A DNA stretch of 64,000 nucleotides, taken from an uncultured Gammaproteobacteria bacterium (GTDB taxonomy: Bacteria > Patescibacteriota > Microgenomatia > PFEM01 > JAPLYW01). Shown piece by piece: positions 1 through 64,000 of this stretch. The stretch is from positions 539,925 through 603,924 of the forward strand of contig OZ246397.1 in assembly GCA_965230945.1 (NCBI GenBank). The letters are read 5' to 3'. The position numbers and the translations under genes are program-made. Below the pieces are notes generated by a model. That model was not told where the DNA came from. It saw only the letters and a program-made list of their open reading frames with translations, and searched no databases. How positions within the stretch are numbered: position 1 is the first letter of the stretch; each line of letters begins with the position of its first letter.

Positions 1-1651
1 ACGTATCAATTAATTGGGCGGAAAGGGTGGCATTGCCTTGTTTAAAGGCCACAACTGCTAAGGTGGCTGTTACTAGACTGATTTGATTTTGATAGATGGG
101 TTCGTTGGGGCGAATATTAACAGCCTTTTGAAGTTCCTTGAAAGCTGAGTTTACATGACCGGCTTTATTTAATTTTTCACCTAAGGCAAGGCGGCTGTCG
201 GCATACCAATAACGAACCACAGAGGTAATTAGAGTCAAGGCTGAGATGAGAATAAAGGTAAGTGTAAGCAATTGCCATGTCCTTAATTTAAGATTTTTAT
301 TAATTATCATTTCTTTTTCTTGGGAAAGATTGATGACAAAGAAAGCCGGCAGGAGAAAAAACAAAAGGGCAACGACAACTACAGAGAAACCAAAAAAGTT
401 GGTTATTAAAATGCTTATAAAACCGGCCAGCAAGGCAAGGTTTAGACTATTTTGCTTTTTGATCGTCTTTTTTAGCCCCCAGATGAGAAAGGTGATGATT
501 AAGGTCAAATAGCCAAGTAAGCCAGCGGTTCCTGTAGTAGCGGCAAAGTTCAGGTATTCATTATGGGCTTTGTTGTATAAAAAATCCCATTCACTGATAT
601 CGTTATGCTCTCTGGGTCGATACCAGTAATAGGAATAAGCAAAGGTTTCTAGTCCAGTGCCAAAAAGAGGATGGTTTTTCCAGACAGCTAAGCCTCCTTT
701 CCAGACAATTTTGCGGATTTCTCCTGATTCGGTACCGCCTGAAGGAATTTGGTTTTCCTGGACTACAGCTTGTGGTTTTGCTTTTTTTGAGGCTAAATCT
801 TTAATACTTGGTGTCCAAGGAGTACCTGACAAAAAGGTAACCACAAAGACAAGGCCGGTGACGATAAGGAAGGGTTTAATAAGAACTTTAATTTGCTCTT
901 TGTTAAAGAAGACAATTCCTGCCCAAAAAATCAGATAGATAATGGCAAAGCCGATGATCCCAGAGCGTGATTTAGTATATAAAAGGCAAAGATAGAGAAT
1001 AAAGATTAAACCTAAATTTAGCCATCTAACTTTTTTGAAGTTTATTTTAAAAGGGAGGGGGTTTTGGTTTTTCAGGAAGAAGGCCATGGGGATGGTTAGT
1101 AGAGCTACCAACCAGGCTGCTAGCCAATTAGGTTGACCTAGGGTGGAAAAGACTCGGTTTTGGACATCTTGAACCCAAAAGCGGGCATCAATACCAAAAT
1201 GTTCGGCAATACCATAGAGAGAAACAATGGTAGCTGAAGCAAGAAGACAGCGGATGCCTGTAGTTAACTGGGTTTTTCCTATATTAGAAACAAAAGCCCA
1301 ATAAAGAATAAGATAGCTAAAGGTTGAAAGCAAGCCACCATTGAAACGAGAATAATAACCCCAAACTGAAGTATGGCGGTCGATTGAAAAGACAGTGGCT
1401 AAAACTTGAGTAATCAAGAAGATAAGCAGGGGTATATCCCAAAATGTTTTTTTAAAGATAATTTTTCGATTGAAAATCATTTTTATCAGCCAGGCTGTAA
1501 GAATGATAATGGTCAGAAGATAGACAAGCAGCATTTTGTTAAACTCAAAGAGTTCGTAGTTCCAAGGAGTCATTGTAAGAGGGACGAGGAAGAAAAGGAG
1601 ATAAAATGAGCCAGTAATTAGCCGATTGCAAATTCTTACGGGCTTTAACAT
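1..1651 (-). CDS. O-antigen ligase-like (Wzy_C) polytopic membrane protein with C-terminal TPR repeats. The 3' end runs off the window. The start is at 1651 (MLKPVRI...) or 1573 (MTPWNYE...).
   Basis: My reverse-complement translation of 1..1651 is open for about 550 codons. It has many hydrophobic helices, the motif NKAHNEYLNFAATTGTAGLLGYL (the H-N-x-Y-L...G-x-x-G signature of O-antigen ligase/Wzy_C) and a TPR-like tail (LGEKLNKAGHVNSAFKELQKAVNIRPNEP). The ORF track misses it because there is no stop inside the window. Confidence 0.6.
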   Translation of the reverse strand, partial: MLKPVRICNRLITGSFYLLFFLVPLTMTPWNYELFEFNKMLLVYLLTIIILTAWLIKMIFNRKIIFKKTFWDIPLLIFLITQVLATVFSIDRHTSVWGYYSRFNGGLLSTFSYLILYWAFVSNIGKTQLTTGIRCLLASATIVSLYGIAEHFGIDARFWVQDVQNRVFSTLGQPNWLAAWLVALLTIPMAFFLKNQNPLPFKINFKKVRWLNLGLIFILYLCLLYTKSRSGIIGFAIIYLIFWAGIVFFNKEQIKVLIKPFLIVTGLVFVVTFLSGTPWTPSIKDLASKKAKPQAVVQENQIPSGGTESGEIRKIVWKGGLAVWKNHPLFGTGLETFAYSYYWYRPREHNDISEWDFLYNKAHNEYLNFAATTGTAGLLGYLTLIITFLIWGLKKTIKKQNSLNLALLAGFISILITNFFGFSVVVVALLFFLLPAFFVINLSQEKEMIINKNLKLRTWQLLTLTFILISALTLITSVVRYWYADSRLALGEKLNKAGHVNSAFKELQKAVNIRPNEPIYQNQISLVTATLAVVAFKQGNATLSAQLIDT

Positions 1652-1700
1652 AAGTTTAAGTATACCATGGATAAAGTAAGTGTGATAAAATTGTTTTGAA

Positions 1701-2762
1701 ATGAAATTAGGACCACTTTCTTCGTTTATTTCTGCTGATTTGGGTATTGATTTAGGGACATCTAACACCCTTGTTTTGGTTCGAGGAAAGGGAATTGTCA
1801 TTAGAGAAGCTTCGGTTGTAACTCGCCATAAAAAAACCAAAGAAGTTTTGGCTATTGGGAGGAAAGCTAAAAAGATGGTAGGCAAAACCCCTCTTAACAT
1901 TGAAACAGTAAAGCCTCTTCAAGATGGAGTCATTGCTGATTTTGATGCCACCGTAGCCATGCTTTCTCATTTTATTCAGAGCCTTTCTAGGGGAGGGAAT
2001 TTGTTTTCTAAATTAGTCAAACCTCGAGTAGCTCTAGGTATTCCTTCAGGAGTAACTGAGGTAGAGAGAAGGGCTGTTCAAGATGCGGCCTTAAGTGCCG
2101 GAGCCAGAAAAGCTTATTTGATAGAAGAACCTATGGCGGCTGTTATAGGTTTAAACTTATCTATTGATCAGCCACAGGGAATTTTAATCGTTGATGTTGG
2201 TGGAGGAACAACGGAAATCGCCTTAATTTCTTTAGGGGGTATTGTCGTTGATCGCTGTTTAAGAATTGCTGGTGATGAGATGGATCAAGCCATTATTAAT
2301 TTTATTAAATTGAAGTACTCCTTGCTTTTAGGACAGGCGACAGCAGAAGATTTGAAGATTCAGCTTGGTTCAGCTTTAGCTCCTAAGGTAGAAGATGGGA
2401 AGGAAAGACAGTTGGTAGTCCGAGGCAGAGATTTAGAATCAGGTTTGCCTAAGTCAATCAAAATCCAAAGCAGTGAAGTTAGAGAGGCGATAGCGCCGGT
2501 TATTCGCCAAATTATTGATCAAATTTCTGATCTGGTTGAAGAGGCCCCGCCTGAATTGGTGACCGATATTGTTGGCAAGGGAATTGTTCTTTGTGGGGGG
2601 GGAGCCTTAATAGCTAATTTGGATAAATTGATTGCTGAAGAAACAAAAATGCCAGTTTGGGTGGCAGATGAACCGCAGACTTGCGTTGTTAGGGGTTGTG
2701 CTAAGTTACTTTCAGATGAGAAACTACTTAATAAGTTTAAAGTAATTGGTGGTTTAAGGTAA
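1701..2762 (+). CDS. mreB: Rod-shape determining actin homolog MreB
   Basis: Actin/HSP70-fold motifs (GIDLGTSNT, DVGGGTTEIA, VLCGGGA); 353 aa; followed by mreC and mreD. Confidence 0.9.
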   Translation: MKLGPLSSFISADLGIDLGTSNTLVLVRGKGIVIREASVVTRHKKTKEVLAIGRKAKKMVGKTPLNIETVKPLQDGVIADFDATVAMLSHFIQSLSRGGNLFSKLVKPRVALGIPSGVTEVERRAVQDAALSAGARKAYLIEEPMAAVIGLNLSIDQPQGILIVDVGGGTTEIALISLGGIVVDRCLRIAGDEMDQAIINFIKLKYSLLLGQATAEDLKIQLGSALAPKVEDGKERQLVVRGRDLESGLPKSIKIQSSEVREAIAPVIRQIIDQISDLVEEAPPELVTDIVGKGIVLCGGGALIANLDKLIAEETKMPVWVADEPQTCVVRGCAKLLSDEKLLNKFKVIGGLR

Positions 2763-2815
2763 ATTGCTCTTTTAATTTTAAATATTTAAGTAAAAATTAG
2801 GTAAGGGAGGCAAAA

Positions 2816-3214
2816 ATGTTTTGGAAAGTTTTTTGGGGGATTTGGATTGTTCTTGCTGTTCTGTGCATAGGATTTTTTATGTATTACTTAGCTACATTGC
2901 CAGAGGTCAGTTTTCTATTAGAGGAAAACAAGACGCTTAGTGAAGTTGATGTAACTTGTAGTTCTGGTCCTAGTGAAGTAACTGTGGTGTGGGAAAAACT
3001 AGGAAATGACGGAAAGCCGATAACAGAAAGTTTCAGTGCACCAGGGAGCGGATTTCTGAACTTGATTAAATCAAGGCATATTCAAGAAAGTAGGCAAGGG
3101 AGAGAACTATTCATAACACTTAAACCATTTTGGCTTGCTCTTTATTTCTTTTGGAGTGTTTTATTCGTTTCTACAATAATGGTTTTAAGATACATTTTTA
3201 AAACACTAAGATAG
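2816..3214 (+). CDS. hypothetical small membrane protein
   Basis: 132 aa with N- and C-terminal TM helices; SD AGGGAGG about 8 nt upstream. Confidence 0.45.
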   Translation: MFWKVFWGIWIVLAVLCIGFFMYYLATLPEVSFLLEENKTLSEVDVTCSSGPSEVTVVWEKLGNDGKPITESFSAPGSGFLNLIKSRHIQESRQGRELFITLKPFWLALYFFWSVLFVSTIMVLRYIFKTLR

Positions 3215-3490
3215 CGGTGATATTATATTACTGCATAGTCATTACCGCTATCTTGATCTTCCTCCCTTGCCTTTCTTTATTAGAAGAGTCGCTTAAAAGA
3301 CGACTTTTTGGTGTAAGAATTCTATAGGATTTAATTATTTGGAAGTTATAGGGCTAAACTTGACAAACTCTATAGGATATGGTATTCTAGCATTTAGAAA
3401 TAGGCAGAAGCTTGTTTCTTATCGCACATTACAAATAGGGCAAGAAACGTAGTAATCATGTAAAAAAGAATCGAGTAAGGAGTAAAAGAA

Positions 3491-3676
3491 ATGGAAAAGA
3501 GTCGTAGGAAGAGAACTGTTTGGGGTTATTTCCGCCTTGTAATCCAAATCGTAGTGATTGCAATAGTTGGTATTATGGTAGCGATTGCTATTTTAAGCAG
3601 AGCTGGCTTAAAAGATTTGATATTCGTTATAGTGGTGGGAATAATCTTGCTTGTAATCAGTCGTTTTTGTGACTAA
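3491..3676 (+). CDS. hypothetical small membrane protein (61 aa)
   Basis: SD AAGGAG 8 nt upstream of the ATG; two TM helices. Confidence 0.4.
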   Translation: MEKSRRKRTVWGYFRLVIQIVVIAIVGIMVAIAILSRAGLKDLIFVIVVGIILLVISRFCD

Positions 3677-3729
3677 TAGTTTTAGTTAAACTTTGCCTGT
3701 GGGGGCATGGCTTTAAGCTAGGAGGAAGA

Positions 3730-3849
3730 ATGATTATTATTGGAACGATTATTTCAGGGATTTTTATTTGCACAGCAGTTTTGCTTATAGGTAACGGTAA
3801 GTTATCTAAAATAATATCTCATGGAAAATCGTATAGAAATAGGTGGTAA
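3730..3849 (+). CDS. candidate small membrane protein (39 aa, MIIIGTIISGIFICTAVLLIGNGKLSKIISHGKSYRNRW)
   Basis: Perfect SD AGGAGG at 3720-3725 with 4-nt spacing to the ATG; hydrophobic. Below the ORF-track size cutoff. Confidence 0.3.
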   Translation: MIIIGTIISGIFICTAVLLIGNGKLSKIISHGKSYRNRW

Positions 3850-3987
3850 GTTTGGTGGCGAGGATTCGTTCTAATTGCGGATTATTATCCTCCTATCAAA
3901 CTCAACCTAAATTTTCTTGCCCTTTTTTTTCAAGAAGGTCGCCTAACCAGCGGCTTTTTTGTTGGCTTTCTATGTTAGAATAAGGCG

Positions 3988-4788
3988 ATGAAAGATAAGT
4001 GGTTTAAAAAGATAAGCTTTTTATTTTTAGCTTTGGTATTACTTTCTTTTTTACTCTTTTGGTTTGATAAACAAAGTTGGATTTCTCCTCTTTTTGCTTT
4101 AATTAGAAAACCCATTAATAAGACGGAGGAAAGCTTCTTTAATTCTTATAGATATTTTTCTTCTTTTTTTTCTTTTTCAGGCAGAAAAGCTAGTGAAAAA
4201 AAGATTATTAATCTTGAGGGTAAATTACATTATCTGGCTTTAGATCAGAATGAATTGACTTCCTGCTTAGAAGAGAATAAAAGAATAAAAAGATTATTGG
4301 GGGCTTCTTTGCCTATTAAATGGAAATTTATGGAAGCCAAGGTTATTGGTGTTTCAGAGAAAATGAAGATCGCCAGAGGTAAAAGGGATGGCCTGGAAGA
4401 GGGAGTAAATGTTATTTCTGAAGATGTTTTGGTGGGCAAGGTAGTTTTCGTGGATGAAGATAGCAGTTTGGTACAATTGGTCAATGATCCTAGCTCTAAG
4501 ATTCCGGTGGTAGTTAAAAGGCCTAAGATGGCTGGTTTTCAAGCCAGAGGTCTTTTATTTGGGCAGTCAGGGAAGACCTTACTTTTAGATAGGGTACTGC
4601 AGGCAGAATTTATTCAGAAGGGGGACTTGGTAGTGAGTAGTGGCGATGAGGGTTGGTTACCAGATTTATTAATTGGGCAGATAGAAGAAGTTTCTCCCAA
4701 GTCAGCTGAGGTTTATCAAAAAGCGAGTGTTAGTCCCTTAGTTAATTATCGGGGTTTAAGTCTCGTTTTTCTTGTTGTCCGCCAATGA
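3988..4788 (+). CDS. mreC: Rod shape-determining protein MreC
   Basis: N-terminal TM, coiled-coil, C-terminal beta-rich domain; positioned between mreB and mreD. Confidence 0.8.
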   Translation: MKDKWFKKISFLFLALVLLSFLLFWFDKQSWISPLFALIRKPINKTEESFFNSYRYFSSFFSFSGRKASEKKIINLEGKLHYLALDQNELTSCLEENKRIKRLLGASLPIKWKFMEAKVIGVSEKMKIARGKRDGLEEGVNVISEDVLVGKVVFVDEDSSLVQLVNDPSSKIPVVVKRPKMAGFQARGLLFGQSGKTLLLDRVLQAEFIQKGDLVVSSGDEGWLPDLLIGQIEEVSPKSAEVYQKASVSPLVNYRGLSLVFLVVRQ

Positions 4789-5219
4789 AAGCTTATTTAA
4801 TTTTATTACCAGTTTTTTTTCTAGCTCTTTTACAGGGGTCCTTTTTAGGCTTTAATTTGGTTCTTTTGCTGGTTTTGTTTTATGTAGTTTTAAAGCAGAA
4901 TAGACAGAGTTTATGGGTAGCTTTTTGGTCTGGCTTAATTTTGGATTTGGCCAAAGGTCATTACTTAGGGCTTTCTGCCTTGATCTTTTTGTTTTTTAGT
5001 TTCTTGTTGATTTTATATTTCCGTCGCTTTCAGGCAACTAATTGGCTTTTTTTGGTAATTTTTGTGGCTCTTTTTTCTGGTGCTTATTCTCTTTTGGTTT
5101 ATCGCTTTTTTGATTGGAAAGAAGTTTTGTTTTTAATTATTTTGGCTCTTTTAGTACGCTTCATCTTAAGATTTTTCTCTATAGAATTGGCAACTAAACA
5201 GATAAGATTAAGGAATTAA
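4785..5219 (+). CDS. mreD: Rod shape-determining protein MreD
   Basis: 144 aa polytopic membrane protein; start overlaps the mreC stop (ATGA); precedes PBP2. Confidence 0.7.
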   Translation: MKAYLILLPVFFLALLQGSFLGFNLVLLLVLFYVVLKQNRQSLWVAFWSGLILDLAKGHYLGLSALIFLFFSFLLILYFRRFQATNWLFLVIFVALFSGAYSLLVYRFFDWKEVLFLIILALLVRFILRFFSIELATKQIRLRN

Positions 5220-6854
5220 ATGGATAACAAAACACGAGTTTATATTTTCTTAGGCTTTTTAATTATTGGTTTCCTGCTTTTAACAGCTCGTTTATTTGAA
5301 CTGCAGATAGTTTTTGGTTCTAAAAACAGAGTTTTAGCTGAGGGTAACAGAATTAAAAAAGAGATTATTCCTGCTCCTCGAGGGATTATTTACGACCGTT
5401 ATGGTAGGGAGTTGGTAAGAAACATACCTCTTTACCGACTAAAGATTGAGAACGAACAGTGCAAGGATGAAGATAAAGATTGCTTTAGGATAATTTCCCG
5501 GGAAGAAGCCTTGAGTTTAGAAGCAAAAGGAGATGTAGATAATCTACAAATAAACATTGGTCGTAATTATTTATATAAAGAATCTTTAGCTCATGTTTTA
5601 GGTTACCTAGGAGAGGCAACTAAAGAGGAAGTAGAGTTAGGCAAATTTAAAATGGGAGATTTAGTGGGGCGAATGGGGGTAGAGGAAGAATATGATTATC
5701 TATTACGAGGCCAAGATGGAGGTGTAATTTACGAAGTTGATACTCATGGAAATAGAATTAGAGAAATTGGACGGGTTGAACCCGTACCAGGAAAAGATTT
5801 ACATCTTACCATTGATGCCGAGCTTTCTGCCAAAGCCTATGAAGCCTTGGGAGGCCAAACGGGAGCCATAGTTGTTTCTAGGGTAGATGGTAATGAGATT
5901 TTAGCTTTAGTCTCTTCGCCTGCCTTTAATCCTAACCTTTTAAGTAGGACAGATGGTGAAGGTGATAGGCTAACTAAAAAAGTTCAAGAATTATTTGATA
6001 ATCCTAATAAACCTTTTTTTAATCGGGCCATTAGCGGGGTTTATCCACCTGCTTCGACTTTTAAAATTGTAACCGCCGTTGCCGGTTTAGAAGAAGAAAA
6101 GATTGATAAAGATACCATTTGGAATGATACCGGTGAAATAAGAGTAGGCGAATATGTTTACCGGAACTGGTACTTCATTCAATACGGCAAGACAGAGGGG
6201 GAGATTAATTTAATAACAGCTATTAAACGATCCACAGATACTTTTTTTTACAAGGTAGGTGAGTGGGTGGGCCCAACTCGTTTATCTGAATGGGCAACAG
6301 CTTTTGGTTTAGGCCAAAAGACTGGCATTGCTCTTCCAGGAGAAACGAAGGGTTCTGTTCCCAGTCCAAAGGAAAAAGAAAGATTGAAAGGCGAACGATG
6401 GTTTTTAGGAAATACTTATCATTTTGCTATTGGCCAGGGAGATATCTTAACTACTCCTTTACAAATTAATACTATGACTAGTGTTATTGCCAATGATGGT
6501 GAATTATGTTCTCCCATGGTATGGAAAGAGGAAAAAAAGAACTGTCAGAACTTAAGACTTAAGCAAGAATCTTTAAAGTTAGTTAAAGAGGGAATGAAAG
6601 AGGCTTGCTCGCCAAAAGGAACAGCTTTTCCTTTCTTTGAATTTAAACCTCAAGTGGCTTGTAAAACGGGAACAGCTGAATTTGGTGATCCGCAAAACAA
6701 AACTCATGCTTGGTTGACTGCTTTTGCTCCCTTTTCAGAAGATGGCAAAGCAGAAATTGTGGCCACGGCTCTAGTAGAAAAGGGTGGTGAAGGTTCTTAT
6801 ATAGCTGCGCCTATAGTCAAAAAGGTAATGGAGTATTATTTCCATGAAAGATGA
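5220..6854 (+). CDS. mrdA: Penicillin-binding protein 2 (elongasome transpeptidase)
   Basis: N-terminal TM, PBP dimerisation domain, transpeptidase motifs STFK (ASTFKIV) and KTGTA. Confidence 0.85.
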   Translation: MDNKTRVYIFLGFLIIGFLLLTARLFELQIVFGSKNRVLAEGNRIKKEIIPAPRGIIYDRYGRELVRNIPLYRLKIENEQCKDEDKDCFRIISREEALSLEAKGDVDNLQINIGRNYLYKESLAHVLGYLGEATKEEVELGKFKMGDLVGRMGVEEEYDYLLRGQDGGVIYEVDTHGNRIREIGRVEPVPGKDLHLTIDAELSAKAYEALGGQTGAIVVSRVDGNEILALVSSPAFNPNLLSRTDGEGDRLTKKVQELFDNPNKPFFNRAISGVYPPASTFKIVTAVAGLEEEKIDKDTIWNDTGEIRVGEYVYRNWYFIQYGKTEGEINLITAIKRSTDTFFYKVGEWVGPTRLSEWATAFGLGQKTGIALPGETKGSVPSPKEKERLKGERWFLGNTYHFAIGQGDILTTPLQINTMTSVIANDGELCSPMVWKEEKKNCQNLRLKQESLKLVKEGMKEACSPKGTAFPFFEFKPQVACKTGTAEFGDPQNKTHAWLTAFAPFSEDGKAEIVATALVEKGGEGSYIAAPIVKKVMEYYFHER

Positions 6855-7725
6855 AAAGAAATATTGGTTAGGTTTTAGTGCCTTTGCGGGTATTGGTCCT
6901 AAGAAGTTCTTTCTTCTTAGAGATTATTTTGGCTCTGCTAAAAAAGCTTGGCTGGCTTCTTCTTTTGAGTTATTAAAGGCTGGCTTAGGTCAAAATCTGC
7001 TGACGAGTTTTGTTGAATTTAGAAAAAAACTAGATTTAGATTCGTATTTTCTTCGTCTGCGTGAAAACGGGATAGAGTGCCAAACACTAGAAGATAAAAA
7101 TTATCCAGAAAACTTAAAAAATATTGATAATCCGCCCTTTCTGTTATTTGTGAAAGGAAATTTAAAGACCAATGATAAATGGGCGATAGCTGTTGTTGGC
7201 TCAAGAAGGATGTCTAATTATGGAGAGTTGGTTACTAAAAAATTAGTTAAGGATTTGGTCGGTTTTAATTTAACCATTGTTTCTGGTCTAGCGCGGGGTA
7301 TTGATACCATGGCTCATAAAACGGCTTTAAGATTTAAAGGAAGAACGATTGCCGTTTTGCCTTGTGGTTTAGATATGGTTTATCCGCCGGAAAACAAAAA
7401 CTTGGTTAAGCAAATTATTGATAAGGGAGGAGCCGTGGTTTCTGAATATCCACCTGGTTTTCGAGTTTCAAGAGGTAATTTCCCAGCCCGCAATCGCATT
7501 GTTTCCGGACTGTCTTTAGGGGCTTTAATTATTGAAGGAGCAGAAAGGTCAGGTTCTTTAATTACCGCTCGTTTGGCAGGTGAGCAAGGCAGGGAAGTTT
7601 TTGCCGTTCCCGGTCAAGTTACTTCCAAAAACTCCTTTACGCCTTCTTTGCTTATTAAGATGGGGGCTAAGTTGGTTTGGGATGTTAATGATATACTGGA
7701 AGAATTAAATCTTAAAAAAAGATAA
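6844..7725 (+). CDS. dprA: DNA processing protein DprA (Smf)
   Basis: Rossmann-like DprA core (VVGSRRMSNYG, SGLARGIDTMAH, LPCGLDMVYPPEN, GSLITAR). Confidence 0.85.
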   Translation: MKDEKKYWLGFSAFAGIGPKKFFLLRDYFGSAKKAWLASSFELLKAGLGQNLLTSFVEFRKKLDLDSYFLRLRENGIECQTLEDKNYPENLKNIDNPPFLLFVKGNLKTNDKWAIAVVGSRRMSNYGELVTKKLVKDLVGFNLTIVSGLARGIDTMAHKTALRFKGRTIAVLPCGLDMVYPPENKNLVKQIIDKGGAVVSEYPPGFRVSRGNFPARNRIVSGLSLGALIIEGAERSGSLITARLAGEQGREVFAVPGQVTSKNSFTPSLLIKMGAKLVWDVNDILEELNLKKR

Positions 7726-7751
7726 GAAATGTTTTATTATTTTTATTAAAG

Positions 7752-9740
7752 ATGAAAAGTTTAATAATAGTTGAGTCGCCTACTAAATCGAAAACCCTAT
7801 CTTCCTTTCTGGGAAAGGATTACAAAGTTATTTCGACCATGGGCCATATCAGGGATTTGCCAAAAGAGAAACTTGGAATAGAGATTGTTAAGAAAGATAA
7901 TAAAAGCTATGATTTCTTGCCCCAATATACTCTTTTAGATAAGAAAAAAGAGACGATTAAAAAATTAAAACAAGAAACAGGTAAGGCTAAAAAAGTCTTT
8001 TTGGCTAGTGATTCGGATCGTGAAGGAGAATCAATTGCTTATCATGTGGCCGCCATTTGTTCTAAGAAAAAGGAAAAAGATCCTAAGTTCCTAAGAATTA
8101 CCTTTCATGAGATCACTAAATCCGCTATTCAAAAAGCCTTAGCCAATCCGGGGAAAATTAATCTTCAGCTGGTTGATGCTCAACAGGCGAGAAGGCTCCT
8201 TGATAGGCTGGTCGGTTACAGACTTTCACCTCTTTTATGGCGCAAGATAAGAAGAGGTTTATCGGCCGGGAGGGTGCAGTCAGTGACCGTGCGTTTGATT
8301 GTTGAAAGAGAAAGGGAAAGAGAAAAGTTTATCCCAGAAGAGTATTGGGATATATTAGCTTATCTTCGTAAGCATATTGGTGGTCAAAAAGAAGGGGCAT
8401 CTACTTTTTACGCTAAGCTATTAAAAAAGAATAACAAGCCTTTTAAAGTTGAAAAAGAGGTACAGGCAGAAGAGGTTGTTAAGGACTTGCAAAAGGCTAA
8501 TTATGAGGTAGGCGATGTTGAAAGAAAAGAGGTTTTTCAAAATCCACCACCTCCTTTTACGACTTCTACCTTACAACAGATTGCCTCTCGTCGTTTAGCT
8601 TTTTCAGGGAAAAGAACGATGCGCGCCGCCCAATCGTTGTATGAAAAAGGTCTTATTACTTATCATCGAACCGATTCTTTTAGTCTTTCTTTACAGGCAG
8701 TAGGAGAGATAAGAAATTATATAGAAAAAGAAAAAGGGAAAAATTATCTTCCCGAAAAGCCAAGAATTTACAAGACAAAGTCTAAGGTCGCCCAAGAAGC
8801 TCATGAGGCCATCAGACAGACGAATGTTAATCGTCAAATTGAGGAAAAGAAAATAGGGAGAGATGAACAAAGGCTTTATAAATTAATTTGGCAGAGAACA
8901 GTCGCTTCGCAAATGAAATCAGCTATTTGGGATCAGGCAAAAATTAACATTCAGGCGATCAGTCAAAAAGATCTTTATGGTCTTTTAGTTGAAGGCAAGG
9001 TGATGAAATTTGATGGTTGGTTTTCTCTTTATGAATTCAAAGATAAGGAAGAAGAACTCCCTGATCTTAAAAAGGGTGATGATTTAGATTTAATTGAAAT
9101 TAAGAGCGAGCAGAAATTTACCCAGCCACCGGCAAGATATACAGAGGCAAGTTTAACTAAGGCCTTAGAGGAAAGGGGGATTGGCAGGCCTTCAACCTAT
9201 GTTCCCATTATTTCTACCATTCAAACAAGGCAGTATGTCGAGAAAGAAGAAGGTAAATTTAAACCAACACCATTGGGTGAAGTGGTTAATGACTTTCTAA
9301 TTGAATATTTCCCCCAAACCTTTGATTATCAATTTACGGCCAAAATGGAAGATGAACTTGATGATATTGCTAATGGTAAAAGAGAATGGATTTCGGTGAT
9401 GAATGATTTTTACAAACCTTTTGAAGAAAAACTGGAGGCTGTGACAGAGGTAGCTGAAAGAGTTCAAGTGCCTACAGAAGTAACAGGGGAAGATTGCCCT
9501 GAATGTAAAAAAGGCCAGTTGGTTATAAGAGTTGGTCGCTTTGGAAAGTTTATATCTTGTTCTAGGTTTCCTGATTGTAAATATACCGCTCCTTTTGTGC
9601 AAACAGTAGAAGGGATTAAATGCCCTAAGTGTGGTGGAGAAGTGGTTGTCAAGAAGACTAAAAAGGGTAAACAGTTTTACGGTTGTTCTAATTATCCAAA
9701 ATGTAATTGGGCTTCCTGGAAAAAACCAAAAACAGCTTGA
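7752..9740 (+). CDS. topA: DNA topoisomerase I with C-terminal zinc ribbons
   Basis: TOPRIM N-terminus (IIVESPTK), catalytic Tyr region (YHRTDS), three C4 Zn ribbons at the C-terminus; TGA stop. Confidence 0.9.
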   Translation: MKSLIIVESPTKSKTLSSFLGKDYKVISTMGHIRDLPKEKLGIEIVKKDNKSYDFLPQYTLLDKKKETIKKLKQETGKAKKVFLASDSDREGESIAYHVAAICSKKKEKDPKFLRITFHEITKSAIQKALANPGKINLQLVDAQQARRLLDRLVGYRLSPLLWRKIRRGLSAGRVQSVTVRLIVEREREREKFIPEEYWDILAYLRKHIGGQKEGASTFYAKLLKKNNKPFKVEKEVQAEEVVKDLQKANYEVGDVERKEVFQNPPPPFTTSTLQQIASRRLAFSGKRTMRAAQSLYEKGLITYHRTDSFSLSLQAVGEIRNYIEKEKGKNYLPEKPRIYKTKSKVAQEAHEAIRQTNVNRQIEEKKIGRDEQRLYKLIWQRTVASQMKSAIWDQAKINIQAISQKDLYGLLVEGKVMKFDGWFSLYEFKDKEEELPDLKKGDDLDLIEIKSEQKFTQPPARYTEASLTKALEERGIGRPSTYVPIISTIQTRQYVEKEEGKFKPTPLGEVVNDFLIEYFPQTFDYQFTAKMEDELDDIANGKREWISVMNDFYKPFEEKLEAVTEVAERVQVPTEVTGEDCPECKKGQLVIRVGRFGKFISCSRFPDCKYTAPFVQTVEGIKCPKCGGEVVVKKTKKGKQFYGCSNYPKCNWASWKKPKTA

Positions 9741-9747
9741 TACCTTT

Positions 9748-10437
9748 ATGGCTCAAAGAATAGAAAAAGGATCTTTTGCCCCTGAATTTAAAACTAATCC
9801 TTATCCTGGTCTTTTTGTTGATATCGAAGGCTTGGATGGTTGTGGTCAATCAACGCAGATCCAATTGTTAAATAAACAATTACTTAAAAATGGGATTCAT
9901 CCAGTTCTCACAAAAGAGCCAGTTGAGGACTGCGCTTTAGGTAAAGAAATCCGTCAGATTTTAAAAAAAGAAAAACAAGCAGAAGCTCCTTTAAAACTTC
10001 AAGAAATGTTTGTTGTTAATCGCAAAGATCACCTTGAAAAGATAGTTGCTCCTTCTTTAAAAAGTGGGGGGATGGTGATAACTGACCGTTATTTTTGGTC
10101 AACCATCGCTTTTGGCTCTTTAGACATTAGCTCAATGGATCTTTTGAAAATGAATCAAAATTTTATTATTCCCGATATCACTATTTTTCTTGATGTTCAT
10201 CCGCAGGAGTCTTTGCGGAGGATAATTACCTCTCGGCCTTTGACTGAGTTTTTTGAAAGACAGGAAAAATTGGAGAAAGTTTATCAGACCTACCATTGGT
10301 TGGCGGATAAATTTAAGGAAAAGATTATTGTTATTCCTGGAGAAAGAAAAAAGGAGGAGATTGCCTCAGAAATCTTCAGCCTTATCGGTAATCACCCAAA
10401 ATTTTCTAATTGTATAAATAAAAAGATTTGTTTTTGA
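9748..10437 (+). CDS. tmk: Thymidylate kinase
   Basis: P-loop DIEGLDGCGQSTQ and the DRY motif (ITDRYFWS). The first ATG after the topA stop is used; the track ORF 9631.. overlaps topA. Confidence 0.85.
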   Translation: MAQRIEKGSFAPEFKTNPYPGLFVDIEGLDGCGQSTQIQLLNKQLLKNGIHPVLTKEPVEDCALGKEIRQILKKEKQAEAPLKLQEMFVVNRKDHLEKIVAPSLKSGGMVITDRYFWSTIAFGSLDISSMDLLKMNQNFIIPDITIFLDVHPQESLRRIITSRPLTEFFERQEKLEKVYQTYHWLADKFKEKIIVIPGERKKEEIASEIFSLIGNHPKFSNCINKKICF

Positions 10438-10617
10438 TTATTTTGAGTTTTTTAAGATAACTAAAGAAGGTTCGATTAAAGTCTTTTTATCCATCCTACT
10501 TGGAATATTAGACATTTTGGTTTGAAAAGGCAAAAGTATTCTTTCTTATATAATTATAATGATAAGATAGTCCTAGGCTGATATGCTTAGTAACTTGGAT
10601 ATTATCTGACCATTTTT

Positions 10618-11664
10618 ATGTTAAATAGACTTCATGATATTGACTCGGCAAAATACTTAAAATATTCTTTATTTCTTAGTCAAGTGGAAAAGGATCTCGT
10701 AGAAGAATTTTTAGAGTGGCTTCCGGATGAAATTGTTGACTGTCATACACACTGTGGTCTTTCAGAGCACGTAAAAGAGATTGATAATGAAATATATCAT
10801 CAAATGATAAGTACATTTCAAGGATTTAGTTTTGAGAATTCACACAGGGTTGAAAAGATTTTTTTTCGAAATAAAAATCTCAGATGTTTGAGATTTCCCT
10901 TCCCTTTTAGGGGAATAGATATAAAAGCGGCAAATGATTATCTGTTAAATAAGGTGAAAAGCCCTGACAAAGTGGCACTTTGCGGAATTCCCGAAGATAT
11001 AGAATATACAAATTCAATATTGAGAACAGGCAAATTTAGTGCTCTTAAAATGTATCATCAGCAGTTTAACTCACCCTCGAAACATATTTACGAATATTTC
11101 CCTCCAAAAATTCTGGAAGCTGCTGAAAAAGAAGGAGTTCCCATAATTCTGCATCTGCCAAGAATGATTACGCTGTGCAAAGACGAACTTTTTGATCTGA
11201 TCTATGATTTTCCCGGCTTAAAAATTTCTTTGGCCCATTTGGGACTACCACACCTAGTTGTACCTACTTTAGAGGAAACTTATAGAGAAGTTGCACAGTA
11301 TTCTAATATTAATATGGATACAGCTATGATTCCGTCAAAAGACGTTCTAACGATGGCATTAAGGGCTTTTGGTCCAAGAAGAATAATGTTCGGATCAGAT
11401 GAACCAATAAATCTTATAAGAGCTGTTGTTTACCAAAATCCAATATTGGGTCAAAGGTTGATTACTGAGTATAATTATCATTGGGTAAACAAAGAGGAGC
11501 ATGAGACATATAAACACCTTGCTAAAGGAGCTACCCACATGCATTGGTCTGCAGTTCAGGCAATAAAAGACGCGATAGAAAATCTATATCCCATAAAACA
11601 ACAATCTGAAGTAAAAAATGATATTTTTAACAATAATGCGGTTAAATTTTTTAATTTTGACTAG
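10618..11664 (+). CDS. Amidohydrolase-2 family (TIM-barrel metal-dependent hydrolase), function unknown
   Basis: N-terminal DCHTHCG metal-binding HxH and a later HLPRM...SLAHLG His; AT-rich; convergent with the aspS operon. Confidence 0.5.
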   Translation: MLNRLHDIDSAKYLKYSLFLSQVEKDLVEEFLEWLPDEIVDCHTHCGLSEHVKEIDNEIYHQMISTFQGFSFENSHRVEKIFFRNKNLRCLRFPFPFRGIDIKAANDYLLNKVKSPDKVALCGIPEDIEYTNSILRTGKFSALKMYHQQFNSPSKHIYEYFPPKILEAAEKEGVPIILHLPRMITLCKDELFDLIYDFPGLKISLAHLGLPHLVVPTLEETYREVAQYSNINMDTAMIPSKDVLTMALRAFGPRRIMFGSDEPINLIRAVVYQNPILGQRLITEYNYHWVNKEEHETYKHLAKGATHMHWSAVQAIKDAIENLYPIKQQSEVKNDIFNNNAVKFFNFD

Positions 11665-11717
11665 TCATTGGATTTACTGAGGGGTTGAGCTCTTGATCTG
11701 TAGGGCTATATAGAAAT

Positions 11718-13097
11718 TTATTTTATTTTCTTAAGATTGAGGACCTTTAGAGATTTAGTGGATATTTTTGAAGGTGCTCCCATTAGTAAATCACGGCCTT
11801 CACCTGTTTTCGGAAAAGCAATTACCTCTCTGATATTTGTTTCGCCACATAGTACAGTAGCAAGACGATCGAAACCAAACGCTATTCCTCCATGTGGCGG
11901 TGGTGAAAATTTAAAGGCTTCGAGCATGTGTCCAAATCTGTTTTGCACTTCGCTCTCTGGTAAACCAAGAATCTCAAAAACTTTATGTTGTAAAACTCCA
12001 TCCGATATTCTTATGCTTCCTCCGGCAATTTCGTACCCATTCAAAACTAAATCGTAACCTAAGGCCTTTATTTTTAATAATTCTTTTTCGGGTTTGTTAA
12101 GATCCTCAACGCTTTTAATTTTCGGTTTAGTAAAAGGATGGTGTACAGCTGAAATTTTATTCTCTGTTGGGCCAATTTCAAACATTGGAGAATCTACTAC
12201 CCAACAAAAAGCCAACTCGTTGGGGTCATTGGGATTTTTTCGCGTATCAGGCTTGTCTGTATTGTATTTTTTCATAACGTAATCATAGGTATAAATTGGG
12301 AATTTACCAGCTGGAAGTTTTAAATAGGGGGTAACCTTTCTTATTACAGAAGAAACGGCTGTTTCAGCTAAATTCATAATGTCATCCTGTTCACAAAAAG
12401 ACATTTCAATATCGATCTGGGTAAATTCTGGTTGACGATCTTTTCGCAAATCTTCATCTCTGAAACACCTGGCTAGTTGGTAATATCGTTCTATTCCTGC
12501 TACCATCAAAAGTTGTTTAAATTGTTGAGGAGACTGAGGAAGAACGTATCCTTCGCCTGGATATAAACGGGATGGTACTATATACTCTCTAGCACCCTCG
12601 GGCGTTCCTTTTGTCAAAGCGGGCGTTTCAATTTCTATAAATCCATTTTCATCAAAGAAATTTCTAAAAGCGCTGGCCAGTTTGGCTCTCGTAATGATAT
12701 TTTTACGCATACGTTCAGTTCTTAAATCCAAATAACGGTACTTTAATCGCAATGACTCATCTACAGTTGAAGTGTTTTCATTTACATTAAAGGGAAGTGG
12801 AGCACATTTTGAGATAATCTTTATTGCTTCCGCTACTAATTCAATTTTTCCGAGTTCCTGCTCGGGGTTCACCGTTTGGGATGACCTTTTTTTAATGACC
12901 CCCTTTACCAAAATAAGATCCTCAAGCCCATAGTCCTGTACTAACAAATCTTTACCCAACACAACCTGGATACGTGCTGTCCGGTCGTATAAATCAATAA
13001 ATCCAACTTTAGAATGTTTTCTAAAACGGGAGATCCATCCTAGAGCTTTAACTTCTTTGCCAATATGAGTTTTCAGAGTTAAAATATCGATTTTCAT
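11718..13097 (-). CDS. aspS: Aspartyl-tRNA synthetase, short form (459 aa, no GAD insertion)
   Basis: N-terminal OB anticodon-binding domain, class II motif 2 FRDEDLRKDRQPEFTQIDIE, motif 3 GGIAFGFDRL. Confidence 0.85.
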   Translation of the reverse strand: MKIDILTLKTHIGKEVKALGWISRFRKHSKVGFIDLYDRTARIQVVLGKDLLVQDYGLEDLILVKGVIKKRSSQTVNPEQELGKIELVAEAIKIISKCAPLPFNVNENTSTVDESLRLKYRYLDLRTERMRKNIITRAKLASAFRNFFDENGFIEIETPALTKGTPEGAREYIVPSRLYPGEGYVLPQSPQQFKQLLMVAGIERYYQLARCFRDEDLRKDRQPEFTQIDIEMSFCEQDDIMNLAETAVSSVIRKVTPYLKLPAGKFPIYTYDYVMKKYNTDKPDTRKNPNDPNELAFCWVVDSPMFEIGPTENKISAVHHPFTKPKIKSVEDLNKPEKELLKIKALGYDLVLNGYEIAGGSIRISDGVLQHKVFEILGLPESEVQNRFGHMLEAFKFSPPPHGGIAFGFDRLATVLCGETNIREVIAFPKTGEGRDLLMGAPSKISTKSLKVLNLKKIK

Positions 13098-13102
13098 AGG
13101 AT

Positions 13103-15094
13103 TTAAGGTATTATGTCATATTCTGACCTCGGAAACAAAAAGAGGTCGCTTAAACTTCTTAAGTTAAGTAGTTTAACTAGAAATCTGTCGATACTCAAAC
13201 AGAAACCTCCATGTGGCCTTGGATTTTGAAACGCGTTCAAATAGAATTGATATTTCTTGTGTTTTAATCCTGTTCCTTTTATGCCCTTCAGAAGTTTTTC
13301 GTAATCAGTTTCACGAATAGCCCCCGATGCTATTTCCCAACCTTTATAAATAACATCGAAGCTTAATGTTTTATCCTCCCTATCATGCTTTACATAAAAC
13401 TTTTTTACAGAGCTGGGATATTTTATTATTGCGAACAAATCAGTTTTGTACTTATCTTTGACAATCTTACCAAGCATTTCCTCAAGATCATATCCAAAAT
13501 CTATCCCGTAAGCGACTTTCCCACTTGTGCCTTTGCTATTTAGAAGGCTAAGGGCATCTTCGTAGGTAATTGTTTTTATGGTCTTATTAACTACTTGAGA
13601 TTTTGATATTTCCTTATTTTCATATAGTTTTTTTGTAATCACATTCAATAGAGTTCCCAATAAAGCAATCAGTTGATTTAAATTTTCAACATTAGCCATT
13701 TCTATATCTAAGCCATATGCTTCGGATAAATGCCTAGGAGTTGGGTTTAGTTCTGCTCTCCAAAAAGGACCTAGCTCAAAAAGTTTGTCTATGCCAGAAA
13801 GTATTAAGATCTGTTTATATAATTGGTTTGATTGCCTTAAAAGCATTTTTCTTCCGTACCAATTTACTGTAAAAATTTCCTCGTCTGGATTGTCTCGTAC
13901 GGGGTCAGTTGACACTGCAGTTATTGTGGGAGTATGAATTTCAACAAAACCGAGATATAAAAGTGTCTTTCGAGTAATAAAATAGGCATCACTTTTAAGT
14001 TTAATATTTGGGATTTTGGATTTATAAATTTCGCTATTGATACGAAAGTTTTCGCGTCTGGCATTTTCTTTTAAACTATAGATCATAGCATCCACAGCTT
14101 TTGTTACAGATGTTGAGATAATATCTTTTGCTATAGAGATACTATTTTGCCTTAATTTCTTATTGTATTGTGAATATTCATTTATTGATTTTAGATCATA
14201 AATTTCGTAAAGATTTTTGACTAAAAGAGTATTTTGCGGTGTCCCTAAATCGTATATGAGACAGTATTTGATAGTGCTCAAAAAATCTAGTTGTTCTTTT
14301 TTGAATACATTCGGTGTGGCGAAAAAGATGATGATAGGTTTTACTTTCAAGTTTTTGATGGTATTTAGTCGAACTGCCTTCTTGGCTATTTTATCCTTGA
14401 CTAGTTTTTTTGCTTTATTAATAGTTCTATTTGCTATAACTAGATTTTTATACCCTTTTTCGTTGAGGACTTTACATAACAAACTCCCTGTCGAGCCAGC
14501 ACCAACAATTAGAATGTATGCATCTTGGGGAATCGATCTTTTAATCATCATATCTACGGCTGTTCTTTCCGCAGAGACATTTCCTTTACCAATGTCTGTT
14601 GCATTTCTAACAGCATTTGAGACCTTTCTCGCATTGTTAAAGATTGTTTTTAAAACGATTCCGGCCGTTTTATCATCCGAGGCAATACTTATCGCTTGAC
14701 GTACTTGACCCGTAACCTGATTATCTCCTAAAGTTACACTTTTAAGTCCGCAGGCGGTTTCAAATAAATGCTCAATTACCTTTTTGCCAGAATATTGACA
14801 GATATCGGATATCTTGAAGGAGTTTGGTTTTTGAGATTGCTTCTTCCATAAATTCGTTATTCCGTCCTTATTATCTTCCGCAGCCACATAGTAGATTTCC
14901 ACACAATTGCATTTACTTAGAATTACGCATTCATCCAATCGATATTCATTCTGGAGTTCTTTCGCAAAAGACCGGTGATTTTTAATTAAGTAGGTTTGTA
15001 AAGATTGAAGGTCTCCTGTACCCATTAATGCAGAAAGACAGTGAATCTTTTCTAGTATGTTTTTTGTAATTTTATTTTGGAGCACTAGTGGCAA
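13103..15094 (-). CDS. Fusion protein: glutamyl-tRNA-reductase (HemA)-like catalytic plus NADPH domain (about aa 1-330) joined to an Asp/Asn-tRNA-synthetase-type class IIb catalytic core (about aa 370-663). No anticodon-binding domain.
   Basis: N-terminal half aligns to GluTR by eye: ILSKCNCVEIY (TCNRTE active-site Cys, codon 14909-14911), LKSVTLGDNQVTGQVRQA, ARKVSNAVRNATDIGKGNVS, ILIVGAGSTGSLLCKVLNEKGYKNLVIANRT. C-terminal half carries class IIb aaRS motifs: QSNQLYKQ, FWRAELNPTPRHLSEAYGLDIEMA (motif 2), PHGGFCLSIDRF...LFLFPR (motif 3). TTG start at 15094, first ATG at codon 24. Confidence 0.8.
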   Translation of the reverse strand: MPLVLQNKITKNILEKIHCLSALMGTGDLQSLQTYLIKNHRSFAKELQNEYRLDECVILSKCNCVEIYYVAAEDNKDGITNLWKKQSQKPNSFKISDICQYSGKKVIEHLFETACGLKSVTLGDNQVTGQVRQAISIASDDKTAGIVLKTIFNNARKVSNAVRNATDIGKGNVSAERTAVDMMIKRSIPQDAYILIVGAGSTGSLLCKVLNEKGYKNLVIANRTINKAKKLVKDKIAKKAVRLNTIKNLKVKPIIIFFATPNVFKKEQLDFLSTIKYCLIYDLGTPQNTLLVKNLYEIYDLKSINEYSQYNKKLRQNSISIAKDIISTSVTKAVDAMIYSLKENARRENFRINSEIYKSKIPNIKLKSDAYFITRKTLLYLGFVEIHTPTITAVSTDPVRDNPDEEIFTVNWYGRKMLLRQSNQLYKQILILSGIDKLFELGPFWRAELNPTPRHLSEAYGLDIEMANVENLNQLIALLGTLLNVITKKLYENKEISKSQVVNKTIKTITYEDALSLLNSKGTSGKVAYGIDFGYDLEEMLGKIVKDKYKTDLFAIIKYPSSVKKFYVKHDREDKTLSFDVIYKGWEIASGAIRETDYEKLLKGIKGTGLKHKKYQFYLNAFQNPRPHGGFCLSIDRFLVKLLNLRSLSDLFLFPRSEYDIIP

Positions 15095-15118
15095 TATAGC
15101 AAAAAAACAGAGCTAAAA

Positions 15119-15144
15119 CAATTCAGGCTTCTTGAGGAAGTTTT
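15119..15144. repeat. 26-nt near-exact direct repeat (copy A: aATTCAGGCTTCTTGAGGAAGTTTT), 25 nt upstream of the fusion-gene start
   Basis: 25/26 identity with 16691-16716, which lies inside the rsmA N-terminal coding region. The minus-strand reading of copy A encodes NFLKKPEL followed by a stop. Confidence 0.7.
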
Positions 15145-15431
15145 AGATTTTGTGTATTTTATAGTATTTTGGTAAAATTTCCCTTATGAGTAAAAAGAAA
15201 GCTTTGAAAGAACGACCCCTTACTTAAGGAATTCAGAAAATATTTTGTTTATGTAAATAATTTGAGAAATAAATTGGAATTTGTGAAGGATCGACAAAAA
15301 AAGAGAGGGAGTAACCTTCGGACAAAACCTTAGGTGTGCCCTCTCATCGTGATAATAATATCATACTCCTTTTTGAGAATTTGTCAAGGTTTTTTCCTAT
15401 TTGAGCGTTAGCGAAAACAAGGTTTCCTTAT

Positions 15432-15462
15432 TTGACATTTATATCTTTGATGTTCTAAAAAT
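15432..15462 (+). promoter_or_regulatory. sigma70-like promoter candidate TTGACA-N18-TAAAAT facing the structured element
   Basis: TTGACA at 15432-15437 and an A/T-rich -10 at 15456-15462; the 11-mer TATTTGACATT also occurs at 16963-16973. Confidence 0.3.
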
Positions 15463-15476
15463 AGGCTCATATCTTT

Positions 15477-15581
15477 AAGGTGCGGAGGTAGAATACCCAA
15501 GGTTTGAATAGCTTTCAACCTTTAAGGTTGAAATGTTGTAACATCCTGCAACCAGTTTGATCGAAAGGACTGTAGCACCTT
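15477..15581. ncRNA. structured RNA element of unknown class in the 738-nt region between rsmA and the fusion/aspS operon
   Basis: Closing helix AAGGTGC(15477-15483)/GCACCTT(15575-15581) around a perfect 9-bp hairpin TTTCAACCT-tta-AGGTTGAAA (15513-15533). Confidence 0.3.
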
Positions 15582-15832
15582 CGAACAAGCAATTACATGA
15601 GGTAGGGAAGAAAGAGGCCTTAATACAATTTGTGATTGATAAAATCTATAAAAGAGCAAAAACTGAATTGATTACTTTAGAAACCTTCCGATCGCTTTTG
15701 ATTATGATTTCTATTGTTTGTGTTATAGCATATTTTGGAAGGAAAAACAAATTTTTAATCTAATTGCCTAACAGTTCTAAGTTGTGCTCCTTCGTAACTG
15801 GATGTTTCTGGGACATGTTTTTAGGTATCAAC

Positions 15833-16831
15833 TTAGGACACCTGGAAGGCATACCTGATGTTTTTCCAATCAGCCTGAATTCTAGTTCTATGAATTTTTT
15901 CTAATTTTGCTTGTTGTTTTTGGAGGTTTTTCTCTGCACCAATTGTTAGTTGCTTTTTGTGATTTGCTACTTCAACTAAAAAATATTTAAATAGCCCGAG
16001 CCATTGGTTAAACTTAATTTCTGTAGGGGTTGCTGATTGGCTAAAGTTTAAATCTTTGGCCAGCTTTTTAAATTGTTCTCTAGTAAAGATTTTTCTTAAA
16101 GCTTCTTTAAGTGTTGGTTGCCACTGGCTAAAGGTATAGGCGAGAAAGTCTTTATAGAGTTGACTATTTTTGGTATCCACCACTGACTCTTTTCTCTTTT
16201 GGAGCCGAAGTAAGACGGTATTGACGCCTGGGGGTGGTTGAAAATCTCCCCGTTTAAAATTATGGATAACTTTTGGTTCAAACCATGGTTTGATTAATAA
16301 AACAGACAAAGTTTCTTTACTAGTATAAGGGGAACCAGTAAATTTTTTGGCGGCTTCTTCCTGAACAATAAGATAGGTATCCTCAGGTGAATTTTCTGTA
16401 TTGACAAGTTTTTTTATTATGTCAGCCGTTATGTTGAACGGAATATTGGAAAAAACCTTATATTCTGTTTGGGGGAGTTTGTATTTTAGAAAATCTCCCT
16501 GATGAATTTTTATTTTAGGATTTTGGCCAAAACGATGTTTTAATTTTAAGAATAAGTCTTGGTCTTTTTCAATTGCGATTACTTTTTTACAGCGAAAGGC
16601 GAGTTGTTCGGTAATAATACCCCGACCTGGACCTACTTCATAGACTATATCTTTAGGGTCAATTGAAGATTTTTCCAAAAGATGTTGTACTAATTCAGGC
16701 TTCTTAAGGAAGTTTTGTGAATAAAGGATGCTTTTTCTTTCTGGATATTCTTTTTCAGACATACGCTTTTGCTTATGATATTTCATTGACTTAGGCATAA
16801 TGGCAGTTCCTAAGTATACCATTTTACTCAT
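15833..16831 (-). CDS. rsmA: rRNA adenine N6-dimethyltransferase (KsgA/RsmA family) with a C-terminal extension of about 60 aa
   Basis: YSQNFL, VYEVGPGRGIITEQL (SAM GxGxG), FSNIPFNIT; 332 aa against about 270 typical. Confidence 0.75.
   Translation of the reverse strand: MSKMVYLGTAIMPKSMKYHKQKRMSEKEYPERKSILYSQNFLKKPELVQHLLEKSSIDPKDIVYEVGPGRGIITEQLAFRCKKVIAIEKDQDLFLKLKHRFGQNPKIKIHQGDFLKYKLPQTEYKVFSNIPFNITADIIKKLVNTENSPEDTYLIVQEEAAKKFTGSPYTSKETLSVLLIKPWFEPKVIHNFKRGDFQPPPGVNTVLLRLQKRKESVVDTKNSQLYKDFLAYTFSQWQPTLKEALRKIFTREQFKKLAKDLNFSQSATPTEIKFNQWLGLFKYFLVEVANHKKQLTIGAEKNLQKQQAKLEKIHRTRIQADWKNIRYAFQVS
16691..16716. repeat. 26-nt repeat copy B (inside rsmA codons for NFLKKPEL)
   Basis: AATTCAGGCTTCTTAAGGAAGTTTT; 25/26 identity with 15119-15144. 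Confidence 0.7.
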
Positions 16832-16967
16832 TTTTTAGCGATAATTGATAATATTTATTTACTTGACAGAAAGGCTTGGAGAAGGGAAGCCTACAGATTC
16901 GATATTAACTATTTCTATGAGGGTTTATACAGCTATTGATTTTTTATTAAACAACAGTCTTCTCTAT

Positions 16968-17006
16968 TTGACATTACTGGATTTGGTGGTTTAAACTTGC
17001 TATAAT
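16968..17006 (+). promoter_or_regulatory. promoter candidate: TTGACA (16968-16973) plus extended -10 TGcTATAAT (16998-17006)
   Basis: Consensus hexamers 28 nt upstream of the 17034 start; a TGCTATA(A/C)T extended -10 recurs at 23901, 38731 and 20846. Confidence 0.35.
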
Positions 17007-17033
17007 TAGTCAAATTAATAATCTGCTTAGAAA

Positions 17034-18128
17034 ATGTCAGAATCAAAGATGCCAAAAGAAAAGGTAGAAATTGAATATTCAGGAACGAATCCTCTTATTA
17101 ATTCAGGAAAAGAGGCAATTGAAAATTACAAAAAAATAGCTGAGGAGAATAAGAAGGATGTTTCTGGAGAAGCTTACAAAAAGGTTCTCAGACAAACGGC
17201 AAGGATTCTCGCAACAACATTACCTCTTCCTCTTCTTACTGCTTGTGCCGCTTGTGAGAAACCACCGGTCGTTGAGGAACAGCAGCAGGAAGAAGGGAAA
17301 GGACAGGAGACAGTTCCTTCTGAAACAGCTGAAACAGAAAAGGAGACTGTTCAGGAAGAAACTCCTCCGGTGGTTGAAGAGACTCCTGAAAAAATTGAAT
17401 GGGAAGGGGTCACCATTTCCCCAGTAGAAGGCTTAAAGTTTGATAAGGGAGATTTCTATTTTATGGAAGGAAATGAATATGGCGGGATACCTGGAGAAAA
17501 AGCAGGAGTTTTGGTTAAAGATGGCTTAGAGGTTAATGGGAAAATGGAAAATGCCATTGGTTTAGATCCAATGGTAATTGAGTTTAAAGAAAAAGAGATA
17601 TTTAAGGAAACCAAAGAGCGTTTATTACCTATTCTTATTGACCTAACCAAGTCTAAGGACGTAAAACTACAGGAATTAAATGCAGCAGGAGCAGAAATTG
17701 GTAGAAAAGTTTTAGCTTTCAATGTTGCTATTGGGACGGAGTTTTTGTCACCTCTTTCTGGAAGTTGGGGTATGTTTAAACCCTTTCCGAATGTTGAAGA
17801 TAAATGCTTTTTTATTAATTGGGATATTGGAGTGGAAGGACAATTGGGTGGGTGGGATATCTATTTTAGAGATGCGGAAGTTTTGGCCAAAATGGAAAAA
17901 GAGGTATCAATTCTTAACCCTAAAGATACTAATAGACAGACTCTTATGGAAACAGAAGTCAAATTAGGCGACCCCTTAGGAAAAATTACAAGTAACACTC
18001 CCTTAGAAGAATTTTCCAAAAGTGGCTGGGGTGATTATCAAATTGTAGCTTTTCTTAAAAATAAAGATAGAATTATGGAAGTTGGTAGCGGAGCTGATGC
18101 TTGCAAGGTTTTTATTTTTAACCAATAA
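17034..18128 (+). CDS. hypothetical protein with a Glu/Pro/Thr-rich low-complexity linker
   Basis: 364 aa with an internal hydrophobic segment ending LLTACAAC (lipobox-like); the C-terminal globular domain has no recognisable motif. Confidence 0.45.
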   Translation: MSESKMPKEKVEIEYSGTNPLINSGKEAIENYKKIAEENKKDVSGEAYKKVLRQTARILATTLPLPLLTACAACEKPPVVEEQQQEEGKGQETVPSETAETEKETVQEETPPVVEETPEKIEWEGVTISPVEGLKFDKGDFYFMEGNEYGGIPGEKAGVLVKDGLEVNGKMENAIGLDPMVIEFKEKEIFKETKERLLPILIDLTKSKDVKLQELNAAGAEIGRKVLAFNVAIGTEFLSPLSGSWGMFKPFPNVEDKCFFINWDIGVEGQLGGWDIYFRDAEVLAKMEKEVSILNPKDTNRQTLMETEVKLGDPLGKITSNTPLEEFSKSGWGDYQIVAFLKNKDRIMEVGSGADACKVFIFNQ

Positions 18129-18189
18129 ATTTTCTCAATTACTCATATTGACAAATTTTGATTTGAAGAGATAAACTAAATTAGGGATA

Positions 18190-18819
18190 ATGTCTAAAAA
18201 AATTAAAGTTTTTCTGTCCTTAATATCCTTAGTTTCTGTCGTTGCAACTGTGGGGATATTTTTTGATTTTGGTTTTAAAAAATTATTCTTAAAATCAAAA
18301 ATTTTTCCGTCCGAAAATAAAAAAACGGTTATTTCAAATATAACCCCAACCCCTTCTCCCGTCTTGGAATTTGTAGAATTACTTCATCTCCCTGAAGGTG
18401 CTTTAGATTTAACTTTACCTGTTGAAAGAAGTTATTTCGAAGCCATGAAAGAAAATACTCCAAAATATCCTGATGCTATTTCATTTAATCTTAATGAAAA
18501 TGAGGAAGTTAAAGCTATTTTTGATGGAAAAGTTGTGAGTGTTCAATATGTTGATAAGGAAACTATTGGGGATCAACCTAATGATTTTCTTACAATTTGG
18601 ATTGAAAGCAGAGATGAAATGCTAGTAGCTAGTTATCTTGTTGCAGGAGAATTTTTATTAAAAGAAAATGAGGAAATAAGATCCGGAGAAAGCTTAGCTA
18701 GAATTGGGAAAGGGATTGTTCCCTTTAGCAATGATGCTAATTTTAGTTTAACTATTATGAAATTGGAAGATGATGAATATAAAACAATAGCTTTAGATAA
18801 AGGAATGTTTTTACGATGA
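18190..18819 (+). CDS. hypothetical secreted protein
   Basis: N-terminal signal/TM; stop overlaps the start of the next gene (ATGA). Confidence 0.45.
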   Translation: MSKKIKVFLSLISLVSVVATVGIFFDFGFKKLFLKSKIFPSENKKTVISNITPTPSPVLEFVELLHLPEGALDLTLPVERSYFEAMKENTPKYPDAISFNLNENEEVKAIFDGKVVSVQYVDKETIGDQPNDFLTIWIESRDEMLVASYLVAGEFLLKENEEIRSGESLARIGKGIVPFSNDANFSLTIMKLEDDEYKTIALDKGMFLR

Positions 18820-20708
18820 GAAAAATGAAATTAATAAAAGTTAATTTTTTATTTAGGGTTTTATTAATAATTCTTTCTTTCTTTGCCTTCCTTTTTATCT
18901 TTAGGTCTTCAGCTTTAGCAGCTTTGTGGCCTTGCGTAGATTGCTACGATTGCAGCAGATGTGCTGCTTCATGTGGTAATGCTGGGACTGGGTCTTGGGT
19001 TTATGAGGGTTGTGGCAGGAATCGCTGCCCTCCAACTCAAACTTATCGATGGAGAAACATTCTTACCTGTTACTGTGGTAGATATCGTATTTGTAGAGTT
19101 GAAGATGGGTGTGTGAATAGTCCGAGCTGCGTGCCAGCTTGTTCTAATACATCTGACTGTGGTCATACATGTGCAGCTAATGGTTGTGATGCTTGTGCCT
19201 GTGATGGTGATTCTCGAAGTAGTTCCTATAACTGGACTTCTTTAGGTTGTTCAAGAGATTGTAGAACCTGTTATTGCGGTAGAATTAGATGTAGCTGTAC
19301 TGGATGGTCAAATAGATCCTGTGGAGGAGGAAGTTGTTCTTCTACCAAAATGCTCCAAACAAGGACGTGTACGCCTTCCGGTTGTAGCTCTACTTCAAGA
19401 TGTGTGAGTACTTCTGCTTGTCAGTGTAGCTGCTCTGGATGGTCAAATGGATCCTGTGGAGGAGGAAGTTGTTCATCATTGCAGAGACTTCAGACTCGTA
19501 CTTGTACGCCTTCTGGCTGTAGTTCTACTTCTAGGTGTGTTGGCGACTCTAGTTGTTGTCAGTGTACTAGTTGGGTAAATGGTGCTTGTGGTCCAGATGG
19601 GAGTTGTGCGGTAGGACAACGCAGGCAGACAAGAACTTGTAGCCCTTCTGGTTGCAGTTCTACTTCTCGGTGTGTGATTGATGCTAGTTGTAATGCGTCA
19701 TGCACTATTAATTTATCCCCCATATCTCTGACTTTAAGTACAGGAAGATCTGATCTAATCACTGCTGAGGTAAGTGTGGAGAATGCAACCGTGGATAGAG
19801 TAGATTTTTCCTCTAATAATCCTAGTGTAGCTTCCGTTGATCCTTCTAGTGACTCAGGTTCTCCTTATCGTACTCAAGCAACAGGTGTAGATGTTGGAGA
19901 AGCGGAGGTAAGTGCTCAGGCTATTTTGAATCCCTCTGGCTCATGTAATACGAGTACACCTACCAGTATAACGGTAGAATTCGGTGGCTGGTTCCAAACC
20001 CAAGGTGGTACCATTCATGCAGAAGGTAATCTGTCTAATAAAATTCCTTCCACAGCCAGCGATAGGAACTTATCTATGGCTGTAGGTGGTTTTCCAGGAG
20101 TTATCTCTCATCAATCAGCAATAGAGGCTAATTTTGGTGAAGGTTATCCTTCCAATGATGATCCTAATCATTGGCTAGCCAAATCTTCCTACCAAGGCAA
20201 GAACTTTGGTTCTTGGGGGTTCTTTGTTAAGAAATACAGTACCAGGATGACAGAGAACTTTGATGGCACCCTTCCAAACAAAGACGGTATTTATTATTCC
20301 GGATCAGGCAAAACACTACAGGGAAACTGGAAATTGCCTGCTAACCGCTGGTTGATAATTATGGTTGAAGGCAATATTAACATTCCTGTAGACATTACTG
20401 TTCCAGACACCAGTTTTTTAGCTTTGGTAAGCGCCAATGATATTATCTTTGAAAGCTCTGTTTCCCAAGCCCAAGGCATGTTTATAGCTGATGGAAGTAT
20501 AGACACCAATACCGGTTCAACCCAGTTTCAAGCTGAAGGCTTCTTTGCTGCTTCCCAGTTTATCCTAAGCAGGGACCTAGAAGATAACAACCCAACCACA
20601 CCTGCAGAATTATTTACTTTCAGACCAGACTTTCTTATCAATTCCTATAAAGATGCTGATAATAATCTTTGGTGGTTTGATTTTAAATGGGAGGAAATAG
20701 CCCCATAA
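18816..20708 (+). CDS. Secreted cysteine-rich surface protein with three tandem thrombospondin-type-1-like repeats, followed by a bacterial Ig-like region and a C-terminal beta-rich domain
   Basis: Signal peptide; repeats C(S/T)GWSNxSCGGGSCSSxxxLQTRTCTPSGCSSTSRCV, which resemble the TSR consensus W-x-x-W-x-x-C-x-x-x-CGxG-x-x-x-R-x-R-x-C; more than 70 Cys in the N-terminal 290 aa. Confidence 0.6.
   Translation: MRKMKLIKVNFLFRVLLIILSFFAFLFIFRSSALAALWPCVDCYDCSRCAASCGNAGTGSWVYEGCGRNRCPPTQTYRWRNILTCYCGRYRICRVEDGCVNSPSCVPACSNTSDCGHTCAANGCDACACDGDSRSSSYNWTSLGCSRDCRTCYCGRIRCSCTGWSNRSCGGGSCSSTKMLQTRTCTPSGCSSTSRCVSTSACQCSCSGWSNGSCGGGSCSSLQRLQTRTCTPSGCSSTSRCVGDSSCCQCTSWVNGACGPDGSCAVGQRRQTRTCSPSGCSSTSRCVIDASCNASCTINLSPISLTLSTGRSDLITAEVSVENATVDRVDFSSNNPSVASVDPSSDSGSPYRTQATGVDVGEAEVSAQAILNPSGSCNTSTPTSITVEFGGWFQTQGGTIHAEGNLSNKIPSTASDRNLSMAVGGFPGVISHQSAIEANFGEGYPSNDDPNHWLAKSSYQGKNFGSWGFFVKKYSTRMTENFDGTLPNKDGIYYSGSGKTLQGNWKLPANRWLIIMVEGNINIPVDITVPDTSFLALVSANDIIFESSVSQAQGMFIADGSIDTNTGSTQFQAEGFFAASQFILSRDLEDNNPTTPAELFTFRPDFLINSYKDADNNLWWFDFKWEEIAP
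19290..19695 (+). repeat. three diverged tandem repeat units of about 135 nt inside the CDS, encoding the TSP1-like modules
   Basis: Units start at about 19290, 19425 and 19563, e.g. tggatggtcaaatagatcctgtggaggaggaagttgttc against tggatggtcaaatggatcctgtggaggaggaagttgttc. Confidence 0.7.
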
Positions 20709-20845
20709 AAAACCATCTGCGGTAAAGAATCTAAGTTCTAGAAGAGGGCAAAGCTAATCAACTAGTTTTTTCTAAAAGATTCTTGCTCTTTTTATAATAT
20801 TTTCTCCTAAAAGTTAAATCTATAGTTGAGTCTTTAATATTTTTC

Positions 20846-20906
20846 TGCTAAAATATACTCATTACACACATCGGTTGTTGTTTTTCTGATAAGCTTCTGA
20901 CCGATG
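20846..20906 (+). promoter_or_regulatory. rpsB promoter (TGcTAAAATATACT) and 5' UTR hairpin CATCGGT(20869-20875)/ACCGATG(20900-20906)
   Basis: Extended -10-like TGn plus an AT-rich hexamer; 7-bp stem with a 24-nt loop ending 25 nt before the rpsB ATG. Confidence 0.3.
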
Positions 20907-20931
20907 GCGGAATAAGAAAAACATTGTTTTT

Positions 20932-21648
20932 ATGTCTAAATTGAAGATTGAACTGAAAGATTTGCTTGATGCGGGTGCTCATTTTGGGCATCAGTCGCAT
21001 CGTTGGCATCCTCAGATGGCTCCTTATCTTTATGGAGCTCGTGATGGTATTCATATCTTTGATTTAGTTAAGACTAAAGAAGGATTAGAAAGAGCCATTG
21101 AATTTGTAAAGAAGACTGTTTCTGAAGGTGGCAAGATTATTTTTGTAGGTACCAAACGTCAAGCTCAAGCAATTATTAAAGAAGAAGCCTTAAAGGCTAA
21201 AATGCCTTTTATCACTGAGAGATGGATGGGTGGTATCATTACTAATTGGGATCATATCAAGTTGTCTGTGGAAAAATTAAAAGACTTAAAAGAAAAGAAA
21301 GAAGCAGGAGAGTTTGAAAAGTACACTAAAAAAGAAAATATTTTAATTGATCGAGAAGTTGCTAGGTTGGAGAGATTTTTCGGCGGCTTGGTTGATTTAG
21401 AAGAATTACCAGCAGCTATCTTTGTTATTGATGTTAAGAAAGAAAAAGCAGCTGTTAAGGAGGCTTCTATGAAAGAGATTCCGGTAATAGCCGTGGTTGA
21501 TTCTAATTCTGACCCTAATTTAATAGATTATGTAATTCCGGCTAATGATGATGCCATTGGTTCAATTAAGCTTATTTCTGAGATGATTGGTCTAGCTGCT
21601 CAAGAGGGTAGAGAAATTTTTGATAAGAAAAAAGTTGATAAAAAATAA
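20932..21648 (+). CDS. rpsB: 30S ribosomal protein S2
   Basis: LLDAGAHFGHQSHRWHPQMAPY..., 238 aa. Confidence 0.9.
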   Translation: MSKLKIELKDLLDAGAHFGHQSHRWHPQMAPYLYGARDGIHIFDLVKTKEGLERAIEFVKKTVSEGGKIIFVGTKRQAQAIIKEEALKAKMPFITERWMGGIITNWDHIKLSVEKLKDLKEKKEAGEFEKYTKKENILIDREVARLERFFGGLVDLEELPAAIFVIDVKKEKAAVKEASMKEIPVIAVVDSNSDPNLIDYVIPANDDAIGSIKLISEMIGLAAQEGREIFDKKKVDKK

Positions 21649-21650
21649 TT

Positions 21651-22133
21651 ATGAAGATTACCTTAGAACAAGTTAAAAAATTAAGAGCTAAAACCAGAGT
21701 TGGTATTATGGATTGCCGTCAAGCTTTAGAAGAATGTGGGGGTGATTTTATTAAGGCCGAGAAATGGCTTAAGGAAAAAGGTTTTAAAGCAAGTAAGAAA
21801 AGAGAAAGTAGAGAAACTTCTCAAGGTATGATTGAAGTTTACAGTCATAGTGATGGCAAGATTGTTGGTATGGTTGAGCTTTTATGTGAGACTGATTTTG
21901 TTTGCCGCAACAAAGAGTTTAAAAAACTGGCTCATGAATTGGCTATGCAGGTAGTTGCCATGAATCCTAAGGATAAAAAAGAACTCTTAAAACAGCCTTG
22001 GATTAGAGATGAATCGCAGACAATTGAAGAGCTGCTTAATAGTTTGATTGCCAAAACCGGAGAAAATGTTAAAATTGGGAGAATAGCTAGGTTTGAACTT
22101 GGGGAAGAACAAAAGAGGGAAAAAGCAAAATAA
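21651..22133 (+). CDS. tsf: Elongation factor Ts (short, 160 aa)
   Basis: N-terminal UBA-like LRAKTRVGIMDCRQALEE; lies between rpsB and frr. Confidence 0.8.
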   Translation: MKITLEQVKKLRAKTRVGIMDCRQALEECGGDFIKAEKWLKEKGFKASKKRESRETSQGMIEVYSHSDGKIVGMVELLCETDFVCRNKEFKKLAHELAMQVVAMNPKDKKELLKQPWIRDESQTIEELLNSLIAKTGENVKIGRIARFELGEEQKREKAK

Positions 22134-22138
22134 TCTTT

Positions 22139-22690
22139 ATGGAATTGACAGAAGTTGGCGATAAAATGGACAGAGTCATTGAGTTTTTTGTCGATGACCT
22201 GCGTTCCCTGCGGGCCGGTCGGGCCAGTCCCTCTTTGATTGAAAAGATTGTGGTTGAAGCTTATGATTCTAAGATGCCTCTAGTGGAATTGGCCACCATT
22301 GTTTCTTCAGATGCCAATCAGCTGACAATTACCCCCTTTGATCAAACAATTATTAGGAATATTGAAAGAGCTTTAAGTATGGATAGAAATTTAGGTTTGA
22401 TTGTTAGGCCTGAAGAGAGTGCTATTAGGGTTGAATTTCCGCCTTTAACAGAAGAAAGAAGGCAAGAATTTAGCAAGCTTTTAAGGCAAAAGGTTGAATC
22501 AGCCAGGGTTATGATCAGACAGATTCGTCATGAGAAGATTACCGAGATAAAAAAAGCTTTTGAAAACAAAGAGATTGACGAAAACAGCAAGTTTAATCAA
22601 GAAAAAGAACTGCAAAAATTGACCGATGAGTTTAATAAGAAAATTGAAGAAATTGGTCAGCAAAAAGAGAAAGAATTGCTTTCAATTTAG
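22139..22690 (+). CDS. frr: Ribosome recycling factor
   Basis: 183 aa RRF signature (DDLRSLRAGRASPSLIEKIVVEAY...). Confidence 0.85.
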   Translation: MELTEVGDKMDRVIEFFVDDLRSLRAGRASPSLIEKIVVEAYDSKMPLVELATIVSSDANQLTITPFDQTIIRNIERALSMDRNLGLIVRPEESAIRVEFPPLTEERRQEFSKLLRQKVESARVMIRQIRHEKITEIKKAFENKEIDENSKFNQEKELQKLTDEFNKKIEEIGQQKEKELLSI

Positions 22691-22718
22691 TCTACTTTTT
22701 ATTAGTTATTAATTTTGT

Positions 22719-23894
22719 ATGTGGTTAACCTTAATCACTTTTTTAATCGTTTTTTCCGTTATTATCTTAGTCCATGAGCTAGGTCATTTTTGGATAGCCA
22801 GAAAAGCCGGTATTAAGGTAGAGGAGTTTGGTTTTGGTTTTCCCCCTCGGCTTACGGGAAAAAAGATTGGTAAAACCTTTTTTTCCTTAAACTGGTTGCC
22901 TTTTGGAGGTTTTGTCAGGCTTTTTGGTGAGGAACTAGTCAAGGATTACAAAAAGAAAGGTAAGGATTACAAAGAGGCTTTTTGGTATAAATCCAAGCGG
23001 GCGAGAATAGCCGTTTTAGTGGCCGGTGTTTTAGCTAATTTTCTTTTGGCTATTGTTTGTTTTTCTATAGTTTATTCTATTTCCGGTATTCCCACTCAAA
23101 CTGATAGGGTAAATATAGTGGCTGTTTTACCTGATTCCCCAGCTGCAGAACTGGATTTAAAGGAAAATGATATTGTTTTGAGTGTTGATGAAGTGAAAGT
23201 TAATGACTTAAATCACTTTGTTGATTTAATTGATCAAAGAAAAGGTAAAGAAGTTAAGCTTTTGCTGGAAAGAAAAAAGGACAACCCTTGTTTAGAAGGA
23301 ATTTTAGATGATGAACAGAAATTTAGTTGTCAAGATAGCAACTTGCTTTTAGGAATAGAACCTCGAGAAAATCCGCCTGAGGGAGAGGGCTCTTTAGGGG
23401 TTCTTGTTTCTAATGTTGAAGTTAAAAAATATCCTCTGTGGCAGATGCCTTTTAGGGGAACAGTTGAAGGTTTTAAGGTAGCCTTTGCTTTGGTGGGCTT
23501 AATTGTTTCTGGTTTAGGCAAGATGTTGCTTAATTTAGTTGCCCACGGTCAGGTGCCTACAGAAGTGGCTGGACCAGTAGGCATTATGCAAATGACTGGC
23601 ATGGTAGCCAAGTCGGGGATAATAGCTGTCTTACAATTTACAGGTTTGATTTCTGTTAACTTGGCTATTATAAATGTCTTGCCTTTCCCGGCTTTAGATG
23701 GGGGAAGATTGGTTTTTATTCTTTATGAAGCGGTGACTAAAAAAAGACCTAAACCTTCTTTTGAATCATGGACTAATGCCCTTGGTATGGCCTTTTTAAT
23801 AGCCCTTTTGGTTTTGGTAACCATCAACGATATAAAAAGACTAATGGTGACCACTAATATTCTACAAAAGATAAGGGCGATTTTGCCGTTTTAG
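22719..23894 (+). CDS. rseP: Site-2 protease RseP (M50 family) with a PDZ domain
   Basis: HELGHF zinc motif in TM1, PDZ in the middle, LDGG near the C-terminus. Confidence 0.8.
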   Translation: MWLTLITFLIVFSVIILVHELGHFWIARKAGIKVEEFGFGFPPRLTGKKIGKTFFSLNWLPFGGFVRLFGEELVKDYKKKGKDYKEAFWYKSKRARIAVLVAGVLANFLLAIVCFSIVYSISGIPTQTDRVNIVAVLPDSPAAELDLKENDIVLSVDEVKVNDLNHFVDLIDQRKGKEVKLLLERKKDNPCLEGILDDEQKFSCQDSNLLLGIEPRENPPEGEGSLGVLVSNVEVKKYPLWQMPFRGTVEGFKVAFALVGLIVSGLGKMLLNLVAHGQVPTEVAGPVGIMQMTGMVAKSGIIAVLQFTGLISVNLAIINVLPFPALDGGRLVFILYEAVTKKRPKPSFESWTNALGMAFLIALLVLVTINDIKRLMVTTNILQKIRAILPF

Positions 23895-24025
23895 ATTTTC
23901 TGCTATACTGAATTAGTCTATGCTTTATTCAAAACTTTTTGGAAAAACAATAAAGGCAGCTCCTAAAAAAGCAGAAGCTATTTCCCATCAGTATCTTGTT
24001 AAAGCTGATTTTATAATTAATTTAC

Positions 24026-24883
24026 TTGAAGTTTAAATTTTTTATGAAAAGAATTGTTATTCATATTAATCCAGATTTGGATGCTGTTGCTTCAGTTTGG
24101 CTTATCAAAAGATTTTTGCCTCGTTGGGAAAAAGCAGAAATAGGTTTCTGTCAGGCAGAAACAACTTTTGATGGGAAGCCAGTAGATAGTGATCCTGATA
24201 TTTTACATCTTGATGTTGGTTTAGGTAAACTTGATCATCATCAAACTGATTGTTTTACTTCGGCAGTTAAACTCACTTTAGATTTCATCTTAGAAAAAAG
24301 AAAAGGACAAGAGTTGAGCCCTTTAGATTTAGAGGCTTTAGAGCTCATGGTAGAAACGATTAATGAAATTGATAATGCGCGAGATTTGAATTGGCCGGAA
24401 GTTAAAAAAGAGCGTTATGATTTTTATCTCCATTCTATTTTAAGTGGTTTAAGAAGAATGGGGAAAACTGATATTGAACTAGTTGAATACGGTTTTTTAG
24501 GGCTAAATGCTGTTTTTAAGAATCTTAAAGCAGGGATAAAAGCCAAAGAAGAAATAAAAAAGGGGATTGAATTTCAGACTCCTTGGGGAAAGGCAATTGC
24601 CTTGGAGACCGGTAATGAATTATTTTTATGGGAAAGTGAAAAAGCTGGTTATTATTTAGTGGTTAAAAAGGATCCTGACGATGGTGATGTTAGAATTTAT
24701 GCTCGTTATGATAGTGATGTTGATTTGAAAAATGTTTATCAAAAATTTAAAGAGATGGATAAAGAATCTGATTGGTTTTTACACGCTTCCGGTAAGTTGT
24801 TATTAAATGGATCTCGGGTTAAAAAGATGAAACCAACAAAGTTAAGTTTAGAGCAAGTAATTGGGGTGTTGAAAAATGGTTGA
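24026..24883 (+). CDS. DHH-family phosphoesterase (NrnA-like nanoRNase/pAp phosphatase)
   Basis: IHINPDLDAVAS (motif I) and GKLDHHQTD (DHH motif). The likely ATG is at 24044; the track start at 24026 is a TTG. Confidence 0.6.
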   Translation: MKFKFFMKRIVIHINPDLDAVASVWLIKRFLPRWEKAEIGFCQAETTFDGKPVDSDPDILHLDVGLGKLDHHQTDCFTSAVKLTLDFILEKRKGQELSPLDLEALELMVETINEIDNARDLNWPEVKKERYDFYLHSILSGLRRMGKTDIELVEYGFLGLNAVFKNLKAGIKAKEEIKKGIEFQTPWGKAIALETGNELFLWESEKAGYYLVVKKDPDDGDVRIYARYDSDVDLKNVYQKFKEMDKESDWFLHASGKLLLNGSRVKKMKPTKLSLEQVIGVLKNG

Positions 24884-25199
24884 TTGTATTTTTTGTCAAA
24901 TTGCTCAAAAAAAGATACCAGCAGAGATTGTTTATGAAGATAAAAAGATCATTGCTTTTAATGATGTTAACCCTAAAGCACCTGTCCATATCTTAATTAT
25001 TCCTAAGAAACATATTAAAGATTTTATTAGTTCTGGAAAATTCTTTCCTAAGATTTTAAAAGTTGCTAAAGACTTAATTAAAAAGTATAATTTAGATAGG
25101 AATGGTTATAGATTAGTAGTCAATGGCAGGAGTGCAGCGCTTGTCGATCATTTACATTTACATCTTTTAGGAAAAATAACTGTTGATAGGAATGTTTAG
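24876..25199 (+). CDS. HIT-family (histidine triad) nucleotide hydrolase
   Basis: 107 aa; CIFCQI N-terminus; HLHLHLLG histidine triad at the C-terminus. Confidence 0.8.
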   Translation: MVDCIFCQIAQKKIPAEIVYEDKKIIAFNDVNPKAPVHILIIPKKHIKDFISSGKFFPKILKVAKDLIKKYNLDRNGYRLVVNGRSAALVDHLHLHLLGKITVDRNV

Positions 25200-25236
25200 G
25201 GGAAGTTATTCTAATAGGGTAAATTATTTTTAAGTA

Positions 25237-25307
25237 CGGGGCGTAGCTCAAAATAGAGCAGCGTACTTGGTGTACGATGTATAGTGGTTTAAATCCATTC
25301 GCCCCGA
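25237..25307 (+). tRNA. tRNA-Pro(UGG)-like element with atypical D- and T-loops, 36 nt upstream of the proS start; either a divergent tRNA or a tRNA-mimic operator
   Basis: Hand-folded cloverleaf. Acceptor CGGGGCG/CGCCCCG is 7/7 Watson-Crick. U8 A9. D-stem GCTC/GAGC with a 6-nt D-loop AAAATA (no G18G19). Anticodon stem GCGTA/TACGA. Loop CUUGGUG (U33, anticodon UGG, U at position 37). T-stem AGTGG/CCATT with loop TTTAAAT (no C56). Discriminator A; no encoded CCA. Confidence 0.45.
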
Positions 25308-25343
25308 CAAATTTAAAGAGATTAAGAAATAATATGATTTTCT

Positions 25344-26792
25344 ATGAATGAAAAAGAGAAGGTTAATTTTTCTTCTAAAGAATTAGGAGTTAAGGTGGAA
25401 TCAGATAAAATTTCTGAGTGGTATAATAAAATAATTAAAGAGGCTGATTTGATTGATCAAGGCCCAGCTAAAGGGACGATGGTTTTTCGTCCTTATGGTT
25501 ATGCTCTTTGGAAAGGAGTTCAAAAGAGTCTTGGGTTTAAAATAGAAAAGAATGGGGTTGAAGATGCTTATTTTCCTGCTATAATTCCAGAAAAACTTCT
25601 AGTTAAAGAAAAAGATCATATTGAAGGTTTTTCTCCGGAATTTTTACGTGTTCGAGGTAGAAGTGGAGAAATTGGAGTATTGAGGCCAACTTCCGAAGCT
25701 GTAATGTATCCATTATTTAAGAAGTGGATTCAATCTTACAGAGATTTACCCCTTAAAGTAAACCAGTGGTGTAATGTTTTTAGAGATGAGTTAAGAACGT
25801 ATGCTTTAATACGCACTTCTGAATTTCTTTGGCAGGAGGGTCATTGCGTGTATGCTTCAGCAAAGGAAAACGAAGAAGCAGTGATGGATTTTTTAAATAT
25901 GTATAAGAATTTTTTTCGTAATACTCTTGCTGTATCTCCTATTTTTGGGAAAAAAAGCGAAAAGGAAAAATTTGCAGGAGCTTTATATACTACAACTGGC
26001 GAAGCAGTTTTACCAGGAGGGAAAGCTCTTCAAGTTTGTACTTCTCATAATTTAGGGACAAATTTTGCAGAAGCCTTTGATATACAATTTTTAGGTAAAG
26101 ATGGCAAACAACATCACCCATATCAGACAAGTTGGGGTTTAAGCTGGCGGGTTATTGCCGCGATGATTATGAGTCACGGTGATAAAAAAGGGCTTATTTT
26201 TCCACCAGAAATGGCCCCTACGCAAGTAATAATTATACCTATTAAAGGTTCATCTGATGAAGTAGTTATGGAAGCAGCAAAATCTATAAAAGAAAGATTG
26301 TCTGATTTGAGAGTTGATATAGATAAGTCAGATGCAAGGCCAGGAGCTCGTTATAATTATTATGAACTTAGAGGAGTACCTTTAAGGATTGAAATTGGCG
26401 CCCGTGATATTCATAATAATCAGATAATAGTTGCAAATCGATTAACTGGTGATAAAAAAGCTCTGCCTTTAGGTGGTCAGCTTAGAAAAGGCATACAGTT
26501 GTCATTAACATCAATACAAGAGTCTTTATTAAAGAAATCTGAAAGTTTAGTTAAAGAAAGTACCAAAGATGTAAAGACATGGGAAGAATTTAAAGAGATT
26601 CTTAATAAAAATGGAGGTTTTCTGAGAACTTATCACTGTGGAAATAGAGATTGTGAACAACAAATTCAGGATGAAACAAAAGCAACATTAAGATGTATCC
26701 CTTTCGGTTATGAAAAATCAGAGGGAAAATGTGTTAGATGCGGAAAACCATCTAATTATGGTCAAAAAGTACTTTTTGCTAAGGCCTATTAG
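25344..26792 (+). CDS. proS: Prolyl-tRNA synthetase, archaeal/eukaryal-type (class IIa) with a C-terminal zinc-binding domain
   Basis: Motif 1 region FRPYGYALW, motif 2 FRDELRTYALIRTSEF, motif 3 GLSWRVIAAMIMSHGDKKG, anticodon-binding domain, C-terminal CGNRDC...CVRCGK. Confidence 0.85.
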   Translation: MNEKEKVNFSSKELGVKVESDKISEWYNKIIKEADLIDQGPAKGTMVFRPYGYALWKGVQKSLGFKIEKNGVEDAYFPAIIPEKLLVKEKDHIEGFSPEFLRVRGRSGEIGVLRPTSEAVMYPLFKKWIQSYRDLPLKVNQWCNVFRDELRTYALIRTSEFLWQEGHCVYASAKENEEAVMDFLNMYKNFFRNTLAVSPIFGKKSEKEKFAGALYTTTGEAVLPGGKALQVCTSHNLGTNFAEAFDIQFLGKDGKQHHPYQTSWGLSWRVIAAMIMSHGDKKGLIFPPEMAPTQVIIIPIKGSSDEVVMEAAKSIKERLSDLRVDIDKSDARPGARYNYYELRGVPLRIEIGARDIHNNQIIVANRLTGDKKALPLGGQLRKGIQLSLTSIQESLLKKSESLVKESTKDVKTWEEFKEILNKNGGFLRTYHCGNRDCEQQIQDETKATLRCIPFGYEKSEGKCVRCGKPSNYGQKVLFAKAY

Positions 26793-26800
26793 TATTTTCT

Positions 26801-27571
26801 ATGTTTATGGAATGTAGTAGTAAATTAACATTGTCAAATATTCCTTCCGATTATCCACTTCCTAACCTTTATTATTTCTCTTCCAAATTTTTAACAGAAA
26901 TTCGTAAACAGGTGACAGGTGCTGTTTCAATTTTAAATCAAAATGGTTTTGAAGAATGTCATTTCCCTTTTTTAGTTCCGAGAAGCCTTTTATTGTATTA
27001 TAAGAACTTAATATCTTTGGAAGATTTTATAAAAGTATATTCAGGGAAAGATAAGCGATCATATGCTTATTTGAGACCAGATGGTGTGTTTAGTCAAGGG
27101 ATCACTTTAGCAAAAGAAATGATTAAGAGTTATCGTAATTTACCCTTGAAATTATTCGAAGTATCCCCAAGCTATAAAAGATTAAAGAACAAAACCAAAG
27201 GGAATGTCTTTACTTCTCCAGAAGAGTCTTTTTCTATACAAGGTGGAGTATTTATTGAGGATAAAGACGAAAATGAATTTCTTCAGACGATTATTTCTAG
27301 AATTCTAAATAACTTCTCAATACCGTATATAGCCAAAAATAATAAATTATGTAAATATGGGGGAATAAATTATAGCACTCTTTTTAGTGACAATGAGATA
27401 AATCTCGCTAAAATTTGTGTTTTTGATCAAGAAGTTACTCGGGAAGCAAACATTTATTTTTTTAATAAAGAGGGAAGGAGATCTTTTCCATACATGTATA
27501 GCTTTAGCTTATCTCAAAACATTTTTTTAATTAGTCTTTTAAAAAATGAAAGAATAGGATTAGAAAAGTGA
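26801..27571 (+). CDS. ProRS-like paralog truncated to the N-terminal catalytic region (256 aa); no anticodon-binding or Zn domain
   Basis: YAYLRPDGVFSQGITLAKEMIKSYRNLPLKLFEVSPSYK parallels the proS segment [37 protein letters not shown]; very AT-rich. Confidence 0.55.
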   Translation: MFMECSSKLTLSNIPSDYPLPNLYYFSSKFLTEIRKQVTGAVSILNQNGFEECHFPFLVPRSLLLYYKNLISLEDFIKVYSGKDKRSYAYLRPDGVFSQGITLAKEMIKSYRNLPLKLFEVSPSYKRLKNKTKGNVFTSPEESFSIQGGVFIEDKDENEFLQTIISRILNNFSIPYIAKNNKLCKYGGINYSTLFSDNEINLAKICVFDQEVTREANIYFFNKEGRRSFPYMYSFSLSQNIFLISLLKNERIGLEK

Positions 27572-28995
27572 ATAACATATCAGAAGAGAAATTGATAGAT
27601 TGGCTGAAGTTTTATGTTAACTTTGGTGATATAGTAAATGATGATTTTCCTACTAAAGGAGCTTGTTCTTGGTACCCTTATGGATATTCTTTAATGAAGA
27701 ATATCCTTCATTTAGCATCAAATATTTTAATTAAGAAAGCTAAGTTTAAAGAGATTGTTTTACCATCTTTTGTTCATGGTGAAGATTTCATGAAAGAATG
27801 CAAAAATATAAAAGATTTTAGTGAACGTGTATATTGGTCGCCATTATATAGAAAAGACGATCTACATGTAGTAACTCCTACAATTGAAGCACAGTTAGGT
27901 GCTCTTTATAATAAATGGCTACAAGCAAATAAAAAACTTCCGTTTAAGTATTTTACGATAAGGGGAGTAGGTCGTTATGAAACTGGAAGGACAATTCCTT
28001 TATGGAAGGAACGTAACGTTTGGCCTTTTTTTGAAGGGTTAACGGTTCATAGTTCTTCATCTGATTTTTTAGCTACCATAAAACAACAAATAAATTTTAT
28101 GGAAGTTTTTTTTGAAGAACTTGGAATTCCTGTTTTAATCCTTGAAAGACCTAAGATTAATTCTCGTTTGTGTGAATATTCTGAGCGAAGAATAGAAGCT
28201 GTTACGATAACTAAAGATAAGAGGGTTGTAATACTAGCAAATATATATGATTTAGGAGAAATATTTAGTAGAGTATACGATATCTTTTATATCGTTAAGA
28301 ATACTAAATATTATGCCTTAACTTCTGCGATAGGTTTATCTGGTAGGGTGTTGGCTACCTTGTTGACTATAAATGGCGATAAAGATGGTTTTATTCTTTC
28401 TCCAATGATTGCTCCAATTAAGTTAGCGATATTACCAATTTATAATAAACCAGCTTTTACTAAGCTAGCAAAAAAGATAGAAGTTTATTTAAGTAAAAAA
28501 GGTATAGTTTCAAAGAATTTTCCGGCTGTGTCTTCGTTGGGAGAGAGGAGAAGAAAAGTAACAGCAATGGGGATACCTTTTTTAATAGAGATTGGATCAA
28601 ATGAAATAAAAAGCTCGTCAGTATTAATAAAAGAACGTGTTCTTACTCATAATTCTACAGAATGTGAAATAAAAGAAATACCTTATATTATTAAGAAACG
28701 AGGCAAAATAATGAATAAGTTTATTAAGCAGAAAGCATTTAAAGAATTCAATTTACTTACTAAGTCTGTTAAGTTAAAGAAAAATTTTCTTTATTGCCTT
28801 AAAGATGAGATTTTAACAGAATCATTTTTTTGTAATAATCCAAATTGTTATAATAAAATGGCAGAATTGTCAAATAGAGAAATAATTGGTCGTAATTATA
28901 AAGCTAAAATAAATAAAAAATCTAAATGTATAGTTTGTGGAAAAACAGCATCTCAAGGTATTTATTTTGGTATTAAATGGAAGGGAGAAAAGTGA
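27568..28995 (+). CDS. Full-length divergent ProRS-family paralog (475 aa: catalytic, anticodon-binding and Zn-ribbon domains)
   Basis: PTKGACSWYPYGYSLMK, VTPTIEAQLGALYNKWLQANKKLPFKYFTIRGVGRYETGR (motif 2 altered), GLSGRVLATLLTINGDKDG (motif 3), SPMIAPIKLAILPI, C-terminal CNNPNC...CIVCGK. Confidence 0.6.
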   Translation: MNNISEEKLIDWLKFYVNFGDIVNDDFPTKGACSWYPYGYSLMKNILHLASNILIKKAKFKEIVLPSFVHGEDFMKECKNIKDFSERVYWSPLYRKDDLHVVTPTIEAQLGALYNKWLQANKKLPFKYFTIRGVGRYETGRTIPLWKERNVWPFFEGLTVHSSSSDFLATIKQQINFMEVFFEELGIPVLILERPKINSRLCEYSERRIEAVTITKDKRVVILANIYDLGEIFSRVYDIFYIVKNTKYYALTSAIGLSGRVLATLLTINGDKDGFILSPMIAPIKLAILPIYNKPAFTKLAKKIEVYLSKKGIVSKNFPAVSSLGERRRKVTAMGIPFLIEIGSNEIKSSSVLIKERVLTHNSTECEIKEIPYIIKKRGKIMNKFIKQKAFKEFNLLTKSVKLKKNFLYCLKDEILTESFFCNNPNCYNKMAELSNREIIGRNYKAKINKKSKCIVCGKTASQGIYFGIKWKGEK

Positions 28996-28997
28996 TT

Positions 28998-29912
28998 ATG
29001 GATTTTTTAAAAAAGGGAGACACTATTGGGGTGGTTGCTCCTGGCTCGCCAGTGCCTAAAAAAAATATAAAAAAGGGAGTTAATGTTCTTAGTAATATGG
29101 GCTTTAATGTAAAATTAGGTAAGCATATTTTTAGTATTACTGGCTATACGGCAGGAATTGCAAAAGATCGTGCTAATGATATTAATAGGTTTTTTTCTGA
29201 TTCTCAGATTAAAGCGATAATTGCTGCTCGTGGTGGTTATAATTGCAATCAGATCTTACCATTTTTAGATTATGGACTTATTAAAAAAAACCCAAAGATT
29301 TTCTTAGGTCTTAGTGATGTAACTGCAGTGTTAAATGCTATTGTTTTGAAATCGAATGTTATAACATTTCATGGCCCAGTTCTTTTAATGATAGGGGGTG
29401 GAAGAGATGGTAAAGTATTCTCTAAGTATTCCAAAGAAAATTTTGAAAAAATACTTATGAATGAAAAGAAAAGGTTTATTAATGTAGTTAATGCCTTTGA
29501 TAATTGGATTGTTTTAAATAAAGGAAAAGCTGTAGGCAAACTTTTTGGCGGGAACCTCTCTTCTTTAATAAGTATTATTGGTACATCATATGAACCAAAT
29601 TGGAAAAATGCGATTCTAATGTGGGAAACGCTGGAAGAAAAATTAGAAATGATAGATCAGATGTTAACACATCTGAGATTAGCTGGAATTTTTGATAAAA
29701 TTAATGGTATGATGGTAGGTAAGTTTGTTGATACTAAACAGGGAAGAGATACAGAGATTATTAAAATGATTTTAGAACAATGCAGGGGATATGATTTTCC
29801 GATAATTTATGGGGTTGATTTTGGCCATACTAACGAAAATTTAATATTACCTATAGGTGGGGAAATTAGTTTTAATACAGAAGAAGAATTTCTTAAGATT
29901 ATTAAATATTAA
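28998..29912 (+). CDS. Peptidase S66 family (LD-carboxypeptidase LdcA / microcin-C immunity MccF-like serine hydrolase)
   Basis: IGVVAPGSPV, nucleophile motif LGLSDVTAV, C-terminal GVDFGHT...PIGGE His motif. An alternative ATG at 28977 overlaps the upstream stop. Confidence 0.7.
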   Translation: MDFLKKGDTIGVVAPGSPVPKKNIKKGVNVLSNMGFNVKLGKHIFSITGYTAGIAKDRANDINRFFSDSQIKAIIAARGGYNCNQILPFLDYGLIKKNPKIFLGLSDVTAVLNAIVLKSNVITFHGPVLLMIGGGRDGKVFSKYSKENFEKILMNEKKRFINVVNAFDNWIVLNKGKAVGKLFGGNLSSLISIIGTSYEPNWKNAILMWETLEEKLEMIDQMLTHLRLAGIFDKINGMMVGKFVDTKQGRDTEIIKMILEQCRGYDFPIIYGVDFGHTNENLILPIGGEISFNTEEEFLKIIKY

Positions 29913-29923
29913 ATTAGAAATTT

Positions 29924-31057
29924 ATGGGGCCTTATCAGGCGAAGCCAGGCGGTGTTATTTCTTATTTAGGCAATAAGATTTATCCTCCAGTTGAGGATGT
30001 ATTAGCTGTTTCTTGGCCACCAAAAGATTTAGTAGACAGAGTTGGATCTATTTATCGAGATAAGAAGTGGTACCACCTGCATAAAATTGATGCCTCAATT
30101 TTTACTGCTACGACACAATTCTTCCAAAGTATAAATGCTGATTGGGTTAATCTACCTCTTACCACTATGATGATTTCTTCTCCTGGTGAAGTTTATGCTG
30201 GACAAAGACTAAATTACACAACAGATACTTTACCTATGGAAATTCCTAATTGGTTTCATACTGGTAATAGAGTGTTTCTTTCAGAATCTTCACAGTTTTA
30301 TCTAGAATTAAGATTAATAATTGATAAGCTGGATAAAGTTTTTTCGATTTATAATTCTTTTAGGAAGGAAAAAGCTGATGCTACTCATTTATCAGAATTC
30401 CAACATGTTGAGTTTGAAGGACATGTTAATTTCAAAAATAACATAAATACTTTTATCAATTTGATTAATTATATTTTAAATTTTCTTTTACAAAATAACG
30501 AAGATAATTTATCTTTTTTTCTTGAAGATCAAGATATAAATGAATTATCTCGAAGCATGAAAAAGATTTTTAAGGTTCCGTTTGTCGAAATTTTAAAAGT
30601 TCTTTTTAAGGAAACTGGAAATAATAAATATAAAGAATTTTCAATGAAGAATTTTGGGTCGTGGGAAGAAATTTTTATTACTCAGATTTACGGCGGTAAT
30701 GTGTTAGCTCTTAATTTCCCTATGTTGCAGATCCCTTTTTATCATGAAATAAGTAAGAAAAAAGTTGGGGGTGTTCCTGTAGCTGAAAATGCAGATTTAA
30801 TACTTCAAGGATATAGAGAAACTGTTGGGAGTGGATTAAGAATTACAGATCCAAAGGCTTTGGCAGAAAAAGCAAAAATTTTTAATCTACCTATAGATGA
30901 CTATAAACCTTACCTTGAGACACGTAAGATGAAGAAATATAAAACATCGGCTGGTTTCGGTTTAGGTTGGCAAAGATTTACGCAATGGATTTTAAAATTA
31001 CCATATATTTGGGAAACAACCCCAACTCCTCGTGGACACACAAAACCAAGGCTTTAA
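29924..31057 (+). CDS. Standalone class IIb aaRS catalytic core (AsnA / AsnRS-AspRS-like); no anticodon-binding domain
   Basis: Motif 2 FSIYNSFRKEKADATHLSEFQHVEFE, motif 3 SAGFGLGWQRF, C-terminal IWETTPTPR (compare AsnRS IRDVIPFPR). Confidence 0.6.
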   Translation: MGPYQAKPGGVISYLGNKIYPPVEDVLAVSWPPKDLVDRVGSIYRDKKWYHLHKIDASIFTATTQFFQSINADWVNLPLTTMMISSPGEVYAGQRLNYTTDTLPMEIPNWFHTGNRVFLSESSQFYLELRLIIDKLDKVFSIYNSFRKEKADATHLSEFQHVEFEGHVNFKNNINTFINLINYILNFLLQNNEDNLSFFLEDQDINELSRSMKKIFKVPFVEILKVLFKETGNNKYKEFSMKNFGSWEEIFITQIYGGNVLALNFPMLQIPFYHEISKKKVGGVPVAENADLILQGYRETVGSGLRITDPKALAEKAKIFNLPIDDYKPYLETRKMKKYKTSAGFGLGWQRFTQWILKLPYIWETTPTPRGHTKPRL

Positions 31058-31107
31058 TTAAAAACAACATTTTTTATTACTTGATAATTTACAGAATATA
31101 ATCGATA

Positions 31108-31263
31108 ATAAAAAAAGAGCTTTTAGGGAAAATAGTTTTAAAAATTAAAGAAATTGCTAAAGAGAAAAAAATAGATAAAGGCTACAAGGTGCAAATTAAC
31201 TGCGGAAGAAAGGCGGGTCAAATAGTACCTCATTTGCATTTTCATTTGCTCGCTGGTTTTTAA
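31108..31263 (+). pseudogene. 3' fragment of a second HIT-family gene (about 51 codons, no start codon)
   Basis: In-frame translation IKKELLGKIVLKIKEIAKEKKIDKGYKVQINCGRKAGQIVPHLHFHLLAGF followed by a stop. The HIT C-terminal block and histidine triad are present, the N-terminal nucleotide-binding half is absent, and a stop lies immediately upstream at 31105-31107. Confidence 0.55.
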
Positions 31264-31320
31264 AGCTCCTAAAAGAAATCTTTAGTATTTGCCATAAAGA
31301 AAGGAAGGTGATATGAGAAA

Positions 31321-31509
31321 ATGGCGACTGTTGTCAAAAAGTCTCCGGGAGAGACTGAAGATAGGCTGATTGCTAAGTTTAGAAGGAAAATTATTTCTGA
31401 ACAGCTTCTAGATGAAATTAGAGAAAGAAAATTTTACAAACCGCCATCAGTTAAAAAGAAAGAACGTTTGGCGGCTTTAAGACGGGGGAGGGGAAGGAAA
31501 AGGAGATAA
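31321..31509 (+). CDS. rpsU: 30S ribosomal protein S21
   Basis: 62 aa; LIAKFRRK...FYKPPSVKKKERLAA, basic tail. Confidence 0.8.
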   Translation: MATVVKKSPGETEDRLIAKFRRKIISEQLLDEIRERKFYKPPSVKKKERLAALRRGRGRKRR

Positions 31510-31949
31510 TGCTTCTAGAAAAAATTAAAACAGATTCTGATAAGGCCTTAAAGAAAAAGGACAATATTAAGGTATCTACCTTGCGTATCTTACTTTCTGA
31601 AATTCATAACAAACAAATCGGTAAACAAACCGATAGGTTATCTGATGAGGAAATTGTTAAAGTAATTCGTCAACAAGCTAAACAAAGGCAAGAAGCAATA
31701 ACGGCTTACAAGCAAGGAAAACGTGATGATTTAGTTCAGAAAGAGAGCAAAGAATTAGATGTTTTGAGTAAATATCTTCCACAGGAAATGCCAGCAGAGG
31801 AGATTGAGAAGATAGTTAAACAAATAATTGAGGACTTAGGGGTTAGTGGCCCTGAAGGGTTTGGCAAGGTCATGAGTGAGGCTATGAAGCGTATTTCTGG
31901 TCAAGCAGAAGGGTCAAAAGTGGCCGAAATTGTTAAGAAATTGATATAG
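31509..31949 (+). CDS. GatB/YqeY domain protein
   Basis: 146 aa; typical rpsU-yqeY pairing; YqeY-like helical sequence. Confidence 0.7.
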   Translation: MLLEKIKTDSDKALKKKDNIKVSTLRILLSEIHNKQIGKQTDRLSDEEIVKVIRQQAKQRQEAITAYKQGKRDDLVQKESKELDVLSKYLPQEMPAEEIEKIVKQIIEDLGVSGPEGFGKVMSEAMKRISGQAEGSKVAEIVKKLI

Positions 31950-31983
31950 TTTATTATAATTAAGTTCTAGTTGACAGCTTCAG

Positions 31984-32343
31984 ATGAATTCCATTTTAAT
32001 TAAATCAGCAGGGAAATTTAATCTTAGTAAGGACTTGGTAGAAAAATGGGCTTTGGAAGTACTTAAAAAATACGGTTTAAGTGATTGTGAATTGAGCATC
32101 GCTTTTGTTGATAGTAAAAAGATTAGATCTTTAAATAAAAATTATCGTCAGCTTGATAAAGCGACAAGTATTTTATCTTTTTTTCAAGGGCAGGCAGCCC
32201 CTGAAAATATCAAAATCTTGGGCGATGTTGTCATTTGTCCGCCCGAGGCAGAAAAGAAAAATCTTTCAATTAAATTTTTAATTGACCATGGAATCCGTAA
32301 CCTACTATCTGAAATATCGACCAGCAAAAGTCAAGGAACTTGA
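31984..32343 (+). CDS. ybeY: YbeY-like endoribonuclease with a degenerate C-terminus
   Basis: LSIAFVDSKKIRSLNKNYR...SILSF...GDVVICPPEA matches the YbeY core. Where HGxLHLLGYDH is expected the sequence reads HGIRNLLSEIS, and the ORF overlaps the dnaX start by about 60 nt. Confidence 0.5.
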   Translation: MNSILIKSAGKFNLSKDLVEKWALEVLKKYGLSDCELSIAFVDSKKIRSLNKNYRQLDKATSILSFFQGQAAPENIKILGDVVICPPEAEKKNLSIKFLIDHGIRNLLSEISTSKSQGT

Positions 32344-33835
32344 CTTAGTTGATGTTCGTGATAGCTTAACTAAAGTTTTAAGCTCAGGTAAAATTCCCCA
32401 TGCTTTTTTATTTTCAGGGCCCAAGGGTACCGGCAAAACTTCTGCCGCCAGAATTTTAGCCAAAGCAGTTAATTGTTTAAGGAATTACAAAAAAGGCAGG
32501 AAAAGCGATTTTGAACCTTGTAATAAGTGTGAGATTTGTCAGGAAATAAATAGCGGCCGAGCCCTTGATCTGATCGAAATTGATGCCGCTTCCAATAGGG
32601 GTATTGATGATATTCGCGACCTAAGAGAAAAGATAAAGCTAGCACCGGCAAAGTGCCGTTATAAAATCTATATTATTGATGAGGTGCACATGTTAACTAC
32701 AGAAGCTTTTAATGCTTTGTTAAAAACTCTAGAAGAGCCGCCAAAACACGCTTTATTTACCCTTTGTACTACCGTTCCTGAGAAATTACCCAAGACGATT
32801 GTTTCTCGCTGTACTCAGATTAAATTCAAGAAAGCTAGTTTAGAGGAGATGATAAGATCTTTGAAAAGGGCGACTGAGGGAGAAAAGCTTTCTTTGGGTA
32901 AAGGGGTTTTAGAGGAGATTGCTAAAAATGCTGATGGTAGTTTTAGAGATGCGCAAAAGATTTTAGATCAACTCTCTTTAAGCGGAAAGAGAATTTCTTT
33001 AAAAGAGACAAAGAAACTTTTAGGGAGAATTGAAGAATTAAAAGCAGATGGGTTATTATTGTCTTTAGCTGATAAAGAAGTTAAAAAAGCTCTTTTGGAG
33101 ATTGATAAGGTGGTTAGTTTTGGGGCAGATTTAAGTTTTTACTTGCAGGATGTTTTAGAAAAACTTCGTTTTCTTTTATTAGAAAAGACAGGTATTTCTG
33201 ATTTAGATAATCAAGATTTAGATCAAGAGCTGAAAGGGGCTTTTGCAAAGTTGACTAAAGGCGATCTTTTTAGATTGATTACCTTATTTGCTCAAGCTGC
33301 TATTGAGATTAAAGTAAGTCCCATTCCTCAATTACCCCTAGAATTGGCTGTGGTTCAATGGTGTGAGGTAGAAGAAGAAAACAAAGTTCATGCACAAAAA
33401 GCAAATCCTTCTGGTAAAAAGGTTAGTAATAATCCTTCACCTAATGGGGAGATGAAAAAAGCAAGTGGGAATAATGATGATGGTTTAAGTAGGATTGTAG
33501 ATCAGTGGGATGATTTATTGACTGGAGTTGGGCCCTTAAATCATTCGGTAGAGGCCTTACTTAGAGCAACAAGGCCCGTTAAAATGGAAGGCCAGTTTTT
33601 GACTTTAGAGGTTTTTTATAAATTTCATAAAGAGAGGTTAGAAACGGAAAAGTGTCGTTCTATTGTGGAAGAAGTGGCCAGTCAACTTTTAGATACACCG
33701 GTAAAATTAAAGTGTATCTTAGGCGAGAAGAAAAATACTCAAAGCATGAGTAAGCCCATTGATGATACTAAAGGTGATAAAAATGATATAATGGATATTG
33801 CCAGTCAGATATTTAATGGCAAATTAATTGATTAA
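32282..33835 (+). CDS. dnaX: DNA polymerase III subunit gamma/tau
   Basis: YRPAKVKELDLVDVRD, Walker A GPKGTGKTS, zinc module CNKCEICQ, Walker B IYIIDEVH, sensor TTVPEKLPKTIVSRC. Confidence 0.85.
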   Translation: MTMESVTYYLKYRPAKVKELDLVDVRDSLTKVLSSGKIPHAFLFSGPKGTGKTSAARILAKAVNCLRNYKKGRKSDFEPCNKCEICQEINSGRALDLIEIDAASNRGIDDIRDLREKIKLAPAKCRYKIYIIDEVHMLTTEAFNALLKTLEEPPKHALFTLCTTVPEKLPKTIVSRCTQIKFKKASLEEMIRSLKRATEGEKLSLGKGVLEEIAKNADGSFRDAQKILDQLSLSGKRISLKETKKLLGRIEELKADGLLLSLADKEVKKALLEIDKVVSFGADLSFYLQDVLEKLRFLLLEKTGISDLDNQDLDQELKGAFAKLTKGDLFRLITLFAQAAIEIKVSPIPQLPLELAVVQWCEVEEENKVHAQKANPSGKKVSNNPSPNGEMKKASGNNDDGLSRIVDQWDDLLTGVGPLNHSVEALLRATRPVKMEGQFLTLEVFYKFHKERLETEKCRSIVEEVASQLLDTPVKLKCILGEKKNTQSMSKPIDDTKGDKNDIMDIASQIFNGKLID

Positions 33836-33850
33836 AAAGGAGGTTTTTTT

Positions 33851-34129
33851 ATGTTTGATAAGTTTAAGCAAATGGGAGAGATGAAAAAAATGCGCGATGA
33901 AGCCCTGCGTATTCAAAGACAGCTGGCCGAGGAGAGGATTGAGGTTAACGAGGGTGACATTAAAGTTGTCATCAGCGGTGATCAACAGATCCAAGAGCTA
34001 GAGATTAACGGAGAGGGCAATGACGCTTTGATAAATGTTTTAAACAGGGCTTTAAAGCAATCTCAAAAAGTAGCCGCTCGTAAGGTTCAGGAAATGTCAG
34101 GGGGGCTTTCCGGATTGTTGGGGAAATAA
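33851..34129 (+). CDS. ybaB: Nucleoid-associated protein YbaB/EbfC
   Basis: 92 aa; conserved dnaX-ybaB-recR synteny. Confidence 0.85.
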   Translation: MFDKFKQMGEMKKMRDEALRIQRQLAEERIEVNEGDIKVVISGDQQIQELEINGEGNDALINVLNRALKQSQKVAARKVQEMSGGLSGLLGK

Positions 34130-34173
34130 GCAAAGCTTGTTTCTCGTAAGCTCAAAATGATAAAATCTTTCCC

Positions 34174-34785
34174 ATGAATCTTCTTCCTCGTTCCATTAAA
34201 AAGCTGATTGAATCTTTTGAAAGGCTTCCTGGGATAGGTCCTAAAACAGCTCAGCGTTTAGTTTTTTATCTTCTTCATGTGCCTCAGTCTTATTTAGATG
34301 AGTTTGCCGAGTCTTTAAAACAATTGAAAGAGAAAACGGTCCTTTGTTCAATTTGTTTTAATGTGGCCGAAACTGATCCTTGCCAGATTTGTACTGATCA
34401 AAGTAGAGATAAGTCGCTTATCTGTGTGGTGGAGCAACCCTTGGATGTCATCGCTCTTGAAAAAACAGACAAATACAAAGGAGTTTACCATGTCCTCCAT
34501 GGAGCCATCTCGCCTTTAAATAATATTGGTCCGGAAGAACTTTATATCAAAGATTTTTTAAAGCGTCTTAATAATAAATCGTTGCCAATTAAAGAAATTA
34601 TTTTAGCTACCAATCCTAATATGGAAGGGGAAGCGACGGCCATGTATTTAGCTAAGCAGATTAAAAATCAAAAAAGCCAAGCTAAGATTACTAGATTGGG
34701 TCAGGGATTACCAACTGGGGCCGATTTAGAATATGCTGATGAATTGACTTTATCACGAGCTTTAGAGGGAAGAAAAGAGTTTTGA
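34174..34785 (+). CDS. recR: Recombination protein RecR
   Basis: HhH LPGIGPKTAQRL, C4 zinc finger CSICFNV...CQIC, Toprim domain. Confidence 0.9.
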   Translation: MNLLPRSIKKLIESFERLPGIGPKTAQRLVFYLLHVPQSYLDEFAESLKQLKEKTVLCSICFNVAETDPCQICTDQSRDKSLICVVEQPLDVIALEKTDKYKGVYHVLHGAISPLNNIGPEELYIKDFLKRLNNKSLPIKEIILATNPNMEGEATAMYLAKQIKNQKSQAKITRLGQGLPTGADLEYADELTLSRALEGRKEF

Positions 34786-34792
34786 AATGGAA

Positions 34793-34854
34793 AAGGGGAC
34801 AGAAAAATATTTATTCTTACTTAGAAATAAAGTAAGTATTTTTCAAGTCCCCTT
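34793..34854 (+). terminator. stem-loop downstream of recR (AAGGGGAC ... GTCCCCTT 8-bp perfect stem with an internal palindrome)
   Basis: GC-rich inverted repeat at 34793-34800/34847-34854; no long U-tract follows, so terminator function is uncertain. Confidence 0.35.
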
Positions 34855-35117
34855 GTATGTATTAAAAATAAAGAACTGTAAGTGCTAATCATACTCTGGT
34901 AAAGCAATTGCCCCCACATTTTATTTACTTACCAATAATTTTCGCTATGAGTGTTTCCTCATACAGTAATGTGCTGTAAAAGGCTCGCTCTTCATTGTCT
35001 GGATTGGCTTCATTGCCAATCACAATCTTTTCCCTTTCTTTTTGTGCTTCTGCCAAAATGACCTCCCTTTTCTTTTTTTGTTCTTTATTTTAAAAGTGCT
35101 TTTTACTAATTAGATAA

Positions 35118-35516
35118 TTAGACCGCTATTTTTAATTTTTTCTCTATTTCTTGATATTTCTCTCTATTGAGATTGTTTTTGAGAAAATCTCCTTTATTGT
35201 TTCCGAGCGTTTTTGTGCATTGTATACAAAATGGGAAACAAAGATTTTCAACGAGATTATGATCAATCTTCCTTTTTTTACAACAAGGACAAATTCCTTT
35301 CTGAGATTCTGCAACAGCAATTGCTATTATGATTTCCTTGAGTCTTAAATTAGAAAGAAGATCTAGAGATTCTTCCATTTCTCTCGCCTTAATGTTATTA
35401 GGAGTTTCTTCCCCATCTTTTAGTCTTCTGGGCTTCTTTTTAATGCTTAATTTTTTCATTAATGCTTTCCCTTTTTCCCTCAATGAACTGATAGATCTTT
35501 CGAGTAATTCGTCCAA
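35118..35516 (-). CDS. hypothetical protein with a Cys-cluster zinc-ribbon-like motif (CPCC...CxxC...C)
   Basis: 132 aa, Lys/Glu-rich with 7 Cys near the C-terminus; the overlapping + strand ORFs are low-complexity. Confidence 0.4.
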   Translation of the reverse strand: MDELLERSISSLREKGKALMKKLSIKKKPRRLKDGEETPNNIKAREMEESLDLLSNLRLKEIIIAIAVAESQKGICPCCKKRKIDHNLVENLCFPFCIQCTKTLGNNKGDFLKNNLNREKYQEIEKKLKIAV

Positions 35517-35638
35517 TGTCTGCCTCCCTTTCTCTTTTTCTTTTTAATTAATTATCTAATTGTAAAAGAACATCTACCTGCTAAGATTTTATCCTATAAC
35601 TATAGGAATAGGTATTATTATCTAACAAGAAATTGAAT

Positions 35639-35667
35639 TTGTCAAGTTTGCTGGTAGATGGTATATT
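35639..35667 (+). promoter_or_regulatory. promoter candidate TTGTCA-N17-(TGg)TATATT
   Basis: -35 at 35639-35644, extended -10 at 35659-35667, 12 nt before the 35679 ATG. Confidence 0.3.
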
Positions 35668-35678
35668 AAGTTAAGATT

Positions 35679-36089
35679 ATGGTTGATGATAAAAAAGTTT
35701 CCCAGATTCTAAGACAGGTAAGGCAGAGAAGCGATGAGAGGTTTCCTGAAGATAAAATACCTGCCCCTGAAGGTGGTATCCTAGATAAGAATCTTTTAGA
35801 TAATTCTGAAAAAAAGAGTTCTTTAGAATCTGAACAGGAAAAAGTACAGGATGAATCTTGGGCTAAAAAAAGAATAGCTGAACTTGAGGCAGAGATAAAA
35901 AAACTAACTTATGAAAGACAGCAAGAGATGAGAGCTAGATATGAACAGAAAAAGAAGGAAGAGGAGAAAAAAGAGGCTTCAGTACCGGTAGTGGCAAGCA
36001 AACCTAAGAGAGGATTTTGGGGGCGGCGGATTAAGTCTGCTCAACAACAGACTCAGCCAGAAACGGTTGGAAGGAGAGTCAGCGGCTAA
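35679..36089 (+). CDS. hypothetical charged coiled-coil protein
   Basis: 136 aa, K/E-rich; stop overlaps the cysS start. Confidence 0.4.
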   Translation: MVDDKKVSQILRQVRQRSDERFPEDKIPAPEGGILDKNLLDNSEKKSSLESEQEKVQDESWAKKRIAELEAEIKKLTYERQQEMRARYEQKKKEEEKKEASVPVVASKPKRGFWGRRIKSAQQQTQPETVGRRVSG

Positions 36090-37477
36090 TGAGGCTTTAT
36101 AATACTGCCAGTAGAAGATTGGAAGAATTTAAGCCCATTAAAAAAGGAGAGGTGGGTATTTATTCCTGTGGCCCCACTGTTTATTGGAATCAGCATTTAG
36201 GCCATATGTATGCCTATGTGCAATGGGATGTTCTAGTTAGATTTTTTAAATATTTAGGTTACAAAACTAAATGGGTAATGAATATTACTGATGTTGGCCA
36301 TCTGACTTCTGATGAAGATAGTGGCGAAGATAAAATGGAAAAGGGAGCCAAAAGAGAAGGTCTAAATGTTTGGCAAATTGCCGAAAAGTATCTTAAACAG
36401 TTTTTAGAAAGTTTAAAACTTCTAAATATTCAAAAACCAGATGTTTTATCTAAAGCTACCGGTCACATTCAAGAACAAATAGATCTTATTAAAAAAATAG
36501 AGAAAAATGGTTTTACTTATAAAACCAAGACAGGTCTTGTTTTTGGTACTTCCAAGTTTACTGGTTATGCTAAGTTTGCCAAATTGAATTTAGAAAAACT
36601 TAAGATTGGCAAAAGAGTAAAAGTTGATAAAGAAAAAAAACAACCTTGGGACTTTCTTTTATGGGTAACTAATCAACCTCAGCATGTTATGCAGTGGGAT
36701 AGCCCTTGGGGACGAGGCTTCCCAGGTTGGCATATTGAATGTACGGCCATGTCAACCAAATATCTGGGAGAAAGATTTGATATTCACACTGGTGGCGTTG
36801 AGCATATTCCCGTTCATCATACTAATGAGATTGCTCAAGCTTATGGAGCTTTTGGTCACCAAGCGGTTAATTATTGGCTTCATAACGAATGGTTGGTTTT
36901 TGCAGGAGAAAAAATGAGTAAAAGCTTGGGTAAGAGTATTTTAGCAATGGATTTGATTAAAAAAGGTTATGACCCTTTAGCCTTTAGATATTTAATTTTA
37001 AATTCTCATTATCGAGGTGGACTTAATTTTACCTGGAAGTCTTTACGGGGTGCCCAAACAGCCCTCAATAGACTAAAGGCGATCATTACCGAATTAAAGA
37101 AAGATAAAGAAGGGAATTCTTCGGACAAGAAAGAAGAGGTCTTTAAAGAGAAATTTTTAGAGGTGATGAATGATGATCTTAATATTCCTCAGGCTTTGGC
37201 TTTAGTTTGGGAAGTTTTAAGATCTGATCTTAGCTCTTCTGCGAAGCTGAAGTTGGCCTTAGATTTTGATCAGGTTTTAGGATTGGATCTTGATAAGCAA
37301 ACAGCCAAGAAATTAATAGTTCCTGAAAAGATAAAGAAATTATTAAAGGAAAGAAATAAGCTAAGAGGAAAAAAAGATTGGCAAAAAGCAGATGAAGTTC
37401 GTAAACAAATAGAAGAATTAGGTTGGGTACTCAAGGACACCACCAAAGGAACGATAGTAGAAAAGAAATTTAATTGA
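36089..37477 (+). CDS. cysS: Cysteinyl-tRNA synthetase
   Basis: Class I HLGH (HIGH variant), KMSKS, zinc-binding Cys (CGPTVYW), C-terminal DALR-like domain. Confidence 0.9.
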
Positions 37478-37504
37478 TCAAATTAATAGCTTTAAATATT
37501 TAAA

Positions 37505-38155
37505 GTGAAAAAGGTAACTTTAATATTAATATCGGTAGTGACAATTTTGTTTTTAACTAATCTAGTTGCTTTGGATGTTGGTTGGCTGAAAGCAAGAAGG
37601 GGTCAGGATTTAGCAAAAGGATCAGCTAAAGTTGTTTCCGATTCTGTTTTACTGCCAACGCCCCTAGTTGAAAGCTGTGGCCTCGCTTGTCAGCAATTGA
37701 TTGATGACAAAATTTCCCAGGCTATTTCTACTGTTTCTGGCAAAGAAACAATTAGAGAAACCAAGGTGGTAGAAAAAAGCACTTCTCAGCCTCAAGTGGT
37801 TTATATCCCTTTAGGTGGCGGTGGCTCAACGACTAATAGAGATTGGGCAGATGTTGGTAATGCTGAAGTTTATTTAAATATTAACGATTATCCTAATTTA
37901 GATAGAGCTTACTTTGAGGGTTTTATTAAAGTGAAACATGGTAATGGTAAGGTTTACGCTCGTCTTTATGACGTTACTCATAGTATTGGAGTGCAGGGAG
38001 GAGAGATATCCTCAGATAGCGAAACCTTTACTTTAGTTGAATCAGGTTCTTTAAATTTTTGGCAGGGTAAAAACCTTTATCGGGTCCAGGTTAAATCTTT
38101 AAACGGGTATGAAGCCTTTTTTGATTCAGGCAGGATTAGAATTATTTTAAATTAG
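37505..38155 (+). CDS. hypothetical secreted protein
   Basis: Signal/TM, 216 aa. Confidence 0.45.
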   Translation: MKKVTLILISVVTILFLTNLVALDVGWLKARRGQDLAKGSAKVVSDSVLLPTPLVESCGLACQQLIDDKISQAISTVSGKETIRETKVVEKSTSQPQVVYIPLGGGGSTTNRDWADVGNAEVYLNINDYPNLDRAYFEGFIKVKHGNGKVYARLYDVTHSIGVQGGEISSDSETFTLVESGSLNFWQGKNLYRVQVKSLNGYEAFFDSGRIRIILN

Positions 38156-38232
38156 TTGACTTTTAAAGGGCAGAAGAGTATCTTAGAATCAAACTGCCCA
38201 AGAGGCAGTTTTGTAATTTTTATGAGATTTTT

Positions 38233-38628
38233 ATGAAAGCAGAAACATTAAGAAAAGAAAGACCAGATTTCGGTTCTTATTTCCAAGAAAAGATATTTTT
38301 GGTTAAAGAGGTAAAGATCCTGCCTGTTATAAAAAAGGTCTTTAAGAAAGCAAGGGAGGATTATCTTTTTGAGGAAACTAAGGCTGACAAGGGTAAATTG
38401 ATAATGGATATTACATGGGGGGAGGAGAACAATTTTTGTAATGTCTTTTTTATCACTGCTGACTTGGAAGAAAGAAAAATAAAGATTTCCGGGCTTAATC
38501 CCTGCGAGTTAGAAGAAAAAGAATGGAAAGATAAAGACATTTTAGAAGCAAAAATAAAAGAGGCCTTTAGTCAGCCGGTAAAAAGGTCAAAAGTACCCTT
38601 TGACGAGTATTTAAAATGGATAGGTTAA
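38233..38628 (+). CDS. hypothetical protein
   Basis: 131 aa with no recognised motif; two hairpins (AACATT/AATGTT and CAAGAT/ATCTTG) lie downstream. Confidence 0.4.
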   Translation: MKAETLRKERPDFGSYFQEKIFLVKEVKILPVIKKVFKKAREDYLFEETKADKGKLIMDITWGEENNFCNVFFITADLEERKIKISGLNPCELEEKEWKDKDILEAKIKEAFSQPVKRSKVPFDEYLKWIG

Positions 38629-38730
38629 AAAAGTGGAAAAAAACGAACATTAAGCTTTGAATGTTAAAAAGGCAAGATCTTTTTATCTTGTCTTAAGCTA
38701 TACTAAGTCTTGTTTCTCTTCTTTGTTTTA

Positions 38731-38739
38731 TGCTATACT
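38731..38739 (+). promoter_or_regulatory. extended -10 TGcTATACT of the rpsF-ssb-rpsR operon
   Basis: 20 nt upstream of the rpsF ATG with an AGGT SD in between; the same 9-mer occurs at 23901-23909. Confidence 0.35.
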
Positions 38740-38758
38740 CAACTCCAGGTAAAGTGTT

Positions 38759-39046
38759 ATGCGTGACTACGAATTGACTTTGGTGATTGATCCGGATTTG
38801 ACTTCGGAAAATCAAAAAAAATTAATAAATAAAGTTAAAAAATTTGTTGAAGACATAAAAGGCAAGGTGGAGAAGATTGATGATTGGGGAAAGAAGGAAT
38901 TGGCGTACCCCATAAAAAAGAAAAATATGGGGTCTTATTTTTTGTGTCAGATAAACTTACCTGAAGATGGGGTTGATAAATTAGATAAAAAGCTTAAAGT
39001 AGAAGAAGAGATTATTAGATTTTTACAAGTAAAAAAAGAAAAATAG
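38759..39046 (+). CDS. rpsF: 30S ribosomal protein S6
   Basis: MRDYELTLVIDPDL... 95 aa. Confidence 0.85.
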   Translation: MRDYELTLVIDPDLTSENQKKLINKVKKFVEDIKGKVEKIDDWGKKELAYPIKKKNMGSYFLCQINLPEDGVDKLDKKLKVEEEIIRFLQVKKEK

Positions 39047-39091
39047 TTCTTATTTAATTATTTATATTCTAAAAAGAAAGAGGACTAAAAA

Positions 39092-39682
39092 ATGTCAGCA
39101 CGTTCATTAAACAAAGCCCAACTTATCGGTAATCTAACCCGTGATCCTGAATTACGTTATACTCCTCAGGGAACAGCTGTTTGTACTTTTGGTTTGGCTA
39201 CTAATCGTACTTGGACTACTGAGAGTAATGAAAAGAAGGAAGATACCCAGTTTCATCGTATTGTTGCCTGGAATAAGTTGGCCGAGCTTTGCTCACAACT
39301 TCTTTTTAAAGGAAGAAAGGTTTTCGTTGAAGGTCGCCTTCAGACTAGAGAGTGGACCGGCAAGGACGGAGTTGCTCGGCAGACAACTGAGGTGGTTATT
39401 ACCGAGATGATCATTTTAGATTCTAAAAGAGCTCCTAGTGAAGAAGCTGTAGAAACTCAAATTGGTCAAGAAGCTAAGGTAGCTCCAACAGGAGAGGTTA
39501 TAGTAGGAGCTGTTGAACCTGCTGGAACTAGTGAAGAAGTTCCAGAGGAAAAGAAAGCTTCAGGTAAAAAAGCCGCCAGTTCAAGCTCTAAAACAGCCGA
39601 AGCTGAGGAAAAAAAGGTAAAGGAAGAGACTAAGGAAGAAGCTGAATCTAACGAGGTGAAGCCTGAAGATATTCCCTTTTAA
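39092..39682 (+). CDS. ssb: Single-stranded DNA-binding protein
   Basis: OB fold (LIGNLTRDPELRYTPQG), acidic tail ending DIPF. Confidence 0.9.
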   Translation: MSARSLNKAQLIGNLTRDPELRYTPQGTAVCTFGLATNRTWTTESNEKKEDTQFHRIVAWNKLAELCSQLLFKGRKVFVEGRLQTREWTGKDGVARQTTEVVITEMIILDSKRAPSEEAVETQIGQEAKVAPTGEVIVGAVEPAGTSEEVPEEKKASGKKAASSSSKTAEAEEKKVKEETKEEAESNEVKPEDIPF

Positions 39683-39705
39683 AAAGCTTTTTAATTTAAA
39701 ACAGA

Positions 39706-39909
39706 ATGGAAAATAGTTGTTCATTTTGTCAATCAGGCAAGAATCCTGATTACAAAAATTTTAACGAATTAAAGAATTTTATTTCCGATCAAGGAAAAAT
39801 TCAAAAGCATTTGCGGACAAATGTTTGTGCTAAGCATCAGCGGAAGCTTGCTAAAGCTATTAAACGATCTAGATTCTTAGCCTTGCTTCCGTTTTCAACC
39901 CGTGTTTAA
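39706..39909 (+). CDS. rpsR: 30S ribosomal protein S18
   Basis: 67 aa, CSFC...DYKN...LRKFISDQGKI-like. Confidence 0.85.
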   Translation: MENSCSFCQSGKNPDYKNFNELKNFISDQGKIQKHLRTNVCAKHQRKLAKAIKRSRFLALLPFSTRV

Positions 39910-41137
39910 AATGAGGGTTAAGTTGAATTTACGTTCTGCCAGATTAATAATTTTTGTTTTTTTACTAACTGCCATTTCCGGTGGTTTAGGTTTTTTCTTA
40001 GGTACTCATCGAGTTAAGGTAGAGCTTGCCAAATTTCCTTCTCTAAAAATTGAAAGAAAAGTTCCCCAAGATAAACAAGAAGTTGATTTTTCTTTGTTTT
40101 GGGATGTTTGGGACAGATTAGAAAAAGACTATCTTGATAAAAATGCTCTTGATCCATCTGAGATGATTTATGGGGCTATTCGGGGAATGGTAGCTTCCTT
40201 AGGTGATCCTTACACCGTCTTTTTAAAACCCCCAGAGAAAAAGGAGGTAAAAGAAGATCTTAATGGGGCTTTTGAAGGCATTGGTATTCAGTTAGGTTAT
40301 CAGGATGAACAAATGGCGGTTATTGCTCCGCTTTCGGGCACGCCTGCTTTTAAAGCCGGGCTTAAAGCGGGTGACCTCATTTTGAAAATCAATGATCAAC
40401 CAACTAATAATATCTCTCTACCTGAGGCAGTTCGTTTAATCCGTGGTCCTAAAGGAACAGAGATTGTTTTGACTTTACTTCATAAAGGAGAGACGGATCC
40501 TTACAAGGCTAAAATCATTAGAGATACGATTATTGTTCCCAGTGTGAAGGTTGAATTTATAGGCGATAAAGAAGATATCGCTCACTTAAAACTTCTAAAA
40601 TTTGGTGATCGTACCTCTGGAGAATGGCATCAAGCCATTTCAGATATTCTTGCTCATGACCCTCAAGTTAAAGGTATTATCCTTGATGTTCGCAACAATC
40701 CTGGTGGTTATCTTTCCGGCTCTGTTTTTATTGCTTCAGAGTTTTTAACTTCAGGAGTGATAGTCCAGCAGGAATACAATGGAGGGGAGAAGAAAGAGAC
40801 TTTTTCTGTTAATAGGGCAGGTAAATTAACTACACAGCCTTTGGTAGTTTTGATTAATAAAGGTAGTGCTTCGGCATCAGAGATTGTGGCGGGGGCTTTG
40901 CAAGATTACAAACGAGCTACCATTGTGGGCGAGAAAAGCTTTGGTAAGGGAACAATTCAAGAAGCCCAGGACTTGCCTGGAGATACCGGGCTACATATTA
41001 CCACCGCGCGTTGGTTACTGCCTTTAGGCTCATCGATTAATAAGATAGGAGTGACTCCTGACAATGAAATAGCAGATAATCTAGAGACAGAAGATATTGA
41101 CGAACAACTGCAAAAGGCCATAGAGTTATTAGAATGA
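39902..41137 (+). CDS. ctpA: C-terminal processing peptidase (S41, CtpA/Prc-like) with a PDZ domain
   Basis: PDZ GIGIQLG...GDLILKIND; catalytic-region motifs INKGSASASEIVAGALQD and FGKGTIQ. Confidence 0.8.
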   Translation: MFKMRVKLNLRSARLIIFVFLLTAISGGLGFFLGTHRVKVELAKFPSLKIERKVPQDKQEVDFSLFWDVWDRLEKDYLDKNALDPSEMIYGAIRGMVASLGDPYTVFLKPPEKKEVKEDLNGAFEGIGIQLGYQDEQMAVIAPLSGTPAFKAGLKAGDLILKINDQPTNNISLPEAVRLIRGPKGTEIVLTLLHKGETDPYKAKIIRDTIIVPSVKVEFIGDKEDIAHLKLLKFGDRTSGEWHQAISDILAHDPQVKGIILDVRNNPGGYLSGSVFIASEFLTSGVIVQQEYNGGEKKETFSVNRAGKLTTQPLVVLINKGSASASEIVAGALQDYKRATIVGEKSFGKGTIQEAQDLPGDTGLHITTARWLLPLGSSINKIGVTPDNEIADNLETEDIDEQLQKAIELLE

Positions 41138-42315
41138 ATACCAAAGTAATTGACAGAATAAAAAAGATTATTATTGGTGTTGCTGTTGCCGTTGTCGTTT
41201 TGTCCTCTATTGTCGGGGGAGCCATTTCCGATCGTTTGTTTGGCTATAGAATTCTTGATCGCTTCTTTCCCAGATCAGAGACAATACCTGCTCTGACTTC
41301 ACGGTTAATATTAACTGAAGAATCAGTAGTTATTGATGTTGTCGAAAAAGCAGGACCTTCGGTAGTGACCATTGTTATTGAAAAAGAGCAGAAAGAAATA
41401 TCTCCCTTTGCCATTGAATTTGGCCCTTTTGGTTTAAACATTCCTGAAGTTGAAACAGAGACCAAACAAATTAAAGAAAATATTGGCACCGGTTTTATCA
41501 TTTCCCAAGATGGTTTAATTGTTACCAATAAACATGTGGTCATTAACAAAGAAGCCAAATATAAAGTTCTTACTAAGGATGATAAAGAATATGAAGTAAG
41601 TAAGATTTATCGTGATCCGGTAAATGATTTGGCTATTTTAAAACTTGATGGGGCAGTAAATCTCCAGCCAATAAAGATGGGTGATTCTGACAAATTAAAA
41701 GTGGGGCAGTTTGTTATTACTATTGGTACCGCTTTAGGAGAATTTAAAAACACAGTGACGACGGGAGTTATCTCAGGATTAGGTAGAGGTATTACGGCGG
41801 GTTCAGCATTTGAAGGTTTTGTTGAGCGTTTAGATAATGTTATTCAGACTGATGCCGCCATTAATCCTGGTAATTCAGGGGGTCCGCTCTTAAATTCAAT
41901 TGGACAGGTTATTGGTATTAATGTCGCCATTGCCGCCCAAGGACAAAATATTAGTTTTGCTATTCCTATTAATACTATTAAAGAAGCCATTGAGAATTTT
42001 AACAGAACTGGCAAGTTTGAAAGAGCGTTCTTAGGTATCCGTTACCGTTTAATTAGTCGTGATATCGCCTTGATGAATGATGTTCCTCAGGGAGTCTATG
42101 TGGTGGAAGTTATTTCAGGTTCGGCAGCTGATGAAGCTGATATTAAGGTGGGAGATATCATTACTGAGTTTGATGACCAAAAGATTAGAGAAGAGGAGAA
42201 GACTTTAGCAGAGCTGATCTCTAAAAAGAAGATTGGTGATACGGTTAAGCTAAAGATCTGGCGAGATGGACAAGAGCTAGAAAAGAAGGTTGTTTTACAA
42301 GGTTATGTAGAATAG
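41134..42315 (+). CDS. htrA: HtrA/DegP-family serine protease with a PDZ domain
   Basis: Trypsin-fold His (TNKHVV), Asp (NDLAILK), Ser GNSGGPLLN; C-terminal PDZ. Confidence 0.8.
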   Translation: MNTKVIDRIKKIIIGVAVAVVVLSSIVGGAISDRLFGYRILDRFFPRSETIPALTSRLILTEESVVIDVVEKAGPSVVTIVIEKEQKEISPFAIEFGPFGLNIPEVETETKQIKENIGTGFIISQDGLIVTNKHVVINKEAKYKVLTKDDKEYEVSKIYRDPVNDLAILKLDGAVNLQPIKMGDSDKLKVGQFVITIGTALGEFKNTVTTGVISGLGRGITAGSAFEGFVERLDNVIQTDAAINPGNSGGPLLNSIGQVIGINVAIAAQGQNISFAIPINTIKEAIENFNRTGKFERAFLGIRYRLISRDIALMNDVPQGVYVVEVISGSAADEADIKVGDIITEFDDQKIREEEKTLAELISKKKIGDTVKLKIWRDGQELEKKVVLQGYVE

Positions 42316-42317
42316 CT

Positions 42318-43031
42318 TTAGTTCTGAAACTTTTTAAGAATTTTATCCAAGTTACCGTTTAAAATACTTTCTAAGTTATGGAAAGATTTTTTGAGTCTGT
42401 GGTCTGTGATTCTGTCTTGGGGGAAATTATAAGTTCTTATCTTTTCCGCCCTCATACCTCGGCCGATAAAGGAGCGATAACCGGAAATGGTGGATTCTTT
42501 TTTCAGTTCTTCTTGTTCCCAAAGTTTAGATCTTAATAATTCTAAGGCGATTTGGCGATTTTGTTCTTGAGATCTTTCTTGTTCACAAACAACTACGGTA
42601 TTTGTTGGTTTATGAATCAAGCGTACGGCACTGGAAACTTTCTGTACATTTTGACCACCCTGAGATGAGGCTCTAAAAAACTGCCATTCTAAATTAGCGG
42701 GATTGATTTTTATCTGACTTTCACTAATTTCTGGTAAAACAGCCACCGTAGCCGTGGAGGTGTGAATTCGTCCATATCTTTCTGTTTTAGGGATTCGCTG
42801 GACTCGGTGTACTCCAGCTTCGTTTTTTAAAAGTTCAAAGCTATCTTTTCCCTTGATACGTAAGGTTGCATTGCCGATCAGTTGTGTTTGCCAGTTTTGT
42901 TTTTCAGCAAAGCGTAAATACATTCTCAATAAATCTTGAGCCCAGATTTTAGCTTCATCACCGCCGGCAGCGGCCCTAATTTCTAAAAGAGCACGATCTT
43001 TATTAAATAATGGTGAACTTGATTGATCCAT
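42318..43031 (-). CDS. prfA: Peptide chain release factor 1-like protein lacking N-terminal domain 1 (237 aa; domains 2-4 only)
   Basis: GVHRVQRIPKTE (PxT codon-recognition tripeptide, RF1-type), GGQ (SSQGGQNVQK), C-terminal RTYNFPQDRITDHR. Begins 8 nt after the rpmE stop, leaving no room for domain 1. Confidence 0.7.
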   Translation of the reverse strand: MDQSSSPLFNKDRALLEIRAAAGGDEAKIWAQDLLRMYLRFAEKQNWQTQLIGNATLRIKGKDSFELLKNEAGVHRVQRIPKTERYGRIHTSTATVAVLPEISESQIKINPANLEWQFFRASSQGGQNVQKVSSAVRLIHKPTNTVVVCEQERSQEQNRQIALELLRSKLWEQEELKKESTISGYRSFIGRGMRAEKIRTYNFPQDRITDHRLKKSFHNLESILNGNLDKILKKFQN

Positions 43032-43039
43032 GGAGATAA

Positions 43040-43327
43040 TTATTTGTCTAACATTTCTTTTAGGCTTTTAGGACGAGTTGTTTTAGCCTCTTTGACTTTT
43101 TCTTTTCTCTTATGAGGAGTGCTTTTAACGGCCTCTTGTTTGGCTTTGAATTTTTCAATACGGCCTTTAGTATCAACAAACTTCATTTCTCCGGTAAAGA
43201 AGGGATGGCAAGCAGAACAAATCTCAACATGAATGTTGGGTTTGGTTGAACCCACGGTGAAACTAGACCCGCAGGCACAGGTTACTTTTGCATCTGGATA
43301 CCAGGCAGGATGAATACCTTTTTTCAT
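43040..43327 (-). CDS. rpmE: 50S ribosomal protein L31 with a basic C-terminal extension
   Basis: [10 protein letters not shown]...CxxC...[10 protein letters not shown]. Confidence 0.85.
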
Positions 43328-43411
43328 GCCTAAATTTTACCATAAAAAAATCTACCTCACAAGGTAGAATTAGGTGTTGTTTTTTTATCTTTTGCTTTCT
43401 ACAATTAGGTT

Positions 43412-44785
43412 ATGAAGATAGATGAAAGTATTTTTAAAAGCTACGATATCCGCGGTGTTTTTCCTGAACAGTTAAATTATGAAATTGCTTTGGCTATTGG
43501 TAGGGCTTTTGCCGATTTGATAACTGACCCTGGTCCGATTGCTGTGGGACGAGACATGCGCCTCTCTTCGCCTGAATTAACAAAGGCAGTTATAGAAGGG
43601 ATTACCATGCAAGGTAGGGATGTAGTTGATTTAGGTTTGATTACAACAGACATGATTTATTTTGCTGTTGGTAACTATTCTTTTACAGGGGGAGTGATGG
43701 TTACCGCCTCTCATAATTCTCCAGAGTACAATGGTTTTAAGCTTTGTAAGGAAAATGCCTTTCCAGTAAGTGGTGAGGGTGGCCTTTATAAAATGAGGGA
43801 TAATATTTCAAAGGATAATTTTAAGAAAGTAGATAAAAAAGGCAAGGTGAGTAAAAAAGCTACTTTATCTGATTGGCTAGATCATGCTTTATCTTTTATT
43901 AATCCTCAAGATATCAGACCACTAAAGCTGGTTGTTGATGCCGGCAACGGCATGGCCAGCATTTTATTTGAGGGGTTAAAGAAAAAATTGCCATTAGATA
44001 TAGTTCCTCTTTATTTTGAATTAGATGGTTCTTTCCCCAATCATTTACCTGCTCCTTTGGTGCCTGAGAATTTGAAAGATGCGCAAAGGGAGGTTTTGGA
44101 GGAGAAAGCTGATTTAGGTTTGGTTTTTGATGGTGATGGAGACAGGGTTGTTTTAATAGATGAAAGAGGAGAAGCCTTGCGGGGGACAGTTGTGACGGCC
44201 ATGTTGGCGGAGGTTTTCCTAAATAAATCTAAAGGAGCGACTATTTTGTACAACGCTATTTGTGGCTGGATTGTGCCGGAGGTAATTAAAAGGAATGGGG
44301 GAAAGGGGATAAGAGTGCCGGTAGGCCATTCTCTAATCAAAGAAAATATGAGAAAGTATGATGCTTTGTTTGCCGGAGAACATTCCGGTCATTATTTCTT
44401 TAAGGATAATTGGTATGCTGATAGTGCCCTTATTACTGCCTTGATTGCCTTAGAAATTATTTCTTTTTCTGATAAGACTTTGTCTGGAATAGCCTCTGAA
44501 TTTGATAAATATTATGCCAGTGGGGAACTTAATTTTAAGGTTAAAGATAAAGAAAAGGTAATGAATGGAGTAGAGAATCTTTATAAGGAGAAAGCGGAGT
44601 CTGTCGATAAGATTGATGGCGTTAGTCTTTGGTTTAAAGATTGGTGGTTTAATATTCGCCCTTCTAATACACAACCATTTTTGCGTTTAAATATTGAGGC
44701 TAAAGAAGAAGATTTACTTAACAAGGCCAAGAAGGAATTGGTCGATTTTATCCAAAGATACGGTACTTTGCTCGCGGGTGAGTAG
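43412..44785 (+). CDS. Phosphoglucomutase/phosphomannomutase family protein
   Basis: Phosphoserine loop TASHNSPEYNGFK, metal-binding DGDGDR. Confidence 0.8.
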   Translation: MKIDESIFKSYDIRGVFPEQLNYEIALAIGRAFADLITDPGPIAVGRDMRLSSPELTKAVIEGITMQGRDVVDLGLITTDMIYFAVGNYSFTGGVMVTASHNSPEYNGFKLCKENAFPVSGEGGLYKMRDNISKDNFKKVDKKGKVSKKATLSDWLDHALSFINPQDIRPLKLVVDAGNGMASILFEGLKKKLPLDIVPLYFELDGSFPNHLPAPLVPENLKDAQREVLEEKADLGLVFDGDGDRVVLIDERGEALRGTVVTAMLAEVFLNKSKGATILYNAICGWIVPEVIKRNGGKGIRVPVGHSLIKENMRKYDALFAGEHSGHYFFKDNWYADSALITALIALEIISFSDKTLSGIASEFDKYYASGELNFKVKDKEKVMNGVENLYKEKAESVDKIDGVSLWFKDWWFNIRPSNTQPFLRLNIEAKEEDLLNKAKKELVDFIQRYGTLLAGE

Positions 44786-45985
44786 GTTTTTGATTGTTAC
44801 CTCTTTTTTCTTAATTTCGTTAGGTCCCAAGATGACAACAAAAGGAATATTTTTTCTATCAGCATATTTTAGCTGTTTTTCTAATTTGTCAGGAGAAAGA
44901 TAAAATTCGGTTTTAAGACCTGCTTTTTGCAGTTTTAGGACAACATCTAAGCAGTTCTTGTATAGGGATTTATCAAAAAGAGTTACCAAAACTTGGCTTG
45001 AGCTTGCTTTTTCCTTAGGCAGTTTGTTTAGATTTTCTAAGAGTTCAAGAATGACAGCATCACCAGCAGCAAAGCCGATCCCCGAAAGTTCTTTTTGCCC
45101 GCCAATAATCTCTAAAAGATCGTCATAACGGCCACCGCCTAAAATAGCACGAAATTCTCCTTCTCTATCACGGGCTTCAAAAACAACACCAGTGTAATAA
45201 TCTAACCCTCGTACAATACCAGGATCAAATTCAATATAATCACTAAGCCCGTATTCTTTAAGATTATCAAAAAGATTTTTTAATTCCTCTGATTGACTAA
45301 AGTCTTTTTCTTGGAGGATGTTTGTGAGATCTTTAATTTGTTTATCGTTAAGACCAGTTTCTTTAAGGTATTCCTGCCAGTCTTTTTCTTTCATTTTGTC
45401 TTGGCGGTCAATGGCCCTGAAGACATCGTTTGTTTTTTCCTTGGAAATGTTTAATGATTTTAGTTTTTCCTCTAGAAATTTACGGCTATTTATTTTAACA
45501 ACGACTTCTTTTGGGGATAAACCAATTGCTTTTAAAAATTCACAAGCGATGGCGATAATTTCTGCATCGGCTTGACTATTATTAATGCCAATTAAATCTA
45601 TATCCCATTGTAGAAATTCTCTAAATCTTCCTTTTTGAGGTTTTTCGTATCGCCAGCGAGGACCAATAGAGAACCAGCGCAGAGGGAAAGTAAGTTCTTG
45701 AGATTTATTGCTGACCATACGGGCTAGGGTAGGGGTAAGTTCTGGTCTCAAAGCTAATGTTTTACCACTTCTGTCTTTTAAAAAGAAGGTTTGCTTTTCA
45801 ACTAATTCCTTACCTGATTTGGCCGCATAAAGAGCTAAAGGTTCAACTGACGGCCCTTCGTATTGCTGATAGCCATAACGTTGCCCAACCTCTTCCATTT
45901 TCTTAATCAGCCAATTACGGATGGCCATCTCTTCTGGATAAAAGTCTCTAAAGCCTTTTGGTGGTTGCAAATTTGGCTTTGCCAT
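44714..45985 (-). CDS. hisS: Histidyl-tRNA synthetase
   Basis: PKGFRDFYPEE N-terminus, class II motifs, C-terminal anticodon-binding domain; its 3' end overlaps the mutase 3' end by about 70 nt (convergent). Confidence 0.9.
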   Translation of the reverse strand: MAKPNLQPPKGFRDFYPEEMAIRNWLIKKMEEVGQRYGYQQYEGPSVEPLALYAAKSGKELVEKQTFFLKDRSGKTLALRPELTPTLARMVSNKSQELTFPLRWFSIGPRWRYEKPQKGRFREFLQWDIDLIGINNSQADAEIIAIACEFLKAIGLSPKEVVVKINSRKFLEEKLKSLNISKEKTNDVFRAIDRQDKMKEKDWQEYLKETGLNDKQIKDLTNILQEKDFSQSEELKNLFDNLKEYGLSDYIEFDPGIVRGLDYYTGVVFEARDREGEFRAILGGGRYDDLLEIIGGQKELSGIGFAAGDAVILELLENLNKLPKEKASSSQVLVTLFDKSLYKNCLDVVLKLQKAGLKTEFYLSPDKLEKQLKYADRKNIPFVVILGPNEIKKKEVTIKNLLTREQSTVSLDKIDQFLLGLVK

Positions 45986-46030
45986 AGCCTCTATTTTATC
46001 AGGATTTTTAGAGTAATGCCATTAATTACT

Positions 46031-46786
46031 TTATTCGGTGGTGAATGAAGAAGGAGTAGAAGTCTTTTCTTCTTCTCTTTCGGCGATAGCCAAAATGACA
46101 CTAGCAGTAATTATTTTATGTTCGTTTTCAGTAGGCTCACCGATGACTACAAGACGATCGTTTTTTTCGAAATCAGTAAATTTAGCTTTACTGGCCTTGC
46201 CCTCTTTGGTTTTTCTAGTAAGTCTAGTTTTGCTGGTGATCTCGACAGTGTAGATAATTTCTTTCCTTTCATTTTTAATGGTGATAACTTTCTCTTCACT
46301 AGAGATATCGGTGATTTTACCAACGATAGCTTGTTTACCAGTTGGTTTTGGTTTTTCATCGACAACTAAACGAGTTGTTTCTAGCTTGGCTTCTTCGTTG
46401 ATATAGCCCATGGCAATGACAAAGAGGTTCTTTTTAAGATCTTCAAATTTAATTTTTTTACCACTTTGGCCGAAAATAGCGGCATCAGTGGCCACCTTAA
46501 TCTCTTTTTCACCTTCGTTAGTTTCTAGGGTGAGGGTTAAGTCACCAATGTCAGTAATTTCTCCACCAAAGCCACGTTTCTTACCTTGTTCCTTTTCCTC
46601 GAGAATGCCTTTGACCTTTTTTTGAACTTCTTCTCTAATTGCTTTAACGTTTTCTTCATCAGCAGTAGTTTCGGGAGTTGGTGTTATTCCTTCTTCATCA
46701 GCAATAACAAAGTTAGTTAAGAATAAGCTGAAAATACCTAAGACAAAAAGAATAAGTGTTGTTTTTATAATAGTTTGTTTTTTCAT
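46031..46786 (-). CDS. hypothetical secreted protein
   Basis: Signal/TM then an acidic T/E-rich linker; 251 aa. Confidence 0.4.
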   Translation of the reverse strand: MKKQTIIKTTLILFVLGIFSLFLTNFVIADEEGITPTPETTADEENVKAIREEVQKKVKGILEEKEQGKKRGFGGEITDIGDLTLTLETNEGEKEIKVATDAAIFGQSGKKIKFEDLKKNLFVIAMGYINEEAKLETTRLVVDEKPKPTGKQAIVGKITDISSEEKVITIKNERKEIIYTVEITSKTRLTRKTKEGKASKAKFTDFEKNDRLVVIGEPTENEHKIITASVILAIAEREEEKTSTPSSFTTE

Positions 46787-47220
46787 TAGATTTTAGCTGT
46801 TGAATAAATAATATTTAAAATTTTACTAGCCTCATTGCTTTGGTCATCGTAAACAGAAATTTGAATTTCATTAGCACCACCAACTAAGGAAATTTCTACT
46901 TCAAATTTACCTTCTTCGTCGGCTTCTGTGATTTCTTCACCTTCTTGATAAATGACACTTACTATCGCCAAAGGGAAAGTTTCTCCCAAGATGGTGATTT
47001 TTTCTTTATCGCTTATAGAATTATTTTCAGGGTCGCTGATTTTTAAGAGAAGTTTTTCTTCTTGGTCTTCTTTTACAACAGAAACTCCTGTTTCTTCAGG
47101 GGCTGGTTTTGCTTCCTGAAGAGTGGTCTTTAGAGATTTATTGGCAGTCCAAATTCCAAAGGTAATGATTAATCCGAGGATGAACCCTATAAGAATAGCA
47201 ATGAGGATCTCTTTTTTCAT
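46786..47220 (-). CDS. hypothetical membrane-anchored protein
   Basis: N-terminal TM, 144 aa; start overlaps the downstream gene. Confidence 0.4.
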   Translation of the reverse strand: MKKEILIAILIGFILGLIITFGIWTANKSLKTTLQEAKPAPEETGVSVVKEDQEEKLLLKISDPENNSISDKEKITILGETFPLAIVSVIYQEGEEITEADEEGKFEVEISLVGGANEIQISVYDDQSNEASKILNIIYSTAKI

Positions 47221-47293
47221 CGTTAATCACAGCAATATAACTTAAAATTGAACTCTTGTCAAGGGGATGGTCAAGTGATAAACTAAGAAAATC

Positions 47294-47920
47294 ATGGAGA
47301 TTAAATACTTCGGTAATTCTTGCTTTCGTATTAAAGGAAAAGATATTGTTTTGACAACAAACCCCTTTAACGCTTCTTTAGGGATTAAGATTCCCAAGAT
47401 TGAGACAGATATTGTTCTTTTTTCTTCTTCTTTAGAAAATAAGAAAGATCTTGGTGTTATTAAGGGGGCTTTAAATAGAAAAGAGCCTTTTGTTATTAAT
47501 GAGCCAGGGGAGTATGAAGTTGGTGGTGCTTTTATTTTAGGAATACCTTTTGGTAAAAAGACTATTTATATTATTACCATTGATGGCATACGTTTAGTTT
47601 TCTTGGGTCAAATAAAAGATAAGTTGTCTGATAAGGAACTAGAGGAAGTAGATGGGGTTGATATCTTGTTTTTACCAGTAGGGGGTAAACCAGTAATTTC
47701 CGAAAAACAAGCCGCTTCCATTGTAGAAAATGTACAACCAAGGATTGTCATCCCTATGTCTTATAAAGTGACAAATTTAAATATAGATTTTGCCTCTGTC
47801 GATGAGTTTTTAAAGCAAATCGGATCAGAAGGACTAAGACCGATTGATAAGTTATTAATTTCTAAAGAAGAACTGCCTTTAGAAAAAGAGGTGATCCTTT
47901 TGGATGCCAAGAAAAACTAG
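47294..47920 (+). CDS. MBL-fold metallo-hydrolase-like protein
   Basis: MEIKYFGNSCFRIKGKDIVLTTNPF N-terminus, typical of the UPF0173/MBL fold. Confidence 0.5.
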   Translation: MEIKYFGNSCFRIKGKDIVLTTNPFNASLGIKIPKIETDIVLFSSSLENKKDLGVIKGALNRKEPFVINEPGEYEVGGAFILGIPFGKKTIYIITIDGIRLVFLGQIKDKLSDKELEEVDGVDILFLPVGGKPVISEKQAASIVENVQPRIVIPMSYKVTNLNIDFASVDEFLKQIGSEGLRPIDKLLISKEELPLEKEVILLDAKKN

Positions 47921-49226
47921 AGTTCCTCCCCATAGCGAAGAAGCAGAAACAAGTATCTTGGGAGCTATTTTGATTGATAAAGATGCTATTGTTAATGTGG
48001 CTGAGTTTTTACGCTCGGAACACTTTTATAATCCCCAAAATGGCTTTATCTATCAGGCTTTATTAGATCTCTATGAAGAGAGACAGCCGATCGACATTGT
48101 TACTCTAAAGGAAAAGTTAAAATTGTCAGGAGACTTAACTAAGGCTGGCGGTTCTGGATACATCACTGAATTGGTGAACTCTGTGCCGACAGCGGCTCAT
48201 GTCGAGCAGTACGCCAAAATTGTCAAAGACCACTATATTAAGAGAGAATTAATTTCTTCAGCCAGTAAGATTGTTGAAGAGGCTTTTGATGAGAAACAAC
48301 AAGCTACAGATGTCTTAGATACTGCCGAGCAGTCAGTCTTTGGTCTTTCTCAAAAACATTTGAGGAGAGGCTTTATCCCTGTTAAAGAAGCCTTGGCGGA
48401 ATCTTTTGACAGACTGGATGAGCTTCATAAACAAGCGGGAGGGTTAAGAGGAGTTCCCAGTGGTTTTAAGGATCTAGATAATGCCTTAGCTGGAATGCAG
48501 GATTCTAATCTTTTGATTTTAGCGGCTCGTCCAGGAATCGGGAAGACAGCCCTAGCTTTAAATATTGCTCAACATGTGGCTGCAAAAGAGAACATGCCGG
48601 TGGGGTTTTTTTCCTTGGAGATGAGTAAGGAGGAGTTAGTAGACCGTTTATTGGTGTCTCAGGCTGATATTGATGCTTGGAAATTAAAAACGGGTCGTTT
48701 AGAAGGAGATGATTTTACTAAGCTTTCTGAAGCCATGGGAGTTTTGGCTGAAGCCCCTCTCTACATTGATGATACTCCAGCCCTATCAGTCTTAGAAATG
48801 AGAACCAAAGCGAGAAGATTAATGTCTGACTACAATCTAAGACTTCTAGTCGTTGACTATTTACAGCTTATGAAAAGTATAAGGGAAAGAGAAAATCGTG
48901 TTCAGGAAGTTACTGAAATTTCTCAAGGATTAAAAAATTTAGCTAAGGAATTAAAGATCCCCATTTTGGCTTGCTCTCAATTATCCAGGGCTGTTGAACA
49001 GAGGGGAAGAAAGAGACCACAATTAGCAGATCTTCGAGAATCCGGTGCAATTGAGCAGGATGCAGACGTGGTTATGTTTCTTTGGCGAGAAGATGATGAC
49101 GATATTGAGAATATTGAATTAGAGATAGCCAAGCATAGAAACGGTCCTTTAAGAAGAATTAGACTTAGATTTAGAGGTAACAGAATTAAGTTTTATGGTG
49201 TAGAAGCTAAAAGAGGGAAAGAGTAG
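47904..49226 (+). CDS. dnaB: Replicative DNA helicase DnaB
   Basis: N-terminal domain, Walker A ARPGIGKTA, Walker B LLVVDYLQLM, RecA fold. Confidence 0.9.
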   Translation: MPRKTRVPPHSEEAETSILGAILIDKDAIVNVAEFLRSEHFYNPQNGFIYQALLDLYEERQPIDIVTLKEKLKLSGDLTKAGGSGYITELVNSVPTAAHVEQYAKIVKDHYIKRELISSASKIVEEAFDEKQQATDVLDTAEQSVFGLSQKHLRRGFIPVKEALAESFDRLDELHKQAGGLRGVPSGFKDLDNALAGMQDSNLLILAARPGIGKTALALNIAQHVAAKENMPVGFFSLEMSKEELVDRLLVSQADIDAWKLKTGRLEGDDFTKLSEAMGVLAEAPLYIDDTPALSVLEMRTKARRLMSDYNLRLLVVDYLQLMKSIRERENRVQEVTEISQGLKNLAKELKIPILACSQLSRAVEQRGRKRPQLADLRESGAIEQDADVVMFLWREDDDDIENIELEIAKHRNGPLRRIRLRFRGNRIKFYGVEAKRGKE

Positions 49227-49303
49227 TTTTTTTCTTGGTGTGGAAATTTAAAGCCAAAGTAGTTCGAACTTCGTCCACGAGGGGGAGGAGTGAGTTGTTT
49301 TAG

Positions 49304-49390
49304 TGCCGTGGGTCGGAGTCGAACCGACACGAGCTTTAAAGGCTCACAGGTTTTTGAGACCTGCGCGTCTACCAGTTCCGCCACCACGGC
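49304..49390 (-). tRNA. tRNA-Leu (anticodon CAA), class II with a long variable arm
   Basis: RC gives GCCGTGG-TG-GCGG-AACTGGTAGA-CGC-G-CAGGT-CTCAAAA-ACCTG-TGAGCCTTTAAAGCTCG-TGTCGG-TTCGACT-CCGAC-CCACGGC-A; canonical GG in the D-loop and TTCGA in the T-loop; no encoded CCA. Confidence 0.8.
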
Positions 49391-49452
49391 ATAGGTTGAT
49401 TTTATCATTTATCCACTTGTGATTCAATTAATTTTCTTTTAAAATTTCTGTT

Positions 49453-50013
49453 ATGATTCCGGTTACTGATTTGCGAACAGGTAAAGCTTTTGAAGTTGAT
49501 GGTGTTCCTTATGTGGTTATTAAATACAAACACACTAAAATGGGGCGGGGGACAGCCAATATTAAAGTAAAGGTAAGGAATTTGGAAAATGGTTCGGTAA
49601 GGGAAAAGACTTTTATCTCTGGGGCTAGAGTTGAACCCATAGAGACCCAGATAAGGAGTCTCCAATATCTCTATCAAGAGGGAGATGATTTTTATTTTAT
49701 GGATCCTAAAGACTTTAGTCAGTTTAGCTTGTCTAAAAAGATATTATCTGGGAAAGAAAAGTTTTTAAAAGAAGGGCAGGAGTTTAAAATTTTATTTTGG
49801 AATGACAAGGCTTTAGGCTTGGAATTGCCTAACTTTATGGTTTTTAAGATTAAAGAAACCCCGCCAGGGGTTAAAGGAGATTCGGCGACTGCTTCTTTCA
49901 AACAAGCCCTTTTAGATAATGGTTTATCTTTAAATGTGCCTTTGTTTATTAATGTAAATGATAAGGTTAAAGTGGATACGAGAACTGGTGAATATATGGA
50001 AAGAGTGAGTTAA
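49453..50013 (+). CDS. efp: Elongation factor P
   Basis: 186 aa; KxKxGRG loop (KHTKMGRGTANIKVK). Confidence 0.9.
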   Translation: MIPVTDLRTGKAFEVDGVPYVVIKYKHTKMGRGTANIKVKVRNLENGSVREKTFISGARVEPIETQIRSLQYLYQEGDDFYFMDPKDFSQFSLSKKILSGKEKFLKEGQEFKILFWNDKALGLELPNFMVFKIKETPPGVKGDSATASFKQALLDNGLSLNVPLFINVNDKVKVDTRTGEYMERVS

Positions 50014-50453
50014 CGAAAAAAGATAAAGGCGATTATTAGAACGATTTGAGGAATAAGTCCCCAAGGAAGTCTGCTTCTGTTATGCATAATCTCGGTATGG
50101 AATTTTTCTAAGACGTTTAAGGGAAAAGGTCTAAAGTTGAAAAAAAGAGAGGGAAATTCTAAAATATCCGGTGCAATCCCTAAAAGAACTCCCCACCAAA
50201 GAATAGGTAAGAATGATTTACCAGATTGAAAGAAGTAAAAGACTAAAAGGGCAGCAATGGCAAGGTCAATAATAGTCAGAAAAGAAGCTCTTCTTTTAGT
50301 TTTCTCACCGGTGGTCAAACCAGTACCAGTGTCCCAATGAGGAAGAAGATCAAGTAGATAGTGAAAGATAACTACTAAAGGTAGGCTAATGTAAGGAGGG
50401 GATACTTTTGTGACTATTAAAGCAGAAGCTAGTGAGTGTGTGGTTGCTAACAT
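50010..50453 (-). CDS. membrane protein, possibly a DUF457/YdjM-like metal-dependent hydrolase
   Basis: 4 TM helices; FHYLLDLLPHWD His/Asp motif. Confidence 0.35.
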   Translation of the reverse strand: MLATTHSLASALIVTKVSPPYISLPLVVIFHYLLDLLPHWDTGTGLTTGEKTKRRASFLTIIDLAIAALLVFYFFQSGKSFLPILWWGVLLGIAPDILEFPSLFFNFRPFPLNVLEKFHTEIMHNRSRLPWGLIPQIVLIIAFIFFR

Positions 50454-50500
50454 AGCAGGTAAGAAAAATTATACTATGCTATAATTGAGGCTGTCAAGAT

Positions 50501-51295
50501 ATGTTGTCAATAATCTTTTCATCAGGGCCGCTAACGGTTTATACTCTAGGCTTTTTAATGACGGTGGGTGTTTTTTTGGAAAGCTTTATTATCTGGCGGC
50601 GTTTAAAGGATTTGGGTTTAAAAGAGGAAAAAGTTTTAGATTTTATTATCATTACTCTTTTGCTTGGTTTTATCTTGGCCAGGTTTTTATTTATAATACA
50701 AAATTTCCCTAATTTTGGTTTTTCTTTTCCTCGTTGGTTACTTTTTATACGTTATCCTGGTTTTTCTTTTTGGGGTTGGATTTTAGGATTGATTATTTCT
50801 CTTCGTTGGTTTGCTAAAAAGGAGAAATGGGATCTTTTTAGAGTGGCTGATGAGGTTACCTTTGGGGCTTTACCCTTTTTAATTTTAATGCAGTTAGGCC
50901 AGTTTTTAGATGGCTCTGGTTTTGGCCGCTTCACCAATATGCCTTGGGGGATTTATTCATCAGGTAGTCTTTTAAAACGCCATCCTCTTTCTTTGTTTGC
51001 GGCCATTTTGCTTTTGCTTATTTGGTTTTTGTTAATTAAGGCCGAAAGGCATTGGCGGACCTGGGATTGGTATAAAAACAAAGAGAGTGGTTTTATAAGC
51101 CTTTCCGCTTTAACCTTGATCTTATTCTATAATATCCCACTTGCATTTTTAAATGATTCTAAGGTATACTTCTACTGGCTGGGGATAGGAATTACCATAG
51201 TGTTTTTTCTTATTAGTACTGCCTTTTTTTATGCCCGATCAGGACACAGTTCAAAAAATATTTTTGCTAAGAAAAATGTCGAAAAAGAAAATTAA
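50501..51295 (+). CDS. lgt: Prolipoprotein diacylglyceryl transferase-like
   Basis: Polytopic membrane protein; GQFLDGSGFGRFTNMPWG resembles the Lgt signature GRLGNFINGELWG. Confidence 0.55.
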   Translation: MLSIIFSSGPLTVYTLGFLMTVGVFLESFIIWRRLKDLGLKEEKVLDFIIITLLLGFILARFLFIIQNFPNFGFSFPRWLLFIRYPGFSFWGWILGLIISLRWFAKKEKWDLFRVADEVTFGALPFLILMQLGQFLDGSGFGRFTNMPWGIYSSGSLLKRHPLSLFAAILLLLIWFLLIKAERHWRTWDWYKNKESGFISLSALTLILFYNIPLAFLNDSKVYFYWLGIGITIVFFLISTAFFYARSGHSSKNIFAKKNVEKEN

Positions 51296-51686
51296 TCAAA
51301 AGAAAATTAGTACGGCTAAAAAAATTGTCGGCTTTCCTTTTAAGCTTTTAAAGCCGGTTTATAGCTTTCTTTCACAAGAAATTGCTAGGCTGGAGAGAAA
51401 GAGGAGAGATATTGCTAGTCGCGATCCCTTTAACGATACGAGACGAGTGGTTGATAATGCTTCTTCTGACACTGATGTCATTGAACAAACAGGTCATGAA
51501 AGAACCAAAGCTTTAGAGAAACAGATTAGTCGTAAAGTGGTGCAAATGAAAAAAGCTTTATCAAGAATAAAAATCGGTCGTTATGGTCTTTGTGAGAAAT
51601 GTAACCAGATGATTGATACCGATAGATTAACAGTTATGCCAGAGGCGACGCTTTGTGTTAAATGCGAGAAAAAACGAGAAGAATGA
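51276..51686 (+). CDS. DksA/TraR-family C4 zinc-finger protein
   Basis: C-terminal CEKCNQMIDTDRLTVMPEATLCVKCEKK; internal ATG at 51276 avoids overlap with lgt. Confidence 0.65.
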   Translation: MSKKKINQKKISTAKKIVGFPFKLLKPVYSFLSQEIARLERKRRDIASRDPFNDTRRVVDNASSDTDVIEQTGHERTKALEKQISRKVVQMKKALSRIKIGRYGLCEKCNQMIDTDRLTVMPEATLCVKCEKKREE

Positions 51687-51749
51687 TTTATTTTCTTCAG
51701 TGTTAGATGATTAATTGATTTCTCCCTTTAGGGAGATTTCTATTTTAAA

Positions 51750-52499
51750 ATGAAAGACTTAAAACCCCAAATCATTTTCGAAGATGAAAGTTTGTTAGTC
51801 TTAAACAAACCAGCTGGTATGGTAGTCAATCGTTCAGAAACTACCAAAGGTAAAGAAACGGTCCAAGATTGGATAAAAGAGAAAATCGCTTTTAGGAAAT
51901 TAAAAGAGAGGACGGTTAATCCTCATCTTAAGGATTTTTATGGACGCTTAGGAATTGTCCATCGTTTAGATAAAGAAACCAGCGGCTTGCTTTTGGTCGC
52001 CAAGACTTTTAAGGTCTTTAAGGATTTACAAGCTCAGTTTAAAAAAAGAAAAGTTAAGAAAAAATATTTAGCTTTAGTTCATGGTCAGGTTCAACCTCAG
52101 GAGGGGGTAATTGAGGTTTCTATTTCTCGTAGCCCTTTTGATCGAAAAAAATTTGGGGTTTTTTTAAAAGGTAAGCCTTCTAAAACTAAATACAAGGTTT
52201 TAGATTCTTTTCAAAGCCCCTTAGGCAAGTTTAGTTTACTAGAATTAATACCCAAAACTGGCAGAACTCATCAAATAAGGGTTCATCTTAAATTCTTGGG
52301 CTATCCGATTGTTGCTGATGAGAGATACGCCGGGCGTAAAAGATCAAGGAAGGATCGTCTTTACTGTCCTCGTCATTTTTTACATGCTTCTTATCTTTCT
52401 TTTATTCATCCTCAATCTGGAAAAAAAATGGAGTTTCGTTTGCAATTGCCTTCCGATCTTCAAGTTGCTATGATTAAATCAGGACTTTCTAAAAAGTAA
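51750..52499 (+). CDS. RluA-family pseudouridine synthase
   Basis: Catalytic-Asp motif HRLDKETSGLLLVAKT. Confidence 0.8.
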   Translation: MKDLKPQIIFEDESLLVLNKPAGMVVNRSETTKGKETVQDWIKEKIAFRKLKERTVNPHLKDFYGRLGIVHRLDKETSGLLLVAKTFKVFKDLQAQFKKRKVKKKYLALVHGQVQPQEGVIEVSISRSPFDRKKFGVFLKGKPSKTKYKVLDSFQSPLGKFSLLELIPKTGRTHQIRVHLKFLGYPIVADERYAGRKRSRKDRLYCPRHFLHASYLSFIHPQSGKKMEFRLQLPSDLQVAMIKSGLSKK

Positions 52500-52522
52500 T
52501 TTTTTAGTAATATTATAACAAG

Positions 52523-54238
52523 ATGAACGCTGATTTTATCTTAATAGGTTGGCTAGGAGTTGTTTTAGCTATGGCTTTTTTAGGCGGATTTCTGGCCAGA
52601 AAAGCTAAGCAACCAGCTGTAGTTGGTTATCTTTTGGTAGGGGTTTTTATAAGTCTTTTTACTTCAAAGCTTTTTCCAGCTAAGAATCTTTTATCTTTTT
52701 TAGCAGAGATGGGCGTGGCCTTGTTAATGTTTACCTTAGGATTGGAGCTTTCTTTAGATTATCTTAGGCGTGTTAAGATGGTGGCTATCTGGGGGGCCTT
52801 AGTTCAAATTTTACTAATTATTGTCCTTTCTATTTTTATTCTGCCTTTGTTTGGTTTTGACTTTTACTCTTCTTTGTTTATGGGAGCAGCTTTTTCCTTA
52901 TCTTCTACCGCCATTGTCGTTAAGATTTTGTCAGAAAAGGGTAGTATTGATACTTTGCCTGGGGAGATTATGCTAGGTTGGCTTTTGGTTCAAGATCTGG
53001 CGGTTTTGCCGATGCTAGTTATTCTGCCTGCTATTGCCGGTAATGGGGGAGGTTTTGGTCTCCTGGCTCTTAATATTTTGAAGGTTTTTGCTGTTTTGAT
53101 AGGAGTCTTATTATTAGGCAGGAAATTAGTGCCTAAATTTATTAACTGGGTTTCTAATTTTAGTTCCCGTGAGTTACTTTTAATCGCCGTTTTTTCCCTT
53201 TGCTTATTAACGGCCATTTTTACTTCAGCATTGGGCTTGTCTTTGGCCATGGGGGCTTTTTTGGCAGGTTTAATAATTTCTAAGAGTTCTGAAAACCATG
53301 CTATCTTTTCTGAGATAAGGCCGCTACGAGATGTTTTTTCTATCGTCTTTTTTGTTTCTTTGGGAATGTTTTTAAACCCTTACTTTTTGGCCTCTAATAT
53401 CTTAATGATCTTATTAATCAGTATCTTAATTGTCTTATTTAAGATGATTATCATCATGGGTTTGGTTTTATATTTAGGTTATCATGCCAAAACATCAATT
53501 TTAGTAGGCATGGGGTTGGTTCAGGTGGGTGAGTTTGCCTTTATTCTTTCTCGAGTCGGTTTAAGTCAAAACCTTATCAATGAGAATGTTTATTCAATTA
53601 TTTTATCGGTGGCTTTGTTAACTATTTTAATTACTCCTTGGTTTATCTCTGCTGCTCCCAGGTTTTACTTTTTCTTGCAAAAAGCTAGTAAACGTTTCCC
53701 TAGGATTTACGAACATTTATTTGCTAAAGTTGATAGGTTTGAGAAGGAAGGGGGATTGGAATTAGAAGATCATGTTGTTATTTGTGGTTATGGTCGGGTG
53801 GGAAGTTGGCTAGCTCGAGCCTTGCAGCTTTTAAATGTTCCTTATGTGGTTATTGATTATAATCACCGCATCATTATGAAACTTAAAAAGCAGGGAGTAG
53901 AAGCTTTATATGGTGATCCGGCTGACATTGATGTTTTGCAATTTGCTCAGGTTAGAAAAGCTAAGATTGTCGTCATGGCGATTCCTGATCAGGCCACCCA
54001 AGAAATTATCATTGCCAATTGTCAAACATTAAATTCCAGTATTAAAGTTATCTCTAGAATCCATCAAAAGGAAGCATTTTCTAGATTAAAAACATTAGGA
54101 GTAACCTGTTTTATCCAGCCTGAGTTTGAGGCGGCTTTGTCTATTATTCATCGGGTTTTGCAGTTTTTAGGGGTCAATAAAGAAGAAATTCCAGGTAAGA
54201 TTAAGAGAATTAAAATAGAGCATGGCATGTTTAAATAG
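52523..54238 (+). CDS. Monovalent cation:proton antiporter-2 (Kef-type) with a C-terminal RCK/TrkA-N domain
   Basis: About 12 TM helices then a Rossmann VICGYGRVGSWLARAL. Confidence 0.8.
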   Translation: MNADFILIGWLGVVLAMAFLGGFLARKAKQPAVVGYLLVGVFISLFTSKLFPAKNLLSFLAEMGVALLMFTLGLELSLDYLRRVKMVAIWGALVQILLIIVLSIFILPLFGFDFYSSLFMGAAFSLSSTAIVVKILSEKGSIDTLPGEIMLGWLLVQDLAVLPMLVILPAIAGNGGGFGLLALNILKVFAVLIGVLLLGRKLVPKFINWVSNFSSRELLLIAVFSLCLLTAIFTSALGLSLAMGAFLAGLIISKSSENHAIFSEIRPLRDVFSIVFFVSLGMFLNPYFLASNILMILLISILIVLFKMIIIMGLVLYLGYHAKTSILVGMGLVQVGEFAFILSRVGLSQNLINENVYSIILSVALLTILITPWFISAAPRFYFFLQKASKRFPRIYEHLFAKVDRFEKEGGLELEDHVVICGYGRVGSWLARALQLLNVPYVVIDYNHRIIMKLKKQGVEALYGDPADIDVLQFAQVRKAKIVVMAIPDQATQEIIIANCQTLNSSIKVISRIHQKEAFSRLKTLGVTCFIQPEFEAALSIIHRVLQFLGVNKEEIPGKIKRIKIEHGMFK

Positions 54239-54298
54239 AGATTAAAGATGATATTTTATTTTAATTGAGTTTCCGTCAGGAAATTTTTTGTTTTAAAA

Positions 54299-55429
54299 AT
54301 GAAAGACTTTTTTGAAGTTTTAAAAAAAGATAAAAAAACTAAGGCTAAAAGAGGTAGGTTAAATACAGCTCATGGCCAGATTTTAACCCCAGCCTTTGTG
54401 CCGGTAGGAAGTCAAGCGACAGTGAAGAGCCTAAGTTCAGAAGATTTAAAAGAGATTGGTACTCAGGTATTGTTTGTTAATACTTACCATTTATATTTAA
54501 GACCGAAGGTAGATTTGATTAGAAAGCTTGGTGGCTTACATCGTTTTATGAATTGGTCAGGGCCAATTATGAGTGACAGTGGAGGCTTTCAGGTTTTTTC
54601 TCTAGGAAGATTAGAAAATCAAGTCAAAATAGATTATTATGGGGTCACTTTTTATTCTCATCTTGATGGTTCTAAGCATTATTTTACCCCCAAAAAATCA
54701 ATTGCAATCCAAAAAAAATTAGGAGCAGATATGATGGTTGCTTTTGACGAATGCCCTCCTTACCCGGTGGAGCATGATTATGCCAAGTTGGCTATGGAAA
54801 GGACTCATCGTTGGGCCAAGCAGAGTTTAAGAGCGGCCGAAAGTAGGTCTCATCAATTTCTTTTTGGTGTTATTCAAGGGGGTGTTTTTCAGGATTTAAG
54901 GATAGCTTCGACGAAGTTTATCTCTTCTCTACCTTTTGATGGGTTGGCTATTGGTGGGGTGGCTGTTGGTGAGTCAAAAAAGGAAATGCTTCAGGTATTA
55001 GATTGGGTGATGCCGGTTTTATCTTCTTTAAAAAGTTTTAAAAAGCCAGTTCATCTTTTAGGAGTAGGGGAGGTGGATGATGTTTTTAAAGCCGTAGAAA
55101 GAGGAGTTGATATGATGGACTGTGTTATGCCGACTCGTTTGGGCAGGATGGGCCATATTCTTTCCAAAAAAGCCAAAGATTTTAAATATGATGTTACCAA
55201 GGTAAAATTTGCCGATGATTTGAGACCCTTAGATGAAAATTGTCATTGTTTTGTTTGTCAGAATTACTTTCGGGCTTATCTTCATCATTTGTTTAGATCC
55301 AAAGAACTTTTAGCTTACCGTTTGGCTACTTATCATAATCTCTACTTTATGGAAGACCTTTTTGCTAGAATAAGAGAGGCGATCAAAAATGATTGTTTTA
55401 AAGAATTAAAAAGAGAATGGCTAAAATAA
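54299..55429 (+). CDS. tgt: Queuine tRNA-ribosyltransferase
   Basis: Catalytic Asp motifs (SDSGGFQ, VAFDEC) and the zinc site CHCFVCQNY...H. Confidence 0.9.
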   Translation: MKDFFEVLKKDKKTKAKRGRLNTAHGQILTPAFVPVGSQATVKSLSSEDLKEIGTQVLFVNTYHLYLRPKVDLIRKLGGLHRFMNWSGPIMSDSGGFQVFSLGRLENQVKIDYYGVTFYSHLDGSKHYFTPKKSIAIQKKLGADMMVAFDECPPYPVEHDYAKLAMERTHRWAKQSLRAAESRSHQFLFGVIQGGVFQDLRIASTKFISSLPFDGLAIGGVAVGESKKEMLQVLDWVMPVLSSLKSFKKPVHLLGVGEVDDVFKAVERGVDMMDCVMPTRLGRMGHILSKKAKDFKYDVTKVKFADDLRPLDENCHCFVCQNYFRAYLHHLFRSKELLAYRLATYHNLYFMEDLFARIREAIKNDCFKELKREWLK

Positions 55430-56274
55430 AAAATAATTCTTATTATCGAAAAAAGAGACGGACAAGAAAAAAGAAGAGTAAGTTTGCTTGGGTAGGACGG
55501 TTTTTTTTAATCCTTTTGGTGGTTCTTTGCTTGGGTTTGGTTTTTAGGCTTTATCAGTCGGTTAATCGTAGTCTTTGGAAAGGTGATAGCCGTTTTAATT
55601 TGGTTTTTAATTCCGCTCCGGTTTTAGTTGCTTCTTTTGATTCTTTTGAGAATAAGGTAGATCTTTTACTTATTCCTCAAGGGACTTTTATTGAAGCTGT
55701 TCATGGTTATGGTCCTTGTCGGGCAGAATCAATTTATCGTCTGGGACAGTTAAATAATCAAGGGGGAGATTTTCTTTCGTCTAGCTTGCAAAACTATTTA
55801 GGATTGCCTATTGACGGTTATCTGTTGACTTCAGAGGTTAGTTTCCAAAAAGATGATAATTCTTTTTTAAAAAGTTATTTAGTTAAAAATTTGTCCTTTT
55901 TTTCAAAAAAAAGACAAGAAACTAATCTCAGTAACTGGGATTTAATTCGCCTTTGGTGGCATTTTAGAAAAATAAGGCCGGACAAATTTAATCTTATTGA
56001 TCTTAGTCAAACCCAGGCTTCAGAAAAGATTCTCTTGGCTGACGGAAGTAAGGCTATGAAGATTGATCCTAAGCGCTTGGAGTTAATTATGGTTCAGTTT
56101 TTTGCTGATAGAAAAATTAAGGAAGAAGGCTTAACGATTTCTATTTTGAACAGCACCTCTCATTTTGGTTTAGCTGCTAAAGTGGCCAATTTAATTAAAA
56201 ACATTGGCGGACGAATTGTTAAGGTAGGGGAGTTGGAAAAGTCAGGCTTGAATGATGATGATTTTAATTGCTAG
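55417..56274 (+). CDS. LytR-CpsA-Psr (LCP)-like cell-envelope protein
   Basis: N-terminal basic region and TM; LCP-like central segment (LIPQGTFIEAV...GLPIDGYLL). Confidence 0.5.
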   Translation: MAKIKNNSYYRKKRRTRKKKSKFAWVGRFFLILLVVLCLGLVFRLYQSVNRSLWKGDSRFNLVFNSAPVLVASFDSFENKVDLLLIPQGTFIEAVHGYGPCRAESIYRLGQLNNQGGDFLSSSLQNYLGLPIDGYLLTSEVSFQKDDNSFLKSYLVKNLSFFSKKRQETNLSNWDLIRLWWHFRKIRPDKFNLIDLSQTQASEKILLADGSKAMKIDPKRLELIMVQFFADRKIKEEGLTISILNSTSHFGLAAKVANLIKNIGGRIVKVGELEKSGLNDDDFNC

Positions 56275-56426
56275 ATAAGATCTGAGAGAAAGTATAAAAA
56301 TTCCTATACCGTTAAAAAATTAAGTAAGATTTTTAATTGTCGATGGAGAGGAGAGGATCTACTAAATGAGAGAGCTTTGGTTGTTTTGATTGTCAAAGAG
56401 GGTTATTGGCGGTTGCTTAAATTACC

Positions 56427-57068
56427 TTAGGAAAAGGAAGGGATATTGATAAACTTCTTTCCTTTGTTTACTTCACGGATAAAAATTTCTAAATGTTGAT
56501 GATCAACATTTTTAACAAAACCTTCATATTTATTACCAGCCTTCATAAATTTTATTAATCTTTGTGAGAGGTCTTCAGGAACAGTACCTAGATAATTATC
56601 ATCTTCGCTTAAGATGCTAACGAGCCTTTTTTTAGCCACCATAAGGATTGGATCAGCATTATTTAGTTTTCCTAGGATGTCAGGCTGGGCTAGGCGGACG
56701 AGAGTGACGATTTTTGTTTTCCCAGGCTCCTCTAGAAATATTTTGGAGGAAGAAAAAGGATTTCTTTTTTTAGTTGCTGTTTTTTTAATTTTACCTCCCT
56801 TGGAAAGTCTATTGATGTTTCTATTGGCGATGGGGTTAAAGCTATCAAACTTAAGTACTTTTTTATAAGTTTTCAGAGCTTGGTCTATTTTGCCAATTTC
56901 CCAGTGACATTTAGCTAGCCTGTTTAAGGCGGCAATGTTTTTTGGGTCCTCTTTGATAATTTTTTTGTTTACTTCAATTGCCTTTTCCCAGTTTTGGGCT
57001 AGGCTAGCTTTAATTGCTTGTTCTTCCAGATTATTATTCATTCTGATAAAGATATAATTTTTCCCCAT
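56427..57068 (-). CDS. TPR-repeat protein
   Basis: N-terminal TPR motifs (WEKAIEVNKKIIKEDPKNIAALNRLAKCHWEIGKIDQALKTYKKVLKFDSFNP). Confidence 0.5.
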   Translation of the reverse strand: MGKNYIFIRMNNNLEEQAIKASLAQNWEKAIEVNKKIIKEDPKNIAALNRLAKCHWEIGKIDQALKTYKKVLKFDSFNPIANRNINRLSKGGKIKKTATKKRNPFSSSKIFLEEPGKTKIVTLVRLAQPDILGKLNNADPILMVAKKRLVSILSEDDNYLGTVPEDLSQRLIKFMKAGNKYEGFVKNVDHQHLEIFIREVNKGKKFINIPSFS

Positions 57069-57107
57069 TGCTTGTCAATAAGAAGATTAACAGGTAAAAT
57101 ATTAAGG

Positions 57108-57857
57108 ATGTCTGGACATTCCAAGTGGTCAACAATCAAGCGTCAAAAAGAAGCAACAGATGCCCGTCGAGGCGAAGTTTTTACTAAGTTGGGGAATTTA
57201 ATTACCACCGCCGTTAAGGCCGGTGGGGGAATTACTGATCCTGAGAAGAATTTTAAGCTCCGCTTGGCAATGGAGAAAGCACGATCTTTAAATATGCCAA
57301 AGGAGAATATTCAAAGGGCAATTAGCAGAGGAGCAGGTGAAAGAGGGGTAGCGGATTGGACAGAGACGCTTTACGAAGGATATGGCCCTTCAGGTATTGC
57401 CGTCATTGTAGAAACAGCCACTGATAATAAAAATCGAACGACAGCCGAAATTAAAAATGTCTTTGAAAGAGGAGGAGGTAATGTTGCCAGCCCGGGAGCA
57501 GTTTCTTTCCAGTTTAAGAAATCAGGCTTGATAACCGTGGAAAAAGCAAGTAATCCAGAAGAACAGACTTTAAGTTTAATGGATATTGAAGTTGAGGATG
57601 TAGAACAGGCAACTGACGTTATTGAAGTTTATACAAAACCAGGGCAATTGAGAGAAGTAAGAAAGAAAATAGAGTCTATTGGTTTTAAAGTTTTAAGCGA
57701 GGAGTTAATGATGAAGCCCTTAAATGAGGTTAAAATAGAGGATAAAAACAAAGCTGAGAAAATTTTAAAATTTATGAATACCCTAGAAGAACATGGCGAT
57801 GTTCAAAAGGTTTATGCCAACTTTGATATTCCTCAAGATATTTTAGATAAGAACTAA
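57108..57857 (+). CDS. yebC: YebC/PmpR-family transcriptional regulator
   Basis: MSGHSKWSTIKRQKEATDARRG N-terminus; the ATG at 57108 is preferred over the track start at 57018. Confidence 0.85.
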   Translation: MSGHSKWSTIKRQKEATDARRGEVFTKLGNLITTAVKAGGGITDPEKNFKLRLAMEKARSLNMPKENIQRAISRGAGERGVADWTETLYEGYGPSGIAVIVETATDNKNRTTAEIKNVFERGGGNVASPGAVSFQFKKSGLITVEKASNPEEQTLSLMDIEVEDVEQATDVIEVYTKPGQLREVRKKIESIGFKVLSEELMMKPLNEVKIEDKNKAEKILKFMNTLEEHGDVQKVYANFDIPQDILDKN

Positions 57858-58636
57858 TGTTAAAGCTAGATAAAAGAAAGAGATTTATTATTACGGCTCT
57901 TATCCTTACCTTAGCTCTTTTAGGTATTCATCTAAGTGGAATATGGTGGCGCTATCAGGCAATGGCCATTTTAGCGGTTTTAACTTATCTTTTATCAGCT
58001 TGGTCATTAAAAGAAGGTCTAAGTGGGATTGAATGGTTTACAGTTTTAATCTTGCCGGTTCTTTTTACTGCTGGCCTAGGTTTGTTTTATTTTCTAACGC
58101 CTGTTTCTTGGTGGGCGCGGATACCCGTTCTTTTGCTTTTTGGAGGCGGAATTTATGCTTTATTGCTTACTGAGAATATCTTTTCAGTAGCGGCCATCAG
58201 AACTATTCAGTTACTCCGTTCAGCGCATGCGGTGAGTTTCTTGCTAACCTTGGTAACGGCCTTTTTTATTTATAATGTTATTTTTTCTTTTAGGCAAACT
58301 ATTTGGTTTAACTTTCTAGCCGTTTTTTTATTGAGTTTTCCTTTAATCTTGCAAGGCCTTTGGTGTATTAATCTTGAGGCTAAGATAAGTAAAAGTCTTT
58401 GGCTTTATACCTTAGCTTTGTCTTTAGTTATAGGAGAGGCTGCTTTGGTTTTTTCATTTTGGCCAGTAAGTGTGGCTGTAGGCTCTTTATCATTGACGAC
58501 CACTTTATATATCGTTTTAGGTTTAACTCAGCAGTATTTAAATGAAAGACTTTTTAAAAAGACGATAAACGAATATGTTGCTGTAGGTATTGCTGTTTTA
58601 GTCGTTATTTTATTAACGACACATTGGGGCGGATAA
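57857..58636 (+). CDS. hypothetical polytopic membrane protein
   Basis: 259 aa, about 7 TM helices. Confidence 0.45.
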   Translation: MLKLDKRKRFIITALILTLALLGIHLSGIWWRYQAMAILAVLTYLLSAWSLKEGLSGIEWFTVLILPVLFTAGLGLFYFLTPVSWWARIPVLLLFGGGIYALLLTENIFSVAAIRTIQLLRSAHAVSFLLTLVTAFFIYNVIFSFRQTIWFNFLAVFLLSFPLILQGLWCINLEAKISKSLWLYTLALSLVIGEAALVFSFWPVSVAVGSLSLTTTLYIVLGLTQQYLNERLFKKTINEYVAVGIAVLVVILLTTHWGG

Positions 58637-59333
58637 GAAATTAACTTCTAAAAAAATTAAAACTTTAAATTTTTTTTGAGAGACATCCGGAAAAGGGGAG
58701 TAGGGGCTATAAAAATCTTCTTTAAGAGATGAAAAGCCTATAATAATTATAGTCATTTCATACAGAATATAGGGTAGTTTTCACGAAATGACAGAGAAAT
58801 TTTTAACTGCTATGTTGATATAGTTTGATATATTTGTTAGAGAGGATTGTGGATAACTTAGAGGATAGAAAAAAGACTTAAAAATAAAAAAAAATAAATA
58901 AAAAAGAGCAGAAGAGAAATCTCTAAAAAGAATGTGTCACCTTTATCTTATCCCCTTAAAAAGACAGAGATATGCTTAAAAGAGGATAGAAAAGCCTATT
59001 CTAATAAGGTCGCACAATGTAGCTTTTACGACATGTTCTGAATCTACCTTCCAGAGGAGGGTTTCAAACATAGGTCTCTAAGATATAAAAAATAAAAGAT
59101 TTTTTAAGAAATAATATTCTTACTCGCCTCTTTATCTTTCTTATTTATTCTCTATTTTGAGGCCTATTTCTGAAAAATACCTGTCCCCCAATAAAACCCG
59201 AAAATACAGGCTCAAACTGTACTTAATTAGGTATAAATCATCATCTGATTCCCCTATCTAATTTGAAGCTAATTATAGGTTTTATAAGAAGCTAGTTAAT
59301 AATTTTCTTTGGGAAAAGATGTTATAATACATT

Positions 59334-60734
59334 ATGAAAAAAATAATATCCGTCGGTTATGAAATCCCTGGAAATTCTGATTTATACATACCATATTCTT
59401 CAAATAAATCATTATTAGACAGTGAAATAGTTATTTTCTGTCCAGAGTTTAAAGATTATGATGTGGATTATATTAATAGCTCTTACCGTGGGAAGATTTT
59501 ATATTCGGAAGATGGGACTTCCAATCTAAAAGAAGATACTAATCATTGGAAAGATGAGTTGGATATTTTACTTAAAGATGGTAAAACGATATTTGTTTTA
59601 TTAAAAAGACTTGAGGAATTTTATATCCATACTGGTGAAAAGAATTTTTCAGGAACTGGGAAAAATGCAAGAATCACAAATATTGTCACAAATTATGATA
59701 ATTACCATTTTCTCCCTAGTATTGATTTATCTTTAGCGCCGTCTACTGGTAAAAAAATCAAATTTCCCGGTAATCCAATCTTCTCAGTCTTATGGAAAGA
59801 TTTTTCCAAGCATTTTGAGTATGAAAATTATATTAATGAAAACATAAAGGATCCTTTATTTACAACAGAGACAGGCAAAAAAGCAGTTGGGAGTATTCAT
59901 AAAATTGGGAAAGGTTATCTTATTTTATTACCGATGATAAATTATGACGAAGATAAGTTTGTTTATTATGATAAAAAGAAAAAAGAACCATACTGGACTA
60001 AAGAAGCAGTAGAATTTGGCAATAGATTAATAAAAGACTTTATAGAAATAGATAAAGCCTTAAGTGTTGTCTCTGGTCTTACTCCTCAACCTGACTGGGT
60101 TAAATCGAAGAAATATCAATTTATTACCGAAGTAGAATTACAAACTCAGATAGACATAATTGATTCAAAGATAAAAGATTTTATCCAAAAAAAACAGAGC
60201 CTTCAGGAAAAAATAAATAAAGAACAAGAATTAAAAATGCTTCTATATGAATCTGGGAAACCTCTTGAGAGAGCAGTTGTTAATGCTTTAAGGAAAATTG
60301 ACTATAAAGCAGAAAATTTTAAAGAAGGCGATTTGGAAATTGATCAGTTAATTGTTTCTCCGGAAGGAGATAGATTTATTGCTGAGACTGAAGGAAAAGA
60401 TAATTCTCCAATAAATATAGATAAGATTAGACAATTATCTAGTAACATTCAGGAAGACTTGGCTCGAGATAAAGTATCTAAAGCTGCTGACGGTATACTA
60501 TTTGGGAATGGTTTTAGGTTAATTGTGCCAGAAAAAAGAGATTTACAGTTTACTGAGAAGTGCCAATCAATTGCAAAAAAGTTTAACTATATTCTTATTA
60601 CAACCGATTCTTTATTTTCGGTTGCAAGATATCTTAAGGAAAACAAGAACACTGATTTTGCCAAGAAATGTAGAAAGAAAATTTTATCCAGCAAAGGAAC
60701 TATTGTTAAATTCCCATCCATACCCAAAAAATGA
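59334..60734 (+). CDS. hypothetical protein (466 aa); the C-terminal region has a possible PD-(D/E)xK-like nuclease motif
   Basis: AT-rich; central coiled-coil; C-terminal EGDLEIDQLIVSPEGDRFIAETEGK resembles a D...(D/E)xK core. Confidence 0.4.
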   Translation: MKKIISVGYEIPGNSDLYIPYSSNKSLLDSEIVIFCPEFKDYDVDYINSSYRGKILYSEDGTSNLKEDTNHWKDELDILLKDGKTIFVLLKRLEEFYIHTGEKNFSGTGKNARITNIVTNYDNYHFLPSIDLSLAPSTGKKIKFPGNPIFSVLWKDFSKHFEYENYINENIKDPLFTTETGKKAVGSIHKIGKGYLILLPMINYDEDKFVYYDKKKKEPYWTKEAVEFGNRLIKDFIEIDKALSVVSGLTPQPDWVKSKKYQFITEVELQTQIDIIDSKIKDFIQKKQSLQEKINKEQELKMLLYESGKPLERAVVNALRKIDYKAENFKEGDLEIDQLIVSPEGDRFIAETEGKDNSPINIDKIRQLSSNIQEDLARDKVSKAADGILFGNGFRLIVPEKRDLQFTEKCQSIAKKFNYILITTDSLFSVARYLKENKNTDFAKKCRKKILSSKGTIVKFPSIPKK

Positions 60735-60991
60735 AGCCAGTATTGAAATTTGTAGACTTTGGTAAGTAGTGTATAAATTGACAAAACAAGGATATAATAT
60801 TATACTTGCTTTCGCCTATTGATAAATAGGTTTTTTGTTCTTTAACAACAAGTTAAGAGGGAGAAATTCATGGGAGAAAATAAAGACAGCAATGTAGTTG
60901 ACTTTTTTATCGCGAAAGAAAAGCTTGAGCGAAAGAAAGGCAATTTATTACTTATTTGGTTTATCGATTTATTAATAAATTTTTTTAAGGG

Positions 60992-61402
60992 GTGGCAAAG
61001 ATGAAAAAAATAAAGAAGAAGAGAGAAGGTATAAGTCCTGGTCCTTACTTTATTTATTTAGTAATGCTGATCGGTGTGTCTCTTTTTATCTTTACAGGTA
61101 TTTATTTGTTATTAAGTTCTTCTGTAGACTATGATTTTGCAGGTTTTATTATCCTAATCAGTTTTTTTCTGATTTTTTTCGCTCGTTCATTCTCTGAAGA
61201 GTTTGATTTTTCATTGTTACGTTTAGGAGTTAGGGTTTTGTTAATTATCATAGTTGTTTTTAGTTCAGCTTTCTTTATTTGGGGTATGATCATAGGTGCC
61301 AAAGATATCATAAATGGAGCTTTTCTTGCTTTCCTTTTAGCCTCGAGCGGCTTTTTAGTTAAAGAGTATCTTTTTAAAAGGAAAAACGAGACTCCTTTCT
61401 AG
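60992..61402 (+). CDS. hypothetical small membrane protein
   Basis: 136 aa, 4 TM helices. Confidence 0.4.
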   Translation: MAKMKKIKKKREGISPGPYFIYLVMLIGVSLFIFTGIYLLLSSSVDYDFAGFIILISFFLIFFARSFSEEFDFSLLRLGVRVLLIIIVVFSSAFFIWGMIIGAKDIINGAFLAFLLASSGFLVKEYLFKRKNETPF

Positions 61403-61521
61403 GATTCTACCGGCTAGGCATTTCTTTAGATTGTTTTTATTAAATAATCTATTTTTGCCTAGCCAAATCCTCTTAACTTGTTTTTATCATTAAAGTTACC
61501 TGACGGTGGCTTTTTTGTTAC

Positions 61522-62514
61522 TTGCCTTTACTCTTACAATGTCGTACAATATTTTTAATGCCCGAAGAGAAGAAAGAAACTAAGCGTACTGAAGTTGATC
61601 GTCTCATTGAAGAGTTCTTAGAGTACCTCGAGATTGAAAAGAATTCCTCTCCCCTAACCGTTCGTAACTACAAACATTATCTTACTCGCTTTTCTGAATG
61701 GCTAAAGAAGGATCACTCCAAGCCTGACTCAGGTTCAATTACTTTAGAGGTTGTTAAAAAATATAGGGTATATTTATCCCGATTTACAGCCCTAAATGGG
61801 GCGCCTTTATCCCGTGTCACTCAAGGCTACCATGTGATAGCTTTAAGGGCATTCCTGCGCTGGTTAATAAAAAATGACTATAAGACACTTAGCCCAGAGA
61901 AGATTGACCTCCCCAAAGCTAAAAGCCGCTCTCTAAAGTTTCTTACTACAGAGCAGGTAGAGCGTCTTTTGTCTCAACCCCAGATATCAAAGCCGAGAGG
62001 GCTACGTGATAAGGCCATCTTAGAGATGCTCTTCTCTACTGGCTTGCGGGTCAGTGAATTAGTGAGGCTTAATCGGGATCAAATTGACTTTAATCGTCGA
62101 GAGTTTGGTGTTATTGGTAAAGGAGGTCAAGCTCGGGTGGTATTTCTCTCAAAAGAGGCCGCAGAATGGCTTAAAAAGTACCTTGAGAGCCGAACCGATG
62201 CTTGGAAGGCCTTGTTTGTAAGATATATAGAAAAACCGGAGGTTATCGAGAGTGGTCAGAAGATGAGATTAACTGTCAGAACGATACAACGGATCGTTAA
62301 AAAGTATGTAAGGAAAGCAAGACTACCTGTAGATGCCAGTGTTCATACACTCCGTCATTCTTTTGCCACTGATTTACTTATGGCCGGGGCTGATATTAGA
62401 AGTGTCCAAGAACTTCTTGGTCATAAAAACATTTCGACCACTCAAATCTATACTCACGTCACCAATAAAAAACTTAGAGATGTTCATGAAGCCTTTCATG
62501 GTAAAGGGAAATGA
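61522..62514 (+). CDS. xerC: Tyrosine site-specific recombinase, XerC/XerD type
   Basis: N-terminal SAM-like core-binding domain (EEFLEYLEIEKNSSPLTVRNYKHYL); catalytic R (GLRVSEL), HTLRHSFAT, LLGH, Y in IYTHV. The likely ATG is at 61561. Confidence 0.8.
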   Translation: MPLLLQCRTIFLMPEEKKETKRTEVDRLIEEFLEYLEIEKNSSPLTVRNYKHYLTRFSEWLKKDHSKPDSGSITLEVVKKYRVYLSRFTALNGAPLSRVTQGYHVIALRAFLRWLIKNDYKTLSPEKIDLPKAKSRSLKFLTTEQVERLLSQPQISKPRGLRDKAILEMLFSTGLRVSELVRLNRDQIDFNRREFGVIGKGGQARVVFLSKEAAEWLKKYLESRTDAWKALFVRYIEKPEVIESGQKMRLTVRTIQRIVKKYVRKARLPVDASVHTLRHSFATDLLMAGADIRSVQELLGHKNISTTQIYTHVTNKKLRDVHEAFHGKGK

Positions 62515-62572
62515 AAAAGCCACCTAATGGTATTTGTATTCTACCAATACAGATGGCTTTATAGTTTAGCTT

Positions 62573-62600
62573 TTTACTTTTATCTACTTTTATCTACTTT
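62573..62600 (+). repeat. short tandem repeat (ACTTTTATCT) x about 2.7
   Basis: acttttatctacttttatctacttttc directly 3' of the xer gene. Confidence 0.5.
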
Positions 62601-63043
62601 TCTTTTAAGCTTCTTTTTCTACTGTTTCGGAGAGCTCTTCTTCTAATCTTGAAAAGATTTCTAGGTTTAGTGATAATAACGATAACAACATTATTTTTGT
62701 TATTTTTGATCCATCCTAGTGTTTCCTTATGACCATAAAGATCACAAATAATTGGATTGAACTCTGAAAGCTTTTCAAAGTATTTAATATCCATTCCTAC
62801 TCTTATAACTTCTTCATCATCCCCTAAGCAACTCTGGGAAAAATCCTGGTGATTCTTTTTAAAAACTTTTAAGCAAACTGCACTTCCATTTTTAGTTCCC
62901 TTTTCAACCGTAGCAAGCTCTACTCCTTGATCGTTTTTTTCTTTGTTAAATGATTTGATATTTTCCCAATCTTCTTTCCTTACCCAAATTTTTTTAGATC
63001 TTTCATTGATCTCAGAGATGTCGATCTCATCCAATTTAATCAC
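62594..63043 (-). CDS. hypothetical protein
   Basis: 149 aa with a basic C-terminus; no recognised motif. Confidence 0.35.
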   Translation of the reverse strand: MIKLDEIDISEINERSKKIWVRKEDWENIKSFNKEKNDQGVELATVEKGTKNGSAVCLKVFKKNHQDFSQSCLGDDEEVIRVGMDIKYFEKLSEFNPIICDLYGHKETLGWIKNNKNNVVIVIITKPRNLFKIRRRALRNSRKRSLKEK

Positions 63044-63159
63044 TCCCCTTTTATTTTGTTTTTAATGTTCGAAAAATAAATCTTATAAACCAAAGGCAAA
63101 TTCTTAAGTTATAAGATAGCTATATTTTAACATATTTACTTTAAAAGTCAACTTATAAG

Positions 63160-63945
63160 TTATAAAGTTTCGTAACTTAGGACTACTGAAACGATGATCT
63201 CGGATTCACCTGGTTGAATTTGAGTTTCTTCTTCGTCTTCTTCTATGGCAGAACCAGCTTCTTTAAATAAAAGTGGCCTTGGTTGATAAGACGAGATGTC
63301 TTTTTCAATAATGTTAATCAATTTTCCGATTCTTAATCCACCTATTTTAGCGATTTGTTCTGCTTTTCTTTTTGCTTTTTTAATGGCCTCTTTTCTGGCT
63401 TCCATTTTTAATTCCTCTAGTCTTTCATCATCAATGATAAACTCCAGACTGCCGATTTGGTTAGCTCCAAGCTCAGTTGATTTATCAATAACTTTATTTA
63501 TTTTCTCAAAATCTTTGACTTTTATTTCTAGTTTAATATTAATGTTGTATCCATTTATTTTTCTGCCTGATATGTAGTCATAATTAGGATAAATACGATA
63601 GTCAGTGGTCTTAATATACTTATCCTCTACTCCGATTCTTTTGAGTTCATTAGTAATCTTGTTTATTTTTTCGTTAGCTTCTTTTTGAGCTGCTTTTACG
63701 GTGGGTTTATTAATTTGAATTCCTAGGTTAACGGTAGCTGTGTCAGGAATAGCGGTTACCTTTCCTTCTGCTTGGACATCGAAAGTTGTTTTCTTTTCAG
63801 TGGTGGTTTGGTTAACAGAGAAAGGAATCGGGCCAATAAAACGGAAATAAAGAGTCAGAATGACCAGAATTGATAAGGTTATACTAATAATCTTTCCGAA
63901 ATCTGTTTTATAGAAACTATTTAAGTACTTTTTGAATTTTTTCAT
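63160..63945 (-). CDS. SIMPL/DUF541-family (Bp26-like) secreted protein
   Basis: N-terminal TM/signal, repeated beta-alpha modules, KKAKRKAEQIAKIGGLRIGKLINI tail. Confidence 0.6.
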   Translation of the reverse strand: MKKFKKYLNSFYKTDFGKIISITLSILVILTLYFRFIGPIPFSVNQTTTEKKTTFDVQAEGKVTAIPDTATVNLGIQINKPTVKAAQKEANEKINKITNELKRIGVEDKYIKTTDYRIYPNYDYISGRKINGYNINIKLEIKVKDFEKINKVIDKSTELGANQIGSLEFIIDDERLEELKMEARKEAIKKAKRKAEQIAKIGGLRIGKLINIIEKDISSYQPRPLLFKEAGSAIEEDEEETQIQPGESEIIVSVVLSYETL

Positions 63946-64000
63946 GCTTTATTAATATACTCTAAGCTTAAAAGATGAGTCAAGAACTATTTATAGTCTT

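Follow-up and report, generated by a model that had tools for sequence, protein, structure and literature searches.

Three ProRS-family genes lie beside a tRNA gene, an S66 hydrolase and a stand-alone AsxRS-type core in the stretch of DNA analysed here (64,000 nucleotides, termed the window). Do these genes form a working unit and, if so, what would it make or protect against? The genes are on the chromosome of a small uncultured bacterium of the CPR type.

Composition of the cluster

The initial annotation claimed seven consecutive same-strand elements closed by a partial second HIT gene. All seven are real and the partial gene was found after them, each where the annotation had placed it, giving the following order:

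24876..25199, + strand: HIT, a HinT-type nucleoside phosphoramidase of 107 aa (PF01230, E 3e-18)
25237..about 25308, + strand: tRNA-Pro(UGG) (Rfam RF00005)
25344..26792, + strand: canonical archaeal/eukaryal-type proS, 482 aa (TIGR00408, PF00587, PF03129, PF09180)
26801..27571, + strand: C, a ProRS-type protein with the catalytic domain only, 256 aa (AF2 model and Foldseek)
27568..28995, + strand: D, a full-length divergent ProRS paralog of 475 aa (TIGR00408 below cutoff, motifs)
28998 (alternative start 28977)..29912, + strand: MccF-type S66 serine hydrolase, 304-311 aa (PF02016 and PF17676)
29924..31057, + strand: F, a stand-alone AsxRS-type class II core of 377 aa (PF00152 core)
31103..31263, + strand: HIT remnant, the C-terminal 48 codons, ending ...PHLHFHLLAGF and a stop (translation)

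The stop of C and the start of D overlap by 4 nt. The paralog half had been described as AT-rich and this is correct, although the size of the effect is modest: C, D, S66 and F have a GC content of 0.29-0.32, compared with 0.356 in the whole window, GC3 lies at 0.19-0.23 in the genes from HIT through F and at 0.28-0.36 in most flanking genes, and the trinucleotide distance is 0.19-0.25 in the cluster against 0.12-0.19 in controls.

The element previously labelled tRNA-Pro-like is a genuine tRNA-Pro(UGG). It was missed by ARAGORN and by the default filters of Rfam and scores 46.2 bits with RF00005 (gathering score 29); it has a short D-loop, C1:G72 and A73. An orthologous tRNA-Pro(UGG) lies upstream of proS in five related loci (L003, L015, L016, L017 and L019). 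The orthologs show a G19:C56 to A19:U56 covariation, which indicates that the tRNA is functional. Linkage to C-D was seen in all seven of the CPR C-D loci with an upstream tRNA: six of the window type and L006, where a tRNA-Pro(AGG) is directly 5' of C-D. ARAGORN found no tRNA in a further C-D locus, L004, no tRNA adjoins C-D in the Streptomyces and Myxococcus loci, and a scan of 28 other module loci showed none adjoining the module genes.

The HIT gene had been counted as a member of the cassette. It is a real HIT gene (HinT models give E about 1e-18, below their cutoffs; GC 0.284, GC3 0.19), but its membership is weak, as the window, L017 and L019, one closely related lineage, are the only loci that have it next to the block. 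It is possibly an accessory detoxifier. The remnant has an in-frame stop upstream and no start codon, and its translation ends ...GRKAGQIVPHLHFHLLAGF and a stop. It comes from a different HIT gene and is approximately 35% identical (by eye) to the intact HIT. It occurs only in the window and the identical contigs L001 and L002, and is absent from L017 and L019.

The synthetase-like proteins and the hydrolase

Only one of the three ProRS-family genes had been thought canonical, in agreement with the TIGR00408 scores (cutoff 437 bits): proS reaches 526 bits, D 208 and C 24.7. In proS the domains PF00587, PF03129 and PF09180 were all found, and TSHNLG, SWGLSWR and the C-terminal ...AKAY are retained. 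With a single proS in view, an "immunity copy" is indistinguishable from the housekeeping gene. Both C and D were rejected as canonical ProRS, since both are below the cutoff, the proline-pocket residues of D (TSH, SWG, WxEGH) are replaced and C is without the motif 2 and motif 3 arginines.

D has a catalytic core, an anticodon-binding domain and a Zn C-terminal domain with a conserved ...KWKGEK tail. Its family (about 12 clusters among 1.84e9 representatives) has kept the motif 2 R/E, motif 3 R, T105/E107 and four Cys without exception, and the motifs are unchanged from CPR to Myxococcus. C matches PF00587 only below threshold (21.7 bits). Its AF2 model (pLDDT 77) gave ProRS catalytic domains as the best Foldseek matches (1nj1, E 1.9e-14), and hhalign related the C and D families with 89% probability. 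Only 21 homologs of C were found. C is probably a non-catalytic partner of D.

The description of F as an AsxRS core without an anticodon-binding domain was upheld: PF00152 matches with 89 bits and no OB anticodon-binding domain was found in profile searches. The family is invariant in motif 2 (SFRKE..HLSEFQH.EFEG) and motif 3 (GFGLGWQR). F was rejected as AsnRS, AspRS or AsnA, as it misses all curated cutoffs widely (asnS 132 bits against 414, AsnA 108 against 389, aspS 75 against 353) and, with regard to the two tRNA ligases, lacks the OB domain; the suggestion that it might be an ordinary AsnA is thus not borne out. F resembles archaeal AsnA-like asparagine synthetase (AS-AR) and E. coli AsnA in being a stand-alone AsxRS catalytic core that has no anticodon-binding domain. 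However, F is nearer to AgnA of agrocin 84 biosynthesis (28% identity, E 1.6e-29) than to an archaeal AsnA structure (40 bits), and is linked to S66 and other aaRS-like genes.

The S66 hydrolase had been read as MccF-type and groups accordingly: it scores 137-147 bits with MccF-type PDB chains but 75-92 bits with LdcA, and it has the triad motifs GLSD / E / GHT. An assignment as the murein LD-carboxypeptidase LdcA was rejected: the best NCBIfam model is LdcA NF008424 but its score, 138 bits, is below the 378 cutoff, and the MccF structures outscore LdcA.

Conservation and distribution of the block

The block tRNA-Pro–proS–C–D–S66–F was found in six CPR contigs (the window, L003, L015, L016, L017 and L019), with proS as the first protein gene every time. 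Its flanks comprise at least four unrelated gene sets (window, L003, L015 and L016); those of L017 and L019 are the same as in the window. The C and D ORFs are intact in most loci. The initial annotation allowed that the paralogs might be duplicated proS pseudogenes, and this was checked: purifying selection acts on C, D, S66 and F (dN/dS 0.13-0.20 for C and 0.13-0.14 for D), which are therefore not pseudogenes.

These data bear on the possibility that the cluster is coincidental housekeeping synteny of proS pseudogenes, a murein-recycling LdcA and an ordinary AsnA. The flanks are indeed housekeeping genes, AsnA and AsnRS are among the best named models for F, and LdcA is the top NCBIfam model for S66. 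Nevertheless, the low dN/dS of C and D in mostly intact ORFs, the invariance of the D-family motifs from CPR to Myxococcus, the wide margins by which the curated cutoffs are missed, the greater closeness of S66 to MccF and a linkage that survives rearranged flanks and spans phyla all argue against it, as does L015, which has its own, separate full-length AsxRS beside the block. This explanation is largely refuted and very improbable.

Parts of the block are more widespread. S66 adjoins F in 38 of 46 CPR loci, where a SAM methyltransferase and a further class II core (HisRS-, AlaRS- or ProRS-like) are usually present as well. Some CPR module loci add an MccD-like methyltransferase, an MccE-N-like decarboxylase or an MccE-C-like GNAT, and AgnC4-type amidohydrolases occur in L004, L005 and L008. 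A genuine aaRS adjoins the module repeatedly: ProRS in three lineages, as well as CysRS, GlyRS and full-length AsxRS. Three Streptomyces and two Myxococcus genomes also have the set of C, D, S66 and AsxRS core, in natural-product contexts and with no genuine ProRS within 8-10 kb. A Xenorhabdus plasmid has AgnA-like, AgnB1-like methyltransferase, S66, leuS, ProRS-like and MFS transporter genes in one operon. Settings in which the module genes lie include plasmids, stretches between IS elements and BGC-like regions.

The claim of a functional, mobile, non-housekeeping aminoacyl-adenylate unit is therefore supported by the purifying selection, the conservation of the block amid differing flanks and the homologous sets in antibiotic-type clusters. 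Horizontal acquisition was right in that the block is mobile, but the F family, with hundreds of clusters, occurs in many CPR lineages and so does not count as an acquisition peculiar to this genome.

Relation to nucleotide antibiotics and a possible function

The gene combination had not been recognised from described systems, but it has a counterpart in the agrocin 84 core (AgnA, AgnC0/C1, AgnC5), parts of which are common to the microcin C cluster; agn-like clusters were noted by Travin et al. in 2021 (PMC8323819). The product expected of an agn-type cluster would be an N-acyl phosphoramidate nucleotide with an aaRS as its target. In agrocin 84 (agn, pAgK84) AgnA is similar to F, the ProRS-like AgnC1 with its small upstream AgnC0 may correspond to D with C, AgnC5 is an MccF-like S66 enzyme as in the window, and a genuine aaRS lies inside the cluster, the resistant LeuRS AgnB2 in place of ProRS. 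AgnA is 44% identical to the Myxococcus core and 40% to the Streptomyces core, compared with 28% to F, and AgnC5 is 40% identical to the Myxococcus S66, 34% to that of Streptomyces and 28% to that of the window (E 5e-42). The relationship of the D family to AgnC1 is distant (hhalign probability 88%, E 3e-6, 184 columns), and the C family matches AgnC0 with E 0.0075 and 5% probability.

Agrocin 84 has an AgnB1-type methyltransferase, the AgnC4 amidohydrolase, radical SAM, dehydrogenase and sugar genes and the AgnG exporter, which the window does not. No methyltransferase or AgnB1-type SAM enzyme, AgnC4 amidohydrolase, GNAT or exporter was found in window positions 15-41 kb (about 10 kb around the cluster); an MccD/AgnB1-type SAM enzyme, AgnC4 amidohydrolase and exporter are present in sister modules. 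D retains the full Zn C-terminal domain, unlike AgnC1, and C comprises an entire, though degenerate, catalytic domain, compared with 139 aa in AgnC0. Unlike agn, the unit of the window includes a tRNA gene and is chromosomal in a CPR host. As AgnA and AgnC1 have no established biochemical function, the analogy rests on an uncharacterised pathway.

With microcin C the window shares the MccF-type S66 hydrolase, and its HIT gene is comparable to MccH. An MccD-like methyltransferase, MccE-N-like PLP decarboxylase and MccE-C-like GNAT are found in sister CPR, Myxococcus and Streptomyces modules. Microcin C has the MccA peptide and the ThiF-type adenylyltransferase MccB but the window has neither, and MccB gave no blastp match in the ORFs of window positions 15-41 kb or of related loci. 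The nucleotide-linking step would then fall to the aaRS-derived cores, making the system of the window peptide-free.

In the ascamycin cluster, as in the window, a canonical aaRS accompanies a paralog of its own type: AcmD is a canonical cognate AlaRS that charges tRNA and is resistant, and its AlaRS-like paralog AcmF takes the acyl moiety from aminoacyl-tRNA (PMC12945691). A hydrolase removing the aminoacyl group is common to both systems, the alpha/beta hydrolase AcmE there and S66 here. The ascamycin nucleoside is a sulfamate and no AgnA-like enzyme is present. The ATP-binding residues are lost from the AlaRS-like AcmF, whereas the ProRS-like D has kept its ATP-binding arginines and its tRNA dependence is consequently uncertain.

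These comparisons suggest, with moderate confidence, a peptide-free pathway of the agrocin/microcin C type whose product mimics prolyl-adenylate; proS would act as supplier, as resistant target or as both, and S66 would serve self-protection. The unit would be the operon tRNA-Pro(UGG)–proS–C–D–S66–F, perhaps joined by HIT in the lineage of the window, and would be a compact mobile variant that builds a non-hydrolysable aminoacyl-adenylate mimic and shields its producer. D would be a ProRS derivative in which the side-chain pocket is remodelled while the tRNA-binding domains and the contacts to ATP and the alpha-amino acid persist; paired in a heterodimer with C, which is catalytically dead, it may supply the acyl moiety, either by direct adenylation or from Pro-tRNA(Pro), as AcmF does in ascamycin synthesis. 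The canonical ProRS, presumably the resistant and/or only copy, and the co-transcribed tRNA would provide Pro-tRNA(Pro). F, as an AgnA-type/AsnA-like enzyme, could join the acyl group to a nucleotide by ATP-dependent formation of an amide or N-P bond. S66 would cleave the acyl-N bond for self-immunity or processing and HIT could cleave the P-N bond.

Less probably, the cassette would serve the cell itself and make no toxin: an aminoacyl-nucleotide or aminoacyl-tRNA-derived product would be, for instance, a cofactor, a signal or a precursor for the cell envelope, or would belong to a tRNA-dependent conversion of amino acids, and proS and tRNA-Pro would be substrate suppliers only. The F-S66 module is found in many CPR lineages with tiny genomes, and one this common could serve an internal, non-toxic purpose; no exporter was found in the CPR versions, tRNA-Pro is tightly linked to C-D, and D keeps its tRNA-binding domains and alpha-amino-acid contacts. 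However, the nearest characterised sets, agn and mcc, are antibiotic/immunity systems, no role outside such chemistry is known for partners of the MccF, MccE-C and MccD types, the distribution is patchy (hundreds of clusters for F, about 12 for D and 21 homologs for C) and the plasmid, IS-element and BGC-like settings also argue against internal use.

Rather unlikely is a resistance-only island, in which S66 and HIT destroy imported aminoacyl-adenylate mimics and the synthetase-like proteins are decoys or inhibitor-insensitive replacements. CPR bacteria may live on producers such as actinobacteria. Both S66 and HIT are known immunity folds, and stand-alone MccF homologues confer resistance to McC (PMC8323819). 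D, far below the ProRS cutoff, lacks the proline-pocket residues, C the catalytic arginines and F a tRNA-binding domain, so none of them can replace a synthetase. Two conserved adenylate-forming cores are also ill-suited to a purely hydrolytic defence, and the same genes are beside tailoring enzymes and exporters in agn, Xenorhabdus and Streptomyces.

The preferred reading remains that of an antibiotic-type pathway. In such clusters the target is indicated by the genuine aaRS that they contain (LeuRS for agn and Xenorhabdus, the AlaRS AcmD for ascamycin), and the product would thus most likely be a prolyl-AMP mimic. As its parts match the agrocin 84 core, the operon of this CPR bacterium probably makes, and protects against, a prolyl-AMP-like nucleotide.

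The cassette and its ProRS paralogs

Between 24.8 and 31.3 kb every gene is on the + strand and the genes are closely packed.

Elements of the cassette
24876-25199, +, HIT, a HinT-type HIT protein
25237-25307, +, tRNA-Pro, anticodon UGG (Rfam, 46 bits)
25344-26792, +, proS, a canonical ProRS of archaeal/eukaryal type (TIGR00408, 526 bits against a cutoff of 437)
26801-27571, +, C, a ProRS catalytic-domain-only paralog of 256 aa whose class II core match is weak by sequence
27568-28995, +, D, a divergent ProRS paralog of 475 aa with all three ProRS domains (208 bits, far under the cutoff)
between D and F, +, the S66 gene (MccF-type serine hydrolase), both S66 domains found
29924-31057, +, F, a stand-alone Asp/Asn/Lys-type class II core (AsxRS core) of 377 aa without an OB anticodon-binding domain
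31103-31263, +, HIT remnant, the final 48 residues of a different HIT protein, preceded by an in-frame stop

The initial annotation had described seven related elements and a shift in composition. As all of the genes and domains were located, and as the stretch from HIT to F has GC and GC3 below those of most flanking genes and a deviating trinucleotide composition, this observation is confirmed. Scans for promoters and terminators gave counts at or near chance. F does not reach the cutoff of the asnS, the aspS or the AsnA model, and the idea that it is the organism's only AsxRS was rejected, as a separate full-length AsxRS lies beside the block in L015, a related CPR locus. An assignment of the S66 protein as LdcA was also rejected, the protein being closer to MccF-type than to LdcA structures.

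Two genes lie near the cassette. A 285-aa protein encoded at 24026-24883, which overlaps the start of HIT by 8 nt and is conserved only in the related locus L017, gives weak ChrB_C and DHH-like signals and contains the motif ...LDHHQTD.... A CysRS gene is found at 36086-37438, 5 kb downstream of the cassette; in the module loci L014 and L022 CysRS is immediately upstream of F.

An AlphaFold model of C (pLDDT 77, pTM 0.78) matched ProRS catalytic domains (1nj1, E 1.9e-14), and hhalign showed C to be a paralog of the catalytic domain of D (89%). Both catalytic arginines are missing from C. The D family is small, with about 28 proteins in an indexed search, and its typical C-terminus, ...G.K..GEK, occurs in about 12 clusters among 1.84 billion representatives. 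In CPR and in Myxococcus alike, its members invariably keep the Arg/Glu of motif 2, the Arg of motif 3, the four zinc cysteines and the Thr/Glu pair which holds the alpha-amino group in ProRS; the proline-pocket residues TSH, SWG and WxEGH are substituted. The stop of C overlaps the start of D in the window, in L004 and L006 and in Streptomyces L008, and in Myxococcus C overlaps the S66 gene, which in turn overlaps D. Relative to two relatives, dN/dS was 0.13-0.20 for C and D and similar for proS and F; on the strength of these values and of the motifs invariant in the D family, the possibility that C and D are pseudogenes or tandem duplicates was rejected. From these observations, D is probably an active adenylate-handling enzyme with an altered substrate and C its non-catalytic dimer partner. 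Literature searches brought up no publication on ProRS paralogs of this type.

The D gene of L015 (4317-5755) is split into ORFs of 344 and 136 aa, perhaps because it has begun to decay, or through a frameshift or a fault in the assembly. Other ProRS-like families, which rank immediately after the D family, have non-canonical C-termini (...SRRI/ARRL, ...RCTSP; proteins P0192, P0204, P0210-P0216, P0229-P0233 and others), so more uncharacterised groups of ProRS paralogs exist.

Conservation of the block, its tRNA and the HIT genes

The order tRNA-Pro(UGG)–proS–C–D–S66–F is present in the window and in five related CPR loci (L003, L015, L016, L017 and L019). Four of these six have mutually unrelated neighbours on either side, and coincidental synteny of housekeeping genes is a scarcely credible explanation.

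The tRNA of the window was detected by the permissive mode of Rfam only, being missed by ARAGORN and the default Rfam filters. Relative to its orthologs it carries a paired change, G19:C56 to A19:U56 (G to A in the D-loop, C to U in the T-loop), for which the tRNA of L017 is a G:U intermediate; this paired change argues for a working tRNA. A more distant C–D locus, L006 (D 42% identical), is without proS and has a tRNA-Pro(AGG) directly upstream of C. This tRNA, at 7213-7286, has an encoded CCA end and an anticodon that is unusual for bacteria. No tRNA adjoining the module genes was found in the 28 other module loci scanned.

HIT adjoins the block in just three closely related loci with common flanks (the window, L017 and L019), so the case for its membership of the cassette is weak. 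The HIT remnant, which might be the scar of an insertion or island, occurs in the window lineage alone and is absent from L017 and L019 despite the same flanks.

The wider F–S66 module

Homologs of F number in the hundreds across Patescibacteria at 50-59% identity, and S66 adjoins F in 38 of the 46 loci with usable flanks. The most frequent order is F, a SAM methyltransferase, S66 and then a protein of about 380 aa on the opposite strand. This last protein is HisRS/HisZ-like (PF13393 matches 8 of 13 members); in code-25 lineages an AlaRS-like core of about 375 aa is found instead. The two families have no detectable relationship, and the HisRS-like family gave no PDB match by sequence. Radical SAM enzymes, a GNAT, a PLP decarboxylase or a kinase-like protein are added in some variants. 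Homology links the S66 proteins to MccF of the microcin C pathway, and one type of methyltransferase (family c7 and L034) to both MccD and AgnB1. It also links the N-terminal half of MccE to the decarboxylase of L034 and the C-terminal half to the Myxococcus GNAT.

Genuine aminoacyl-tRNA synthetases are also frequent neighbours of the module: ProRS in the window group, L027 and L063, CysRS in L014 and L022, and GlyRS in L012 and L004, while five loci have a full-length AsxRS. No publication on the F–S66 modules of CPR turned up in literature searches.

In the code-25 CPR loci L059 (5672-6853) and L061 F adjoins a further class II core of Asp/Lys type (385-393 aa), which looks by eye like EpmA/PoxA and is followed by a radical SAM protein of about 500 aa. 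In L027 a LOOT RNA (RF03000, 87.6 bits) is found at 15406-15526, a few kb downstream of a proS–F–methyltransferase–AsxRS–kinase-like–S66 run.

The module is also found on symbiosis plasmids of Bradyrhizobium barranii/elkanii (L067, 7901-11686), where S66, an AsxRS core, a HAD protein and a SAM methyltransferase lie between IS elements and adjoin nodU. These proteins are 41-53% identical to those of CPR, suggesting recent transfer between phyla.

Agrocin 84 and the role of the cassette

Agrocin 84 is a commercial biocontrol antibiotic. In its gene cluster, agn, AgnA carries an aaRS adenylation domain, and AgnC1, which is preceded by the conserved small ORF AgnC0, is remotely ProRS-like, according to a review on Trojan-horse inhibitors of aaRS (PMC8323819). 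Inspection of plasmid pAgK84 showed agnA, agnB1 (methyltransferase), agnB2 (resistant LeuRS), agnC1, agnC4 (amidohydrolase) and agnC5 ('MccF-like') to be present. The identity of AgnA to the AsxRS cores is 44% for Myxococcus, 40% for Streptomyces, 31% for L004 and 28% for the window, and that of AgnC5 to the S66 proteins is 40, 34 and 28% for Myxococcus, Streptomyces and the window. AgnC1 matched the D profile with 88% probability in hhalign; for C against AgnC0 it gave E 0.0075 and a probability of 5%. A tblastn search of plasmids with D returned genuine proS genes only and did not recover agnC1, and no study of what AgnA or AgnC1 does biochemically turned up in the literature searches. The agn cluster is a described counterpart, so the initial annotation, whose author knew of no such system, needs correction on this point: the gene set is a variant of a known, biochemically little-understood kind.

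A profile search with the D family also found loci in two Myxococcus species and three Streptomyces genomes. All contain an AsxRS core, C, D, a RimL/MccE-type GNAT, an amidohydrolase-like protein and S66 (Streptomyces L008, 5737-11970, L009 and L010; Myxococcus L005 and L007). In Streptomyces the GNAT is fused to the amidohydrolase-like domain and the neighbours are an ATP-grasp enzyme, an aminotransferase, an MFS transporter, a condensation-domain protein and, judged from sequence, a probable P450. This six-gene set is a candidate for the production of a phosphoramidate resembling prolyl-AMP, for example phosmidosine, a prolyl-AMP mimic for which no description of the pathway was found in the literature.

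On a megaplasmid of Xenorhabdus bovienii CS03 (L069, 2026-10676) a single operon encodes an AgnA-like protein, an AgnB1-like methyltransferase, S66, a nucleoside phosphorylase, leuS, a ProRS-like protein and an MFS transporter, apparently an undescribed agrocin-84-like operon with its own leuS. As the ProRS-like scaffold accompanies LeuRS both here and in agn, the type of scaffold does not give specificity, which is plausibly given by the co-located genuine synthetase. On Pantoea agglomerans plasmids (L066, 8713-9996) a gene annotated as a GNAT is a fusion of a GNAT with an AgnA-like AsxRS core, followed by an MFS transporter.

The common architecture combines an AgnA-like core with an MccF-like hydrolase and another recycled class II core, often joined by a genuine synthetase and by genes for decoration or immunity of the McC type. 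This bears out the central idea of the initial annotation, an aminoacyl-adenylate-centred cassette. The characterised systems with these parts, agrocin 84, microcin C and ascamycin, all make or resist non-hydrolysable mimics of aminoacyl-adenylates. As these are the only ones characterised, the window operon may be read as a minimal, peptide-free member. That it is a producer-plus-immunity system aimed at ProRS is, by this analogy, an evenly balanced proposition. The proS gene and tRNA-Pro would supply substrate and/or a resistant target, as with AcmD (the genuine, resistant AlaRS of ascamycin) and AgnB2; the assignment of enzymes to bonds is likewise provisional. Against production, the operon is without a methyltransferase and without an exporter. 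An internal metabolic, non-toxic role in CPR cells is unlikely, and a function in resistance only is rather improbable.

More tentatively, the producer reading could extend to a large family, so far unrecognised, of microcin-C/agrocin-type systems that do without a peptide, in CPR and, via horizontal transfer, on rhizobial, Xenorhabdus, myxobacterial and Streptomyces replicons. The AgnA-like core and a Pro-, His- or Ala-type class II core would assemble aminoacyl-adenylate mimics, each aimed at the adjoining synthetase, and in the window the dedicated tRNA-Pro and ProRS would feed a tRNA-dependent step of a D·C heterodimer.

The analysis isolates the conserved minimal core of the route to agrocin 84. 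This core, made up of an S66 hydrolase and two aaRS-like enzymes of which one is AgnA-like, is widespread from CPR bacteria to Streptomyces. The version in the window, five genes and a tRNA, is among the smallest and is attractive for reconstitution. If the reading is true, synthetase cores have been re-used for making synthetase inhibitors, the adjoining genuine synthetase names the target as a rule for genome mining, and the results suggest that ultra-small episymbiotic bacteria carry toxins directed at aminoacyl-tRNA synthetases.

Follow-up and report, generated by a model that had tools for sequence, protein, structure and literature searches.

A chimeric HIT gene and a foreign aminoacyl-tRNA synthetase cassette upstream of rpsU

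Described systems of gene-end replacement and synthetase transfer

Insertions that supply their target gene with a new end are known from several systems. In Escherichia coli, the DNA of phage 21 and of e14 integrated in icd brings an alternative 3' end for this gene that differs little from the resident one, and the former 3' end is left at the far junction. Homology-facilitated illegitimate recombination, a process defined in PMC3240628, has been invoked to explain how C-terminal ends are displaced and left as "orphan" 3' modules at the Rhs, CdiA and T6SS effector-immunity loci (PMC5361080); the latter article cites Jackson et al. (2009). Horizontal transfer of aminoacyl-tRNA synthetases (aaRS) is also widespread (PMC5388404), and both the P-type and the E-type of prolyl-tRNA synthetase (ProRS) are present in Bacillus thuringiensis (PMC11229370).

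The window examined here (the whole stretch of DNA that was analysed, 64,000 nucleotides) holds a new example of an already known type of event, a recombination scar. We consider it likely, with a probability of about 0.85, that a foreign block of about 6 kb was inserted at codon 47/48 of a HIT gene, splitting the resident gene, and that the ProRS was replaced. As in the Rhs, CdiA and T6SS orphans, the constant 5' part is kept, a new 3' part and its cargo are joined to it at a conserved sequence, and the old 3' part lies downstream without a start; as at those loci too, the composite locus would have been swapped between strains by homologous recombination. Unlike there, the gene concerned is a small housekeeping hydrolase of the HinT type and not a polymorphic toxin, the cargo consists of tRNA and aaRS genes instead of an immunity gene, the window has no array of successive orphans, the host is a CPR bacterium, and the mechanism is one that we infer. 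With phage 21 and e14 in icd the locus shares a target gene that stays whole, an old 3' end persisting as a pseudo-fragment and the retention of all target sequence, but no integrase, att-type repeat or phage genes were found for the block, and its replacement 3' half has only about 30% protein identity to the displaced one.

The divided HIT gene

In cassette-free relatives (loci L006/L007, L008/L009 and L010) a single HIT gene stands right 5' of rpsU and overlaps or follows a 279-aa gene, and a P-type ProRS lies between an M50 gene and the 279-aa gene. The uninterrupted HIT-rpsU arrangement that an earlier note on this DNA had proposed to look for therefore exists in L006, L008 and L010, and rpsU is also immediately 3' of the sole HIT in L041. 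The ancestral order in the host, a bacterium of the Microgenomates group (CPR), would have been rpsB-tsf-frr-M50 protease-ProRS (bacterial type)-279-aa gene-HIT-rpsU-yqeY-ybeY-dnaX. In the window, the HIT region and its two anchors are as follows.

24026..24883, + strand: 279/285-aa gene, left anchor of the ancestral locus; 8-nt overlap of its 3' end with the HIT start
24876..25199, + strand: chimeric HIT gene, 107-aa ORF (Pfam HIT PF01230, E 3e-18, 66.6 bits, cutoff 21.5)
24876..25019, + strand: resident 5' part of HIT, codons 1-48, ending ...HILIIPKKHI (by identity to L006/L008)
25020..25199, + strand: imported HIT 3' half of the "107-aa type", ...GYRLVVNG..HLHLHLLGKITVDRNV, an in-frame fusion at the homologous position
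31080..31263, + strand: displaced 3' part of the resident HIT, codons ~47-113 (by identity to the C-terminal half in relatives)
31081..31109, + strand: promoter-like TTGATA-17 nt-GATAAT, right where the remnant begins (consensus scan, 10/12 matches)
31321..31509, + strand: rpsU, ribosomal protein S21 (Pfam Ribosomal_S21), right anchor of the ancestral HIT-rpsU-yqeY-ybeY-dnaX order

Both anchors are well conserved: the 279/285-aa protein is 84% identical to that of L006 and 80% to that of L023 (a cassette carrier), its overlap with HIT, of the same 8-nt type, recurs in L006, L008 and L023, and S21 has 92% amino acid identity to L006. The upstream HIT gene is a chimera, native in its front half and imported in its back half. 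Its codons 1-48 share 77 and 75% of amino acids (78 and 84% of nucleotides) with L006 and L008, respectively, and its 3' half only 29-31% (about 50% of nucleotides), whereas this half is 63-69% identical to L023, L028 and the protein P0087 (63-64% for P0087). A crossover point, for which the earlier note had suggested a search, was located by the maximum chi-square method after position 25019 (against L006, chi2 60, with 18% differences to the left and 52% to the right) or 25024 (against L008); it occupies the identical alignment column in the window, L023 and L028, and in the orthologs L006 and L010 identity is uniform across the halves (54%/49%). The open reading frame that had been taken as an intact HIT gene is indeed present, but it is not simply intact, since the 5' half missing from the resident gene makes up its first 48 codons. 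All histidines of the triad (H92/H94/H96) are retained, and the imported half has a dN/dS of 0.27 against L023; the full-length chimera is presumably an active enzyme of the HinT type. The imported half belongs to a distinct HIT lineage. P0087 is encoded in a HIT-rpsU-yqeY order in L041 (963 nt long), with no cassette between HIT and rpsU; no donor locus was found in which a complete "107-type" HIT immediately precedes tRNA-Pro and ProRS, rpsU being next in L041.

The second HIT sequence is the disrupted resident copy, as the earlier note had supposed, and it lies in frame and start-less where that note had placed it. The frame stays open from 31102 as far as the stop at 31261-31263, a TAA stands in frame just before it (31099-31101), and it has no usable start, the first ATG, GTG or TTG being the GTG at 31189. 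Its 53 codons match positions 43-95 of the 98 of Pfam HIT (E 1.7e-10, 41.8 bits), and it is 88% identical to the HIT of L006 over 49 residues (tblastn E 1.4e-16), well above chance. Against the C-terminal half in L006 and L008 the identities are 84 and 76% (84 and 79% for nucleotides), and the fragment shows 84-86% identity to this half of the single HIT that precedes rpsU in relatives. At the DNA level homology extends upstream to about 31080, in another frame owing to a 1-nt insertion near 31107-31112, and this start corresponds to codon 47/48, coincident with the switch point of the upstream gene.

The imported block and the prolyl-tRNA synthetase

The inserted block extends from 25020 to 31079 (about 6.06 kb) and is of foreign origin. 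As previously noted, it is compositionally distinct: its GC content is 0.312 against a median of 0.360 for 6-kb windows, of which only 1 of 116 is lower, and its GC3 is 0.19-0.23 against 0.28-0.36 in most flanking genes. Beyond the HIT 3' half it contains the following genes, listed after a ProRS stub that lies upstream.

23920..24036, + strand: 38-codon 5' stub of the resident bacterial-type (P-type) ProRS, MLYSKLFGKTIKAAPKKAEAISHQYLVKADFIINLLEV and then a stop, between the genes for the M50 protease and the 279-aa protein
25237..25307, + strand: tRNA-Pro(UGG), previously unreported, opening the imported module (Rfam tRNA, 46.2 bits, E 1.2e-7)
25344..26792, + strand: E-type (archaeal/eukaryote-type) ProRS (TIGR00408 proS_fam_I, 526 bits, cutoff 437)
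26801..27571, + strand: very divergent 256-aa protein, ProRS catalytic core alone (TIGR00408 E 1e-5; Pfam tRNA-synt_2b E 2e-4)
27568..28995, + strand: divergent 475-aa ProRS paralog (TIGR00408, 208 bits, below cutoff)
28977..29912, + strand: S66 peptidase of the MccF-like branch (Pfam Peptidase_S66 and S66C)
29924..31057, + strand: 377-aa AsnRS-like catalytic core alone, last gene of the block (Pfam tRNA-synt_2, E 4e-25)

ARAGORN reports a tRNA-Pro(tgg) at the equivalent place in L023, L025, L026, L028, L032 and L034, and misses the copy in the window. The E-type ProRS is 23% identical to the P-type enzyme of L006 and 70-82% identical to the module ProRS of L023, L025 and L026. In nearly every module locus with upstream sequence the 256-aa gene adjoins the ProRS-like one, L039 being the exception. 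The 475-aa paralog has a catalytic core, an anticodon-binding domain and a C-terminal zinc domain, and the four C-terminal cysteines are invariant in alignment A5; almost all members of its family (P0057-P0084) come from metagenome assemblies, the few named ones from uncultured CPR-type MAGs. Among solved structures, the S66 peptidase is nearest to Lmo1638, BA_5613 and E. coli MccF (E 1e-39 to 1e-42); the E-values for LdcA are 1e-20 to 1e-27. The AsnRS-like protein scores below the cutoffs of asnS and of asparagine synthetase A; its homologs (49-57%) occur in 11 diverse Patescibacteria, in every case with an S66 gene within 5 kb. The module of tRNA-Pro, ProRS, the 256-aa protein and the ProRS-like gene, with or without the S66 and AsnRS-like genes, is also found in unrelated contexts without HIT (L025, L026, L030).

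The stub is 77% identical over 35 aa to the N-terminus of the L006 ProRS (tblastn E 1.7e-11; 25 of the first 29 residues identical), and a full P-type ProRS stands exactly at its position in L006 and L008. Since this stub survives, the imported E-type ProRS can be said to have replaced the native P-type enzyme, which, once redundant, would have been deleted down to 38 codons; copy counts of ProRS and HIT refer to the 64-kb window. As in known cases of displacement between the two types, an E-type enzyme was acquired by a lineage with P-type relatives, and a related metagenomic lineage (L034) has the two types next to each other, as in B. thuringiensis. Unlike in those displacements, both scars are visible here (the P-type stub and the split insertion site), and the incoming ProRS brings with it a tRNA-Pro(UGG) of its own as well as two ProRS paralogs.

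The block also resembles the MccH/MccF microcin C-type clusters (PMC7157772) in that a HIT hydrolase, an MccF-like S66 peptidase and enzymes that make aminoacyl adenylates occur together, and an MccH-like immunity function had been proposed for the upstream HIT. This proposal is not supported. All three sequence features of the MccH clade (PMC7157772) are missing; the cassette occurs without any HIT in L025 and L026, unlike at MccH/MccF loci; and the imported HIT type is, in another lineage (L041), an ordinary HIT before rpsU-yqeY. The HIT of the window is of the HinT type and not MccH-like, and HinT proteins gave no resistance to McC (PMC7157772). Unlike microcin C-type clusters, the cassette encodes neither an MccB-like adenylyltransferase nor a precursor peptide or an exporter.

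Insertion, spread and alternative explanations

Insertion into the HIT locus by recombination between HIT sequences, as first suggested in the earlier note, is supported by a chimeric gene upstream and the resident 3' half downstream. The block, in the order HIT 3' half, tRNA-Pro(UGG), E-type ProRS, 256-aa ProRS core, ProRS paralog, MccF-like S66 peptidase and AsnRS-like core, would have entered directly after the conserved ...HILIIPKKHI box, and the native 3' half would have been shifted 6 kb downstream, where it persists before rpsU as a frameshifted, start-less remnant; no resident HIT sequence was lost. The left junction probably arose when two HIT genes crossed over, by homologous or homeologous recombination, within the conserved box. 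[quoted passage not shown] Homologous recombination alone would leave unexplained an illegitimate join on the right at the very codon of the left crossover. The block borders show no flanking repeat of at least 14 nt and no clear target duplication, and Pfam searches of the called genes within 10 kb on each side gave no integrase or recombinase family.

Two other species (L023/L027 and L028) share their junctions with the window and have more decayed remnants, with an internal deletion of about 145 bp in L023 and the loss of nearly all of it in L028. Derived changes common to the window and L023, the 1-nt insertion among them, are found in the initial ~30 nt of the remnant, and the cassette genes of the two have diverged to a dS of about 0.8. 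The flanks of L023, on the other hand, are nearest to those of the cassette-free L008 (S21 100%, YqeY 88%). Flanking genes thus do not track the presence of the cassette, which suggests spread by homologous recombination: the finished insertion allele would later have passed among related lineages by means of its flanks. Such a spread would account for the recently functional look of the remnant in the window, whose omega over 50 codons is 0.118 (CI 0.03-0.35) against 0.086 for the functional L006-L008 pair, and whose window-specific substitutions fall 3/2/10 by codon position. The remnant thus resembles a young one, although some selection could still be acting on it.

A possible, if less probable, explanation is that the block was inserted once, long ago, in the common ancestor of the window, L023 and L028 and was passed on vertically from there, with L006 and L008 regaining HIT by recombination with uninterrupted alleles and the remnant kept by selection, for instance as a promoter or leader of rpsU. 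The derived characters and junctions common to the three species fit this history, as does the cassette dS, close to that of the flanks. It also gains from the promoter-like motif at the remnant start: such hexamers, at equal spacing, can be read in L006 and L008 as TTGAAA...GATAAT and in L023 as TTGATA...GATAAT, where the stretch is kept despite the deletion of the remaining remnant. In this AT-rich region, matches to the promoter consensus are no more frequent than expected (27 against 30). The motif may be, speculatively, a candidate rpsU promoter that was formerly inside the resident HIT gene, and a promoter there would explain, on the favoured reading too, why the remnant start has been kept. 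However, the third-position bias and low omega indicate selection on protein, unlike that expected for a promoter or leader, most of the remnant proved dispensable in L023 and L028, and the rpsU-yqeY region of L023 is nearly identical, at the protein level, to the cassette-free L008.

It is improbable that a site-specific integrative element targeted HIT, carrying a replacement 3' end, its integrase later lost or acting in trans. The gene-restoring anatomy would match, with the chimeric intact gene, the displaced 3' remnant and the target sequence all kept; the block begins beside a tRNA gene, and one junction recurs in three species whose flanks are not mutual nearest relatives. Apart from the lack of recombinase genes and direct repeats described above, the five-gene module is found at other loci (L025, L026) where no HIT 3' end borders it, and the right-junction mutations shared with L023 point to one event followed by inheritance or recombination, instead of repeated insertion.

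An old tandem duplication of HIT, with divergence, insertion of the cassette between the copies and 5' truncation of the downstream one, is very unlikely, even though the two HIT-homologous sequences point the same way and are separated by 6 kb. The earlier note had preferred an old to a fresh duplication; there was none, the two C-terminal halves being of different HIT lineages (29% identity over the shared half; 13 of 24 positions identical in the catalytic core) and relatives having one HIT. The identity of the upstream gene to its orthologs drops abruptly after codon 48 (from 77 to about 30%), and the downstream piece begins exactly there; the conserved copy is the non-functional one and the divergent C-terminal half the functional one, the reverse of what is expected after duplication, and that half has nearer full-length relatives elsewhere (P0087).

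Finally, an artefact (a start codon called wrongly, as the earlier note had considered, a frameshift from sequencing or a chimeric assembly), which a clean 53-codon open frame with a 1-nt indel at its 5' end might suggest, can be dismissed: although relatives have the longer gene, the 3' end of the AsnRS-like gene occupies the upstream space, leaving about 22 nt between its stop and the resumption of HIT homology and no room for the missing 47 codons, the architecture is repeated in two other species in a further decayed state, and the region 22000-33000, junctions included, is 100% identical in three independent assemblies (SRR3095939, SRR3095933 and JGI 3300008517).

A resident HIT gene separated into two parts

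The window derives from a Microgenomates-group CPR bacterium, as indicated by its YqeY homologs, and three sets of cassette-free related contigs have been reached through these homologs. L006/L007, L008/L009 and L010, with YqeY identities to the window of 66, 63 and 58%, respectively, share the order rpsB–tsf–frr–M50 protease–ProRS–(279-aa gene)–HIT–rpsU–yqeY–ybeY–dnaX–ybaB–recR. Each locus has a single HIT gene of 112-113 aa, whose stop codon lies about 40 nt 5' of rpsU and whose start, in L006 and L008, shows the same overlap with the end of the 279-aa gene that the window has. The window flanks resemble those of L006 (identities: 279-aa protein, 84%; M50, 69%; S21, 92%), and the window differs from its relatives twice: ProRS is missing from the gap between the M50 and 279-aa genes, and HIT and rpsU are separated by 6 kb of additional genes. 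The proposal of an earlier note that this block sits in a HIT locus is borne out by the uninterrupted HIT–rpsU order, with one HIT directly before rpsU, in all three sets. Since 22000-33000 is 100% identical in contigs of three independent assemblies, the structure of the locus is not an assembly artefact. The 279/285-aa gene (24026-24883 in the window), syntenic with HIT in all the relatives, has no Pfam match above threshold (weak ChrB_C, E 1e-4) and contains DLDAV...DHH-like motifs.

Features of the window at the HIT locus
23920-24036: stub of a P-type ProRS, 38 codons (25 of its first 29 residues as in L006; tblastn E 1.7e-11)
24876..25199: HIT gene, 107 aa (Pfam PF01230, E 3e-18, 66.6 bits against a cutoff of 21.5)
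25020-25199: imported half of the HIT gene
25237-25307, + strand: tRNA-Pro(UGG), unannotated (Rfam 46.2 bits, E 1.2e-7)
25344-26792: ProRS of family I (archaeal/eukaryote-type, "E-type"; TIGR00408, 526 bits against a cutoff of 437)
26801-27571: highly divergent protein with the ProRS core only, 256 aa
27568-28995: divergent ProRS paralog retaining anticodon-binding and zinc domains, 475 aa
28977-29912: S66 peptidase, nearest structures MccF-like
29924-31057: AsnRS-like catalytic core without anticodon-binding domain
31080-31263: HIT remnant, with an open frame at 31102-31263 (53 codons; Pfam HIT positions 43-95 of 98, E 1.7e-10)

Codons 1-48 of the 107-aa HIT gene (MVDC...HILIIPKKHI) are 77 and 75% identical in protein, and 78 and 84% in DNA, to L006 and L008, respectively, which is the level of the neighbouring genes. 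From codon 49 on, the alignment with the same two sequences contains indels, and identity is 29-31% for the protein and about 50% for the DNA. The ortholog pair L006 and L010 is evenly diverged along the gene (54% in the N-half and 49% in the C-half). A DNA-level search for a crossover point by maximum chi-square placed the switch after 25019 against L006 (chi2 60, with differences of 18% to the left and 52% to the right) and after 25024 against L008; this breakpoint is directly 3' of the conserved HILIIPKKHI box. The "intact" HIT of the window is a hybrid, its resident 5' part continuing in frame, from the homologous position, into the 3' half of a different HIT. The bracketing described in the earlier note is confirmed as regards a HIT reading frame and a start-less fragment at the two ends of the block; the upstream copy is not purely intact, only its 5' half being resident.

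The open frame at 31102-31263 lacks HIT codons 1-47, so that the domain is incomplete and its N-terminal nucleotide-binding half is missing. An in-frame TAA (31099-31101) precedes this frame and the earliest possible start is a GTG at 31189; on this evidence a miscalled start, the reservation attached to the fragment when it was first noticed, is rejected, and 31102-31263 is a gene remnant. A word-indexed search of the protein database with the 53-aa fragment as a short query gave no match. Its identity to the C-half of the L006 and L008 HIT (84 and 76% in protein, 84 and 79% in DNA) identifies it as the resident copy, as had been supposed. DNA homology begins at about 31080 (cttgataatttacag... 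against attgaaaaattacag... in L006), that is, at codon 47/48, the same point where the upstream HIT ceases to be resident-like. Owing to the frameshift from a 1-nt insertion (AATAAAAAAAGAG against AAT-GATAAAGAA), the first ~25 nt fall outside the open frame. No resident HIT sequence is missing: a single cut has left two parts that are now 6.06 kb apart. The two HIT sequences of the window share 13 of 24 residues around the catalytic motif and are 29% identical over their common half; they are not the products of an old duplication, as first thought, since the relatives carry one HIT and the fragment is the missing half of the resident gene.

From 31111 on, the remnant has an omega of 0.118 (bootstrap CI 0.03-0.35), compared with 0.086 for the functional L006–L008 HIT pair, and its window-specific substitutions at codon positions 1, 2, and 3 number 3, 2, and 10, respectively. 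By these measures, the remnant of the window resembles a gene whose protein product was, until recently, under selection. A promoter-like sequence (TTGATA–17 nt–GATAAT, 31081-31109) coincides with the start of the remnant, and matching hexamers with the same spacing can be read in alignments of L006, L008, and L023 (a contig carrying the same junctions). This motif, no more than a consensus match in an AT-rich region that shows no enrichment of such matches, might explain why insertions are tolerated at this point and why L023 keeps a piece of the remnant.

Regarding the origin of the imported half, an exhaustive HMMER search with it found one clearly closer protein, P0087 (108 aa), together with a loose family of 106-117-aa HIT proteins ending in ...NGG.A...HLH.HLLG....(D/E)R.V. 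P0087 is evenly diverged from the hybrid, the imported half being 63-64% identical to it and the N-half of the window about 60%. The sole contig with P0087 (L041, 963 nt) contains HIT–rpsU–yqeY and nothing upstream; therefore, the lineage of the imported half holds the ordinary HIT–rpsU position in another Microgenomates-type genome, and the enzyme is not peculiar to the cassette. The motif just 3' of the switch, HI(K/E)(D/E)F, is of the donor type and is present in P0087, P0089 and P0091, which places the crossover immediately 3' of the PKKHI box, where nucleotide conservation in the HIT N-half is highest. Two HIT genes joined at corresponding positions bear the signature of homologous or homeologous recombination, which random insertion would not leave.

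Formation of the junctions and their proposed movement among lineages

The left breakpoint column and the right junction are common to the window, L023/L027, and L028. In L023, the first ~39 nt and the last ~27 nt of the remnant are kept and the ~145 bp between them have been lost, while the remnant of L028 is almost erased and too eroded for a firm assignment to an L010-type or an L006-type HIT. Along the first ~30 nt, the window and L023 share several derived changes with respect to L006 and L008, including the 1-nt insertion, which indicates that the junction arose once. L023 is 100% identical in S21 and 88% in YqeY to the cassette-free L008, and the window is only 62-66% identical to either of them. 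Likewise, the HIT of L028 is closest to L010 in its N-half (77%) and to the window in its C-half (69%). The cassette genes of the window and L023 are separated by a dS of ~0.8.

Flanks that do not track the cassette, together with a remnant selected until recently, argue against simple vertical descent. An ancient insertion inherited vertically would imply that HIT was repeatedly made whole again in L006 and L008 and that the remnant of the window is still under selection; such a course seems rather unlikely. We infer instead that the composite allele was formed once and later moved among related lineages by ordinary homologous recombination, the left crossover of this spread falling within the HIT box or upstream of it and the right one in the remnant or rpsU. 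In the lineage of the window, the right crossover would have occurred just 3' of the start of the remnant, leaving behind the lineage's own HIT 3' half, functional until then. Movement of an "insertion allele" between related lineages is thereby suggested.

As for the original event, the left junction is in frame at the homologous position; on the right, the AsnRS-like stop codon (31055-31057) is followed by ~22 nt and then by resident codon 47/48. No direct repeats of at least 14 nt with the spacing of the insert (att-like or target-site) flank the block, the junctions could share at most ~3 nt (codon 47, ATT), and no integrase or recombinase Pfam families were found among the genes called from ~10 kb upstream to 10 kb downstream. 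A ~10-nt likeness of the junctions (TTAAAGATTT and TTGATAATTT) was considered as a target duplication and rejected, the left copy being the donor-type HI(K/E)(D/E)F. The best fit is an event anchored on one side by HIT homology and closed on the other by an illegitimate join, either through homology-facilitated illegitimate recombination, as defined in PMC3240628, or through a break in HIT that was repaired on a foreign DNA template. The anatomy would be identical if a site-specific, gene-restoring element like phage 21 or e14 in icd had integrated, but the defining parts of such an element are missing (no integrase, no att-type direct repeats at the junctions), which makes it very improbable.

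[quoted passage not shown] As in those systems, a conserved sequence marks the fusion here of a resident 5' part with a foreign 3' part, and the displaced, start-less resident 3' part lies downstream of the incoming cargo. The gene involved is, however, a HinT-type hydrolase and the cargo consists of a tRNA, aaRS genes, and an S66 gene, whereas theirs are a polymorphic toxin and its immunity gene; the resemblance is of mechanism only. The event is of a known kind, combining 3'-end displacement by anchored recombination with xenologous aaRS replacement, and constitutes a new and unusually legible example: a short conserved coding box, the HILIIPKKHI of HIT, can anchor the import of 6 kb of foreign genes while the host gene is preserved. 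To our knowledge, almost nothing is known about how the genomes of CPR bacteria exchange DNA.

The imported genes and the replacement of ProRS

The block enclosed by the two HIT sequences has a GC content of 0.312, with only one of 116 6-kb windows of the 64-kb stretch being lower (median 0.360), and its GC3 is clearly below that of most flanking genes. The ProRS of the block contains the catalytic core, the anticodon-binding domain, and the ProRS-C_1 domain (Pfam). It differs from the P-type ("bacterial-type") ProRS of L006 and L008, which is only 23% identical to it (for the P-type/E-type terminology, see PMC11229370). Survival of the P-type stub at 23920-24036 indicates that the imported ProRS displaced the native one. 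An essential translation gene has thus been replaced with both scars readable, the split insertion target and the native ProRS stub. In one related lineage, represented by L034, a bacterial-type ProRS (291-1532, 413 aa) stands together with the E-type ProRS of the module (3972-5429), tRNA-Pro, and the paralogs; this coexistence is a plausible intermediate before loss of the native ProRS. A 352-aa ORF and an aminotransferase-like ORF lie between the two ProRS genes of L034. In the sister species, L023, the gap between the M50 and 279-aa genes, the site of the stub in the window, holds a 188-aa P-loop-like ORF (739-1305; MKLIIIFGPQAVGKMT...), and hence has been remodelled differently from that of the window. 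About 10 kb upstream of HIT in the genome of the window, a called 640-aa gene (L003, 1-150) matches GlutR_N, Shikimate_DH, and tRNA-synt_2 of Pfam, an unusual glutamyl-tRNA-reductase-like and class II aaRS-like combination.

The tRNA-Pro(UGG) was first seen in an intergenic alignment and then confirmed with Rfam; ARAGORN did not call it in the window and called a tRNA at the same place in six related loci. Copies have been located in L023 (2505-2576), L025 (7697-7768), L026 (1962-2033), L028 (443-514), and L034 (3881-3953). In all copies the anticodon arm is odd, the first pair of the anticodon stem being a G-A mismatch; the loop is C(U/C)UGGUG, with U at position 37, where G37 is usual in tRNA-Pro. 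Position 33 is occupied by C in L025, and the version in L036 has the anticodon AGG. For annotation purposes, the 107-aa HIT should be recorded as a hybrid protein, 31080-31263 and 23920-24036 as pseudogene remnants, and 25237-25307 as tRNA-Pro.

A 4-nt overlap joins the genes for the 256-aa protein and the 475-aa paralog, which are neighbours in almost all of the module loci sampled, L039 excepted. The paralog appears to retain class-II motif-2/3-like arginines (GRYE, GLSGR), read from its sequence, and has four invariant C-terminal cysteines in an alignment of the ProRS paralogs (A5). The whole suggests that both proteins form an active two-subunit enzyme. Regarding the S66 peptidase, matches to solved structures (E 1e-39 to 1e-42 for MccF-like proteins, 1e-20 to 1e-27 for LdcA) would place it on the MccF-like side of its family.

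The HIT protein and the recurrence of the module

The possibility of MccH-like immunity had been raised for the upstream HIT. [quoted passage not shown] In the same work, HinT proteins gave no protection against microcin C (PMC7157772). The translation of the hybrid gene presents the triad H92-L-H94-L-H96-L-L (HxHxHxx with hydrophobic x), thus retaining, unlike MccH, the third histidine, H96; it has S86 rather than E at -6 from the first triad histidine, conserves the N-terminal histidine (H39 of E. coli HinT) as H38, within ...KAPVHILIIPKKH, and ends 11 residues past the triad. Among solved structures it is closest to HIT/HINT1/hinT proteins (E 1e-24 to 1e-14), and the NCBIfam HinT models match it at E 1e-18 to 1e-19, yet under their equivalog cutoffs. 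With every MccH signature absent and Hint/HinT as nearest solved relatives, the immunity proposal is rejected, and the 107-aa protein is an enzyme of the HinT type. As for an mcc-type cluster (MccB-like adenylyltransferase, precursor peptide, exporter), the Pfam and NCBIfam matches of all cassette ORFs comprised aaRS-type and S66 domains only. Given the MccF-like affinity of the S66 protein, the block might act on aminoacyl-adenylate-like compounds, a possibility that owes nothing to the HIT.

With few exceptions, homologs of the ProRS paralog (35-79% identity) derive from CPR-type metagenome contigs, and the module has been found in four types of context.

Contexts of the ProRS module
Type 1 (window, L023/L027, L028): 279-aa gene, chimeric 107-aa HIT, tRNA-Pro, ProRS, p256, ProRS-like, S66, AsnRS-like, HIT remnant, rpsU
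Type 2 (L032-L034): tRNA-Pro, ProRS, p255, ProRS-like, 133-aa HIT of another subfamily, yqeY
Type 3 (L036), one strand: 5' HIT remnant 4429-4527 (-), E-type ProRS 2939-4381 (-), complete 135-aa HIT 2496-2903 (-)
Type 3 (L036), other strand: tRNA-Pro(AGG), p239, ProRS-like
Type 4 (L025, L026, L030): module in unrelated surroundings, upstream sequence free of HIT-like matches

The 5' HIT remnant of L036 reads MECLFCQIIEKKIPSEIIYE... and then stops, and the 135-aa HIT belongs to another subfamily; L036 is an independent case of a broken HIT beside an E-type ProRS. In L025 and L026, tblastn found no HIT-like sequence or remnant beside the module. From the four contexts it follows that HIT genes are recurrent neighbours and breakpoints of ProRS-module rearrangements and not a fixed component; as breakpoints, they seem to be recurrent. 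A bolder and improbable proposal is that the HIT sequences serve as homology arms for a portable "proline-decoding" cassette, composed of the tRNA-Pro(UGG) with its unusual anticodon loop, the E-type ProRS, the pair of ProRS paralogs, and the MccF-like peptidase with the AsnRS-like core, and spreading among CPR bacteria into hit–rpsU by homologous recombination and driving the loss of P-type ProRS through resistance to, or production of, an inhibitor mimicking prolyl- or aspartyl-adenylate. If true, detoxification of adenylate analogues would be a task of both the MccF-like peptidase and the imported half of HinT.

The cassette recurs across Patescibacteria, is uncharacterised, and is probably more interesting than the HIT bracket. 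The S66 and AsnRS-like genes are found within 5 kb of each other in 11 Patescibacteria genomes of diverse classes. The loci with this pair (L012-L022) include Saccharibacteria, Paceibacteria, Gracilibacteria, Peribacteria, and Vampirococcus. In at least two genomes (L013, 8812-13024; L017, 2509-6431), a SAM-methyltransferase-like gene lies between both genes, with a conserved ~375-aa protein nearby, and in L014 an E-type ProRS is located directly upstream of the AsnRS-like gene.

Follow-up and report, generated by a model that had tools for sequence, protein, structure and literature searches.

Directly upstream of a proS gene, the DNA analysed here (a stretch of 64,000 nt, hereafter the window) carries a tRNA-like sequence with unusual loops, which raises the question of whether this element is a tRNA at all and, if so, which enzyme it serves. 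The initial annotation had left three readings: a functional but elbow-less tRNA-Pro co-transcribed with its synthetases, possibly as the partner of a paralog; a tRNA-mimic operator; or a decayed tRNA left at an integration site. As judged from sequence and alignment, the element is a real, conserved, non-standard proline-type tRNA gene. We give an about even chance to the reading in which it is co-transcribed as the dedicated partner of a ProRS paralog and would not be the main decoder.

The intergenic region covers positions 25200-25343, within which the RNA proper occupies 25237-25307. Its main parts are the following:

25237-25307, plus strand: gene for a non-canonical tRNA of the tRNA-Pro(UGG) type, 71 nt long with discriminator A73 as its last base and no encoded CCA.
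25250-25255, plus strand: D-loop AAAAUA, 6 nt without any G, in which the third base (25252) is proposed to pair with U56.
25266-25272, plus strand: anticodon loop CUUGGUG (C32 U33 U34 G35 G36 U37 G38), with the anticodon UGG at 25268-25270.
25288-25294, plus strand: T-loop UUUAAAU, with U at position 56 replacing C (sequence and alignment).

The cloverleaf first folded by hand is fully borne out by the sequence, with its 71 nt, its UGG anticodon, U8, the D-, anticodon and T-stems, and a perfect 7-bp acceptor stem in which CGGGGCG (25237-25243) pairs with CGCCCCG (25300-25306). U8 and A9 are followed by the D-stem GCUC/GAGC; the anticodon arm GCGUA/UACGA combines a G27.A43 mismatch, found as G.A throughout the window's clade, with four pairs, and is followed by a 5-nt variable loop and the T-arm AGUGG-UUUAAAU-CCAUU. 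The peculiarities listed at the outset are equally present, namely the two loop sequences, the missing G18-G19 and C56, the pyrimidine at position 37 (U37), the lack of CCA (A73 at 25307 precedes CAA) and an end 36 nt before the proS ATG on the same strand. The element thus has the stems of a cloverleaf (7-bp acceptor, 4-bp D, 5-bp anticodon and 5-bp T), supported by covariation. The canonical elongator elbow (G18 G19 with U55 C56) is absent from the window tRNA, and the family departs from the elongator pattern of a 7-nt anticodon loop with U33 and a purine at 37. Reading the anticodon as GGU, or the G.A pair as 26-44, was rejected, since either would disrupt covarying pairs or depart from the usual spacing.

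This structure exceeds chance by far: the cloverleaf is the minimum-free-energy fold (-28.5 kcal/mol, z = -3.8), with none of 200 shuffles folding as well, and the Rfam tRNA model RF00005 matches the element over its positions 1-71 with 46.2 bits, where the gathering threshold is 29 (E-value 6e-9 for the local stretch and 1e-6 for the whole window with permissive filters). The family model R1 gave 99.6 bits for the window tRNA. Scoring with tRNA finders was divided, as ARAGORN did not call the element in the window, yet RF00005 placed it well above threshold; a default filtered Rfam scan of the window also missed it. ARAGORN does call a tRNA-Pro in 7-8 relatives (L085, L088, L089, L090, L092, L093, L096 and L097). 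Because standard finders and the filtered Rfam scan miss the gene, tRNAs of this kind are probably under-represented in the annotation of metagenomic genomes. A T-box or other known leader RNA was rejected, the tRNA being the only Rfam match; the T-box model had no match at E-values up to 10 in 25100-25450, or up to 0.1 in the whole window.

The same RNA lies upstream of proS in eight related metagenomic lineages, and two more distant lineages carry an AGG version. In an alignment of 11 lineages, comprising the window's clade and the two distant ones, 94.8% of cells were paired and nine pairs had changed on both sides, a number reached by 1 of 500 shuffles, with slid controls giving zero to one such pair. 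Compensatory changes occur in all four arms, and the conservation spans ProRS of only 66-82% identity and paralogs only about 40% identical. A base of the D-loop and position 56 of the T-loop (alignment columns 16 and 54) form GC in seven cases, GU in one (L085) and AU in one (the window), a 19-56-like covariation that represents two substitutions in a single sub-lineage. Because these two bases change together, the description of the tRNA as elbow-less is probably wrong, and the alignment suggests that the elbow is kept as a single 19-56-like contact.

Some positions do not vary at all. G35, G36, G72 and A73, the identity elements of P-type (bacterial) tRNA-Pro (PMC11229370), are invariant in all 11 lineages. 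The same is true of C32, U37 and G38, while position 34 holds either U or A, L089 and L094 have C33, and CCA is encoded in L093 and L096. G37, the TrmD substrate that gives m1G37, characterizes bacterial tRNA-Pro and is replaced by U37 in every member of the family; in about 15 other tRNAs from the same loci, position 37 is always a purine and the C32-G38 combination never occurs. In computed folds, C32-G38 can close the anticodon loop to 5 nt, a form 4.5 kcal/mol more stable, with the caveat that a Watson-Crick-capable 32-38 pair alone leaves decoding possible. Taken as an alignment pattern, these constraints fit recognition more than decoding.

The tRNA stands at the head of a compact group of genes, all on the same strand:

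24876-25199, plus strand: HIT/HinT-family gene (Pfam) directly upstream, syntenic with the module in UGG and AGG lineages.
25183-25212, plus strand: promoter-like site TTGATA-18-TATTCT, a consensus match only, ending 24 nt before the tRNA.
25308-25343, plus strand: 36-nt spacer from the tRNA to the start of proS, without a terminator-like hairpin.
25344-26792, plus strand: canonical archaeal/eukaryote-type ProRS (proS), 482 aa, TIGR00408 526 bits against a cut-off of 437.
26801-27571, plus strand: small ProRS-core-like protein, 256 aa, without the motif 2 and motif 3 arginines.
27568-28995, plus strand: large ProRS-like paralog, 475 aa, TIGR00408 208 bits, below the cut-off of 437.
28977-29912, plus strand: S66 LD-carboxypeptidase/MccF-family hydrolase, a cassette member in the window's clade by synteny.
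29924-31057, plus strand: AsnRS/asparagine-synthetase-A-like class II core, 377 aa, without an anticodon domain, also a cassette member in the window's clade.

Promoter-like sites also occur upstream of the tRNA in most related loci. The number of sites in the window's region is close to what chance would give. The large paralog, which belongs to a rare family, aligns over its full length with archaeal/eukaryote-type ProRS and keeps the catalytic and tRNA-binding parts, with a catalytic core, an anticodon-binding domain and a Zn domain (ProRS-C_1). ProRS and the paralogs share T116, E118, R147, E149, E165, S267, R269 and four Zn cysteines without exception; the pocket residues are altered relative to ProRS, yet conserved inside the paralog family, and the C-terminus (KWKGEK) is new. 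From these features, the large paralog has the appearance of an active enzyme able to bind tRNA, and the small core-like protein, lacking its motif arginines, is likely a non-catalytic partner subunit. An anti-phage defence system was considered and rejected, PADLOC having returned nothing for the cassette proteins except a generic HIT match. Viral contigs had no match to the tRNA pattern or to the paralog, and we found no description of this module or tRNA in the literature.

Gene order indicates which of these proteins the tRNA accompanies. Eight cassette-bearing lineages of the window's clade (window included) have the tRNA upstream of a proS-small-large arrangement, with 33-53 nt between the tRNA and the first ORF, and the two-gene module, which is rare, consists of a ProRS-core-like protein of ~250 aa and a ProRS-like protein of ~475 aa. 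In L097-L101, only 2 nt separate the end of the AGG version from the start codon of the small paralog, and proS lies in convergent orientation on the opposite strand; the spacing is identical in L096 of assembly GCA_043812555.1, which has no proS in the 8 kb upstream and whose contig stops just past the large paralog. In L095, the small paralog is preceded at a distance of 5 nt by another kind of tRNA-like cloverleaf, whose anticodon loop has 6 nt. Since across three gene arrangements the tRNA follows the pair rather than canonical proS, it appears tied to the paralog module and not to proS itself, and is probably the private tRNA of this synthetase-like gene pair. L087, which has no cassette after proS, points the same way as a single lineage, its tRNA copy having three stem mismatches, a lost cloverleaf fold (z = -0.49) and 63 bits with the family model versus 90-101 in other members. 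As a background set, a metagenome scan with a ProRS alignment gave one close locus (L005) and 79 distant ones, and a tRNA-Pro was nearby in none of these 80 other archaeal-type proS loci. A ProRS scan of the species-representative genomes matched a single locus, from an unrelated member of the Clostridia. At L005, proS is followed by ORFs of 250 and 481 aa, assigned as small and large by size and position only, and no tRNA copy was found in 13 kb, nor upstream of proS by unfiltered covariance-model scoring.

Based on these data, the tRNA would be transcribed as the first element of an operon running into proS and the ProRS-like genes, cut by RNase P at its 5' end and by an endonuclease after A73, and completed by post-transcriptional addition of CCA. 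It would then act as the acceptor reserved for the two-subunit ProRS-like paralog (256-aa small and 475-aa large), recognized through the retained ProRS identity set (G35, G36, G72 and A73), to which the family-specific C32, U37 and G38 probably contribute. Because its loop is constricted, purine 37 is lacking and positions 33 and 34 are unconstrained, the tRNA is probably not the cell's main CCN decoder, and, once charged, it probably supplies a process distinct from ordinary proline decoding. The functional-tRNA reading of the initial annotation is thus favoured in its paralog-partner form by covariation and synteny, without its elbow-less component. EF-Tu affinity was estimated with a three-pair model (T-stem pairs 49-65, 50-64 and 51-63) and the Table 2 values of PMC3239215, giving -8.2 kcal/mol for the window, -8.1 for L089, L090 and L094, and -9.5 to -9.6 for the other lineages, against a bacterial tRNA-Pro(UGG) mean of -9.6 (sd 0.54; PMC3239215). 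These values being mixed, the T-stem is not uniformly tuned against EF-Tu, and avoidance of EF-Tu as a family-wide signature was dropped as support.

The element could instead be the organism's ordinary, possibly only, tRNA-Pro(UGG), used in normal translation in spite of lineage-specific oddities (short D-loop, U37, C32/G38), a reading we regard as rather unlikely. It accommodates a score above the Rfam tRNA threshold and a full bacterial tRNA-Pro identity set, as well as a predicted EF-Tu affinity that equals the tRNA-Pro mean in about half the family, but a housekeeping decoder would not be expected to have an AGG ortholog elsewhere, C in place of U33 in two lineages or the 6-nt loop of L095. 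All four CCN codons are used in the window, and therefore some tRNA-Pro must exist; ARAGORN and Rfam detected no second one within these 64 kb, and a single UGG isoacceptor can suffice in low-GC small genomes. Still, a pyrimidine at 37 is seen in none of the other sampled tRNAs, and neither the absence of a tRNA-Pro neighbour at ordinary proS loci nor the degraded copy of the cassette-less lineage suits a general decoder; nor does the position of the tRNA beside the paralog pair even where canonical proS is on the other strand.

A cis-acting role is improbable as the main explanation. The tRNA-shaped leader would either be bound by ProRS or the paralog and repress the first ORF, in the manner of thrS, or provide an RNase P/Z signal freeing a near-leaderless mRNA. 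The element always lies immediately 5' of the operon's first ORF (2 nt in L096/L097, 5 nt in L095 and 33-53 nt in the window's clade), no terminator separates the two, and a 2-nt spacing cannot fit a Shine-Dalgarno sequence. A mimic, however, needs no perfect 7-bp acceptor stem, A73, covarying T- and D-arms or the CCA encoded in L093 and L096, and the compensatory changes reach all four arms; retention of the entire tRNA, acceptor stem, A73 and T-arm included, makes the tRNA-mimic operator less likely. Such a role is in any case compatible with, and not exclusive of, that of a dedicated partner. The third reading, a decaying pseudogene or attachment-site remnant of cassette insertion, is rejected with hardly any probability left to it: the lack of an ARAGORN call in the window and the missing G18G19 and C56 would suit it, but the element is conserved across diverged lineages with compensatory pairs, its 3' half is not repeated within the window, no integrase is adjacent (the nearest, Xer-like, is at 61522-62514) and the flanking genes are core housekeeping genes.

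The element may belong to a previously undescribed orthogonal pair of CPR-like bacteria. We propose tentatively, and with somewhat less than an even chance of being right, that a heterodimeric ligase, derived from ProRS and remodelled in its amino-acid pocket, charges a private, non-decoding acceptor, excised from the enzyme's own mRNA, with a substrate that replaces proline or is used in addition to it, and that this product feeds a tRNA-dependent non-ribosomal pathway, in which the S66 hydrolase, the AsnRS-like core and the HIT protein are possibly involved. In a rarer variant, the pair would insert a non-proline residue at CCN codons. Synthetase paralogs with a private tRNA are rare, and PylRS, ProRSx and the cell-wall tRNA-Gly have revealed new coding rules or tRNA-dependent chemistry; such studied pairs also became useful orthogonal pairs for synthetic biology. 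Here, a pair conserved in several lineages of uncultured, small-genome bacteria combines the retained proline identity set and the invariant C32, U37 and G38 of the loop with an enzyme whose pocket is altered and which comes with an additional pseudo-subunit. Two proteins and a single transcript would suffice to test the hypothesis directly in vitro.

Several known systems share part of these features. ProRS paralogs with their own tRNA-Pro-derived partner have a precedent in ProRSx/tRNA-ProX (tRNA-ProA, -ProT and -ProN) of Streptomyces and Kitasatospora (PMC10404621, PMC9437257), where, as here, a diverged ProRS paralog lies beside a tRNA derived from tRNA-Pro, with apparent enzyme-tRNA co-evolution and a rare, patchy distribution. 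ProRSx nevertheless derives from bacterial-type ProRS and occurs in Actinomycetes, whereas the present paralog, found in CPR-like bacteria, is of the archaeal/eukaryote type with a C-terminal Zn domain and differs in its changed amino-acid pocket and its additional small core-like subunit. The anticodon of tRNA-ProX has changed to Ala, Thr or Asn (AGC, AGU or AUU) and its decoding leads to mistranslation, while the present tRNA keeps NGG (UGG or AGG) with alterations at positions 32, 37 and 38 and in the loops. Non-proteinogenic tRNAs lacking G18G19 also have a precedent (PMC4574755) in the Staphylococcus tRNA-Gly that donate glycine to pentaglycine bridges, extra isoacceptors that retain the cognate anticodon and function outside translation (PMC4574755, PMC3239215). 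In contrast to what is proposed here, these are charged by a single normal GlyRS and not by a paralog, bind EF-Tu weakly throughout, where our predictions are mixed, and are linked to Fem transferases, none of which was seen at the present locus.

PylRS/tRNA-Pyl is likewise a dedicated pair with the tRNA beside the enzyme, a small D-loop, no G18G19 and no canonical T-loop; tRNA-Pyl, however, reads a stop codon with a normal 7-nt loop, whereas the present tRNA has a sense Pro anticodon in a loop closable to 5 nt. The thrS operator of E. coli is also a tRNA-like structure immediately 5' of a synthetase ORF, but it mimics the anticodon arm only, without a complete cloverleaf, unlike the full cloverleaf with acceptor stem and T-arm described here. 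Finally, tRNA-mRNA co-transcripts are known from the E. coli tufB operon and from mitochondrial tRNA punctuation, which the present arrangement resembles in having a tRNA at the head of an mRNA, without an intervening terminator and sometimes without a spacer, so that excision would set the mRNA 5' end; unlike in those cases, the tRNA would here be cognate to, and co-evolving with, the enzymes predicted to share its transcript.

Immediately 5' of proS, at positions 25237-25307 (+), lies a sequence that the initial annotation had described as a tRNA-Pro(UGG)-like cloverleaf, and every structural detail of that description proved exact. The perfect 7-bp acceptor stem (CGGGGCG/CGCCCCG) is followed by U8 and A9, a 4-bp D-stem with a 6-nt loop devoid of G (AAAAUA), and an anticodon arm made of a G27.A43 mismatch and four pairs. 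The anticodon loop, CUUGGUG, presents the anticodon UGG with U37 and G38; a 5-nt variable loop, a 5-bp T-stem with the loop UUUAAAU (U at position 56) and a discriminator A73 without encoded CCA complete the element, and a 36-nt spacer leads to the proS ATG (25344). In ViennaRNA, the minimum free energy and centroid structures both correspond to the cloverleaf (-28.5 kcal/mol, z = -3.8, none of 200 shuffles being as stable), which stays a separate domain when folded with 188 nt of context. ARAGORN did not call the element in the window and the default filtered Rfam scan missed it, but once the filters were relaxed the Rfam tRNA model matched over its full length at 46.2 bits (gathering threshold 29), with an E-value of 6e-9 for the local stretch and 1e-6 over the whole window. 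Since several tools agree, the element is not a chance structure, and it is almost certainly a real, selected tRNA-type gene. The sole other tRNA of the window found by ARAGORN and Rfam is a normal tRNA-Leu(CAA) (49304-49390). At 8962-9224 (-), within the topoisomerase I gene, Rfam also gives a weak SurA sRNA match (27 bits, threshold 100, E = 0.002) that is most likely due to chance.

Features surrounding the element in the window
24876-25199, HIT/HinT-family gene, upstream of the element
25237-25307, +, tRNA-Pro(UGG)-type element (cloverleaf)
25344-26792, +, canonical archaeal/eukaryote-type ProRS, proS (TIGR00408, 526 bits; cut-off 437)
26801-27571, +, small paralog, ProRS-core-like, 256 aa
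27568-28995, +, large paralog, ProRS-like, 475 aa (TIGR00408, 208 bits, below the cut-off of 437)
28977-29912, +, S66 LD-carboxypeptidase/MccF-family hydrolase
29924-31057, +, AsnRS/AsnA-like class II core, 377 aa, without anticodon domain

The five genes 3' of the element are closely packed on the same strand, with no terminator-like hairpin between the element and proS. A promoter-like TTGATA-18-TATTCT, recognized by consensus match only, stops 24 nt 5' of the element. Elsewhere in the window, next to a normal bacterial AspRS gene (11718-13097), a 663-aa ORF (13103-15094, -) fuses a glutamyl-tRNA-reductase-like N-terminus (GlutR_N and NAD(P)-binding domains; hemA model 162 bits, below the cut-off of 209) to an archaeal-type AspRS catalytic core (237 bits, below the cut-off of 353), so that a module acting on aminoacyl-tRNA in effect replaces the usual OB anticodon domain.

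The ProRS of the window was also detected on metagenomic contigs. It belongs to a clade of about 20 sequences (66-82% identity) whose next relatives, at 49%, include Portnoybacteria and Uhrbacteria, which points to a CPR-like organism. Within this clade, contexts were retrieved for eight lineages besides the window (L numbers designate the metagenomic and genomic loci compared). Seven of them (L085/L086, L088, L089, L090/L091, L092, L093 and L094) have proS with the small and large paralogs, accompanied in all but L093 by the S66 and AsnRS-like genes, and this arrangement holds even with different upstream genes. The same RNA occurs immediately 5' of proS in all seven, six of which yielded a tRNA-Pro(UGG) call with ARAGORN. 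Among 80 archaeal-type proS loci of other organisms that served as background (41-46% identity), none has a tRNA-Pro near proS, and the adjacency is thus specific to the window's clade. In L087, which has no cassette after proS, the tRNA copy (6916-6989) scores 63 bits, against 90-101 elsewhere, and has lost the cloverleaf fold (z = -0.49). Its three A.C mismatches, at 2-71, 6-67 and 51-63, would each be cured by a C-to-U change and reflect either decay or, less likely, editing. Directly 5' of the tRNA in L093 (235-2473) are a class V aminotransferase and a 343-aa class II protein (tRNA-synt_2b-like, weak), another synthetase-like gene joined to the module. The one close relative without a tRNA upstream of proS is L005, where an 870-nt GC-rich non-coding stretch (4054-4920), with neither an Rfam nor a tRNA-model match, takes its place in an otherwise AT-rich contig.

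The large paralog belongs to a rare family, with about 30 matches among 5.8 billion clustered proteins. A HMMER profile search of 1.84 billion representatives gave some six clusters above 350 bits and a handful of more distant clusters matching through the family-specific C-terminus, below which scores were in the range of ordinary ProRS. A second paralog group, 40-46% identical (one named Woesebacteria by the source), led to three more contexts. L096 (GCA_043812555.1) encodes a tRNA-Pro(AGG) of the same architecture that ends 2 nt 5' of the small-paralog ATG, with the large paralog next; no proS was found in the 8 kb upstream available at this locus, and the contig stops just past the large paralog. 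In L097-L101, the same AGG tRNA adjoins both paralogs, and a canonical proS and a HIT gene are convergent on the other strand. L095 has a different cloverleaf 5 nt 5' of the small-paralog ATG, with a canonical GG D-loop, a canonical T-loop (UUCAAUU), U1-A72, A73 and an anticodon arm with either a 6-nt loop or a UGCC tetraloop on a 7-bp stem. With the exception of L005, a tRNA-like gene heads the operon of small and large paralogs in every arrangement having one.

Among nine aligned sequences, 93.9% of the cells are paired and six pairs changed on both sides; adding two distant AGG lineages raised these values to 94.8% and nine compensatory pairs, with all four stems represented. A count of nine was reached in only 1 of 500 column shuffles, and sliding the 3' partners by 1-3 columns left 0-1. 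D-loop base 3 and T-loop position 56 form G-C in seven lineages, G.U in L085 and A-U in the window, suggesting, from two substitutions in one sub-lineage, that the 19-56 elbow pair may be maintained; this argues against the "elbow-less" tRNA initially proposed. Such genes are probably under-annotated: Rfam with default or moderately strict filters misses the copies of the window, L096 (7222-7295) and L097 (2645-2718), the first reaching 46 bits once actually aligned, and ARAGORN misses those of the window and L094.

Across the 11 Pro-type lineages, G72 and A73 are invariant and C1 is found in 10. Also invariant are G35, G36, C32, U37, G38, the 6-nt D-loop frame (A14, A15 ... A21) and the stems. 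G35, G36, G72 and A73 are experimentally defined identity elements of bacterial-type tRNA-Pro, and an E-type ProRS that adapted to a tRNA of this kind relies on the same set (PMC11229370). Position 34 (U/A), position 33 (C in L089 and L094) and T-loop positions 54 and 58 vary. With C32-G38, the 5-nt-loop form is 4.5 kcal/mol stabler than the 7-nt-loop form; about 15 other tRNAs from the same loci all lack this pair, and their position 37 is always a purine. This pattern is more in keeping with an RNA selected to be recognized by a ProRS-type anticodon-binding domain than with one selected to decode. While tabulating anticodon loops, we also noticed in L008, an unrelated background locus, a tRNA-Met(CAU) (4314-4388, -) that looks like an initiator because of its C33 and mismatched first acceptor pair.

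Aligned end to end with ProRS, the large paralog is 25% identical; it keeps the anticodon-binding domain, which synthetase paralogs that gave up tRNA usually lose. In a joint alignment of canonical ProRS and all paralogs, T116, E118, R147, E149, W163, E165, E220, S267, R269 and the four Zn cysteines are invariant. Several residues invariant in the close ProRS clade are swapped for others conserved among paralogs: H167 is replaced by L, F or A (H in one member), T233-S234-H235 by [N/S]-I-Y and W264 by a non-aromatic residue. The motif 2 loop has its own, strongly conserved version, and the C-terminal Tyr, highly conserved in E-type ProRS (PMC11229370), gives way to an extension ending KWKGEK. 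From knowledge of class II synthetases, we infer an active adenylate-forming enzyme that would still bind tRNA and has a remodelled amino-acid pocket. The small paralog lacks both catalytic arginines and is probably a non-catalytic dimer partner. One motif of the anticodon-binding domain is S-L-G-E-R-R-R-K or T-[FY]-G-x-R-K-R-[KR] where the paralog goes with an NGG-U-G tRNA, and S-F-K-K-K-I-S-K in the L095 paralog, whose tRNA-like partner has no GG, a weak hint that motif and tRNA might co-evolve.

The RNA is thus selected, tRNA-shaped, genetically coupled to the paralog pair and equipped with the ProRS identity set. Of the three readings initially envisaged, a functional tRNA-Pro, possibly the partner of a paralog, is the best supported, the element being selected and tracking the paralog pair. 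That it is this dedicated partner rather than a housekeeping tRNA-Pro is, in our estimate, about as likely as not. An ordinary tRNA-Pro is a substantial alternative: each of the four CCN codons occurs in the window (CCU 279, CCC 91, CCA 174, CCG 73), so some tRNA-Pro must serve translation, and in L005 proS is followed by 250- and 481-aa ORFs, identified as paralogs by size and position only, with no tRNA copy within 13 kb. The three-base-pair EF-Tu model (base value -10.1 kcal/mol) gives bacterial tRNA-Pro(UGG) a mean of -9.6 (sd 0.54; PMC3239215); it predicted -8.2 for the window, -8.1 for L089, L090 and L094 and -9.5 to -9.6 for the other lineages, and hence no family-wide sign of EF-Tu avoidance. 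Yet the element is probably not the main CCN decoder, because positions 33 and 34 vary freely, a pyrimidine occupies position 37, the counterpart in L095 is unable to decode and the cassette-less L087 copy is degraded. Regulation in cis is possible and compatible with a dedicated partner. A decayed tRNA or integration remnant is excluded by conservation with covariation and contradicted by the absence from the window of any repeat of the element's 3' half.

As the dedicated partner, the tRNA would be transcribed with the operon, as suggested by the lack of a terminator and, in three arrangements, of promoter space between tRNA and ORF. RNase P and a 3' endonuclease would cut it out, CCA would be added post-transcriptionally, and the two paralogs would charge it; the invariant C32, U37 and G38 could set it apart from ordinary tRNA-Pro. 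The gap between discriminator and ATG is 2 nt in L096 (7292-7297, where an encoded CCA overlaps the small-paralog ATG) and L097 (2715-2720) and 5 nt in L095 (4062-4070). This leaves no room for a Shine-Dalgarno sequence, and 3' processing would therefore produce a near-leaderless mRNA; the start codons are credible since the small-paralog N-termini align across all lineages. Synteny alone points to the S66 hydrolase, the AsnRS-like core and the HIT protein as candidate partners of the charged RNA. The first two are fixed cassette members in the window's clade, and the HIT/HinT gene adjoins the ProRS/paralog module in UGG and AGG lineages despite rearrangements (window 24876-25199; L093 6385-6786; L097 4851-5258).

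The papers searched contained no description of this tRNA/paralog module, which joins a known theme, that of synthetase paralogs having a non-canonical tRNA of their own. The element resembles the non-proteinogenic tRNA-Gly of Staphylococcus, likewise without G18G19 (PMC4574755), but the latter is charged by the normal synthetase. The closest system is ProRSx/tRNA-ProX of Streptomyces, in which a ProRS paralog is also encoded with its own tRNA-Pro-derived partner (PMC10404621, PMC9437257). In contrast to the bacterial-type ProRSx, the paralog described here is of E-type origin, has an extra small subunit and occurs in a different host group, and its tRNA retains the NGG anticodon within an altered loop.
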